Assembly (NCBI GenBank): GCA_002405165.1
Contig: DHLF01000001.1
Location: forward strand, 5,608-29,607
Reading direction: 5' to 3'
Length of the DNA stretch: 24,000 nt
From: Christensenella sp. UBA4675
Lineage (GTDB): Bacteria; Bacillota; Clostridia; Christensenellales; Borkfalkiaceae
The position numbers were made by a program, and so were the translations under genes. The notes beneath the pieces were generated by a model that was not told where the DNA came from, did no database searches, and saw only the letters and a list, made by a program, of their open reading frames with translations. Below, piece after piece: positions 1 to 24,000 of the stretch. Positions within the stretch are counted from its first letter, which is position 1, and every line of letters starts with the position of its first letter.

Positions 1-103
1 CGGAACCGAATACGAATTTACCGAAACGAACTGGAATGAGTATGCAAAAGTTAAACCGAGCGAAACAGTAAGAGAAGGTCAATTTATTTTAAAAACAAAG
101 TAA
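1..103 (+). CDS. C-terminal end of an upstream CDS (partial, product unknown)
   Basis: Stop-free frame from position 2 (GTEYEFTETNWNEYAKVKPSETVREGQFILKTK) ending at TAA 101-103. Too short to assign a family. Confidence 0.4.
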   Translation, partial: GTEYEFTETNWNEYAKVKPSETVREGQFILKTK

Positions 104-215
104 AAATTTTATAAATATTTTTTTTATAAATTTTAACTAAATTATTTGGCTAAAATAAAAGAAATCTTTACGGTTTTTTCCATTTAAAAAAATAAAAAAA
201 ATTTGCAAAAATCGT

Positions 216-244
216 TTGACAAATAATATTTAGTCGGATATAAT
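216..244 (+). promoter_or_regulatory. sigma-A type promoter P1 for T-box leader 1
   Basis: TTGACA 216-221, exact 17-nt spacer, TATAAT 239-244, with an A-rich tract upstream. Placed just 5' of the T-box Stem I. Confidence 0.75.
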
Positions 245-249
245 AAAGA

Positions 250-521
250 CAATCTAAATAAAGACTATGACGAAGACGGCTGAAAAAAGTTATTTTCACA
301 GAGAGTCGGTAAAAGGTGAAAGCCGATAAATTGTTTTTTCTCAAAAGCCCATCGCTTCCGAGTCGGAAATCCGAAATTTTTAAAGTAGGCGTTTCCCGTT
401 ATACTGCGTAAACGTGTAGGAATTGTTTGATTCCGTGAGAGGCAACTTTTAGTTGCAATTTGAGTGGTACCGCGAGTAAATTATTACCCGTCTCAAAGAA
501 ATTTGAGGCGGCTATTTTTTT
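250..521 (+). promoter_or_regulatory. T-box riboswitch leader 1 (putative specifier AUC = Ile)
   Basis: GA/K-turn base (GACUAUGACGAAG ... CUUCCGAGUC). AGAGAG box 300-305. Distal-loop GGTGAAA 315-321. Canonical T-box sequence AATTTGAGTGGTACCGCG 457-474 with UGGU bulge 465-468. Intrinsic terminator 488-521 (CCGTCTCAAA/TTTGAGGCGG plus T7), whose 5' arm CTCAAA can instead pair with TTTGAG of the T-box to form the antiterminator. Confidence 0.9.
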
Positions 522-634
522 ACGCTTTTCGTAAATAATACGTAAAGAATTAGAAAATATTTTATAGTGAAACAGCGAAGTTGTAAACGATGAAAAATAA
601 GTTTTGACTTCTTGTAAAAAACAGGAGAAAAAAG

Positions 635-2902
635 ATGGCAGAAGTAGATTCCGAAAAGTTATTGGAAATTGGCACGAGAATTAAAGAAATGCGTGAAATT
701 TTTAACTTATCGCAACAAGACATGGCGACCAAGTGCGAAGTTTCGCTAGAAGATTATTGCGCTTATGAAAACGGAAAAAAAGATTTACCTTTTACGTTTA
801 TTCATAAATGCGCCTTAGCTTTCGGAATAGGCATTACTGACTTATTAGAAGGTAGAAGCGCGCACCTTTCGTCTTATACCGTTACGAGAAAAGGGCAAGG
901 GCAAGAAACCGCAAAAGAAAACGGAATAGAAATTCAAAACCTTGCTCCGCTTTTCCGTAAAAAACTTGCTGAACCTTATTGGGTAAGATACGAATACAGT
1001 GAAAGTTTACAAAATAAACCTATTCATTTAACCAAGCACTCGGGACAAGAATTCGACCTGGTTTTAAAGGGTAGGTTAAAAGTTCAAGTCGGCGATAACG
1101 TCGAATACTTAGACGAAGGCGACAGCATTTATTATAACAGTTCCACACCGCACGGAATGATAGCGGTAGACGGTGAAGAATGTTTATTCGTTGCTGTAGT
1201 GTTGCCAGGTGAAAACGTAGAAGAAAACGTTTTAAGGGAAACGCTTATATCCGCAAGGGGAACGGACGAAAAATTCGTATGTTCTAAATTTATAAACGCA
1301 ACAGAAGACGAAAAGGGCGTTTTAAAAGCGATTGATTTTAACAACGAAGACAAATTTAACTTTGCTTTCGATATTTTAGACGAAATAGCTAAAAAAGAAC
1401 CTGACAAAAGGGCAATGGTTTACGTCGATAAAGACAAAAACGAAAAGTTCTTTACTTTTTCGGATATGAAAAAAGAATCGGCTCGTTCGGCTAACTATTT
1501 TAAATCCTTAGGAATTAAAAAGGGTGACAGGGTAATGTTGGTTCTTAAAAGACATTATCAATTTTGGTTTGCTATTATGGGACTTTGTAAATTAGGCGCG
1601 ATAGCAATTCCCGCAACTAATCAGCTTTTATCCCATGATTTCGAATATAGATTTAACGCCGCAGGCATAAAAGCGATAGTTGCAACCGCCGACGGGGACG
1701 TAGCTCATCAAGTTGATTTAGCGGAAAAAAATTCTCCCACGTTAGAGCTTAAAATACTCGTAAACGGAACGAGAGAAGGTTGGAGAGATTTTAACAGCGA
1801 ATACACTATGTATTCCACTCATTTTTATAGAACGGAGGACACTCCTTGCGGAGATGACTCTATGCTTATGTTCTTTACCAGCGGAACTACGGGATATCCG
1901 AAAATTGCGTGCCATTCGTTTAAATATCCGTTAGGACATTATATAACGGCAAAATATTGGCACGGAGTTTCTCCCGACGGATTGCATTTCACTATTTCCG
2001 ATACGGGTTGGGGAAAAGCTTTGTGGGGAAAATTATACGGACAATGGCTTTGCGAAGGAGCGGTATTCGTTTACGATTTCGACAGATTTTCGGCTTCCGA
2101 CATACTTCCTATGTTTAAAAAGTATAACATTACTACTTTCTGCGCTCCGCCCACTATGCTTCGTATGATGATAAAAGAAGATATTTCGAAATACGACCTT
2201 TCGTCTATTAAACATATGACGACTGCGGGAGAAGCGTTAAACCCCGAAGTTTATCGTCAGTTCGAAAAGGCTACGGGACTTCAAATAATGGAAGGATTCG
2301 GGCAAACGGAAACTACGCTTTCGGTTGCAAACTTAATCGGAAATCCGCATAAAGTAGGTTCTATGGGTAAACCTGTACCGCTTTACGATATGGATATAGT
2401 AGACGAAAACGGAAATAGCGTAGCTGTCGGCGAAACGGGAGAAATCGTAATAAAAACTTCCGATAAAATTCCTTGCGGATTATTTAAAGGATACTATCGT
2501 AACGACGAAAAGACCAAAGAAGTTTGGCACGACGGATATTATCACACGGGCGATACTGCTTGGCGCGACGAAGACGGATTTTTTTGGTACGTCGGCAGAG
2601 TTGACGACGTAATCAAATCTTCGGGATACAGAATAGGGCCGTTTGAAATTGAAAGCGTTATAATGGAACTTCCGTACGTTTTGGAATGCGGAGTAAGCGC
2701 ATATCCCGACGAAGTAAGGGGACAAGTAGTTAAAGCTAGCATTGTTTTGGTAAAAGGTAAAGAAGGAACGGAGGGACTTAAAAAAGAAATTCAAGATTAC
2801 GTTAAAAAACACACCGCTCCTTACAAGTATCCCAGAATCGTAGAATTTAAAACTGAACTTCCTAAAACGATAAGCGGAAAAATTCAAAGAAACAAGTTAT
2901 AA
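635..2902 (+). CDS. HTH(XRE)-cupin-acyl-CoA synthetase fusion, paralog 1 (AMP-forming short/medium-chain fatty acid-CoA ligase)
   Basis: ATG 635 preceded by AGGAG 623-627. N-terminus is an XRE-type HTH (NLSQQDMATKCEVSLEDYCAYENGKK). A cupin barrel follows (HSGQEFDLVLKGRLKV...GDSIYYNSSTPHGMIA). From FNFAFDILD onward it is an adenylate-forming ligase with FTSGTTGYPK, YHTGD, GRVDDVIKSSGYRIGPFEIE and PKTISGKIQR motifs. Confidence 0.93.
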   Translation: MAEVDSEKLLEIGTRIKEMREIFNLSQQDMATKCEVSLEDYCAYENGKKDLPFTFIHKCALAFGIGITDLLEGRSAHLSSYTVTRKGQGQETAKENGIEIQNLAPLFRKKLAEPYWVRYEYSESLQNKPIHLTKHSGQEFDLVLKGRLKVQVGDNVEYLDEGDSIYYNSSTPHGMIAVDGEECLFVAVVLPGENVEENVLRETLISARGTDEKFVCSKFINATEDEKGVLKAIDFNNEDKFNFAFDILDEIAKKEPDKRAMVYVDKDKNEKFFTFSDMKKESARSANYFKSLGIKKGDRVMLVLKRHYQFWFAIMGLCKLGAIAIPATNQLLSHDFEYRFNAAGIKAIVATADGDVAHQVDLAEKNSPTLELKILVNGTREGWRDFNSEYTMYSTHFYRTEDTPCGDDSMLMFFTSGTTGYPKIACHSFKYPLGHYITAKYWHGVSPDGLHFTISDTGWGKALWGKLYGQWLCEGAVFVYDFDRFSASDILPMFKKYNITTFCAPPTMLRMMIKEDISKYDLSSIKHMTTAGEALNPEVYRQFEKATGLQIMEGFGQTETTLSVANLIGNPHKVGSMGKPVPLYDMDIVDENGNSVAVGETGEIVIKTSDKIPCGLFKGYYRNDEKTKEVWHDGYYHTGDTAWRDEDGFFWYVGRVDDVIKSSGYRIGPFEIESVIMELPYVLECGVSAYPDEVRGQVVKASIVLVKGKEGTEGLKKEIQDYVKKHTAPYKYPRIVEFKTELPKTISGKIQRNKL

Positions 2903-2918
2903 AAACAATTAAATATAG

Positions 2919-2947
2919 TTGACAAATTTTTTTCGTGATGATATAAT
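2919..2947 (+). promoter_or_regulatory. sigma-A type promoter P2 for T-box leader 2
   Basis: TTGACA 2919-2924, 17-nt spacer, TATAAT 2942-2947 with a TGn extended -10 (TGA 2939-2941). Lies 17 nt after the stop of paralog 1 with no terminator in between. Confidence 0.75.
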
Positions 2948-2952
2948 AGCGA

Positions 2953-3226
2953 GCAATAAAGACGATGACGAAGAGAACTTATAAACGATACTTTCCAGAG
3001 AAAAAGCGTCAGGTGAGAGCTTTAAGTTAGTTTATAAACGTTTGTAGCTTCCGAGTCGGGAGAAAGAAAGAAGAAATTCCGTAGAATCTCCCCGAAAAGC
3101 GTTGCGTTAAAACGTAGGAATTGATTGATTCCGTAAGTGGCAGTTAAACACTGCAATTTGAGTGGTACCGCGGGTAAAAATGCTCGTCTCAAAGTATCTG
3201 ACTTTGGGGCGAGCTTGTTTTTTTCT
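2953..3226 (+). promoter_or_regulatory. T-box riboswitch leader 2 (putative specifier GUA = Val)
   Basis: Same architecture as leader 1. GACGAUGACGAAG ... CUUCCGAGUC base. AGAGAA 2997-3002. GGTGAGA 3012-3018. T-box AATTTGAGTGGTACCGCG 3155-3172 with UGGU 3163-3166. Terminator 3182-3224 (GCTCGTCTCAAAGT/ACTTTGGGGCGAGC plus T-run). Confidence 0.9.
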
Positions 3227-3250
3227 CTCCCCTAAAAAACGGAGGACGAT

Positions 3251-5545
3251 ATGGAACAGATGACAGGACTTGATTTAAAAATCAAGGAAGTTGCAGGCAG
3301 AATTAAAGAACTTCGCGAAATAGAAGGTCTTTCGCAACAAGATATGGCTTTAAAAACGGACGTATCGCTAGACGAATATCAAAAATGCGAACAAGGCGAA
3401 AGTAACTTAACGTTTGCTTTTATTTACCGTTGTTCTTTAGCTTTAAAGGTAAACGTAACCGATATTATAGAAGGTTATAGTCCCGAATTAAAAGCTTTTA
3501 CGGTAACAAGAAACGGTGCGGGACAAATAGTCAGCAAAGCGCACGGAATGACTTATTACAATATGGCGTACGCATTCCGCAACCGTATTGCAGAGCCGTT
3601 ATTCGTAAAAGCCGTATATAACGACGAAGCGCAGTATAAAGATATAGAACTTACCACTCACGACGGACAAGAATTAGATATAGTTATAAACGGATATTTA
3701 ATGGTTCAAGTCGGAAGTCATAAAGAAGTATTAGGTCCGGGTGATACTATTTATTACGATAGTTCCACTCCGCACGGAATGATAGCCGTAAACGGAAAAG
3801 ATTGCGATTTCTATGCGGTAGTATTAAATCCGTCGGGAGAGCCTATTCCCGAACTTGCAAGTTCTTCTTCGAAAGAAATTAAAGACAAGAAAACGGGATT
3901 TAAGGACGAAAAAGACAGAATTTACAAAAAGTATATCGACGTAGTAGAAAACGAAAACGGTACGCCCGTTTCGATTAAATTTAAAAATACCGAAAAGTTT
4001 AATTTTGCATTCGATTTAGTAGACGCGCTTGCCGAAAGGGAACCCGAAAAACTAGCAATGTTACACGTTTCCAACAATATGACCGAAAGAAGATTTACTT
4101 TTTCGGATATGAAAAAGGAATCTGCCCGTACGGCAAACTACTTTAAATCTTTGGGAATTAAAAAAGGCGACAGAGTAATGCTTGTACTTAAAAGGCATTA
4201 TCAGTTTTGGTTTGCAATGCTTGGCTTAAATAAATTAGGCGCAATTGCAATTCCCGCAGTATATCAATTACAAGAACACGATTTTGAATATCGTTTTAAG
4301 TCTGCGGGCGTAAAAGCTATAGTATGTACGGGGGACGGAGATACCGCTCATCAAATAGATATAGCGTGTCAGAATTGTCCCGACCTTACTATTAAAATAA
4401 TGGTAAACGGAACGAGAGATGGTTGGAGAAATTTCGACGAAGAATACAAAATGTATTCCACTCATTTCGATAGAACCGAAGATACCGCTTGCGGAAACGA
4501 TACTATGCTTATGTATTTCACTAGCGGAACTAGCGGTTATCCTAAAATTGCTGTTCACAACCACAAATACCCGTTAGGGCATTTCCATACGGCAAAATAT
4601 TGGCACGCCGTTGACCCCGAAGGATTACATTTTACTATTTCCGATACGGGCTGGGCAAAAGCAATGTGGGGGAAACTATACGGACAATGGCTAGCGGAAG
4701 CTGCTACTTTCGTTTACGATTTCGATAGGTTCGATGCCGAAAAAATTATGCCTATGTTTGCAAAATATCATATCACTACTTTTTGCGCTCCTCCTACGAT
4801 GCTTCGTATGATGATTAAACAAGATTTATCCAAATACGATTTTTCTTCCGTAAAGCACATGACGACTGCGGGCGAAGCATTAAATCCCGAAGTTTATCGT
4901 CAATTCGAAAAGCTTACGGGGTTACAGATACACGAAGGTTTCGGTCAATCGGAAAGTACTATGATAATAGGAAATATGATTGGCGCCCCGCATAAAATAG
5001 GTTCAATGGGTAAACCTGCGCCTATATACGATATAGACTTATTCGACCACGACGGAAAGAGTGTTCCCGTAGGCGAAACGGGAGAAATAGTAGTAAACGT
5101 TAAAAACGGAGTTCCTTGCGGATTGTTTACGGGGTACTATAAAGACGAAGCAAAAACCAAAGAAGTTTGGCACGACGGTTACTACCACACGGGTGATACC
5201 GCTTGGCGCGACGAAGACGGTTATTATTGGTACGTAGGAAGAGTAGACGACGTTATTAAATCTTCGGGATATAGAATAGGACCGTTCGAAATAGAAAGCG
5301 TTATAATGGAACTTCCGTACGTTTTGGAATGCGGAGTAAGCGCTTGTCCCGACGAAGTTAGGGGACAAATAGTAAAAGCAAGCGTAGTTCTCGTTAAAGG
5401 CGTTGAAGGTACTGAAGAATTAAAAAAAGAAATTCAAAATTACGTTAAAGAAAAAACCGCTCCTTATAAGTATCCCAGAATAGTAGTATTTAAGGACGAG
5501 TTACCTAAAACCGTTAGCGGAAAAATAATGAGGAATAAGCTTTAA
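3251..5545 (+). CDS. HTH(XRE)-cupin-acyl-CoA synthetase fusion, paralog 2
   Basis: ATG 3251 after GGAGG 3241-3245. Same three-module layout: HTH GLSQQDMALKTDVSLDEYQKCEQGES, cupin HDGQELDIVINGYLMV...GDTIYYDSSTPHGMIA, ligase motifs FTSGTSGYPK, YHTGD, GRVDDVIKSSGYRIGPFEIE, PKTVSGKIMR. The ligase part is highly similar to paralog 1. The HTH-cupin part is much more diverged. Confidence 0.93.
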   Translation: MEQMTGLDLKIKEVAGRIKELREIEGLSQQDMALKTDVSLDEYQKCEQGESNLTFAFIYRCSLALKVNVTDIIEGYSPELKAFTVTRNGAGQIVSKAHGMTYYNMAYAFRNRIAEPLFVKAVYNDEAQYKDIELTTHDGQELDIVINGYLMVQVGSHKEVLGPGDTIYYDSSTPHGMIAVNGKDCDFYAVVLNPSGEPIPELASSSSKEIKDKKTGFKDEKDRIYKKYIDVVENENGTPVSIKFKNTEKFNFAFDLVDALAEREPEKLAMLHVSNNMTERRFTFSDMKKESARTANYFKSLGIKKGDRVMLVLKRHYQFWFAMLGLNKLGAIAIPAVYQLQEHDFEYRFKSAGVKAIVCTGDGDTAHQIDIACQNCPDLTIKIMVNGTRDGWRNFDEEYKMYSTHFDRTEDTACGNDTMLMYFTSGTSGYPKIAVHNHKYPLGHFHTAKYWHAVDPEGLHFTISDTGWAKAMWGKLYGQWLAEAATFVYDFDRFDAEKIMPMFAKYHITTFCAPPTMLRMMIKQDLSKYDFSSVKHMTTAGEALNPEVYRQFEKLTGLQIHEGFGQSESTMIIGNMIGAPHKIGSMGKPAPIYDIDLFDHDGKSVPVGETGEIVVNVKNGVPCGLFTGYYKDEAKTKEVWHDGYYHTGDTAWRDEDGYYWYVGRVDDVIKSSGYRIGPFEIESVIMELPYVLECGVSACPDEVRGQIVKASVVLVKGVEGTEELKKEIQNYVKEKTAPYKYPRIVVFKDELPKTVSGKIMRNKL

Positions 5546-6207
5546 TGAATTATAAAAGAATAACTTTACTGTGCGGTCATTACGGTAGCGGTAAAACCAA
5601 CGTAGCCGTAAATATGGCGTTCGATTTAAAAGGCAGTCACGATAAAGTCGCAGTTGCGGATTTAGATATAGTAAATCCATACTTTCGTAGTAAAGACAGT
5701 AGCGAAGATTTTAAAAAAAGAGATATAAGGCTAATCGTTTCGGATTACGCCAACACTAATTTGGATATACCCGCGCTTCCGCAAGATATGTACGCGATAA
5801 CGGACGATAAAAGTCTTAAATGTGTTTTAGATATAGGCGGGGACGATAGAGGAGCTTTGGCACTTGGCAGACTTGCCCCTAAAATCGTAGAAGAAAACGA
5901 TTACGAAATGTTTATGGTAATAAACAAGTTTAGACCATTAACGCCCGACGCTTTATCCACGCTAGAAGTTATGAGAGAAATAGAATACGCAGGCGGAATA
6001 AGATTTACGGGTTTAATAAACAATTCTAATTTAGGGAACGAAACCACTGGCGAAGAGGTAATAAAAAGTATGGAATACGCTAGGGAATTAGAAAGAATAA
6101 GCGGAGTAAAATTAAAGCTTACAACTTGTAAAGCCGACCTATACGACGATTTAAAGGATAAAATAGAAAATTTATTTCCTTTAAATTTACAAAAGAAAAT
6201 AAATTAA
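5545..6207 (+). CDS. P-loop NTPase (SIMIBI-type, MinD/CooC-like), function unknown
   Basis: ATG overlaps the upstream stop (TAATG 5543-5547). Walker A is GHYGSGKT near the N-terminus and Walker B-like is VLDIGGDD. 220 aa, with no membrane segments apparent. Confidence 0.75.
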   Translation: MNYKRITLLCGHYGSGKTNVAVNMAFDLKGSHDKVAVADLDIVNPYFRSKDSSEDFKKRDIRLIVSDYANTNLDIPALPQDMYAITDDKSLKCVLDIGGDDRGALALGRLAPKIVEENDYEMFMVINKFRPLTPDALSTLEVMREIEYAGGIRFTGLINNSNLGNETTGEEVIKSMEYARELERISGVKLKLTTCKADLYDDLKDKIENLFPLNLQKKIN

Positions 6208-6242
6208 AGGGCTTGCCCGAAAAAATAAAGGAGAAAACTTTT

Positions 6243-6449
6243 ATGGCAAAATTAACGTTTAAAACCGATAACTGTAAAGGTTGCGGTTTGTGTGTGGACG
6301 TTTGTCCGAAAGGCGTTTTAGCTTTATCTAACGATAAGATAAACAAAAAAGGACATCATCCCGTAGAAGCAGTTAATCCCGACAAATGTATAGCTTGCGC
6401 ATTTTGCGCTATTATGTGTCCCGATTGTATAATTAAAGTTGAAAGGTGA
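6243..6449 (+). CDS. 2-oxoacid:ferredoxin oxidoreductase delta subunit (2x[4Fe-4S] ferredoxin-like)
   Basis: Two CxxCxxCxxxCP motifs (CKGCGLCVDVCP, CIACAFCAIMCP). I prefer ATG 6243 (AAGGAG 6228-6233, 9-nt spacing) over the TTG 6213 used by the ORF track. TGA stop 6447-6449. Confidence 0.88.
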   Translation: MAKLTFKTDNCKGCGLCVDVCPKGVLALSNDKINKKGHHPVEAVNPDKCIACAFCAIMCPDCIIKVER

Positions 6450-6453
6450 TATT

Positions 6454-7512
6454 ATGGCAGAAAAAGTATTGATGAAAGGAAACGAAGCTATTGCCGAAGC
6501 CGCTATTAAAGCGGGGTGCAGACACTATTTCGGCTATCCTATTACGCCACAAACGGAAATTGCCGCGTATATGGCTAAAAAAATGCCAAAGATAGGCGGA
6601 ACGTTTTTACAGGCTGAAAGTGAAATTGCCGCAATCAACATGGTATACGGCGTTGCAAGTGCAGGAAAGAGAGGTATGACTTCTTCTTCAAGCCCGGGAA
6701 TTTCTCTTAAAGGAGAAGGTCTTTCTTATATGGCAGGTGCGGATTTACCTTGTTTAGTTGTAAACGTACAAAGGGGCGGTCCGGGACTTGGCGGAATTCA
6801 ACCCAGTCAGTCTGACTATTTTCAGGCAACGCGCGGTGGCGGACACGGCGATTATCATATGATAGTTTTAGCTCCTGCGTCCGTTCAAGAAATGGCGGAT
6901 TTAACCATAAAAGCGTTTGATTTAGCGGATAAATATCGTATGACCGCTATGATTCTCGCGGACGGTACTATGGGACAAATGATGGAACCCGTTTCGCTCG
7001 ATTTCGACGTTGCTCCCGCTCCCGAAAAGCCTTGGGCTACTACGGGAACTCAAATGAAAAGGGCGCATAACATAATAAATTCGTTATCGCTTGTTCCCGA
7101 AGAGTTAGAACAACTTAATATCGCAAGGTATAAAAAGTACAAGCAAATAGAAGAAAACGAAACTATGTATGAAGAATACTTAATGGACGACGCGGAAATT
7201 GCTATTTGCGCGTTCGGAATTGCCGCAAGGGTATCTAAAAACGCGATAGACGAAGCAAGGAAAAAGGGAATAAAAGTAGGTATGATAAGACCTATAACGC
7301 TTTGGCCGTTCCCGCAAGCTCCGTTTAAAAAGGCGTTAAAAACCGTTAAGCATTTTATCAGCGTAGAACTTTCTATGGGACAAATGATAGAAGACGTAAA
7401 ACTCGCAACGGAATGTAAAGTTCCCGTAACGCTTTGCAACAGAGTAGGCGGAATGATAACTACTCCCGAACAAGTTTTACAAGCAATAGAAAAGGCTTAT
7501 AAGGAGGTATAA
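6454..7512 (+). CDS. 2-oxoacid:ferredoxin oxidoreductase alpha subunit
   Basis: N-terminus MAEKVLMKGNEAIAEAAIKAGCRHYFGYPITPQTEI is the typical OFOR alpha signature. ATG 6454 with GAAAGG 6441-6446 is preferred over TTG 6439, which would overlap the delta gene. Confidence 0.9.
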   Translation: MAEKVLMKGNEAIAEAAIKAGCRHYFGYPITPQTEIAAYMAKKMPKIGGTFLQAESEIAAINMVYGVASAGKRGMTSSSSPGISLKGEGLSYMAGADLPCLVVNVQRGGPGLGGIQPSQSDYFQATRGGGHGDYHMIVLAPASVQEMADLTIKAFDLADKYRMTAMILADGTMGQMMEPVSLDFDVAPAPEKPWATTGTQMKRAHNIINSLSLVPEELEQLNIARYKKYKQIEENETMYEEYLMDDAEIAICAFGIAARVSKNAIDEARKKGIKVGMIRPITLWPFPQAPFKKALKTVKHFISVELSMGQMIEDVKLATECKVPVTLCNRVGGMITTPEQVLQAIEKAYKEV

Positions 7513-7513
7513 T

Positions 7514-8269
7514 ATGGTAGTAAAAGAAAAACCGCACGCTTTATGCGACGTTCCGTTGCATTATTGTCCCGGTTGCACGCACGGGATAATTCATAGATTA
7601 GTAGCGGAAGTAATAGACGAACTCGGAATAGAAGGGAAAACCGTAGGAATTGCCCCCGTAGGTTGTTCGGTTATGGCGTATAACTATTTTAATTGCGATA
7701 TGATAGAGGCGGCTCACGGAAGAGCTCCCGCAGTAGCGACGGGCGTAAAAAGAGCTGACCCCGACAATTTGGTAGTATTTACTTATCAAGGGGACGGAGA
7801 TTTAGCTTCTATCGGTATGGCTGAAACCGTACATGCGGCTACTAGAAACGAAAACATAACCGTAATATTTATAAACAACGCAATTTACGGAATGACGGGC
7901 GGACAAATGGCTCCCACGTCGCTTCCCGGACAAGTAACGCAAACTTCTCCTTACGGAAGAGATGTAAAATTATGCGGATATCCTATCAGAGTTTGCGAAA
8001 TGCTTTCCGAACTAGAAGGACCCGAATATTTGGCAAGAGTTACCGTTGACAACGTTAAACACGTCAACGAAGCTAAAAAAGCTATAAAGAAAGCGTTTAT
8101 GAACCAAATAGAAGGCAAAGGATTTTCTTTGGTAGAAGTTATTTCTTCTTGTCCTACTAACTGGGGTATGACGCCACAAAACGCTCTTAAATGGATAGAA
8201 GAAAAAATGATTCCTTATTATCCTTTGGGGGTATATAAAGACAGAAGCGCGGAAAAGGAGGCAAAATAA
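7514..8269 (+). CDS. 2-oxoacid:ferredoxin oxidoreductase beta subunit (TPP / Fe-S binding)
   Basis: AAGGAGG 7501-7507 precedes the start. Cys cluster HYCPGCTHG...GCS. TPP motif YQGDGDLASIGMAE...NNAIYGMTGGQ. The start is 1 nt after the alpha stop. Confidence 0.9.
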   Translation: MVVKEKPHALCDVPLHYCPGCTHGIIHRLVAEVIDELGIEGKTVGIAPVGCSVMAYNYFNCDMIEAAHGRAPAVATGVKRADPDNLVVFTYQGDGDLASIGMAETVHAATRNENITVIFINNAIYGMTGGQMAPTSLPGQVTQTSPYGRDVKLCGYPIRVCEMLSELEGPEYLARVTVDNVKHVNEAKKAIKKAFMNQIEGKGFSLVEVISSCPTNWGMTPQNALKWIEEKMIPYYPLGVYKDRSAEKEAK

Positions 8270-8802
8270 TGGCTACTACTCAATTTTTGTTTTCGGGTTT
8301 TGGCGGACAAGGTATTTTGTTTTCAGGTAAGTTTTTAGCTTATAAAGGACTTATGGAAAACAAAAACGTAAGTTGGCTTCCTTCTTACGGACCTGAAATG
8401 AGAGGCGGTACTGCTTCTTGTTCGGTTATCGTAAGCGACAGTTTAGTAGGCTCGCCTATCGTATCTAACCCCGACGTACTTATTGCAATGAATCTTCCTT
8501 CGCTCGATAAATTCGAAAAAAGCGTAAAAAGTGGCGGAATGATTTTTCTAGATTCCACTTTAATCGAAAGAAAAGTCGTTAGGGACGACGTAAAGGTGTT
8601 TTATATTCCCGCAACGGCGCTTGCCAGTGAAAACAATATGTCTACGCTTGCAAATATGATTATAATGGGAAAAGTTTTGAAAGAGCTTAACGAATTTACG
8701 GACGAATCTGTCGGCGACGCGTTAAAAAAGGTAATATCCGCAAAACACGCCGATATGATGGAAATCAACCGTAAGGCTTTGGAAATCGGAGCTAATTTAT
8801 AA
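8269..8802 (+). CDS. 2-oxoacid:ferredoxin oxidoreductase gamma subunit
   Basis: FSGFGGQGILFSGKFLA N-terminal signature of OFOR gamma subunits. The start overlaps the beta stop (TAATG 8267-8271). Confidence 0.88.
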   Translation: MATTQFLFSGFGGQGILFSGKFLAYKGLMENKNVSWLPSYGPEMRGGTASCSVIVSDSLVGSPIVSNPDVLIAMNLPSLDKFEKSVKSGGMIFLDSTLIERKVVRDDVKVFYIPATALASENNMSTLANMIIMGKVLKELNEFTDESVGDALKKVISAKHADMMEINRKALEIGANL

Positions 8803-8937
8803 AAAATATATAAGTTTTTGGTTTAAAAAATGGGTTTTACGTTAGGTATTTGCTTTTAAAGCGTGATTTGTAAAATCTTATATAAATTATAAAATCGTAA
8901 AATGTATATTTAATCAAAATAAATAAAGGAGTTTATT

Positions 8938-10002
8938 ATGGAAATTAAATTTGAAAAAACGGCTTGTCCTAAACAAAAGCCCGACCCTGCTACTTTGGGT
9001 TTTGGAAAAATATTTACCGACCATATGTTTATAATGGACTATACGCCCGATAAAGGTTGGCACGACGCAAGAATCGTTCCTTTCGGAAATATTAGTCTTC
9101 ATCCTGCGTCCACCGTTTTACATTACGGTTCTGAAATTTTCGAAGGCTTAAAGGCTTATCGTAAAAAAGACGGTACGGTTCAAATGTTCAGACCTATCGA
9201 AAACGTAAGAAGAATGAATAATTCGGCTGAAAGACTATGTTTACCCCAAATTCCCGAAGATTTAGCTATGGAAGTATTAACTAAATTCGTTGAAACCGAA
9301 AAAGATTGGACTCCCGATGCAAAGGGAACGTCTTTATATATAAGACCTTTTATGTTTGGTAACGACGAAACTTTGGGCGTACACTCTGTTAAACACGCAA
9401 CCTTTATGATAATAACTTCGCCCGTAGGCAGTTATTATAAAGAAGGTATTAACCCCGTTAAAATTATGATAGAAGATAAAGACGTAAGAGCTGTTCGTGG
9501 CGGTACGGGATATGCTAAATGCGGTGGTAACTATGCGGCTAGTAACAGAGCGGGCGAAAAAGCGGAAGAAAAAGGATATTCGCAAGTTTTATGGCTTGAC
9601 GGCGTTGAAAGAAAGTATATAGAAGAAGTCGGCGCGATGAACGTTATGTTTAAAATAAACGGAGAAATCATAACGCCTATGCTTTCTGGTTCTATTCTTC
9701 CCGGAATTACGAGAAAATCTTGCATAGAAGTATTAAAGGACGAAGGATATAAAGTAACCGAAAGACTTTTATCCGTAGACGAACTCGAAAAAGCTATTGA
9801 AGACGGAACGCTCGAAGAAGCTTGGGGATGCGGAACCGCCGCGGTAGTTTCTCCTATCGGAGAGCTTTGTTATAAAGGTAAAAAGTGCATAATCAACAAC
9901 GGAAAAATCGGAGAAGTTACTCAACATTTATATGATACTTTAACGGGTATTCAGTGGGGAGAAAAAGAGGATAAATTCGGTTGGACTTATCCTTTAAAAT
10001 AA
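8938..10002 (+). CDS. ilvE: branched-chain amino acid aminotransferase (fold-type IV PLP enzyme)
   Basis: AAAGGAG 8925-8931 then ATG 8938. Long-form BCAT features: FTDHMF, HYGSEIFEGLKAY, LYIRPFMFG, GGTGYAKCGGNYAAS, GITR, GTAAVVSP. There is no intrinsic terminator in the 135-nt spacer upstream. Confidence 0.92.
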   Translation: MEIKFEKTACPKQKPDPATLGFGKIFTDHMFIMDYTPDKGWHDARIVPFGNISLHPASTVLHYGSEIFEGLKAYRKKDGTVQMFRPIENVRRMNNSAERLCLPQIPEDLAMEVLTKFVETEKDWTPDAKGTSLYIRPFMFGNDETLGVHSVKHATFMIITSPVGSYYKEGINPVKIMIEDKDVRAVRGGTGYAKCGGNYAASNRAGEKAEEKGYSQVLWLDGVERKYIEEVGAMNVMFKINGEIITPMLSGSILPGITRKSCIEVLKDEGYKVTERLLSVDELEKAIEDGTLEEAWGCGTAAVVSPIGELCYKGKKCIINNGKIGEVTQHLYDTLTGIQWGEKEDKFGWTYPLK

Positions 10003-10030
10003 TAGATTTAATACAGATTCAGATAGTTAA

Positions 10031-10061
10031 AAAGAGCTTGGCAATTTGCCAAACTCTTTTT
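10031..10061 (+). terminator. intrinsic terminator ending the acs-OFOR-ilvE block
   Basis: Hairpin AAAGAGCTTGGC / GCCAAACTCTTT (one mismatch, 5-nt loop) running into a T tract, about 30 nt after the ilvE stop. Confidence 0.7.
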
Positions 10062-10136
10062 AGCGGTTTATGTGAAAAATTTTATAGTACTAAATTTTAG
10101 CATTATAACGCTTTTTTTACGCGTATTGGGAGAAGA

Positions 10137-12199
10137 ATGCAAAAGGAAAAAATAATAGGCTTTGCAAAAAAACCGTTCCGTTTTCTTTAATTTTATTATT
10201 TTCGATTTTGGGAACGTACATAGTGTTTTTAAAAGGTCTATTTAAAGGCGACGATTATTATTTTCACGCCACGGATATCTACGAATGGTATAATGCAATT
10301 TTAAATGGAAAAAAAGTTTCACCTATAAGTGAAAATTTAGCAATGGGGCTAGGTGTAGGAAATAGATTGTTTTATTCTCCTTTATCGCATTTAACCGTCG
10401 TTCTAGTAGGTTTATTTTTAAAAATTTTTAATATTTCCTTAATTGCTTCATTTAAAATCGTAATAATTTTAATGATATTTATTTCGGGGGTATTTACGTA
10501 CTTTTTTGCTTTGCGTTTTACGTCTAATAATAAAAATGCGTCTTTGTTTACTGTGCTTTGTTTTGTAATATTTCCGTATAGAGCTTTTAATATTTTTAGA
10601 AGATTTGCCTTTGCCGAAGCCTTTGCTATGACGTTTTTGCCTTTATTTTTTATGGGATTATATGATATTTTACATTTTAAGGAAAAGGTAAACGTAACGG
10701 CTTTTTTAGAAGTTGTTTTGGGCGGAGTATTTCTCGTCTTATCTCATAATATAACCGCTTTATACGCGTTTATTTTCGGAGTTATATATATTCTAATAAA
10801 TATAAACGAGTTGATTAAATCTCTTAAATTTAAATATTACGTTCTTTTATGCGTTGTTTCGATAATACTAATAATAGGAATATCTTCTATTGCGCTTTTC
10901 ACTCAATTTGAGCTTTTAAAAGACAAATTATATATTGTAAGCAATAAAGATGCAATGGGTACAAGCATTTCTTCTGTTACTTCTCAACATGCGTTTTGGA
11001 AAATTTTTTCACATTCGGGATTTGGTTTTGGCAGTATTAAAAATTTTGCAAGATTTATATGGTTTATAATTTCTTGTGTAATCACAATTTTAACCGATAC
11101 TTATATTAGGAAAATTGAAAAATTAAAAACTGCGTATAGATATTTGATTTTGTTTTTAATTCTATTCGTATTTAATATTTTTTTTATAAATTCAGCTACT
11201 ATTTTAGCCGTAATTGTTTTTTATTTTTTATACGTGTACGTCGATTATTCAATAAAAAAGGGAAAACAAAAAGAGATTTACGTTGAAAAAAGCATTTTAA
11301 AAGATAAATTATTTTGGTTTTCGATTTCCGCAATTCTAATTTGTTTAGTTTTTATGATATTTGGATTTGTTTGGGAAATATTACCGAGTTTTATGTTAAA
11401 TATACAATTCCCTTGGAGATTGTGGTCGTTTATACAGCTGTTTTTGTCGATAATTGTGGGACTTATTTGTTATTATTTTAATAAAAAACAAATACTTTTT
11501 ACATTTCTTTCAATATTTTTTGCAACTTGTATAATTTGCAACTTGTATAATTTGCAACAAAGGGATAATTGCAAAAGAAGAACAATTTAAAAATAGAGAT
11601 GAGTATTCCTATTACAGTACTTTTGGTTGGTCTTATACGTTAAATTACGACTTATATAAAGCAAAATATTCGTTAGGTTTTAAAAACGACTACATACCGC
11701 AAATATTTTTATTAGAAGATTATATACCTAAATATTCAACTTCTTTGTATAATGATATTAAAAAGTCAATATTTTTAGATGAAGAAGATATGTTTATTGC
11801 GGGCGAAAAATATTCTTTTAATCCCGTAGTTTTAACGGGAAGCGGAACGATAAAATATTAAAAAGAAAAACGCCTTATTATTTAATAAAAGTAAAAACAA
11901 CGCAAGAAACAAAAATACAAATGCCGTTGTTTTATTATTTGGGGTATAGCATAAACTTAAAAACGAACGAAATTAAAACAGTTTCAGCGGAAAAGGTAGA
12001 CGGACTGATTTCTTTCGATATTTTAGCAGGAAATTACGAAATTACGATAAATTATAAAGGAACGACTTTAAGAAAAACTTCTATAATATTAAACGTTACT
12101 TGTTCAAGCGTTGTAGTCGGATATATAATTTTTAACTTCGTATCTAAAAAAATAAAAAGAAAAAGTGTTTTAAATAATAAAGTTGCAACTTCCGCATAA
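10137..12199 (+). pseudogene. large polytopic membrane protein (GT-C / YfhO-like glycosyltransferase-type, tentative), reading frame broken at three or more sites
   Basis: The ATG 10137 frame (MQKEKIIGFAKK) stops after an A7 run (10166-10172). One extra A would join it to the 460-aa ORF frame (TVPFSLILLFSILGTYIVFLKG...DDYYFH). That ORF ends at 11590 just after a 16-bp tandem duplication. Removing one copy opens a stop-free frame 11553-11858 (KGIIAKEEQFKNRDEYSYYSTFGWSYTLNY...FNPVVLTGSGTIKY). A further 1-nt shift near A4 11852-11855 joins it to the 11921-12199 ORF (..YYLIKVKTTQETKIQMPLFYYLGYS..., C-terminal TM). There are many hydrophobic segments throughout. Confidence 0.7.
11519..11558 (+). 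repeat. 16-bp direct tandem duplication (about 2.5 copies of TGCAACTTGTATAATT) inside the membrane-protein gene
   Basis: 11521-11536 and 11537-11552 are identical, followed by the partial copy TGCAAC. 16 is not a multiple of 3, so the duplication shifts the frame. Confidence 0.95.
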
Positions 12200-12222
12200 C
12201 TGTTTAAATAAAATTTAACCAT

Positions 12223-12254
12223 AAAAAAATCGCCAATTTTTCGGCGATTTTTTG
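12223..12254. terminator. bidirectional intrinsic terminator between convergent genes
   Basis: Core stem ATCGCC / GGCGAT with an 8-nt loop, extended by flanking A-run/T-run pairing. It looks like a terminator on both strands. Confidence 0.7.
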
Positions 12255-12273
12255 CATAAAATCAAACATAAAA

Positions 12274-13539
12274 TTATTTGCTATTTTTTTTAGTTCTTCC
12301 TATTTCCGTATTGTCTTTTTTTCTAGATTGCAGTGTTTCTATCGGATTTTTTTTCGTTTCAAATCGGTAGTCCTGACCAAATTCTTTTATATGGTTTTCT
12401 ATTACCTTATGGCTCGGAAGCGTTTTTCCGTTTTTAACTACGTGTTTATTGTATTTAAAGAAATCGTCTTTTGGACTTAAAGTTTCAATCGATTGATATT
12501 GTTCTCTAACTTTCGTATAATTTACGGTTTTTGCTAAAACTTCTCTTATATAGTCGATATTTCCTTCGAAATGTAAAGTTTCGGGGAAATCGCCGCCGCA
12601 AGGATATAACGCTTGCCAAGGCTTGCCTTCGTATTTTTCAAGCAGTCCCGCAACAAATTGTAAATGCCCGCATTCTTCTAAATAATGGCGATAAAAAATT
12701 TCTCTTATATATTTATCGGTTTCATCTGCGTAGCAGGAATAATATAAATAACATTCGGTATATTCGTGCATAAGCCAGCTTTCCAATTTAGAGCACGTCG
12801 TATCGATTAAACTGCCGTATTCCGTTACGTGCTGTTCTTCTATCATGGCTATTTCGCTATAAAGTTTTCTTCCCGTCTCACTTGGGTGAAAACCAGCAAT
12901 ATTCATATAGTAATTCATAGTTTGTTGTTCTCCAGCCGTTATAATATTTACTACAAGTTTGGTAAACGGGTCGGAAATTTCCGCCGAAATATGGCGGTTT
13001 ATCGCGTCGTACGGGTGTCTTGGTTCGCTTATAGTCGGTCTTCCGGGGGTAATTTCGGTGTAACCGCCGGTAAGTGTGTTTGCGTCTATTCCTTGTTCGC
13101 TTTCTAAAAGATTTGCAAACCTATATAGATGGTCAAAATCTTCTAGCAATGCAAAATCAAGAGCTTGTTTTACGTAAGAATCTTTAACGTGTTTAGCAAG
13201 TATCGCGGTTAAATCGACAGCTAATTGTTCGTAGCCGATGGTCGTTTCAAGGTCTGTTTCGTCGATAGGTTTTAAACCTGAAATAATTTTTTGCTGTTGT
13301 TGTTCGTGTCTACGAATTAAAGAAATATCGCGTCTTAATTCGTTGTCGTTGCAAGTTCTTGAAAACTGGTGTAAAAACCAGTTTTGTTCGAATTCTGCGC
13401 CGTTTAACAAAATTATTCTTGTTTTTGTGTACGGCAAAGTTGTTTTTTTGTCGTAGGGAACGGGGCTGTAATCGTCAACCGTTGCAAAATCCTTTACGGA
13501 TATTGCGTTTTTTTCTAAAAATGGATTTACTTTATTCAT
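12274..13539 (-). CDS. ferritin-like (di-iron carboxylate four-helix-bundle) superfamily protein, function unknown
   Basis: I prefer the start at 13539 (MNKVNPFLEK; AGGAG on the minus strand at 13549-13553) over the longer ORF-track start. There are two ExxH motifs (AMIEEQHVTEY, YLEECGHLQF), each preceded by a helix carrying a conserved Glu (AGEQQTMNYY, LMHEYTECYLYY). This is the ligand pattern of di-iron ferritin-like proteins. Confidence 0.6.
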   Translation of the reverse strand: MNKVNPFLEKNAISVKDFATVDDYSPVPYDKKTTLPYTKTRIILLNGAEFEQNWFLHQFSRTCNDNELRRDISLIRRHEQQQQKIISGLKPIDETDLETTIGYEQLAVDLTAILAKHVKDSYVKQALDFALLEDFDHLYRFANLLESEQGIDANTLTGGYTEITPGRPTISEPRHPYDAINRHISAEISDPFTKLVVNIITAGEQQTMNYYMNIAGFHPSETGRKLYSEIAMIEEQHVTEYGSLIDTTCSKLESWLMHEYTECYLYYSCYADETDKYIREIFYRHYLEECGHLQFVAGLLEKYEGKPWQALYPCGGDFPETLHFEGNIDYIREVLAKTVNYTKVREQYQSIETLSPKDDFFKYNKHVVKNGKTLPSHKVIENHIKEFGQDYRFETKKNPIETLQSRKKDNTEIGRTKKNSK

Positions 13540-13626
13540 AAAAAAATTCTCCTTTCTTAAATAATTTCCAAGTTTAAAAATTTTAATCAAAAAATAAGAA
13601 AAAAATGGTAAATTTTTAAAAAAATA

Positions 13627-13655
13627 TTGACATAAAATAAAATTAAAATTAAAAT
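13627..13655 (+). promoter_or_regulatory. sigma-A type promoter for the kinase-SDR-HAD-helicase operon
   Basis: TTGACA 13627-13632, 17-nt spacer, TAAAAT 13650-13655. RBS AAGGTG 13661-13666. Confidence 0.55.
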
Positions 13656-13671
13656 AATTTAAGGTGAAAAA

Positions 13672-14544
13672 ATGATTTATACGACTTTTGAATTAAACGA
13701 ATTAGTAAAAAAAGAAAATATTTTTAAAGACGATAATTACTATTCTCAAATAAATATAATAGCTTCTCATATTTTATCAGACTCTTTAAAACCTATTGTG
13801 CTTGTAAACGGACCTTCAGGAGCCGGAAAAACAACTTTTACAAAAAATCTAGCAAAAATAATTAGGGCGAGCGGAAGAAATTGTTACTATATTTCTATGG
13901 ACAATTATTTTAACTCTATCAATCCGCAGGAATTTAAAAATAAAGTACCTGATTACGAATATCCTTTAAGAGTTGATTTTAAACTTTTAAATAAGCATAT
14001 TGCCATGTTGTTAAACTGTCAAAAAATAGATATGCCTACTTTTAATTTCGAAAAATCGGTAAGGAGCGATAAAACGATAGAAATTACTCGTGAAAAGGAT
14101 GATATTGTAATAATAGAAGGTATACATTCTTTTAACGATAATTATTTAAAGTGCGATAATGCGTTTAGGGTATTTATAGATGTTTTCGACAGCGTTAAAA
14201 ACGGGCAAACGGAAATTTCTTCTAGGGAAATAAGGCTATTAAGAAGAATATCAAGAGATTCTTTATCTAGGGGCAGGGATTTTTCGCAAACGATAAGTCA
14301 ATTAAAAAATGTGTCAAACGGAGAAGATTTATACATTAAGCCTTTTTTAAAGAAAGTTGATTTTTCCGTAAATACGTTTATGCCTTATGAACTTGGGTGC
14401 TACAAAAATAAACTATACGATAACTTAAAAGAAAACAATGCCGACGAATTAAAAACTGTTTTAGCGGTTTTGTCGGGAATAGAGAAAGTCGAAATGGATA
14501 AAATAGAAGAAAATTCACCTATAAAGGAATTTATACAATGTTAG
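13672..14544 (+). CDS. uridine kinase / phosphoribulokinase-family P-loop kinase-like protein
   Basis: Walker A NGPSGAGKTT. IVIIEGIH and RLLRRISRDSLSRGR resemble the Udk lid/LID-arginine region. Extra N- and C-terminal extensions compared with a minimal Udk. Confidence 0.7.
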   Translation: MIYTTFELNELVKKENIFKDDNYYSQINIIASHILSDSLKPIVLVNGPSGAGKTTFTKNLAKIIRASGRNCYYISMDNYFNSINPQEFKNKVPDYEYPLRVDFKLLNKHIAMLLNCQKIDMPTFNFEKSVRSDKTIEITREKDDIVIIEGIHSFNDNYLKCDNAFRVFIDVFDSVKNGQTEISSREIRLLRRISRDSLSRGRDFSQTISQLKNVSNGEDLYIKPFLKKVDFSVNTFMPYELGCYKNKLYDNLKENNADELKTVLAVLSGIEKVEMDKIEENSPIKEFIQC

Positions 14545-15296
14545 ATGCGGTTATTACGGGTGCAAGCTCGGGAATGGGGGAAGAATTTGCAAAAAAAATC
14601 GACCAAATGGGATACGGAAGAATATTTTTAATTGCAAGGAACAAAACTAAATTAGAAGAGTTGTCTAAAACGCTAAAAACGCCTTGCGTTATAGCAAGTT
14701 GCGATTTAACTAAAAAAGATTCTTTTGATTATTTAAAGTCGGTTTTTGAGGAAAACAAAGTAAAAATAGGTTTACTTTTAAACGGTGCGGGTTACGGTAT
14801 ATTTAATGAGTTTACTTCTACCGATATTGCCGATATAAACGGAATGATAGATTTAAACGATAAAGCTTTAGTTGAAATTACGTATTTATCGCTTAGTTAT
14901 ATGCAAGAAAACGCAAAAATAATAAATATAGCGTCTATTGCGTCTTTCGAACCTATTCCTTACGGAGCGATATACGGAGCTAGTAAAAGTTTTGTATTAA
15001 GCTTTTCAAGAGCATTAAATATGGAGCTTAAAAAAAATAAAATACGTGTTTTAGCGGTTTGTCCTTATTGGACTGCTACAAGTTTTTTCGATAGGGGTAA
15101 TAAAAACGGAGTAATAAAAAAATTCGATTGTATGTATTCCCCCAAATTTGTTGTAAACAAAACGATAAAAGCATTAAAAGGGAAAAAAGATTATGTCGTT
15201 ACGGGAACATACGCTAAATTCGTTAGATTTTTAGCAAAAATTCTTCCTAATAAGTGGATTATGAAAATGTTCATGAAACAACAATCGTTAAAATAA
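14538..15296 (+). CDS. short-chain dehydrogenase/reductase (classical SDR)
   Basis: TGASSGMG cofactor motif, NGAG, catalytic Ser region and YGASK (YxxxK). The start overlaps the upstream stop by 7 nt. Confidence 0.85.
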   Translation: MLDAVITGASSGMGEEFAKKIDQMGYGRIFLIARNKTKLEELSKTLKTPCVIASCDLTKKDSFDYLKSVFEENKVKIGLLLNGAGYGIFNEFTSTDIADINGMIDLNDKALVEITYLSLSYMQENAKIINIASIASFEPIPYGAIYGASKSFVLSFSRALNMELKKNKIRVLAVCPYWTATSFFDRGNKNGVIKKFDCMYSPKFVVNKTIKALKGKKDYVVTGTYAKFVRFLAKILPNKWIMKMFMKQQSLK

Positions 15297-15315
15297 TTAA
15301 AAGAGAGAAAAAAGT

Positions 15316-15948
15316 ATGTACAAATTTATAGCATTTGATTTAGACGGAACATTAGTAAACACATTTCCTTATATATTATCTTCGTATAAGTACGCATTAG
15401 TTCAAGTTTACGGAAAAGCGATAGAATCGGAGGATAGTATAAAATCAAAAATAGGTAAACCTATTGCGGAATTCTTTAAAGACTATCCCGAAAAGGACAG
15501 ACAAAGATTATATGAATTATATTCAACTAATAACGACGCGATTCAAAGTAAAGGCGTGCCGTTTTTTTCGGGTGTAAAAGAAATGCTTAAAACGCTTAAA
15601 GAAAACGTAAAAGTAGGATTAGTTACGTCTAAAAGACGCAAGCCATTGGAAGAATTTTTAATAAAAGAAAAATTAGATAATTTTTTTGACGTTGTAGTGG
15701 CAAAAGAAGATACGGTTTTAAATAAACCTAACGGAGAACCTATCGAAAAGGCAATAGAGCTTGCAGGTGTAACCGCCAAAGACGCATTGTACGTAGGGGA
15801 CGCCAAATACGACGTTTTATGTGCACATAATGCAAACGTAGATGCGTGCATAGTCGGTTGGAATGCTTTCGGAAAAGAATATTTTGAGAAATACAAGCCC
15901 GAATATTACGCTGAAAGCTGTCAAGATATTATCAATTTATCAAAATAA
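15316..15948 (+). CDS. HAD-superfamily phosphatase (phosphoglycolate phosphatase / PpaX-like)
   Basis: Motif I FDLDGTLVNT, motif II VTSK, motif III/IV K...VGDAKYD. Confidence 0.85.
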   Translation: MYKFIAFDLDGTLVNTFPYILSSYKYALVQVYGKAIESEDSIKSKIGKPIAEFFKDYPEKDRQRLYELYSTNNDAIQSKGVPFFSGVKEMLKTLKENVKVGLVTSKRRKPLEEFLIKEKLDNFFDVVVAKEDTVLNKPNGEPIEKAIELAGVTAKDALYVGDAKYDVLCAHNANVDACIVGWNAFGKEYFEKYKPEYYAESCQDIINLSK

Positions 15949-15950
15949 AA

Positions 15951-18680
15951 ATGAAACCGGACGAAAATCAATTAAAAATAATTCAAGATACTAAAAACAA
16001 TATAATTCTTTACGCGGGAGCAGGAACGGGTAAAACTTTTACCGTAGCAAATAAAATTGCGTATTACTTACAAAATCAAATACTTAGCGCAGATAAAATT
16101 TTATGCTTAACCTTTACTGTAAAAGCCTGCAACGAGCTAATTGACGAAATAAATAATATAAGCGGTCGTCAAGACGTATTAGTAAAAACAATTCACGGTT
16201 TTTGCTATAAAATTTTAAAAGAAAAAAGTTTATCGCTAGAAGGCGTTTATAACACTCCCGATATTTGCGACGAAGTAGATTCCGAAATTATTTTACGGGA
16301 AAAATGTTTACCTTATTTAAACGAAATTGCTTTTTCAGACCATTTAAAGTCAAGGGGTGCAAAACACGATTTGCAATGGCTAAAAACTCAGGATATAGCT
16401 TACCTTAACGATAAAATGTATTTTGCCGTTAAAGATAATCAAGGATATTTTTTAATTTCTTACGACGGTAAAACTTTAAGGACTGACGAAAGTTTTAAAA
16501 ACGAAAAAAGCGGAATGATTTGTCCGCAATGTAAGGCAAGGCAAAAAAAGCAGTGTAATTTTTGCGAAGTTTGTTCTTACGATTTAAGGTTTTATATTCC
16601 GCCTTTTACTACGCATGTTAATTCACTAAGAAGTTTTGTTTCTTTTATAAAAAGATATAGAGCAATTTTAAATTATTATTCCGGAAATGATGAGATAGAT
16701 TACCAAAGAGTTTTCGATTATTTTTACAATAACGAAAGAGAAAAAATAGAAAGACTTTTATTGTATAAAGAAAAAGATTTTAATAAAAACGTAATTGATT
16801 TTTATTTTTTGTCCGCAATGCAAAAATATTGCGGAAAGTTTATAACATACTACAACGAATATTTAACGCAAAGAAATCAACTAGACTACGACGATTTAAT
16901 CGTAAAAACTTACGAGTTGTTTAGTGTGTCCGATTATAAAGATTTGCCCGAATATTCGTTAATCGTAATCGACGAAATGCAAGACACAAGCGAATTGGAA
17001 TATTCGCTTATCAGTAAATTATTTTCCGGGCAAGTTATGTTGTGCGGGGACGTAAATCAATCCATATACGGTTGGCGCGGAGCAAAGCCGATTGAAATAT
17101 TAAATAATTTTAAAGATAATTTTAACGCAACCGAATATCACTTAAATAAAAATTACAGGTCGAATAAAGCCCTGCTCGATTTTGGTGAGAAGTTTTTAAA
17201 AAACGCTTTTTCAAATAAAGACGAAACTTTATCAGTATCTTTAACAGAAGGCGAAAAGCCGATAATTAGAAAATGCGAAAATTTATCCGATGAAGCTAAA
17301 TTTATTTGCGATAAATGCGTATCTTTAAAGGGCAGTAAAGCGATACTAACGCGAACCAACTATTACGGAAAACGTTTGTACGAACGCCTTTGCGAGTTAG
17401 ACGGTAATTTAGTATTTACGTCAATAGAAGAAGAACAAAATTTACTAAAAAGCAAAATAGTAAAAGAATTTGTAAGTTTTTTAAAAATTATCTATAATCC
17501 CGACGATAAATTTAACGTAGATAAACTTTTTATAGATTTAATTCCTAACGTCGGAGAAGTTGCGATTGATAAAATAAATTTACCGCTTTTAGCTGTTGAT
17601 AGTTCCATATTTTTAAATAGTTTTATTTATGACGGGGAAGATCCGTATTCGGATTTAATTAAAGCTTTTGAAAATAAAAAAGTTGTCGTTTTCGATATAG
17701 AAAGCAGTGGGTTAGACGTAGACGAAAACGAAATAGTTCAATTATCCGCAAAGAAAACCGACGGTCAAACTTTTAATAGATTTATAAAAAATAAAAAACC
17801 TTTGGACGAGCAGTCTGTTAAAGTACACGGTTTTACGCAAGAATTTTTAAACGCAAACGGAGAAGATTTACTTACCGTTTTAAAAGATTTTTCCGTATTT
17901 ATTAAAGATTGCGTTATCGTGGGGCATAATTCGTCAAACTTCGATTTACCGGTTCTAAAAAGAGTATATAAAGAAAACGGTTTAGAATTTAATTATTTAT
18001 CGCATTATGATACTTTAAAACTTGCAAAAAAAATAATAAAAGACGTAAAGAACTATAAATTAGCTACTTTATGCGAAAGGCTTTCTATTTTAAACCTTAA
18101 AGCTCACGATGCGTTTTTTGACGTGGAAGCAACTTTAAAATTATTAGAATACATAGTTAAAATATTAAAACAAACTTCTTTTTTACGTATCGTAATTATA
18201 AATAAAAATAAAGATAAATTCTACAATTTTGCAAAGTTTTATAATAAATTGAAAAATATGGAAACCGCTAAATTCGTTTCTACGCTTACCGATTACTTAG
18301 TTGAATCTAGTTCGGTAGACGCCGTTGTTAAAAACGTAAATTTAAATAGATTAAAGCGATTTACAAAAAAATTTAATTTATCTTTGCCGTTATTAACCGC
18401 TATAAAAGAGTTTTTAGACGATAAAGACGATTATTTCGACGTTTCTAGGACGATTCCTATTTTAACTGTGCATCAGGCAAAAGGAATGGAGTTTGATAAC
18501 GTTTTCGTTGCGGGTGTAGACAACTATACTTTCCCCGACGAAGTTGAAAAATACGGCGAACAAAGAAAGGTTTTTTACGTTGCGATAAGTAGGGCAAAAT
18601 CCAAATTATTTCTTACTTTTTGCGCTAAAAACGCTTTTGGCGGGCAAAATCAGCCGTCTAATCTTTTAAAGTTATTATAG
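15951..18680 (+). CDS. UvrD/Rep/PcrA-family SF1 helicase with inserted zinc ribbon and DEDDh (DnaQ-like) 3'-5' exonuclease domain
   Basis: Helicase motifs: AGAGTGKTF (I), LCLTFTVKA (Ia), VIDEMQDTS (II), CGDVNQSIYGWRGA (III), NYRSNK (IV), TVHQAKGMEFDNVFV (V) and FYVAISRAKSKL (VI). A CPQC...CNFCEVC Zn ribbon lies between Ia and II. Between motifs IV and V there is VVFDIESSGLD (ExoI), GHNSSNFDLPVL (ExoII) and AHDAFFDVEAT (ExoIII, HxAxxD). The start is 2 nt after the HAD stop. Confidence 0.88.
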   Translation: MKPDENQLKIIQDTKNNIILYAGAGTGKTFTVANKIAYYLQNQILSADKILCLTFTVKACNELIDEINNISGRQDVLVKTIHGFCYKILKEKSLSLEGVYNTPDICDEVDSEIILREKCLPYLNEIAFSDHLKSRGAKHDLQWLKTQDIAYLNDKMYFAVKDNQGYFLISYDGKTLRTDESFKNEKSGMICPQCKARQKKQCNFCEVCSYDLRFYIPPFTTHVNSLRSFVSFIKRYRAILNYYSGNDEIDYQRVFDYFYNNEREKIERLLLYKEKDFNKNVIDFYFLSAMQKYCGKFITYYNEYLTQRNQLDYDDLIVKTYELFSVSDYKDLPEYSLIVIDEMQDTSELEYSLISKLFSGQVMLCGDVNQSIYGWRGAKPIEILNNFKDNFNATEYHLNKNYRSNKALLDFGEKFLKNAFSNKDETLSVSLTEGEKPIIRKCENLSDEAKFICDKCVSLKGSKAILTRTNYYGKRLYERLCELDGNLVFTSIEEEQNLLKSKIVKEFVSFLKIIYNPDDKFNVDKLFIDLIPNVGEVAIDKINLPLLAVDSSIFLNSFIYDGEDPYSDLIKAFENKKVVVFDIESSGLDVDENEIVQLSAKKTDGQTFNRFIKNKKPLDEQSVKVHGFTQEFLNANGEDLLTVLKDFSVFIKDCVIVGHNSSNFDLPVLKRVYKENGLEFNYLSHYDTLKLAKKIIKDVKNYKLATLCERLSILNLKAHDAFFDVEATLKLLEYIVKILKQTSFLRIVIINKNKDKFYNFAKFYNKLKNMETAKFVSTLTDYLVESSSVDAVVKNVNLNRLKRFTKKFNLSLPLLTAIKEFLDDKDDYFDVSRTIPILTVHQAKGMEFDNVFVAGVDNYTFPDEVEKYGEQRKVFYVAISRAKSKLFLTFCAKNAFGGQNQPSNLLKLL

Positions 18681-18803
18681 TTTAAAAATTTTTTTTAAAA
18701 AAAATTGTTTAAAAATGTCGTATATTATCATATTTTTTATAATGTTTTACGATTTTGTAAATCAAAAAAATAATTTTTTTTAAAAATTTTTTTAAAAAAG
18801 GTA

Positions 18804-18832
18804 TTGAAATTTGTTTGTCTATATAATATAAT
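18804..18832 (+). promoter_or_regulatory. sigma-A type promoter for the lipoprotein gene
   Basis: TTGAAA 18804-18809, 17-nt spacer, TATAAT 18827-18832. Confidence 0.55.
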
Positions 18833-18859
18833 AAGCGCAAAATAAGGAGGTATTTTGTT

Positions 18860-21800
18860 TTGAAAAGTAAAATTAAACTATTTATTATTTCAATTCTTGC
18901 GTTACTATTGGCGTTTAGTATTATCGCCTGCGACGCGGGTACGACGACTAGTTCAAAATTTAACAGTTCGTCGGTAACGTCATCAAGTTCAAGCTCTTCA
19001 AAATTGTCTTCTAGCAGTTCGTCTAGTAAGCCGTCTAGTTCTAGTAGTTCCAAACCTGCTTCCAGTTCTAGCAGTTCTGAACCTGCTTCTAGTTCTAGTA
19101 GTTCTAAACCCGATAGTTCCGATTCTTCGCAAGTACAAAACTGCACGCTTGTTTTAAGTATGGTGGGTAACGGAAATTTAACTGCAACGGCAGGTGGAAA
19201 AAACGTTTCCAGCGGGGCTAGTATAGAAAAAGGAACTTCCGTAACGATTAAGTTCTCGCCTGCCAAGGAATTTAAAACGACTAAACTTAATATCAGTGAA
19301 TTAGGTTATGTTAATACTTACGATACGACTGAAGAACAATCTTATACGTTTACGATGAGTTCTGATGCGACTGTTCAAGTTACGTTTACTCAAATAGATT
19401 ATGCTATTAGCATTTCGGGAAACACCGATTTTGGTTCGGTTACCGCCGATAAGTCTAGGGCAGTTTCGGGTGCAAGCGTAAAATTAACTATAAAACCGCA
19501 AACGAATTCCGTTTTAACTTCTTTAATAGTTGACGGAGTTGAAAAGGTTTCTAGCGTATCGTCTAACACTTTCAGCTTTACGATGCCTTCTCATAACGTA
19601 AATATTACTTATGAATTCGTTAAATATTATAATATAACGACAGGTGCGGTAAATAACGGAACGATATCTGTTAATAAAACAAGTGTGATAAAGGGAACAG
19701 AAATAACCGTAACCGCAGTTCCTGATAAGGGCTATGAATTGTTAGAAATAACTTTATCCTATAAAGTAAATGGTCAAGATAAGACACAAAACTTAGATTT
19801 GAACGGTAGTAGCATTAAATTTACAATGCCTGATAGTGATGTTGAGTTAACTGCTAGATTTACAAAACCTGATAGTAGAGAACTTGTCAACTACATGATT
19901 TTAGGCGATTCTTATACGGATACTGCGTTCTGGAAAGATTTCATTTCCGATTTCTCTTCGGTTAAAGATGCAAAAGATATAGGTATCGGCGGAACGGTAG
20001 TAACTCAATGGATAACCGGTTTAACAAGTAGTTTTGAACACAATAATGCTACTCAAGATATAAGGATTAAGGATAAATATAACGTTTCTAACTTTGTATT
20101 CCACATCGGCGTAAACGATATAGATGGTGGTACGGCAAAAGAAACGGTTGTAGCTAACTTAAAAACTTTATTTACCGATTACCATAATGCTTATCCGCAA
20201 GCACAAATTTATTGGGTATCTTTAAGTTTAAATACCATGTTTGCAAGTCAGCATACTTCTGATTATTTGTACGTTAACGCTGAAATACAAAAATATATGA
20301 ACGGAATAGACTATTTAACTTATATAGATACTTGTTCCAAAATGTTCCCCGACAATCAACCCGTTCCCGATTGGTTTGCAGACGGCTTACATTTCAATAC
20401 TGACGGATACAATACTTGGTCTGCTTTAATTCTAGACGCATTAGGATATCCCAAAGCAACCGTAGGCGATTTCGGAAAAGCGGATATTTATTATTCAAGC
20501 AATACCTTTAAGGCAAATTCTGACGGAACTATTTCTAATACAGGAAAAGTTAACGGAGAACAAAGCTTGTGGTTTAGCGAACTCTACGAACAAAACGTTT
20601 ATGCGGAAATGAACGTAAAAGTTAATAAAATTACGAATGAAGACGAATATCCTAAGTTTGGTTTAGCGTTAAAATCTAAGAATAATCACGTATTCTTCTA
20701 TATTGACGCAGGTTCTGCTTTAACCGGAAAATATGCAGGATTAACTTACAGAACGCCCGTTACCTTAAACGGTGGATTCTTAGCTTCACAATATTGGAAT
20801 TGGAGCGTTGGTATAGGTGGAAACTCCACGGCTGTTTATACCGGTGGAAATTACGTTAAATTAGGATTATTAAAAGTCGGTAGCGATTTGTATTTCTACG
20901 TAAACGACGTAATAGTAAATTCTGTTTCTAACTTAACGGGAATGGACGGAAAGTCTGCCATAGGTTTAACCGTATTCAACCTTGACGTAACTATAAAAGA
21001 TTATTCGACAACTACAAACGTTCAATCTTATATAGACGCTATAAACACTGTTGCAAGCACTAGGTTCGACGCTAACTCTGCTTATAATATTAAGGGTAAC
21101 AATATTACAAACACTACTGCGGGCGGAGAAAGTTCGGCTTGGGCTACTGGGGTAAATCACTCTAAATTCTATTTTGAAACCGAAATTACATTAAATTCGG
21201 TACTTAACAGTGATGCAGCTCCCAAAGCAGGTATAACGGTTAATCTCCAAGGCGTAGGTACGCTGTTATTCTATATAGACGCAATAAATACCGGAAGTTT
21301 CGGAACTAACGCTTGGGTTGGTTACGTTTACAGACCCTCCGGAACGACAGAATGGAATTGGGCTAAAGCTAATGCCACGTACGTTAGAGGTTTACAATAT
21401 ACAAGTAGTAAATATGCAAAACTCGGACTATACAAAAACGGTTCTAGATTTATATTTACCGTAAACGGAAACGCTGTTTTGGATACGAGTCAATTCTCGC
21501 AATTTACCGGTCAAGTAAACGTGGGCGTAATGGTATTTAACCTTGCTTATAATGCTAAAAACTGCGGTATAGTATTATCCGATAAATTATTGGATAGAAT
21601 GTTTACAACACGTAATATGGCAGATGACATAGTTGTAGACGGAAAATTAGATGATGCTAAGTGGAGTAATTATTCTTCCGATAGTATTTATTCTAGTTAT
21701 GCAACAGACGGTTCCGGCGTAGGATTTAAAGCTATGGCGTTTATGGGAACAAATGCTATCTACGTTGCTTACGAAATTACGTCTAAAACCTATGTTACTA

Positions 21801-22174
21801 ATAATACGCAAGGCTGGTATTTAAACTTCAACGTAGAAATATCAGTTCCTAATTCGAAAGGAGATCAGGTTCAAACATACGCAGTGGCATACAATGTAGG
21901 GCATATGGTTAAATCTTATGCGTTTATAAGTAAAAAAGAGGGAAGTGTTTATAAAACCGTAGTAGAAGTTGCCATACCTTATATTAGTACGGAAACTTTA
22001 ACCGGAAAAGAAGCATCTATTAAGTTAGGGTTGGCTTGTCGCCCGGGTAGTGAAGTTGCTATAGGTATTAACGGTGGTACTGATTCCGATTGGTGGACCG
22101 GTCCTAACCACGCTTACAATAATCCGCTTACTGTTAATAAAAACGGTATCGATGCTTCTAGTATAATTAAATAA
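18860..22174 (+). CDS. large secreted lipoprotein: Ser-rich linker, 3 B-repeat (InlB-type) modules, SGNH/GDSL esterase, 2 lectin-like beta-sandwich repeats, CBM9-like C-terminus
   Basis: TTG start 9 nt after AAGGAGG 18844-18850. Signal peptide with lipobox (LLAFSIIAC). SGNH blocks: MILGDSYTD (GDS), GIGG, HIGVNDI, DGLHFN (DxxH). Two internal repeats (KFGLALKSKNNHVFFYIDA...YVKLGLLKVGSDLYFYVND versus KAGITVNLQGVGTLLFYIDA...YAKLGLYKNGSRFIFTVNG). VDGKLDDAKWSN is typical of CBM9-type modules. Confidence 0.85.
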   Translation: MKSKIKLFIISILALLLAFSIIACDAGTTTSSKFNSSSVTSSSSSSSKLSSSSSSSKPSSSSSSKPASSSSSSEPASSSSSSKPDSSDSSQVQNCTLVLSMVGNGNLTATAGGKNVSSGASIEKGTSVTIKFSPAKEFKTTKLNISELGYVNTYDTTEEQSYTFTMSSDATVQVTFTQIDYAISISGNTDFGSVTADKSRAVSGASVKLTIKPQTNSVLTSLIVDGVEKVSSVSSNTFSFTMPSHNVNITYEFVKYYNITTGAVNNGTISVNKTSVIKGTEITVTAVPDKGYELLEITLSYKVNGQDKTQNLDLNGSSIKFTMPDSDVELTARFTKPDSRELVNYMILGDSYTDTAFWKDFISDFSSVKDAKDIGIGGTVVTQWITGLTSSFEHNNATQDIRIKDKYNVSNFVFHIGVNDIDGGTAKETVVANLKTLFTDYHNAYPQAQIYWVSLSLNTMFASQHTSDYLYVNAEIQKYMNGIDYLTYIDTCSKMFPDNQPVPDWFADGLHFNTDGYNTWSALILDALGYPKATVGDFGKADIYYSSNTFKANSDGTISNTGKVNGEQSLWFSELYEQNVYAEMNVKVNKITNEDEYPKFGLALKSKNNHVFFYIDAGSALTGKYAGLTYRTPVTLNGGFLASQYWNWSVGIGGNSTAVYTGGNYVKLGLLKVGSDLYFYVNDVIVNSVSNLTGMDGKSAIGLTVFNLDVTIKDYSTTTNVQSYIDAINTVASTRFDANSAYNIKGNNITNTTAGGESSAWATGVNHSKFYFETEITLNSVLNSDAAPKAGITVNLQGVGTLLFYIDAINTGSFGTNAWVGYVYRPSGTTEWNWAKANATYVRGLQYTSSKYAKLGLYKNGSRFIFTVNGNAVLDTSQFSQFTGQVNVGVMVFNLAYNAKNCGIVLSDKLLDRMFTTRNMADDIVVDGKLDDAKWSNYSSDSIYSSYATDGSGVGFKAMAFMGTNAIYVAYEITSKTYVTNNTQGWYLNFNVEISVPNSKGDQVQTYAVAYNVGHMVKSYAFISKKEGSVYKTVVEVAIPYISTETLTGKEASIKLGLACRPGSEVAIGINGGTDSDWWTGPNHAYNNPLTVNKNGIDASSIIK
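18941..19129 (+). repeat. low-complexity Ser-rich coding repeat (SSSSSSKP/SSSSSSEPA units)
   Basis: Imperfect tandem units such as CCTGCTTCCAGTTCTAGCAGTTCTGAA / CCTGCTTCTAGTTCTAGTAGTTCTAAA. They encode the linker immediately after the lipobox Cys. Confidence 0.85.
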
Positions 22175-22204
22175 TCATAAAGCATTAAAACATTTTGCTT
22201 TAAA

Positions 22205-22239
22205 ATAACGGCTTTGGAAACAAAGTCGTTATTTTTTTT
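22205..22239 (+). terminator. intrinsic terminator after the lipoprotein gene
   Basis: ATAACGGCTTTG-GAAA-CAAAGTCGTTAT hairpin (GNRA-like loop) followed by T8. Confidence 0.8.
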
Positions 22240-22370
22240 CATTAAAGCCAAAGTAATTAAAATAAACTAATTATAAAAACAATAGTTATAATAAAAAATT
22301 TATATAGTTAAAATTTACAAGAAAATTGTTGCTATAAATTTTTAAGAGCATATAAAAGCACAAATTTATA

Positions 22371-22404
22371 ATAAAAATAACGACAGTAAAAATTTACTGC
22401 CGTT
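22371..22404 (-). terminator. probable intrinsic terminator for the small minus-strand ORF
   Basis: AACGACAGTA / TACTGCCGTT hairpin (one mismatch) followed on the minus strand by a T-rich run (complement of ATAAAAATAA). Confidence 0.5.
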
Positions 22405-22413
22405 AAAATTAAA

Positions 22414-22569
22414 TTAGTCGTCTAATTCGTAGTAGTATTCGCTAGATTGCGTAGGTGGAAGTCTGTTTCCTTCTTCGCAAGAAATAACGTCTAACGTTCT
22501 GCCGTTAGCGTCTACTACTCTGTACTGACAACTGCATGGGGCAATATCGCCCGGATTAAATTTTCTCAT
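22414..22569 (-). CDS. small protein, YjzC-like (51 aa, tentative family call)
   Basis: Not in the ORF track because it is under 60 aa. On the minus strand: AGGAG (22574-22578), then ATG 22569, MRKFNPGDIAPCSCQYRVVDANGRTLDVISCEEGNRLPPTQSSEYYYELDD, stop at 22414-22416. The PGD.AP ... G..LPPT pattern recalls Bacillus YjzC-type small proteins. Confidence 0.6.
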   Translation of the reverse strand: MRKFNPGDIAPCSCQYRVVDANGRTLDVISCEEGNRLPPTQSSEYYYELDD

Positions 22570-22745
22570 AATACTCCTTTATCATTGCTGACGATATTAT
22601 TATGTGTCAATTATATAAAAAAATTCTAAAAAAATTAAAATACAAAAAAATTGTTTAAAAGTAGATAATTATAAGCGTATTTAATTTATCAGAAATATAT
22701 TTTTTTAAAAAAATAATTTTTTTTAGAAAATATTTGTAAAAATCG

Positions 22746-22774
22746 TTGACAAAATCAAAAGAATATTATATTAT
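22746..22774 (+). promoter_or_regulatory. sigma-A type promoter for the tRNA cluster
   Basis: TTGACA 22746-22751, 17-nt spacer, TATTAT 22769-22774. The upstream context AAAAATCGTTGACAAA closely resembles P1 (AAAAATCGTTTGACAAA). Confidence 0.65.
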
Positions 22775-22793
22775 ATACTAGCATTGTGAGTAG

Positions 22794-22870
22794 CGGGGTG
22801 TAGCGCAGTTTGGTAGCGCACGTGGTTTGGGACCATGGGGTCGGGAGTTCGAGTCTCTTCACCCCGACCA
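22794..22870 (+). tRNA. tRNA-Pro (anticodon UGG)
   Basis: Acceptor CGGGGTG/CACCCCG, anticodon loop TTTGGGA, T-loop TTCGAGT, encoded CCA. The full cloverleaf folds by hand. Confidence 0.92.
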
Positions 22871-22893
22871 AATACATACACCTTTATATATAA

Positions 22894-22970
22894 GGGCCTT
22901 TAGCTCAGTTGGTTAGAGCGGTCGGCTCATAACCGATTGGTCCGCGGTTCGAGTCCGTGAAGGCCCACCA
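22894..22970 (+). tRNA. tRNA with CAU anticodon, probably tRNA-Ile2 (lysidine-modified) rather than elongator Met
   Basis: Acceptor GGGCCTT/AAGGCCC, anticodon loop CTCATAA, encoded CCA. It is not an initiator (no C1 mismatch, no GGG/CCC anticodon stem). The GGCTCATAACC anticodon arm and the C4-G69/C5-G68 pairs resemble Bacillus and E. coli tRNA-Ile2 from memory. Confidence 0.85.
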
Positions 22971-22998
22971 TTAAAAAACTAAATAGATTAAATTTTTT

Positions 22999-23075
22999 GG
23001 CCTGGTAGTTCAGTTGGTTAGAACGCTAGCCTGTCACGCTAGAGGTCCGGGGTTCGAATCCCCGTCAGGTCGCCA
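22999..23075 (+). tRNA. tRNA-Asp (anticodon GUC)
   Basis: Acceptor GGCCTGG/TCAGGTC (two G-U pairs), anticodon loop CTGTCAC, discriminator G, encoded CCA. Confidence 0.9.
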
Positions 23076-23105
23076 TTAAAAATTTGGGGAGATGTTAAGT
23101 CATTT

Positions 23106-23181
23106 GCCTCGGTAGCTCAGTAGGTAGAGCAGGGGACTGAAAATCCCCGTGTCGGTGGTTCGATTCCGCCCCGAGGCACCA
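23106..23181 (+). tRNA. tRNA-Phe (anticodon GAA)
   Basis: Acceptor GCCTCGG/CCGAGGC, anticodon loop CTGAAAA, T-loop TTCGATT, encoded CCA. Confidence 0.92.
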
Positions 23182-23217
23182 TTTTTTTTGCCAAAAAAAG
23201 CTAGGTGTACTCAATTT

Positions 23218-23293
23218 GCTGGTGTAGCTCAATCGGTAGAGCAGCTGATTTGTAATCAGCAGGTTGTGGGTTCGAGTCCAATCACCAGCTCCA
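23218..23293 (+). tRNA. tRNA-Thr (anticodon UGU)
   Basis: Acceptor GCTGGTG/CACCAGC, anticodon loop TTTGTAA, encoded CCA. The T-stem has one G-A mismatch and one G-U pair. Confidence 0.82.
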
Positions 23294-23308
23294 TTTTTAT
23301 TTTAATAC

Positions 23309-23393
<85 letters not shown>

Positions 23394-23415
23394 ACTTTGC
23401 TTAACGGCAAAGGGT

Positions 23416-23446
23416 AACGCAAGACTAATTGTCTTGCGTTTTTTTG
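23416..23446 (+). terminator. intrinsic terminator after the tRNA cluster
   Basis: Perfect 10-bp stem AACGCAAGAC / GTCTTGCGTT with a 5-nt loop and a T-run. Confidence 0.85.
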
Positions 23447-23455
23447 TGTTAAATT

Positions 23456-23481
23456 TCCGCCCGCTATGTGGGTGGATTTTT
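23456..23481 (+). terminator. second (backup) intrinsic terminator
   Basis: TCCGCCC / GGGTGGA stem (one G-U pair) with a 7-nt loop, followed by TTTTT. Confidence 0.55.
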
Positions 23482-23714
23482 ATTTAATTTAAGTTTAGTA
23501 AAATAAGAACCGCATTGATACGAAAAAACTTGTAGGTTATTCATAAAATATATATGAAAATAAGTTTATATAATAAAAATTTTACAGGTTATAATTTTGC
23601 TTTCTATTTTATTTTTTTGCGAGAAATATAGCAAAAATAATCGTTTTACGGTTTTAATTTAATTCAAGTTTATGGCTTTTATCATCATATGTGTTTTTAT
23701 TGTTTTGTTACTAA

Positions 23715-24000
23715 AAAATTTCTTTTAAAATTTTTTTAAATTATTTTAGTAAACAAACTAATAAAAATTTTCAGACGATAATATATTTTCACGGCGGTGG
23801 ACTGGAAGCGGGTGATAAACAGGATAGAAACGTAGTAGAAATTGCTAATTCCTTTGTAAGTTTGGGTTACTTATTTGTTGCGATGAATTATAGTTTATAT
23901 CCAAACGCTATATGTCCTGAATTTATTTATGAAAGTGCAAACGCAGTAGCTTTTGTAGAGGTTCATCTTAAAAGTTGGGGCGGAAACGGAGAAATTATTT
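23715..24000 (+). CDS. alpha/beta hydrolase (HGGG-type esterase/lipase family), 3' end outside the window, 5' end apparently frameshifted
   Basis: Stop-free frame 23715-24000 encoding ...QTIIYFHGGGLEAGDKQDRNVVEIANSFVSLGYLFVAMNYSLYPNAICPEF...GGNGEII (HGGG oxyanion motif, NYxLxP). There is no in-frame start after the stop at 23712-23714. ATG 23672 (MAFIIICVFIVLLLK, TM-like) is in another frame and would join if the A6 run 23713-23718 were A5. Confidence 0.6.

Follow-up and report, generated by a model that had tools for sequence, protein, structure and literature searches.

A conserved two-T-box operon of gut and rumen Clostridia that probably salvages branched short-chain acids into isoleucine and valine

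Organization of the locus

The window, a stretch of 24,000 nucleotides from Christensenella sp. UBA4675, was examined at positions 216-10061, where all open reading frames of a gene block lie on the + strand; the features are the following:

216..244, +: promoter P1, TTGACA-17-TATAAT, 12/12 match to the sigma-70 consensus
258..521, +: T-box leader 1 (Rfam RF00230); specifier AUC (Ile) at 351-353, T-box sequence at about 458-474, terminator 488-511 and T-run
635..2902, +: ligase 1, HTH (XRE), cupin and AMP-forming acyl-CoA synthetase, 755 aa (Pfam, NCBIfam)
2919..2947, +: promoter P2, TTGACA-17-TATAAT with TG-extended -10, 12/12 consensus match
2956..3224, +: T-box leader 2 (Rfam RF00230); specifier GUA (Val) at 3044-3046, terminator 3182-3214 and T-run
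3251..5545, +: ligase 2, HTH, cupin and AMP-forming acyl-CoA synthetase, 764 aa (Pfam, NCBIfam)
5545..6207, +: SIMIBI-class P-loop NTPase, 220 aa (Pfam CbiA, 30 bits; CbiA/ParA match)
6243..6449, +: oxidoreductase delta subunit, 2x[4Fe-4S] (Fer4_7, Fer4), ATG start, with an alternative open TTG start at 6213
6454..7512, +: oxidoreductase alpha subunit, VorB type by profile, 352 aa (POR_N and PFOR_II; NCBIfam NF005507); the frame is also listed from 6439
7514..8269, +: oxidoreductase beta subunit, thiamine-diphosphate-binding (TPP_enzyme_C)
8269..8802, +: oxidoreductase gamma subunit (Pfam POR)
8938..10002, +: branched-chain amino acid aminotransferase IlvE (Aminotran_4; NCBIfam)
10038..10062, +: weak terminator-like hairpin (10038-10052) 3' of ilvE at the block end; 6-bp stem, 3 G-C pairs, T-rich tail

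The original prediction of a same-strand block from 635 to 10002 with overlapping or abutting junctions agrees with the ORF coordinates and with the bases at the junctions, one base being common to both ORFs at 5545 and likewise at 8269, with a 1-nt gap at 7513. The predicted content, namely two AMP-forming ligases, a P-loop NTPase, delta, alpha, beta and gamma subunits of a 2-oxoacid:ferredoxin oxidoreductase (OFOR) and an aminotransferase, is matched by the Pfam and NCBIfam profiles; the order 3' of ligase 2 is P-loop NTPase, four-subunit oxidoreductase and IlvE. The same prediction placed no intrinsic terminator between 3226 and 10031, and in this interval only terminator-like hairpins of 5-6 bp are found, their total being at chance level (16 found versus 11.6 +/- 3.0 in shuffles). 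A strong hairpin followed by a T-run closes each leader (488-511 and 3182-3214), while the hairpin at 10038-10052 is not compelling as a terminator on its own. The block reads as a two-promoter, two-T-box operon.

The promoters are also retained in other genomes: upstream of leader 1, 68 relatives keep a TTGACA box together with the extended -10 sequence GTGnTAnAAT, and P2 is kept in 51. The comparison of these promoters among relatives did not reveal a conserved operator.

T-box leaders and their specifiers

A T-box leader activates its genes in response to uncharged cognate tRNA. The two leaders expected at the head of the block are recovered by RF00230 together with their motifs and terminators: against a gathering score of 93, leader 1 (258-498) reaches 102 bits and leader 2 (2956-3194) 91.7 bits (E = 1.7e-19). 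Leader 2 falls short by 1.3 bits, with every hallmark T-box motif present in it and kept in relatives. UGGU occurs in all leaders and fits an A73 discriminator. In the covariance-model alignment the specifier register (the codon, 1 nucleotide, then a 4-nt stem) gives AUC and GUA; thus, both specifiers of the window are branched-chain ones (Ile and Val) and neither is contrary to the gating by branched-chain amino acids (BCAAs) originally proposed. In 80 other genomes, 66 of 69 orthologous leaders of ligase 1 carry ATC and 49 of 51 leaders of ligase 2 a Val codon (GTA in 43, GTC in 6), so that the Val specifier varies synonymously (GUA/GUC) between genomes. The leaders are non-redundant: only ligase 1 is under the Ile leader, and ligase 2, the oxidoreductase and IlvE are under the Val leader.

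HTH-cupin acyl-CoA ligases

Both ligases, which are 67% identical to each other, comprise AMP-binding and AMP-binding_C domains preceded by N-terminal HTH_19/HTH_3 and Cupin_2 domains (Pfam). Ligase 1 is 53% identical over 515 residues (628 bits) to Methanosarcina Macs (PDB 3ETC); the top NCBIfam model for the two ligases is MbcS, yet at 440 and 443.5 bits versus an equivalog cut-off of 850. The ligases belong to the Macs/MbcS group. They retain the A10 lysine motif and a Trp that aligns with residue 260 of the Macs chain; this is probably the residue described in the literature as the critical Trp259. The sole ligase-domain residue that fully discriminates the clades comes directly after a conserved GW: it is an invariant Gly in the Ile clade (Gly460), as in Macs, and an invariant Ala in the Val clade (Ala469). 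This site we take, from the acetyl-CoA synthetase literature, to be an acyl-pocket position, and an Ala in the Val clade would fit a smaller pocket for a smaller acid.

The preferred substrate of Macs is 2-methylbutyrate, with which it completes CoA ligation while many other acyl-adenylates are released (PMC10455477), and MbcS selectively activates 2-methylbutyrate and isobutyrate, isovalerate not being activated (PMC10026030). Because these two characterised members of the group prefer such acids, ligase 1 would be expected to act on 2-methylbutyrate and ligase 2 on isobutyrate. An unlikely alternative is that ligase 1 activates propionate, with the oxidoreductase forming 2-oxobutyrate that IlvBNCD converts to isoleucine; anaerobes are known to make isoleucine by reductively carboxylating propionyl-CoA to 2-oxobutyrate, an Ile leader is expected under either reading, and Macs does form propionyl-adenylate (PMC10455477). 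This route is opposed by the CoA-ligation behaviour of Macs and the alpha-branched preference of MbcS, by the Gly/Ala difference, which implies a larger pocket in the Ile paralogue where a propionate/isobutyrate pair predicts the opposite, and by ilvBNCD, which was not found linked in any flank examined.

The N-terminal XRE HTH and Cupin_2 architecture corresponds to stand-alone regulators of ~185 aa, and the region fails the PuuR equivalog model (21.9 bits versus a cut-off of 211). These domains probably serve paralogue-specific small-molecule sensing and/or DNA binding.

Oxidoreductase, P-loop NTPase and IlvE

With 549.6 bits, the alpha subunit exceeds the cut-off of 399 set for the NCBIfam VorB model NF005507, and it fails widely both the 2-oxoglutarate (KOR) model (242 bits versus 579) and the pyruvate (POR) model (103 bits versus 550), so the enzyme does not appear to be of the 2-oxoglutarate or pyruvate type, in line with the earlier reading. 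The beta subunit matches only generic 2-oxoacid beta models of NCBIfam, every one under its cut-off, and the putative VOR assignment is a family-level one drawn from the alpha subunit only; VOR-like clusters also include arylpyruvate-specific enzymes (PMC13285125). The delta subunit is 68 aa long in public assemblies, whose gene callers take the ATG start. IlvE exceeds the equivalog cut-offs of NF009897 (487 bits versus 307) and of TIGR01123 ilvE_II (405 bits versus 250).

The P-loop NTPase has the Walker A motif GHYGSGKT and is without a conserved Cys. The folds closest to its AlphaFold2 model (pLDDT 86) are the SRP GTPases Ffh and the receptor FtsY, with HypB lower down (TM ~0.55). The delta gene lies directly 3' of the P-loop gene in 59/59 loci, and from this linkage the NTPase is predicted to be an obligate partner of the oxidoreductase; it is probably an assembly or accessory factor dedicated to that enzyme.

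Conservation in related genomes

The gene block is beyond chance because the same gene order is found in dozens of other species-level genomes, which makes the block an operon conserved among Clostridia of the gut and rumen. Among the related loci with at least 9.5 kb 3' of ligase 1 (n = 50), the P-loop-delta-alpha-beta-gamma order occurs in 50/50, two ligases in 42 and ilvE in 40; the suggested gene-neighbourhood check thus returned strong conservation. The commonest downstream neighbour is a LeuA-type gene, present in the loci of 14 relatives and preceded by a CUC (Leu) T-box in 2/2 loci checked (L010, L029). Since relatives append this Leu-T-box-controlled gene, the context of the operon points clearly to anabolism.

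The same neighbours bear on another reading, in which the ligases take up exogenous acids while IlvE and the oxidoreductase work oxidatively from BCAAs, as Bkd does, supplying primers for branched-chain fatty acids. MbcS, the best NCBIfam match, does exactly this with exogenous acids in S. aureus, and ruminococci place branched volatile acids in lipids, as Allison et al. 1962 is cited in PMC7709123. However, degradation of Ile and Val during their own starvation, which T-box gating would entail, is counter-productive, the most frequent downstream neighbour is the LeuA-type gene, and fab genes were not found linked in the flanks examined; this reading is slightly less credible still than the propionate route. 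Both fates, amino acids and lipids, could nonetheless be open to the acyl-CoAs that the ligases form.

Proposed pathway and its regulation

The operon quite probably salvages alpha-branched short-chain acids into Ile and Val on shortage, or supplements their de novo synthesis; comparative genomics supports the original view of a starvation-induced route from acid to acyl-CoA, 2-oxoacid and amino acid, and all of the suggested checks that were run favoured it. In this salvage route, uncharged tRNA-Ile would let leader 1 (AUC) pass P1 transcription into ligase 1, and uncharged tRNA-Val would let leader 2 (GUA) pass the P2 transcripts and any arriving P1 transcripts, so that everything from ligase 2 through the P-loop NTPase and the four subunit genes of the oxidoreductase to IlvE is expressed. 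Ligase 1 would convert 2-methylbutyrate, and ligase 2 isobutyrate, to the CoA thioester at the expense of ATP, with release of AMP and PPi; the VOR-type oxidoreductase, running in reverse with reduced ferredoxin, would carboxylate these thioesters to 3-methyl-2-oxopentanoate and 2-oxoisovalerate, which IlvE would transaminate to Ile and Val, respectively. In many relatives 2-oxoisovalerate would additionally feed the adjoining Leu-T-box-controlled LeuA-type enzyme, and Leu is probably supplied in this way and not from isovalerate.

The wiring is odd in that, where a locus has two ligases, only the Val leader controls the oxidoreductase and IlvE. Consequently, Ile starvation by itself would induce ligase 1 and leave the later steps uninduced, unless read-through or basal expression is enough.

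The direction of flux through the reversible oxidoreductase is deduced from the regulation and neighbours of the operon. In C. sporogenes, C. difficile and Blautia the oxidative branch is likewise built around an aminotransferase and a VOR (PMC2903421; PMC13285125), but a catabolic, Stickland-type fermentation of BCAAs is highly improbable here: in catabolic clusters the oxidoreductase is accompanied by two ATP-conserving enzymes, a phosphate acyltransferase and an acyl kinase (PMC2903421; PMC13285125), whereas this operon has two ATP-consuming AMP-forming ligases and is gated by T-boxes sensing starvation. AMP-forming ligases beside such oxidoreductases have been interpreted as biosynthetic (PMC13285125).

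Comparison with known systems

The catabolic clusters of Blautia hydrogenotrophica, C. sporogenes and C. difficile likewise contain an aminotransferase and a four-subunit VOR-type oxidoreductase; they end with ATP-yielding Ptb/Buk-type enzymes and are amino-acid-induced, whereas the window operon opens with ligases that consume ATP and has uncharged tRNA as its gating signal. PuuR-type regulators share the XRE HTH and Cupin_2 arrangement, although the ligases fall short of the PuuR equivalog. BirA is an enzyme-repressor fusion in which a DNA-binding domain is joined to an adenylate-forming enzyme, and the ligases, which also join a DNA-binding-type domain to such an enzyme, are reminiscent of it.

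The ligases share their subfamily with Macs and MbcS, both favouring alpha-branched C4/C5 acids; they differ in ~230 additional N-terminal residues (HTH and cupin), in forming a pair of Ile-linked and Val-linked paralogues, in scoring under the MbcS equivalog cut-off and in their linkage to amino-acid rather than lipid synthesis. The Bacteroides IOR with its adjacent AMP-forming arylacetate-CoA ligase shows the same ligase/oxidoreductase pairing, for which biosynthesis from the acid has been argued (PMC13285125), but it uses aromatic substrates and belongs to another oxidoreductase family; a T-box, a regulator fusion and a P-loop partner are unreported for it in PMC13285125. In the literature no description was found of the operon, of the ligase-regulator fusions or of the P-loop partner.

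The chemistry of the pathway is old biochemistry. The use of branched acids for amino acids has been known as a nutritional trait of rumen bacteria since the 1960s, and in the labelling work of Allison, Bryant and Robinson rumen bacteria and methanogens reportedly carboxylated branched volatile fatty acids reductively, forming BCAAs. The chemistry proposed for the operon is the same (MetaCyc 'L-isoleucine biosynthesis V'; the anabolic VOR of Methanothermobacter), and the likeness to the ferredoxin-dependent VOR of this route is that the window alpha subunit passes NCBIfam VorB. A biosynthetic role is ascribed to the methanogen VOR (PMC13285125), and the reverse reaction in Prevotella was still 'not proven yet' in a 2020 paper (PMC7709123). 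The classical bacterial labelling defined fluxes and not genes or regulation, whereas the window holds a defined operon that adds dedicated ligases, T-box control, regulator fusions and an extra NTPase; if true, the proposed route would give the rumen-bacterial trait a basis at the gene level.

Gene organization of the locus

The locus is a single block on the + strand, extending from position 216 to ~10060 of the window, in which two T-box leaders with their promoters precede two acyl-CoA ligases and the genes of a P-loop protein, of a 2-oxoacid:ferredoxin oxidoreductase and of an aminotransferase.

Features of the locus (domains from Pfam, leaders from Rfam RF00230)
216-244, + strand: promoter P1, 12/12 match to TTGACA-17-TATAAT
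258-498, + strand: leader 1, T-box, 102 bits
635-2902, + strand: ligase 1, AMP-binding and AMP-binding_C with N-terminal XRE-type HTH and Cupin_2
2919-2947, + strand: promoter P2, 12/12 match to TTGACA-17-TATAAT
2956-3194, + strand: leader 2, T-box, 91.7 bits, E = 1.7e-19
3251-5545, + strand: ligase 2, AMP-binding and AMP-binding_C with N-terminal XRE-type HTH and Cupin_2
5545-6207, + strand: P-loop protein, 220 aa, CbiA/ParA-like
6213/6243-6449, + strand: oxidoreductase delta, 2x[4Fe-4S], Fer4_7
6439/6454-7512, + strand: oxidoreductase alpha, POR_N and PFOR_II
7514-8269, + strand: oxidoreductase beta, TPP_enzyme_C
8269-8802, + strand: oxidoreductase gamma, POR
8938-10002, + strand: IlvE, Aminotran_4

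The Pfam matches bear out the content of the original prediction, namely two ligases, a P-loop protein, four oxidoreductase subunits and an aminotransferase; the gene junctions are also as quoted there, with one base common to adjacent genes at 5545 and at 8269 and one base between 7512 and 7514. The claim that no intrinsic terminator lies between 3226 and 10031 holds, as only short terminator-like hairpins are present there, no more often than in shuffled sequence (16 vs 11.6 +/- 3.0). The locus as first described is confirmed, the sole nuance being that the Rfam gathering score of 93 bits is exceeded by leader 1 and missed by leader 2 by 1.3 bits. Within the alpha gene, Rfam also gives a chance match to IS128 (24.6 bits vs a gathering score of 80).

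Directly 3' of ilvE, a 460-aa hydrophobic, apparently membrane protein (10208-11590, +) has no Pfam match and is not conserved beside the module in other genomes. The rest of the window encodes a 438-aa protein from a large ORF without Pfam match (12274-13590, -); three abutting or overlapping genes (13672-15948, +) for a phosphoribulokinase/uridine-kinase-family protein, a short-chain dehydrogenase and a HAD hydrolase; and a 909-aa UvrD/REP-type helicase (15951-18680, +) that is a helicase-exonuclease fusion, with an RNase_T/DEDDh 3'-5' exonuclease inserted at residues 579-732. A product of 1104 aa (18860-22174, +) with GDSL lipase/esterase and InlB B-repeat (Flg_new_2) domains is probably a surface-anchored esterase, and six tight tRNA genes follow at 22794-23393 (+): Pro(TGG), Met(CAT), Asp(GTC), Phe(GAA), Thr(TGT) and Tyr(GTA).

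Distribution and conservation of the module

Ligase 1 is 100% identical to a protein encoded on DJNO01000008.1 (GCA_002436875.1) and on several contigs from metagenomes, where the genes are arranged as they are here; the members of this cluster carry the source labels 'Clostridiales bacterium' or 'Oscillospiraceae bacterium'. A one-genome-per-species collection scanned with the fusion-ligase alignment gave at least 580 confirmed stretches, of which 80 listed loci from 80 different assemblies were compared; nearly all of these are rumen or gut MAGs labelled as Acutalibacteraceae, Oscillospiraceae, Ruminococcus, Eubacteriales or Christensenellaceae.

The gene content of the listed loci was determined by tblastn with the eight window proteins; 50 of them have at least 9.5 kb after ligase 1. 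The expected conservation of the neighbourhood is evident, since the order P-loop-delta-alpha-beta-gamma is present in 50/50; two ligases are found in 42 of these loci and ilvE in 40, located at the end of the module in 31 and between ligase 2 and the P-loop gene in 9. The commonest gene 3' of the module among the listed loci is a LeuA-type synthase (HMGL-like and LeuA_dimer domains), which occurs in 14 of them. In two relatives (L010, 19367-21058; L029, 17321-19020) a T-box that is the third of the region, scoring 123 and 114 bits, precedes this gene, and its specifier is CUC (Leu). The arrangement of a Leu T-box and a LeuA-type gene directly 3' of ilvE makes an Ile/Val/Leu trio of leaders, and two further loci, L019 and L007, are listed alongside.

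T-box leaders and their specifiers

T-box leaders permit read-through when the cognate tRNA is uncharged. Each leader of the window ends in a strong hairpin followed by a T-run (488-511 and 3182-3214) that overlaps the 3' half of the T-box helix, so that terminator and antiterminator are mutually exclusive. In the register given by the Rfam alignment, in which the specifier triplet is followed by one nucleotide and then by the 3' strand of the basal Stem I helix, the specifier of leader 1 is AUC at 351-353 (AUC-G-CUUC, 351-358) and that of leader 2 is GUA at 3044-3046 (GUA-G-CUUC, 3044-3051).

An HMM of both window leaders, with the helix partner located from the 5' strand, recovers leaders before ligase 1 and before ligase 2 in nearly all listed loci. 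The ligase-1 leaders carry ATC in 66/69 cases and the ligase-2 leaders GTA (43) or GTC (6) in 49/51; the predicted branched-chain specifiers are thus borne out as AUC (Ile) and GUA (Val), conserved across genomes, with the Val codon changing only synonymously. Other frames, which would read CAU/UAU or a Ser codon (UCN), are rejected because the bases preceding AUC vary while AUC stays fixed, because the register of codon, one nucleotide and stem is identical in Ile, Val and Leu leaders, and because the UGGU in the antiterminator bulge of all leaders is that expected for A73 tRNAs. The conservation of AUC in one leader and of GUA in the other indicates that they are not redundant, one being predicted to sense tRNA-Ile and the other tRNA-Val.

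Between the leader-1 terminator and the start of ligase 1 lies a spacer of ~120 nt (512-634) that contains the palindrome TTTACG-N5-CGTAAA, whereas the relatives have 20-40 nt; the long spacer with its palindrome is specific to this genome.

Wiring of the two leaders

P2 begins 17 nt past the stop codon of ligase 1 and no terminator lies between them, so that transcripts from P1 would continue into leader 2. Wherever two ligases are present, the Val leader and not the Ile leader would therefore control the oxidoreductase and IlvE. Limitation of Ile alone should consequently raise ligase 1 only, which leaves two options: a basal or leaky level of the downstream products is enough, or cells usually run short of Ile and Val together. 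Eight single-ligase loci among those listed have an Ile-clade ligase ahead of the P-loop and oxidoreductase genes. For L038, L050, L073 and L079 the Ile leader is the only one detected, with none intervening; in L040 and L058 a further T-box lies downstream of the ligase and precedes the P-loop gene. The T-box of L058 (~12329-12600) shows an atypical specifier, GCA-U or AUC-U by register.

Acyl-CoA ligases and their probable substrates

The two ligases are 67% identical over the full length, match the Pfam models with E = 4e-66 (AMP-binding) and 6e-20 (AMP-binding_C) and have the catalytic A10 lysine in the C-terminal motif PKTISGKIQR. The ligase part of ligase 1 shares 53% identity over 515 residues (628 bits) with Macs (PDB 3ETC), a characterised relative that prefers 2-methylbutyrate and carries thioester formation to completion with this acid but fails to do so with many other acids (PMC10455477). 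Among the NCBIfam models, that of the S. aureus ligase MbcS fits best, with 440 and 443.5 bits for the two proteins; neither reaches its equivalog cut-off of 850 bits, hence they are related to MbcS but are not equivalogs. The acids that MbcS selectively activates are 2-methylbutyrate and isobutyrate, isovalerate being a poor substrate (PMC10026030).

The fusion ligases extracted from the related loci listed (n=134) form an Ile-leader clade and a Val-leader clade, with a mean identity of 72-74% within and 64% between them. Of the fifteen positions that are conserved within the clades yet differ between them, the ligase part contains only two, Gly475/Ala484 and Gly460/Ala469, the latter with 100% in each clade. 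Gly460 is aligned to a Gly of Macs, directly after the conserved Trp of the GW motif; from the acetyl-CoA synthetase literature we take the two residues after that Trp to line the acyl pocket, which would make Gly460/Ala469 a pocket position. If this mapping is right, the pocket of the Val-linked paralogue is smaller by one methyl, which fits isobutyrate vs 2-methylbutyrate, and propionate would be disfavoured as a substrate of the Ile-linked paralogue. On the basis of the identity to Macs, the T-box specifiers and the Gly/Ala difference between the clades, we infer that the ligases prefer 2-methylbutyrate or isobutyrate.

HTH-cupin domains

The N-terminus of ligase 1 matches HTH_19 (38.7 bits vs 30.2) and Cupin_2 (42.3 vs 27.2) in Pfam, and that of ligase 2 matches HTH_3 (27.8 bits vs 23) and Cupin_2 (36.1 vs 27.2). 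The same architecture is found in stand-alone HTH-cupin regulators of ~185 aa, the nearest non-fused relatives with 34-40% identity; the equivalog level of the regulator PuuR is far from the window proteins (21.9 bits vs 211). The HTH-cupin parts, at 635-1330 and 3251-3960, hold the other 13 of the 15 clade-specific residues, such as E95/A97, I98/M100, I100/Y102, K110/R112 and Y115/L117, the majority being 100% fixed per clade. This concentration suggests a separate ligand, and perhaps a separate DNA site, for each paralogue. The alignment of 68 + 51 promoters shows no conserved palindrome that could be an operator for the HTH; the only conserved elements are the -35, an extended -10 and an upstream A-tract.

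The regulatory role of these domains is putative, and they may be paralogue-specific sensors whose ligand is the acid or the amino acid. If they sense, they would build with the T-boxes a two-input gate, in which tRNA charging reports demand and the cupin reports supply or product.

More distant HTH-cupin-ligase fusions, with 41-47% identity in the N-terminal part, occur in partly different contexts. In L084 (1438-7978) a distant tandem pair lies behind an AUC (Ile) T-box and is followed by a class I/II aminotransferase; an oxidoreductase was not found on this 9.6-kb contig. The single distant fusion of L085 (129-3152) has an unrelated neighbourhood, in which a SAM-I/IV riboswitch precedes small ORFs.

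Oxidoreductase and aminotransferase

The delta/alpha/beta/gamma set of the oxidoreductase is complete, with TPP and Fe-S domains in Pfam. The alpha subunit matches the VorB subfamily model NF005507 of NCBIfam with 549.6 bits vs a cut-off of 399. A 2-oxoglutarate or pyruvate enzyme, the assignment that would have contradicted the original prediction, is disfavoured by the alpha subunit, which scores 242 bits vs 579 with the KorA-type model and 103 vs 550 with archaeal PorA. For the beta, gamma and delta subunits NCBIfam gives no match beyond generic 2-oxoacid models, every score being below cut-off, and the nearest solved chains are the alpha subunit of a Pyrococcus 2-keto acid oxidoreductase and two 2-oxoglutarate enzymes. 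In a 2026 study, known VORs share one similarity cluster with a (hydroxy)phenylpyruvate enzyme (PMC13285125); as the cluster includes this arylpyruvate enzyme, family membership alone leaves the substrate unfixed, and it is the genetic context that points to branched 2-oxoacids as the probable substrates. IlvE passes two equivalog cut-offs (NF009897, 487 bits vs 307; TIGR01123, 405 vs 250).

P-loop protein

The 220-aa protein encoded just upstream of the delta subunit is annotated publicly as hypothetical or MinD-like. It has the Walker A motif GHYGSGKT, the further conserved motifs ADLDIVNPYFR, DxGGDDRGA and NNSNL, and a Pfam match to CbiA (30 bits vs 25.4). Its AlphaFold2 model (pLDDT 86) matches SRP GTPases and HypB in Foldseek with probability 1.0 and TM ~0.55, a likeness at class level only, and no solved structure close in sequence was found. 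The Walker A motif and the predicted class fold place the protein among the SIMIBI-class NTPases. An Fe-S ATPase of the NifH or Mrp type (Mrp/NBP35) is excluded, since the 61 orthologues have no conserved cysteine that could ligate a cluster.

The delta gene lies directly 3' of the P-loop gene in 59/59 cases among the listed loci, and this invariable place argues that the P-loop protein is a functional partner of the oxidoreductase. Our best guess is a role as an assembly or accessory factor; the protein may be specific to an anabolic VOR, acting in its assembly or coupling nucleotide hydrolysis to the uphill carboxylation. The joint proposal, in which the HTH-cupin domains are paralogue sensors and the SIMIBI NTPase is a new accessory factor of an anabolic VOR, is tentative and we consider it rather unlikely to hold in full.

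Novelty and significance

Since the 1960s it has been known that branched volatile fatty acids act as growth factors for fibre-degrading bacteria of the rumen, and the acids also serve as feed additives; to our knowledge, the bacterial genes for the use of branched acids and their control are still vague. In the open-access full-text literature, neither this operon nor a VOR under T-box control nor a fusion of HTH-cupin domains to a ligase was found described, an absence that is not proof, and the T-box surveys consulted make no mention of such genes. The chemistry is classical; the novelty lies in the gene set, in its control by two T-boxes, in the fusion of ligases to regulator domains and in the NTPase partner.

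The gene set can be scored in sequence and could serve to predict the gut and rumen Clostridia that are able to rebuild Ile and Val from cross-fed acids, as well as Leu in the relatives that link a LeuA-type gene; it bears on auxotrophy predictions in metabolic models of uncultured Oscillospiraceae and Acutalibacteraceae. The locus also offers two natural pairs of T-box, putative sensor and ligase paralogues of probably different specificity, useful for studies on specificity evolution, and an unstudied NTPase that constantly accompanies the oxidoreductase.

Probable direction of the pathway and comparison with known systems

Three independent lines, namely the T-box gating, the AMP-forming ligases and the LeuA-type neighbour, point to a locus that works toward synthesis. 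Regarding the first, both leaders read branched-chain codons and T-box read-through takes place on uncharged tRNA, which points to synthesis. Regarding the neighbour, LeuA consumes 2-oxoisovalerate; in the relatives, isobutyryl-CoA would be carboxylated to 2-oxoisovalerate, which would then pass to the LeuA-type enzyme. This would also account for the locus having two ligases without a third, since alpha-branched acids are the substrates of the Macs/MbcS group and the Val branch can supply Leu.

A reverse operation has also been proposed for the methanogen VOR, and in the case of a Bacteroides indolepyruvate enzyme an adjacent AMP-forming ligase has been argued to mark a biosynthetic role (PMC13285125). 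Clusters with demonstrated fermentation of branched-chain amino acids carry a phosphate acyltransferase together with an acyl kinase beside the aminotransferase and the oxidoreductase (PMC2903421; PMC13285125), whereas at the locus of the window the thioester step is assigned to AMP-forming ligases.

Follow-up and report, generated by a model that had tools for sequence, protein, structure and literature searches.

Adjacent T-box units with isoleucine and valine specifiers ahead of sister acyl-CoA ligases in Christensenella sp. UBA4675

Organization of the locus

The window analyzed here is a 24,000-nucleotide stretch from Christensenella sp. UBA4675 (GCA_002405165.1, DHLF01000001.1:5608-29607), and the features described all lie on its plus strand. 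A promoter, P1 (TTGACA-17-TATAAT, positions 216-244), precedes a first leader (leader 1, 258-521) and a 2268-nt gene (635-2902) whose product combines HTH_19, Cupin_2 and AMP-forming acyl-CoA synthetase domains according to Pfam (ligase I, a predicted 2-methylbutyrate-CoA ligase). Only 16 nt separate the stop codon of this gene (2902) from the -35 hexamer (2919) of a second promoter, P2 (TTGACA-17-TATAAT with a TG extended -10, 2919-2947), which is followed by a second leader (leader 2, 2956-3224) and by the gene of a paralogue, ligase V (3251-5545), a predicted isobutyrate-CoA ligase. Both promoters match the sigma-70 consensus at 12 of 12 positions. Further downstream are genes for a small CbiA/ParA-like P-loop NTPase (5545-6207; Pfam CbiA, with a weak MrpORP match), a 2x[4Fe-4S] ferredoxin resembling an OFOR delta subunit (6213-6449; Pfam Fer4_7 and Fer4), a VorB-type 2-oxoacid:ferredoxin oxidoreductase or OFOR (6439-8802; alpha 6439-7512, beta 7514-8269, gamma 8269-8802) and the branched-chain amino acid aminotransferase IlvE (8938-10002). 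The OFOR alpha, beta and gamma subunits match the NCBIfam VorB model with 549.6 bits (cutoff 399) and contain POR_N, PFOR_II, TPP_enzyme_C and POR domains, while IlvE matches the NCBIfam models PRK13357 and TIGR01123 with 487 and 405 bits (cutoffs 307 and 250). The operon terminator lies at about 10031-10063, with a terminator-like hairpin at 10038-10052, just 3' of IlvE.

Conservation was assessed in 80 related loci from 80 species, which supplied 69 orthologues of leader 1 (the upstream or Ile type) and 60 of leader 2 (the downstream or Val type). The hosts are Ruminococcaceae/Oscillospirales of the gut and rumen. The gene order of the window is the dominant one, and the same layout is kept in about 50 related gut and rumen species; in most related loci the ligase, the VorB-type OFOR and IlvE are encoded together in this order, and the P-loop NTPase gene keeps its place between the ligase and ferredoxin genes. 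A Leu T-box and a LeuA-like gene adjoin the operon in many relatives. Neither the window nor any of the 80 related loci was found to contain a gene for tRNA-Ile, tRNA-Val or tRNA-Leu.

Both leaders are T-box elements

A preliminary description of this DNA had proposed two paralogous T-box leaders in series, and the Rfam T-box model RF00230 indeed matches at both places, each match being accompanied by a promoter and a terminator. Leader 1 (match 258-498, 102 bits, E 8.6e-22) exceeds the gathering score of 93 bits; leader 2 (match 2956-3194, 91.7 bits, E 7.5e-21) falls 1.3 bits under it, in a match that is full-length (model positions 1-219), and only 2 of the 15 related leaders scored reach the threshold. 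Leader 1 displays a K-turn with basal pairs (264-275 with 355-363), an AG bulge AGAGA (300-304), a distal loop GGUGAAA (315-321), Stem III (442-456), a T-box sequence (457-474, with the bulge UGGU at 465-468) and a terminator (488-511, U-run 515-521). In leader 2, the T-box sequence spans 3155-3172 (UGGU at 3163-3166) and the terminator 3182-3214 (U-run 3215-3224). With AAUUUGAGUGGUACCGCG present in both, each leader has a T-box sequence, a 7-nt bulge of the UGGN type and an antiterminator that excludes a terminator followed by a U-run. On folding, both antiterminators form with the 7-nt bulge and the overlapping terminators are more stable: -14.4 (z -4.4) versus -7.3 kcal/mol in leader 1, and -22.1 (z -6.8) versus -10.3 kcal/mol in leader 2. 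Both elements are T-boxes.

The leaders share GCUUCCGAGUCGG (354-366 and 3047-3059), GCAAUUUGAGUGGUACCGCG (455-474 and 3153-3172) and GUAGGAAUUGNUUGAUUCCGU. All the shared strings listed in the preliminary description occur in both leaders, but the initial C of CGUAGG is exact only in leader 2, since leader 1 reads UGUAGG. The same description held that the leaders differ exactly at one triplet: CCC-AUC-G-CUUC does stand opposite UUU-GUA-G-CUUC, but at 74% overall identity there are many other differences.

The specifiers are AUC and GUA

Alignment to the RF00230 covariance model places the specifier of leader 1 at AUC (Ile, 351-353), followed by G354 and the helix strand CUUC (355-358), and that of leader 2 at GUA (Val, 3044-3046), followed by G3047 and CUUC (3048-3051). 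These are the triplets originally proposed, and the covarying flanking helices and the conservation in 80 species point to the same positions. RNAalifold, applied to 42 orthologous Stem I sequences, independently recovered the helices that bracket the specifier loop. The proposed Stem I structure is 94% paired in these sequences, as compared to 25-53% when the partner strand is slid, and compensatory changes are seen in 14 of its 15 pairs. Pairing reaches 100% in the two helices beside the specifier (columns 9-10 with 111-112 and 17-20 with 104-107), where five of the six pairs have changed in a compensatory manner. Elsewhere in the same alignment, the UGA and GA bases of the K-turn are invariant, AGAGA and GGUG are invariant or nearly so, and in the distal helix (columns 54-58 with 71-75) pairing amounts to 96.7% and all five pairs covary.

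The triplets themselves are strongly conserved: ATC is found in 69 of 69 upstream-type leaders, while the 60 downstream-type leaders have either GTA (52) or the synonymous GTC (8). When the specifier is masked, 128 of 129 leaders remain nearer to the class they belong to. Leader L057:2735 alone departs from this: its body is Ile-like, its GUC is one base away from AUC, and a Val-clade ligase lies behind it. The specifiers also match the regulated genes, as a VorB-type OFOR, IlvE and branched-acid-type ligases lie downstream. The antiterminator bulge is UGGU in 132 of 132 leaders, including the two of the window, for which it had been remarked before; this implies a tRNA with A73, the fourth base of the bulge, U, being predicted to pair with the discriminator of the cognate tRNA. 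In general, tRNA-Ile, tRNA-Val and tRNA-Leu carry A73, and tRNA-Cys carries U73. Two other triplets of leader 1, which had been named beforehand as positions where the specifier might turn out to lie, fail in the structural alignment and were rejected: CUC (340-342) belongs to a non-conserved stretch, and CCC (348-350) consists of a covarying helix's 3' strand and a single base of the loop.

The specifier loop is a variant, the other defining T-box features being present. It is a non-canonical internal loop of 2 x 5 nt beneath a covarying helix of 3-4 bp (columns 23-26 with 95-98), which occupies the usual place of the S-turn. No AGUA/GAA S-turn was found in the specifier loop in the covariance-model and covariation alignments, the model aligning the S-turn positions poorly and requiring a 5-nt insertion in leader 1. 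A purine 3' of the specifier codon has been described as conserved in T-boxes (PMC7583486); the base after ATC varies here (A, C or G) and is C, instead of the usual purine, in about 31 of the 69 Ile-type leaders. An extra conserved 5-bp hairpin precedes Stem III.

A probable valine gate with an isoleucine-dependent boost

A promoter matching at least 10 of 12 consensus positions lies upstream of 62 of 67 Ile-type leaders, and one at the position of P2 is found in 52 of 59 Val-type leaders versus 7 of 700 control windows. The extended -10 of P2 is conserved, and upstream of P2, as of P1, there is an A-rich tract. The 16-nt gap between the ligase I stop codon and P2 leaves no room for a terminator, in keeping with the preliminary description; in the related loci the -35 hexamer follows the stop codon at a median distance of 37 nt, and a terminator-like hairpin appears between ligase I and leader 2 in only one of 53 loci. 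P1 transcripts should therefore enter leader 2 and, as they meet no earlier terminator, the terminator of leader 2 is expected to double as that of ligase I, as had been suggested.

Since a conserved consensus promoter, P2, stands before them, the downstream genes are in essence under a Val gate: they would form an independent unit whose P2 transcripts need only tRNA-Val to be uncharged, as previously proposed. The notion of a logic gate thus has to be narrowed. The two switches do stand in series and read-through appears unobstructed, but a need for both Ile and Val limitation would apply only to transcripts started at P1; since P2 sits between the switches, not all output transcription passes through both. 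The output of the shared enzymes would be approximately (P1*r_Ile + P2)*r_Val, where r is the read-through fraction of each leader, and the locus would behave as a Val gate with an Ile-dependent boost, not as a strict AND gate. Isoleucine limitation alone would leave the switch in front of the OFOR and IlvE genes uninduced. The puzzle raised earlier, that ligase I would then be made without the OFOR, is real but not anomalous, as an Ile T-box alone drives a ligase and an OFOR in six related loci (L070, L076, L051, L042, L047 and L015). The B. subtilis ilv-leu operon likewise has shared branched-chain enzymes under the T-box of one amino acid.

Two ligase clades follow the two specifiers

Ligases I and V are 67% identical overall and 76% identical in their catalytic part. 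The ligases of the related loci form two clades that coincide exactly with the specifier: all 66 members of one are found behind ATC leaders, and all 48 of the other behind leaders with GTA or GTC. The best NCBIfam model for the two proteins of the window is MbcS (NF047394), with 440 bits for ligase I and 443.5 bits for ligase V, far under the equivalog cutoff of 850 bits, which makes them relatives of MbcS and not equivalogs. In the PDB, ligase I matches best MacsMa from Methanosarcina acetivorans (3ETC, E 2e-187), whose preferred substrate is 2-methylbutyrate and whose formation of acyl-adenylates extends over a range of C3-C8 acids and to some branched ones (PMC10455477). The window ligases share with MacsMa and S. 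aureus MbcS the AMP-forming fold of short branched-chain acyl-CoA synthetases and retain two features of MacsMa, the Gly where Acs has Trp414/416 and the alternative Trp (KYW); unlike both, they carry an N-terminal HTH_19 and Cupin_2 module of about 230 residues and fall into two clades.

Six residues are strictly clade-specific: five in the HTH-cupin module and one in the catalytic domain. The latter, Gly460 in ligase I and Ala469 in ligase V, comes right after the conserved Trp of DTGW and aligns with Val310 of S. enterica Acs, which we take to be an acyl-pocket residue; MacsMa has Gly there. Given this single strict difference in the catalytic domain and the low MbcS scores, the preference of ligase I for 2-methylbutyrate and of ligase V for isobutyrate is a prediction.

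A proposed route from branched acids to isoleucine and valine

Two predicted tRNA-sensing switches (Ile and Val), each with its own strong promoter, would control sister acid-activating enzymes and a set of shared enzymes. We propose that the first unit consists of P1, the Ile T-box (AUC) and ligase I, and the second of P2, the Val T-box (GUA), ligase V, the P-loop protein, the ferredoxin, the VorB-type OFOR and IlvE. Uncharged tRNA-Ile or tRNA-Val would pair with the specifier of its leader and, through its free 3' ACCA end, with UGGU, thereby stabilizing the antiterminator and letting RNA polymerase read through. Ligase I would activate exogenous 2-methylbutyrate and ligase V isobutyrate; the OFOR would reductively carboxylate the acyl-CoAs to 2-oxoacids, which IlvE would transaminate to Ile and Val. 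Leader 2 would end the ligase I mRNA when valine is sufficient and let it pass when valine is short. The direction of synthesis is favored because induction by uncharged tRNA, i.e. by starvation, makes sense only for synthesis, and because the ligases belong to the AMP-binding (AMP-forming) family. The shared enzymes very likely turn branched-chain fatty acids of the gut back into Ile and Val. Taken together, the reading as two adjacent paralogous units, in which T-boxes responding to uncharged tRNA direct starvation-induced Ile and Val synthesis from branched acids, with a Val gate and an Ile boost, is probably correct.

Four other readings have to be weighed against it. The specifiers could be misassigned, the codon being UCN (Ser, shifted by +1) in leader 1, UGU (Cys, shifted by -1) in leader 2, or the upstream CUC or CCC. 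The missing canonical S-turn spacing, the 5-nt insertion in leader 1 and a base after AUC that varies like a wobble position would fit such shifts, but we find them scarcely credible: compensatory changes and 100% pairing fix the register of the helix 3' of the loop, ATC is invariant and GTA is exchanged only for its synonym, reading TAG would mean a stop codon, UGGU suits tRNAs with A73 but not tRNA-Cys, CUC falls in a variable region and CCC mostly in a helix strand, and the operon encodes Ile and Val enzymes. A strict two-input AND gate, with most transcription of ligase V, OFOR and IlvE coming from P1 and P2 weak or silent, would be in line with two switches in series on one strand and with the absence of an intervening terminator in the window and in 52 of 53 related loci. 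We consider it improbable, given the perfect consensus, extended -10, A-rich tract and conservation of P2; moreover, a Val-starved, Ile-replete cell could not induce its own Val pathway.

It is also conceivable, if unlikely, that both ligases take the same broad set of branched acids and that the duplication only provides separate Ile and Val dosage inputs. The catalytic domains are, after all, 76% identical with a single position strictly separating the clades, and MbcS reportedly accepts more than one branched acid. MacsMa, too, is not confined to one acid in forming acyl-adenylates (C3-C8 and some branched; PMC10455477). On the other hand, the two clades have been kept apart, each bound to its own specifier, in about 50 species, and the one separating position is that of Acs Val310, where the 2-methylbutyrate-preferring MacsMa has the Gly of ligase I. 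A last reading makes the T-boxes incidental and gives the operon another role, either the breakdown of Ile and Val to branched acids or the supply of branched acyl-CoA primers for membrane fatty acids. It draws on the reversibility of OFORs and IlvE, on VOR being best known as an oxidative enzyme and on S. aureus MbcS, which reportedly supports branched-chain fatty acid synthesis (PMC10026030). It appears very improbable: T-boxes induce when the amino acid is scarce, which is the wrong signal for breakdown, AMP-forming ligases drive acids to acyl-CoAs and not the reverse, primer supply would make the aminotransferase and OFOR superfluous, and the Leu T-box and LeuA-like gene near many of the related operons fit a biosynthetic neighborhood.

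Relation to known systems

The leaders resemble canonical transcriptional T-boxes (RF00230; B. subtilis tyrS and the ilv-leu Leu T-box) in their K-turn, AG bulge, GGUG distal loop, Stem II with a GAAA...AGUA S-turn, Stem III, UGGN bulge and competing terminator and antiterminator and, like ilv-leu, they place genes for branched-chain amino acid supply under the tRNA of one amino acid. They differ from them in the compact specifier loop under a short covarying helix instead of an S-turn loop, in the frequent C after the codon (Ile type), in the extra 5-bp hairpin, in the many leaders that score below the Rfam threshold and in the regulated genes, which are acyl-CoA ligases and an OFOR and not ilv/leu enzymes or a tRNA synthetase. 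They are a new instance of a known RNA class, in a regulon that is apparently undescribed. In known tandem T-boxes the successive copies lie within a single 5' UTR, with neither gene nor promoter between them, and their specifier is usually the same. The present arrangement also puts more than one T-box on the same transcript, but a 2.3-kb ligase gene (635-2902) and P2 (2919-2947) intervene and the specifiers differ (Ile and Val). Another parallel is the T-box inside the Bacillus operon gltX-(T-box)-cysE-cysS (PMC4342826). It is met by transcripts from an upstream promoter, and a different amino acid controls the genes beyond it. The present locus departs from this in that its upstream gene is itself under a T-box of another specificity, that a conserved consensus promoter belongs to the internal T-box, and that the units are paralogous.

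Rumen anaerobes reportedly carboxylate isobutyrate, 2-methylbutyrate and isovalerate reductively to Val, Ile and Leu, as described by Allison, Bryant and Robinson in the 1960s. An acid-CoA ligase, an OFOR and an aminotransferase are the exact gene set needed, and the hosts are gut and rumen Ruminococcaceae/Oscillospirales; the classical work was physiological, and our literature search turned up no publication that ties these genes, or control by T-boxes, to the process. We tentatively suggest, as a possibility somewhat short of even, that the specifiers label the substrates of the sister ligases (Ile, 2-methylbutyrate; Val, isobutyrate), which feed one carboxylating OFOR, and that this is the long-missing genetic basis of the ruminococcal need for branched acids in hundreds of species, with an HTH-cupin control layer in addition. 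If true, this would explain genetically why ruminococci and the gut bacteria related to them need and assimilate branched-chain fatty acids. As to the additional layer, the HTH-cupin module holds five of the six strictly clade-specific residues; it could respond to a specific amino acid or oxoacid, by enzyme feedback or by transcriptional autoregulation.

Two promoter–T-box–ligase cassettes head a single gene cluster

A single gene cluster, with all its elements on the plus strand, spans window positions 216–10065. It opens with a promoter, P1 (216–244), that is a perfect sigma-70 match, followed by T-box leader 1 (258–498), a full-length match to Rfam model RF00230 (102 bits, E 8.6e-22; gathering score 93), and by terminator 1 (488–511, U-run at 515–521). 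The gene downstream encodes ligase I (635–2902, 755 aa), in which HTH_19 and Cupin_2 domains accompany an AMP-forming acyl-CoA synthetase. Sixteen bases past its stop codon the arrangement recurs: P2 (2919–2947), again a perfect promoter match and with a TG-extended -10 element; leader 2 (2956–3194), full-length against RF00230 (91.7 bits, E 7.5e-21); terminator 2 (3182–3214), a 14-bp hairpin; and ligase V (3251–5545, 764 aa), a paralogue of ligase I with 67% identity overall and 76% in the catalytic part. Then come a small P-loop protein (5545–6207), a 2x[4Fe-4S] ferredoxin (6213–6449), a 2-oxoacid:ferredoxin oxidoreductase in three subunits (alpha, beta and gamma), the first of which passes the NCBI VorB model (549.6 bits, cutoff 399), and a branched-chain aminotransferase, IlvE (8938–10002; 487 bits, cutoff 307). 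Terminators of note are absent between the ligase V and aminotransferase genes, and a hairpin with a T-run closes the cluster at about 10031–10063.

The metagenome-assembled genome GCA_002436875.1 contains the window sequence. We scanned one genome per species and obtained at least 580 ligase relatives, from which 80 loci were kept. All 80 come from Oscillospirales, Acutalibacteraceae or Ruminococcaceae-type genomes of gut and rumen. With a profile derived from both leaders of the window, about 135 leaders were detected in these loci, a typical locus having one leader just upstream and one just downstream of a ligase. The spacer from terminator 1 to the ligase I start codon (522–634) is unusually long, at 114 nt; it is 27 nt at leader 2, and 15–60 nt is typical of related loci. 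The P-loop protein (220 aa) is CbiA/ParA-like, with a weak match to the Fe-S carrier MrpORP, and in most related loci its gene is kept between the ligase and the ferredoxin/oxidoreductase genes; the protein may serve the oxidoreductase as a maturation factor.

The specifiers are AUC and GUA

The preliminary description had proposed an Ile/Val T-box logic gate with AUC and GUA as specifiers. The strings that it quoted are found in the window, its sole slip being the C of CGUAGG, which is exact only in leader 2. Covariance-model alignments place both specifiers as claimed: AUC at 351–353, followed by G354 and CUUC, and GUA at 3044–3046, followed by G3047 and CUUC. Because the alignment of leader 1 required a 5-nt insertion in the loop, we retested the register independently on 42 diverse Stem I sequences. 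RNAalifold, unaided, recovered both helices bracketing the specifier loop. The proposed structure left 94% of cells paired, versus 25–53% when the 3' partners were slid by 1–3 columns, and changes on both sides were observed in 14/15 Stem I pairs. Pairing was 100% in the K-turn stem and in the 4-bp helix that lies immediately 3' of the triplet, the latter with variants that include GAAG/CUUC, GGAG/CUCC, GAAA/UUUC, GAGG/CCUC and GGGG/CCCC. As the bracketing helices covary, the 3' strand of the loop consists of exactly five bases, namely a pyrimidine, the triplet and a variable base. Among the related loci, the triplet is ATC in 69/69 upstream-type leaders; downstream-type leaders carry GTA (52) or GTC (8), the latter being synonymous and seen in several loop contexts. 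Two other placements were considered and rejected: CUC (340–342) lies within an unconserved stretch, and CCC (348–350) is made up of a covarying helix's 3' strand and a single loop base. Support for the specifier calls is strong, and the observation as a whole is confirmed.

The loop itself departs from the canonical T-box family. A covarying 3–4 bp helix caps this compact internal loop (2 x 5 nt), and the AGUA/GAA S-turn is absent; the strands of the loop are 276–281 with 346–354 in leader 1 and 2974–2978 with 3040–3047 in leader 2. The base after the specifier codon is described as a conserved purine (PMC7583486), whereas the base 3' of ATC is C in about 31/69 Ile-type leaders. Low Rfam scores are a further difference. 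In seven related loci, the gathering score is reached by 2/15 Ile/Val-type leaders, while Leu T-boxes beside the operon score 107–123 bits. The non-canonical specifier loop probably explains why most leaders score below the gathering score, a shortfall that causes standard annotation to miss most of them.

This type is also distinguished from the canonical family by an extra, covarying hairpin that follows the Stem IIA/B region and precedes Stem III (419–434 and 3117–3132). Its 5-bp stem (GGAAU/AUUCC) closes a 6-nt loop (UGNNNG). The hairpin counts as an insertion in Rfam; it was found in 117/132 related leaders, with compensated stems such as GGGCU/AGCCC and GAAGU/ACUUC.

Both leaders are predicted to be transcriptional attenuators

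In both leaders the T-box sequence AAUUUGAGUGGUACCGCG folds as an antiterminator with a 7-nt bulge (-7.3 kcal/mol in leader 1, -10.3 kcal/mol in leader 2). The overlapping terminators are more stable (-14.4 kcal/mol, z -4.4, and -22.1 kcal/mol, z -6.8, respectively), so that termination should be the default state, as in the classical transcriptional T-box, whose mechanism is the same. Good Shine-Dalgarno sequences precede both ligase start codons, which argues that control acts on transcription. We considered terminator strength as a design feature and rejected it: the Ile/Val difference does not hold up across 53 paired loci (mean -1.5 kcal/mol, Wilcoxon p = 0.12), and the stronger terminator of leader 2 in the window is a non-conserved feature.

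The antiterminator bulge reads UGGU in 132/132 leaders of the related loci, which predicts a tRNA with A73. This discriminator base suits tRNA-Ile and tRNA-Val and excludes tRNA-Cys. We looked for tRNA-Ile, tRNA-Val and tRNA-Leu genes on which to check A73 and found none in the window or the 80 related loci. The window does contain six clustered tRNA genes (22794–23393), those of Pro-TGG, Met-CAT, Asp-GTC, Phe-GAA, Thr-TGT and Tyr-GTA.

Specifier and ligase type are linked across related loci

Average-linkage clustering on p-distances separated the full-length ligases found behind leaders into two clusters that match the specifier exactly (66 ATC, 48 GTA/GTC). The leaders themselves did not split by class in a UPGMA of whole leaders, owing to outliers; once the specifier had been masked, a nearest-class test placed 128/129 leaders on average nearer their own class in other genomes. 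The one exception, the second leader (2736–3006) of the related locus L057, is informative. Its body and loop context (GGCCC-NUC-C) are of the Ile type, and a Val-clade ligase lies downstream; its specifier is GUC, one base from the AUC of its Ile sibling (58–328). This leader looks like a natural specifier switch, in which the Val codon appears to be held by selection whatever the rest of the leader. The duplicated promoter/T-box/gene cassette thus offers a clean natural example of a change of specificity via the specifier.

A single case of another kind was seen in L055, also a related locus, where the second leader (12325–12573; 73 bits, UGGU bulge) carries GCA (Ala), one base from GUA. It lies directly before the P-loop and oxidoreductase genes, ligase V being absent, and may represent either a decaying switch or a change of specificity.

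The ligases probably feed branched-chain amino acid synthesis

The closest solved structure to the ligases is 3ETC (E 2e-187), MacsMa of Methanosarcina acetivorans, an enzyme that prefers 2-methylbutyrate (PMC10455477). The best NCBIfam model is that of S. aureus MbcS (440 bits, cutoff 850); the window ligases are relatives rather than equivalogs. Where Acs has its pocket Trp, both carry Gly, as MacsMa does (EGFGQ[TS]E), and both retain the alternative Trp of MacsMa (AKYW). They differ from MacsMa and MbcS in their N-terminal HTH_19 and Cupin_2 module of about 230 residues (635–1339 in ligase I, 3251–3979 in ligase V).

Six alignment positions strictly separate the two ligase clades, five of them in the HTH/cupin part (K58, E95, I98, I100 and Y115 in ligase I numbering), and the module may sense a clade-specific ligand. 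Among solved structures it matched only a 65-residue PbsX-family HTH, and an alignment of promoter regions (58 of the Ile type, 46 of the Val type) revealed promoter features only, with no conserved palindrome as an HTH operator. The sixth position, the only one in the catalytic domain, is Gly460 in ligase I (2012–2014) versus Ala469 in ligase V (4655–4657). It comes immediately after the Trp in the DTGW motif, is Gly in MacsMa, and aligns with Val310 of S. enterica Acs, which we take to be an acyl-pocket residue. From the specifiers, ligase I is predicted to activate 2-methylbutyrate and ligase V isobutyrate; the smaller residue in ligase I would fit the larger acid, in line with this prediction.

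The ligases would begin a route from acid to acyl-CoA, then by reductive carboxylation to the 2-oxoacid and on to the amino acid. Synthesis is the coherent direction, since the ligases stand beside a VorB-type oxidoreductase and IlvE and are predicted to be induced by uncharged tRNA; the same enzymes could be read as degradative, but uncharged tRNA would then be the wrong inducing signal. Physiological work of the 1960s demonstrated such an acid-to-amino-acid route in rumen bacteria, and it has been known since then that rumen and gut Ruminococcaceae need or assimilate isobutyrate, 2-methylbutyrate and isovalerate; to our knowledge, gene-level assignments are thin. The regulatory RNA is informative on two counts: the predicted induction by amino acid starvation points to the direction of the pathway, and the specifier to which ligase paralogue would serve which amino acid. 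The locus thereby makes an old question about ruminococcal use of branched-chain acids directly testable.

The downstream block is better described as Val-gated than as the output of an AND gate

Related species most commonly show the arrangement T[ATC]-ligI-T[GTA]-ligV-Ploop-fdx-vorBAC-ilvE, with a median of 37 nt from the ligase I stop codon to the -35 hexamer of the second promoter. The claim that no terminator separates ligase I from leader 2 holds well beyond the window: a terminator-like hairpin was found in this gap at only 1/53 loci, where it overlaps the promoter. P1 transcripts should therefore reach leader 2, whose terminator would end them when Val is sufficient. To this extent only, with a conserved series arrangement and expected run-on from P1, is the proposed logic gate supported. 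A strict AND gate, however, is not supported, because P2 is itself conserved. Promoter matches of at least 10/12 were found for 52/59 Val-type and 62/67 Ile-type leaders versus 7/700 control windows, and in both types an A-rich upstream tract is combined with TTGACA and TGTGnTATAAT. The second promoter being equally conserved, the downstream block emerges as an independent Val-gated unit, which P1 would supply with additional polymerases whenever Ile, too, is short. Its output would be approximately (P1*r_Ile + P2)*r_Val, with r_Ile and r_Val the read-through fractions at the two leaders.

The preliminary description had also pointed to a puzzle, in that Ile limitation alone would yield ligase I without the oxidoreductase. 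It persists insofar as Ile starvation alone would leave the oxidoreductase uninduced by its own switch, but it is softened by natural variants with an Ile T-box alone, which precedes a ligase and the oxidoreductase in five related loci (L070, L076, L051, L042 and L047) and ligase I, ligase V and the oxidoreductase in another (L015). During Ile-only starvation the oxidoreductase could be supplied by basal read-through from a consensus promoter and by the additive contribution of P1. A precedent exists in the ilv-leu operon, where the T-box of one amino acid controls enzymes common to three.

Relation to known T-box systems and neighbouring units

The RNA mechanism is textbook and would not surprise a T-box specialist; the interest lies in its context. 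An operon-internal T-box is likewise known from gltX-(T-box)-cysE-cysS (PMC4342826). The window locus differs from tandem T-boxes in having a gene and a promoter between its two elements. Specifiers are already in regular use for annotating downstream genes (Wels et al. 2008, PMC2494555), and that paper mentions neither 'CoA' nor 'ferredoxin'. In the literature, which was incompletely searchable, we found nothing that links T-boxes to acyl-CoA ligase or VOR genes, or that assigns these ligase/VOR genes to branched-acid assimilation. Here a known RNA class controls an apparently undescribed, widespread regulon.

In many related genomes, though not in the window, a third T-box, whose specifier is CUC (Leu), adjoins the operon (L053:5518–9626; L056:5251–9464, minus strand; L004:19388–19624; L007:19367–19604; L016:9791–10027). 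Behind it comes a short LeuA-like protein (HMGL-like and LeuA_dimer domains, about 460 aa) and, in L053 and L056, a fusion of about 820 aa between a xylose-isomerase-like TIM barrel and an AMP-binding enzyme. The 'ligV-like' matches (23–26% identity) that suggested a third, Leu-specific ligase paralogue are this different protein, the TIM-barrel::AMP-binding fusion. The unit is absent from the window, and the ORF end upstream of the cluster is unrelated to it.

Elsewhere, the window encodes a UvrD/Rep-type helicase (15951–18680, 909 aa) with an RNase_T (DEDDh) exonuclease domain (residues 579–732) that falls within its UvrD_C match (residues 396–892), and a protein of 1104 aa (18860–22174) in which InlB B-repeat-like (Flg_new_2) repeats occur together with a GDSL lipase/acylhydrolase domain.

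Follow-up and report, generated by a model that had tools for sequence, protein, structure and literature searches.

The window, the whole 24,000-nt stretch of DNA that we analysed, comes from an uncultured gut Clostridium and carries two tandem genes, each encoding a fusion of a helix-turn-helix (HTH) and cupin module with an acyl-CoA ligase, and each preceded by its own T-box leader. We read the locus as a tRNA-charge-controlled salvage system that would convert exogenous branched short-chain fatty acids (BCFA) to isoleucine and valine, and the HTH-cupin module (N-module) as a paralog-specific sensor or partner domain that does not bind DNA. Taken together, the two proposals have about an even chance of being correct in our estimate.

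ORF1 (755 aa; positions 635-2902, + strand) and ORF2 (764 aa; 3251-5545, + strand) have the same architecture. Pfam matches above or near the curated cut-offs placed HTH_19/HTH_3 at residues 13-73 of ORF1 and 17-77 of ORF2, Cupin_2 at 134-188 and 133-190, AMP-binding at 249-621 and 261-630, and AMP-binding_C at 671-749 and 680-758, respectively. The cupin motif G-D-x-x-Y...P-H-G was found (G162-D163...P172-H173-G174 in ORF1). The ligase motifs A3, A5, A7, A8 and A10 are unbroken in both proteins; the ORF1 strings are TSGTTGYPK, GFGQTE, YHTGD, GRVDDVIKSSG and PKTISGK, and ORF2 has equivalents. The core motifs of the ANL superfamily are thus complete, including A10 with the catalytic Lys, and Pfam recognized the two ligase domains with E-values of 4e-66 (AMP-binding) and 6e-20 (AMP-binding_C). 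These results confirmed an HTH, cupin and ligase fusion present twice, as the first-pass annotation had claimed. Its description of the N-module, with an XRE-type HTH ahead of a cupin barrel, was borne out by the Pfam matches and by the predicted fold. The AF2 model of the N-module (pLDDT 92.5) has five helices plus a barrel, and its best superposition in Foldseek is with the putative XRE-cupin regulator 1y9q (TMq 0.66 / TMt 0.75). In the full-length AF2 model (pTM 0.56, from a shallow alignment), the module was not docked on the ligase with confidence.

ORF1 and ORF2 are 51% identical in the N-module (aa 1-190), 29% in the linker (191-238) and 77% in the ligase, in agreement with the earlier observation that the HTH-cupin halves are far more diverged than the ligase halves. 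Twenty of the 24 type-specific conserved positions (conserved within, but differing between, the paralog types) lie in residues 1-191; the remaining four are in the ligase, two of them (G460A and L463M) within the DTGWGKALWG segment. This divergence, mainly in the N-module, fits the possibility that the two modules have differing ligand specificities. The linker was previously put at about 45 aa. The Pfam boundaries roughly give that length, but the actual tether measures about 20-25 aa, because unfused ligases can be aligned, from their N-terminus on, with ORF1 from about residue 214, and predicted disorder is confined to 193-210. In ORF1 we place the HTH at about 6-72, the cupin at about 90-190, the tether at about 191-213 and the MacS-like acyl-CoA ligase at about 214-755.

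The ORF1 ligase (aa 239-753) matches MacsMa (PDB 3ETC), the medium-chain acyl-CoA synthetase of Methanosarcina acetivorans, end to end with an E-value of 1e-187, and all ANL core motifs are common to MacsMa and the ligases of ORF1 and ORF2. W442 of ORF1, an alternative acyl-pocket Trp in common with MacsMa, is invariant in 127 orthologs. MacsMa prefers 2-methylbutyrate (PMC10455477) and, unlike ORF1 and ORF2, has no HTH-cupin module. The best NCBIfam model for both ORFs was MbcS (NF047394), with 440 and 443.5 bits; these scores are far under the equivalog cut-off of 850, and we rejected the assignment of the two proteins as MbcS orthologs. MbcS, the branched short-chain acyl-CoA synthetase of Staphylococcus aureus, activates branched short-chain acids (PMC10026030, PMC11167679). 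It supplies fatty-acid synthesis, not amino-acid synthesis, and it also has no N-terminal module. Homology and the T-box specifiers are our only grounds for proposing 2-methylbutyrate as the substrate of ORF1 and isobutyrate as the substrate of ORF2.

Promoter P1 (216-244, + strand) consists of TTGACA and TATAAT separated by 17 nt (12/12 match), and its -35 TTGACAAA and extended -10 are kept across 71 orthologous loci. It is followed by T-box leader 1 (258-498, + strand), with the specifier AUC (Ile) at 351-353 and a UGGU acceptor-pairing bulge, and by an intrinsic terminator (488-520, + strand; stem 488-511 plus T-run) that is kept in orthologs. Promoter P2 (2919-2947, + strand) has the same elements and spacing (TTGACA, 17 nt, TATAAT; 12/12) with a TG extension, and is kept across 56 orthologous loci. 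T-box leader 2 (2956-3194, + strand) carries the specifier GUA (Val) at 3044-3046, and its intrinsic terminator (3182-3224, + strand; stem 3182-3214 plus T-run) is conserved. With the Rfam covariance model RF00230, leader 1 scored 102 bits, above the gathering score, and leader 2 scored 91.7 bits (E 6e-21), 1.3 bits under the gathering score of 93. Stem I, the specifier loop, the T-box sequence and the terminator/antiterminator were found in both leaders. T-box control had been noted before, but a single T-box was named where there are two.

In MAFFT-aligned leaders, ATC stands at the specifier position of about 71 of the 73 orthologous ORF1 leaders, and GTA or GTC at that of about 56 of the 58 orthologous ORF2 leaders. 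The rule of Ile before copy 1 and Val before copy 2 also holds in distant GC-rich lineages (L094, L096). With their canonical stem I, specifier, T-box sequence and terminator, and their Ile/Val specifiers, the leaders resemble the T-box riboswitches of branched-chain amino acid (BCAA) genes. They differ from known T-box riboswitches in that two lie in tandem within one cluster, each before a ligase paralog of probable substrate specificity, and from known branched-chain T-boxes in that they would control the reverse route, from BCFA to BCAA. The searchable literature, subscription journals being outside its coverage, yielded no description of such a tandem arrangement, nor of T-box control of VOR or ligase genes.

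Downstream, the start of a gene for a P-loop CbiA/MinD-like protein (220 aa; 5545-6207, + strand) overlaps the ORF2 stop. It is followed by genes for the VOR delta subunit (68 aa, 2x[4Fe-4S] ferredoxin-like; 6243-6449, + strand), the VorB-like alpha subunit of a 2-oxoacid:ferredoxin oxidoreductase (6439-7512, + strand; NF005507, 549.6 bits, cut-off 399), the TPP-binding VOR beta subunit (7514-8269, + strand), the VOR gamma subunit (8269-8802, + strand), and the branched-chain amino acid aminotransferase IlvE (8938-10002, + strand; NF009897, 487 bits, cut-off 307). All four subunits of a VOR, alpha (VorB), beta (TPP), gamma and delta, are present (Pfam POR_N, TPP_enzyme_C, POR and Fer4). The gene order fusion-fusion-Ploop-vor-ilvE is kept in most of 80 species loci.

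The Ile and Val T-boxes, the VOR-type genes and IlvE downstream, and a ligase closest to MacsMa led us to the salvage route. Uncharged tRNA-Ile and tRNA-Val, each via its own T-box, would switch on transcription of ORF1 and ORF2, respectively. The CoA thioesters of 2-methylbutyrate and isobutyrate would be formed by ORF1 and ORF2, respectively. Reductive carboxylation of the acyl-CoA by the four-subunit VOR-type oxidoreductase would then give the 2-oxoacid, which IlvE would transaminate, yielding Ile from 2-methylbutyrate and Val from isobutyrate. The ligase substrates and the direction of the VOR reaction, like the allosteric role of the module discussed below, are what we infer from the locus. 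One feature counts against the salvage model: with termination at T-box 2, Ile limitation alone would leave VOR and IlvE uninduced. Many fibre-degrading rumen and gut Clostridia need branched short-chain fatty acids, which are also feed additives. To our knowledge, the genes and the control logic that lead from these acids to Ile and Val are poorly defined. The locus presents a concrete and widespread gene set, with two putatively substrate-dedicated ligases, VOR, IlvE and a P-loop factor, in which the Ile and Val T-boxes effectively label the product of each paralog.

The first-pass annotation suggested that the fusions are BirA-like enzymes and regulators. As a trigger enzyme or one-component regulator, the protein would place an HTH dimer on an operator, with the cupin and/or the ligase site sensing BCFA, acyl-AMP or BCAA. 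Its targets would be its own operon or distant genes, for example de novo ilv genes and transporters, and it would add a substrate-sensing layer on top of the T-box. The parallel with BirA, NadR, PutA and BzdR lies in the concept of an N-terminal DNA-binding domain through which an enzyme, or a domain resembling one, could convey metabolite status to transcription. The trigger enzymes BirA, NadR and PutA, and also BzdR, which joins an XRE-type HTH to acyl-CoA sensing, are demonstrated DNA binders with defined operators. BirA itself combines a winged HTH with a class II biotin-protein-ligase (class II aaRS-like) fold, not XRE with ANL; the domains here are an XRE HTH, a cupin and an ANL ligase, and the resemblance is only conceptual. 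Acyl-CoA ligases that moonlight as transcription factors are on record, as with FadD1 (PMC12754631). That the HTH passes the Pfam thresholds and that the overall fold is closest to the putative regulator 1y9q also count against a module that does not bind DNA.

The experimentally studied XRE-cupin proteins cited here are all local DNA-binding repressors, which are encoded beside their targets and bind DNA as dimers (PMC7901475). The prior therefore favours a regulator. Like the XRE-cupin factors (PuuR, SutR, PsdR, PauR, ErfA; 1y9q), the N-module has HTH_3/HTH_19 followed by Cupin_2 with an H-x-G-x-E...P-H pattern, and the genes of these factors likewise adjoin metabolic enzyme genes. In contrast to them, the N-module is fused to, or co-encoded 5' of, one enzyme family, and it has a strongly acidic HTH whose DNA-reading positions are unconserved. 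Across 127 orthologs and 67 members of the subfamily, the HTH has a mean net charge of about -5.9 and is thus near -6 in fused and split members, whereas the same aligned columns give +1 in PuuR, +5 in SutR, +4 in 434 repressor and +1 in 9k3w, a control set of four proteins only. ORF1 positions 38-40 and 43, the equivalents of the base contacts of 434 repressor, vary most within the HTH, and Glu, Asp and hydrophobic residues predominate there. Entropy at positions 38-40 and 42-43 is 1.9-3.4 bits, with E, D, A, V and L making up most of the residues. The exposed helix-3 positions have the highest entropy and helices 4-5 are nearly invariant; a conserved, polar or basic DNA-reading surface was not seen on helices 2-3.

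A variable recognition helix could mirror co-evolving operators. However, no conserved palindrome was found in the 71 and 56 aligned promoter regions, nor in the leaders, of the proteins' own locus. Inverted repeats were in mild excess in type-1 promoters (5.94 vs. 5.26 +/- 0.13), which we rejected as an operator signal because it reflects T-run/A-run low complexity beside a UP-like A-tract. The palindrome TTTACGcttttCGTAAA (517-533), 3' of terminator 1, was also rejected as an operator because it is conserved in no ortholog. A further point against a trigger enzyme is stoichiometry, since module and abundant enzyme are produced 1:1 from a consensus promoter. Although charge and variability are indirect arguments, the acidic HTH, its variable DNA-reading positions and the lack of a conserved operator in its own promoters and leaders make DNA binding by the HTH-cupin module less likely, and support for the BirA-like DNA-binding reading is weak.

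Stand-alone relatives of the N-module (30-46% identity) shed further light on its function. All six that we examined lie directly 5' of a MacS-like ligase gene, with an ATGA overlap or gaps of 12-75 nt, and in one case (L100) the module and ligase pair is in a mid-operon position. Such strict 5' adjacency to ligase genes is characteristic of a protein partner, not of an operon regulator. The split loci also offer points in favour of a trigger enzyme. No T-box was found in them, which leaves room for the small protein as their transcriptional regulator, and in one locus (L086) the pair and the Ploop-vor genes are arranged divergently, on either side of a 6-nt inverted repeat. This 6-nt repeat is weak in L086/L087, and the sample of split loci is small. 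Considering the evidence from fused and split loci, we regard a DNA-binding trigger enzyme as unlikely, though still to be taken seriously.

The cupin pocket is strictly conserved, H135, E139 and H173 being invariant in 127 orthologs. Such a His/Glu/His triad could belong to a metal-dependent enzyme acting on the acid, the acyl-CoA or the 2-oxoacid. In the phosphonate-pathway Fe(II) enzymes HppE, HEPD and MPnS, a helical HTH-like domain precedes a cupin that has a His/Glu/His site, and the top Foldseek matches were HppE-family enzymes with this layout (E 3e-14). However, the superposition is poor (TM 0.45, rmsd ~12 A), identity is about 20%, and the enzymes have unrelated chemistry and no fused ligase. 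Moreover, the H-x-G-x-E...P-H cupin pattern is also present in the repressor PuuR, and the salvage route as proposed is complete without a further reaction. We consider an enzymatic cupin very improbable. HppE-type enzymes are nonetheless a precedent that an HTH-like plus cupin layout can work without DNA binding.

The module might also be purely structural, a dimerisation or scaffold domain without ligand sensing, which would insulate the paralogs as homodimers or dock the ligase to VOR for acyl-CoA channelling. Cupins commonly dimerise, as do XRE-cupin proteins on DNA. The conserved surface positions that distinguish the paralog types cluster in the N-module, the nearly invariant helices 4-5 are consistent with an interface, and VOR genes accompany the module in fused loci and in some of the split ones. 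But the invariant triad in the cupin pocket argues for a bound ligand or metal, and some split pairs (L088, L098) have no VOR nearby. We consider a module without a sensing function improbable.

We favour instead a module that is the covalently joined form of the small protein elsewhere co-encoded directly upstream of such ligases. It would be a paralog-specific small-molecule-sensing and/or dimerising partner domain, in which the HTH fold serves as a structural or interaction domain and not as an operator-binding head. Control of the attached ligase would then be post-translational, perhaps through Ile/Val feedback or through gating by the acid or acyl-CoA. We suggest tentatively, at somewhat less than an even chance, that the module represents a new class of enzyme-attached sensor, an exapted transcription-factor fold that reads Ile/Val or the acid and switches a MacS-type ligase allosterically. 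If so, two levels of control would act on BCFA-to-BCAA salvage in gut and rumen Clostridia, tRNA charging through the paralog-specific T-boxes and metabolite level through the fused sensor. A sensor that does not bind DNA would document the recruitment of a transcription-factor fold as an enzyme regulatory domain, and many "XRE family transcriptional regulators" beside ligase genes would be misannotated. In a stronger variant, the acidic HTH would still bind DNA and cross-regulate de novo ilv genes, which would make the protein a true trigger enzyme of the ANL family.

The first-pass annotation had raised the question of how far the fusion architecture has spread and whether any member is characterised. 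A genome scan with a search pattern from a 6-sequence alignment showed that it is widespread, with at least 593 species genomes carrying it. The searchable literature, which does not cover subscription journals, yielded no characterised member, and the role of this conserved partner module is open to direct test. The P-loop gene stays with the VOR genes in fused loci and also in split locus L086. Among the orthologs, apparent misses of ligase motifs by regular expression mostly reflect the strictness of the patterns, for example a change of SGK to NGK.

Both open reading frames, ORF1 (635-2902, 755 aa) and ORF2 (3251-5545, 764 aa), lie on the same strand and encode HTH_19/HTH_3, Cupin_2, AMP-binding and AMP-binding_C domains in this order (Pfam), with intact ANL motifs A3, A5, A7, A8 and A10. 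Thus, the HTH-cupin-ligase architecture proposed in the first-pass annotation is indeed present twice. The window also matches a contig of MAG GCA_002436875.1. The two proteins are 67% identical overall, the identity falling from 77% in the ligase to 51% in the N-module (the HTH-cupin part, aa 1-190) and 29% in the linker (191-238), in agreement with the greater divergence of the HTH-cupin halves noted previously. A tether exists, but the 45 residues allotted to it are too many, because unfused ligases align from ORF1 residue ~214 onward and predicted disorder is confined to residues 193-210. The coordinates, domains, motifs and regional identities therefore confirm the original observation, and its interpretation is partly supported. 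No paper on an HTH-cupin-ligase fusion or on T-box control of a reverse branched-chain amino acid route was found in a literature search that excluded subscription journals; as far as we found, the fusion is uncharacterized.

The fusion is real and widespread. At least 593 genomes carried a relative in a scan of species-representative genomes, and we compared the loci of the best 80 of these (66-79% identity), nearly all from uncultured gut or rumen Clostridia of the Acutalibacteraceae, Oscillospiraceae, Ruminococcaceae and Christensenellaceae. The recurrent gene order in these loci is fusion-1, fusion-2, P-loop, vor (2-oxoacid:ferredoxin oxidoreductase, VOR) and ilvE (branched-chain aminotransferase), with ilvE sometimes first. 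Both copies were visible in 63 loci, copy 1 being always nearest to ORF1 and copy 2 to ORF2. A different fusion, of 827 aa, was seen at L096 667-3150; its AP_endonuc_2 domain (a xylose-isomerase-like TIM barrel) is joined to AMP-binding and AMP-binding_C, and a LeuA-like gene is adjacent. An ORF of ~815-855 aa lies just 5' of the HTH-cupin ligases in L026, L028, L032, L047, L058, L060, L061, L063, L065, L066, L070, L074, L075, L081, L083 and L084. These upstream ORFs are only ~25% identical to the ORF1 ligase part; from their size and position, our guess is that they are the L096 type of fusion.

Within the ANL superfamily, the ligase falls in the MacS-like branch. The closest solved structure, 3ETC (E 1e-187), matches the ligase part only; it is that of MacsMa from Methanosarcina acetivorans, an enzyme that prefers 2-methylbutyrate (PMC10455477). 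The alternative acyl-pocket Trp of MacsMa is kept here as W442 and is invariant in 127 orthologs. MbcS, the branched-chain ligase of S. aureus, gave the top NCBIfam model with a score far under the equivalog cut-off. Only four ligase positions are kept within each paralog type and differ between types (G460A, L463M, G475A and L562M), and two of them fall in the DTGWGKALWG segment, which we take to correspond to the acyl-pocket A4 region of Acs. So few differences would be consistent with a subtle substrate shift between the paralogs. In one distant tandem pair, copy 2 (P0160, L094 4493-6769) has lost all five ANL catalytic motifs (A3 LQSYSYGMAKP, A7 FHTGT, A8 ...IECFG, A10 PKDANGV). This protein retains the cupin module, has no detectable Pfam HTH, and looks like a pseudo-enzyme, perhaps a purely regulatory one.

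The T-boxes assign the two paralogs to different amino acids. T-box 1 (258-498, Rfam, 102 bits) precedes ORF1, and T-box 2 (2956-3194, Rfam, 91.7 bits, E 6e-21, 1.3 bits below the gathering score) lies in the 348-nt ORF1-ORF2 spacer. Each follows a sigma-70 promoter with a 12/12 match (P1, 216-244; P2, 2919-2947) and is followed by an intrinsic terminator with a T-run (488-511 and 3182-3214). In covariance-model alignments, the specifier of T-box 1 is the Ile codon AUC at 351-353, and that of T-box 2 is the Val codon GUA at 3044-3046. Among aligned leaders of orthologs, ~71/73 of type 1 (ORF1-like) have ATC and ~56/58 of type 2 (ORF2-like) have GTA or GTC. The specifiers persist in distant GC-rich tandem pairs (AUC for copy 1 and GUC for copy 2 in L096; AUC for copy 1 in L094), so the duplication and the Ile/Val division of labor are old. 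In effect, the T-boxes mark the ORF1 ligase as belonging to the Ile pathway and the ORF2 ligase to the Val pathway, from which we infer 2-methylbutyrate and isobutyrate, respectively, as substrates. At the aligned specifier position of the L047 type-1 leader, where the alignment is poor, CTC (Leu) was found; a variant dedicated to Leu/isovalerate may exist.

No terminator was found between the ORF1 stop and P2 (window 2903-3250), and transcription from P1 that gets past T-box 1 therefore continues into T-box 2. Expression of VOR and IlvE, needed by both pathways, thus seems to be governed only by the Val T-box. P1 transcripts must pass T-box 2 to reach these genes, and if T-box 2 terminates, a shortage of Ile alone would not induce the shared enzymes. 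In the type-1 promoters of L056, L059, L075 and L084, the -35 box is overlapped by its own hexamer in inverted orientation (TTGTCAA n5-7 TTGACAA); this may be coincidental, or it may mark a divergent promoter or a site particular to some lineages. A SAM-I/IV riboswitch (L095 3020-3152, 60.3 bits, above gathering) lies 3' of the distant fusion P0135, and the small ORFs behind it have no Pfam match.

The N-module also occurs without the ligase. An exhaustive search with this module alone gave 2514 cluster representatives at E <= 1e-3, among them full-length fusions with 42-51% identity and a large number of complete 184-195-aa proteins with 30-46% identity. All six stand-alone relatives examined (P0143, P0155, P0161, P0173, P0253 and P0234) are encoded directly 5' of a MacS-like ligase gene, with stop and start codons that overlap as ATGA or lie 12-75 nt apart, and where tested this ligase is 45-54% identical to that of ORF1. 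The fusion thus corresponds to a strictly conserved gene pair whose two members have been joined, a classic sign of physical or functional protein partnership. The pair is divergent from P-loop-vorD-vorB in L086 and lies mid-operon in L100 (vorD-vorB-vorAC-HTHcupin-ligase); no VOR was found near it in L088 and L098, and no T-box was detected in L085-L088 and L091. In L098 (2365-8524), a Bacteroidota-like contig with a Por_Secre_tail gene, it is embedded in an argR, argC, P5CR-like, ..., OTCase cluster, and the pair is thus not restricted to branched-chain fatty acid/VOR contexts. This split/fused relationship and the paired Ile and Val T-boxes are our strongest new results.

We then considered whether the HTH is a DNA-binding head, as the BirA-like model holds. 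The HTH exceeds Pfam thresholds, and a confident AF2 model of aa 1-205 (pLDDT 92.5, pTM 0.81) shows five helices (helix 3 = 38-45) followed by a cupin barrel; globally it superposes best on the putative XRE-cupin regulator 1y9q. The XRE-cupin proteins that have been studied by experiment act as local repressors and bind palindromes beside their own genes (PMC7901475). However, the HTH has a mean net charge of -5.9 in 73 + 54 orthologs (range -9 to -3) and also in 67 subfamily members including stand-alone ones (range -11 to +2), as compared to +1 for PuuR, +5 for SutR, +4 for 434 repressor and +1 for 9k3w over the same aligned columns. Residues 38, 39, 40 and 43 of ORF1 align with Gln28, Gln29, Ser30 and Gln33 of 434 repressor, its base-contacting residues; these positions vary more than any others in the domain (1.9-3.4 bits) and are mainly occupied by Glu, Asp, Ala or hydrophobic residues, whereas helices 4-5 (D-F-P-F-T-F-I-H-K-C-A) are almost invariant. 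This is the reverse of the pattern expected of a conserved operator reader. In 71 type-1 and 56 type-2 aligned promoter regions we found no conserved operator, only the A-tract, the -35 TTGACAAA and the extended -10 being kept, nor any conserved element between terminator and RBS in the orthologous leaders. A mild excess of inverted repeats was rejected as an operator signal since it reflects T-run/A-run low complexity.

The top Foldseek E-values for the module were to HppE, HEPD and MPnS, enzymes with an HTH-like domain and a cupin which do not bind DNA, and these provide a precedent. The N-module shares the architecture of XRE-cupin transcription factors but showed neither the operator nor the DNA-reading surface expected computationally of this family, and we therefore do not class it as a regulator. 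BirA, whose HTH type and ligase fold differ, is a conceptual analogue only. The FadD1 ligase of P. aeruginosa has been reported as a transcription factor acting via a different motif (PMC12754631). Overall, DNA binding by the fusion HTH seems rather unlikely, less clearly so for distant targets; a non-DNA-binding sensor or partner domain is the likelier role, to which we would give about an even chance.

The N-module is conserved like the ligase N-domain (mean top-residue frequency within ortholog groups 0.74-0.84 and 0.81-0.84, respectively, vs. 0.54-0.61 for the linker) and is thus under selection. Twenty of the 24 conserved positions that differ between paralog types fall in aa 1-191, including neighbors of both cupin motifs (H131E and N168D), and H135, E139 and H173 are invariant in orthologs. 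In the simplest reading, the module would be a paralog-specific ligand-binding and/or homodimerizing unit, which probably acts on its own ligase. Its output might be control of the ligase through allostery or oligomeric state, such as feedback by the end product. Such control would make sense, given that the ligase consumes ATP and CoA and that a consensus promoter drives its expression after the T-box has opened. On module-ligase docking, the full-length AF2 model (pTM 0.56) weighs neither way.

The first gene downstream (5545-6207) encodes a CbiA/MinD-like P-loop protein of 220 aa, for which Pfam gave only a weak match and NCBIfam none; it is coupled to ORF2 in translation, its start overlapping the ORF2 stop. 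This gene adjoins the VOR genes in almost every fused locus and in split locus L086, and its product may help VOR to mature or supply it with Fe-S clusters. The VOR delta subunit (6243-6449, 68 aa, 2x[4Fe-4S]), a VorB-like alpha subunit (NF005507, 549.6 bits vs. cut-off 399), the TPP beta and gamma subunits, and IlvE (NF009897, 487 bits vs. 307) are also encoded downstream of ORF2. At 10000-12300 the GC content falls to 25-29%, compared to 36-43% in the operon, and the two ORFs of this stretch (10208-11590, + strand, 460 aa; 12274-13590, - strand, 438 aa) have no Pfam match. A UvrD/Rep-type helicase of 909 aa (15951-18680) carries an RNase_T/DEDDh exonuclease domain (aa 579-732) between its N- and C-terminal helicase domains. 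Six tRNA genes (Pro-TGG, Met-CAT, Asp-GTC, Phe-GAA, Thr-TGT and Tyr-GTA) are clustered at 22794-23393.
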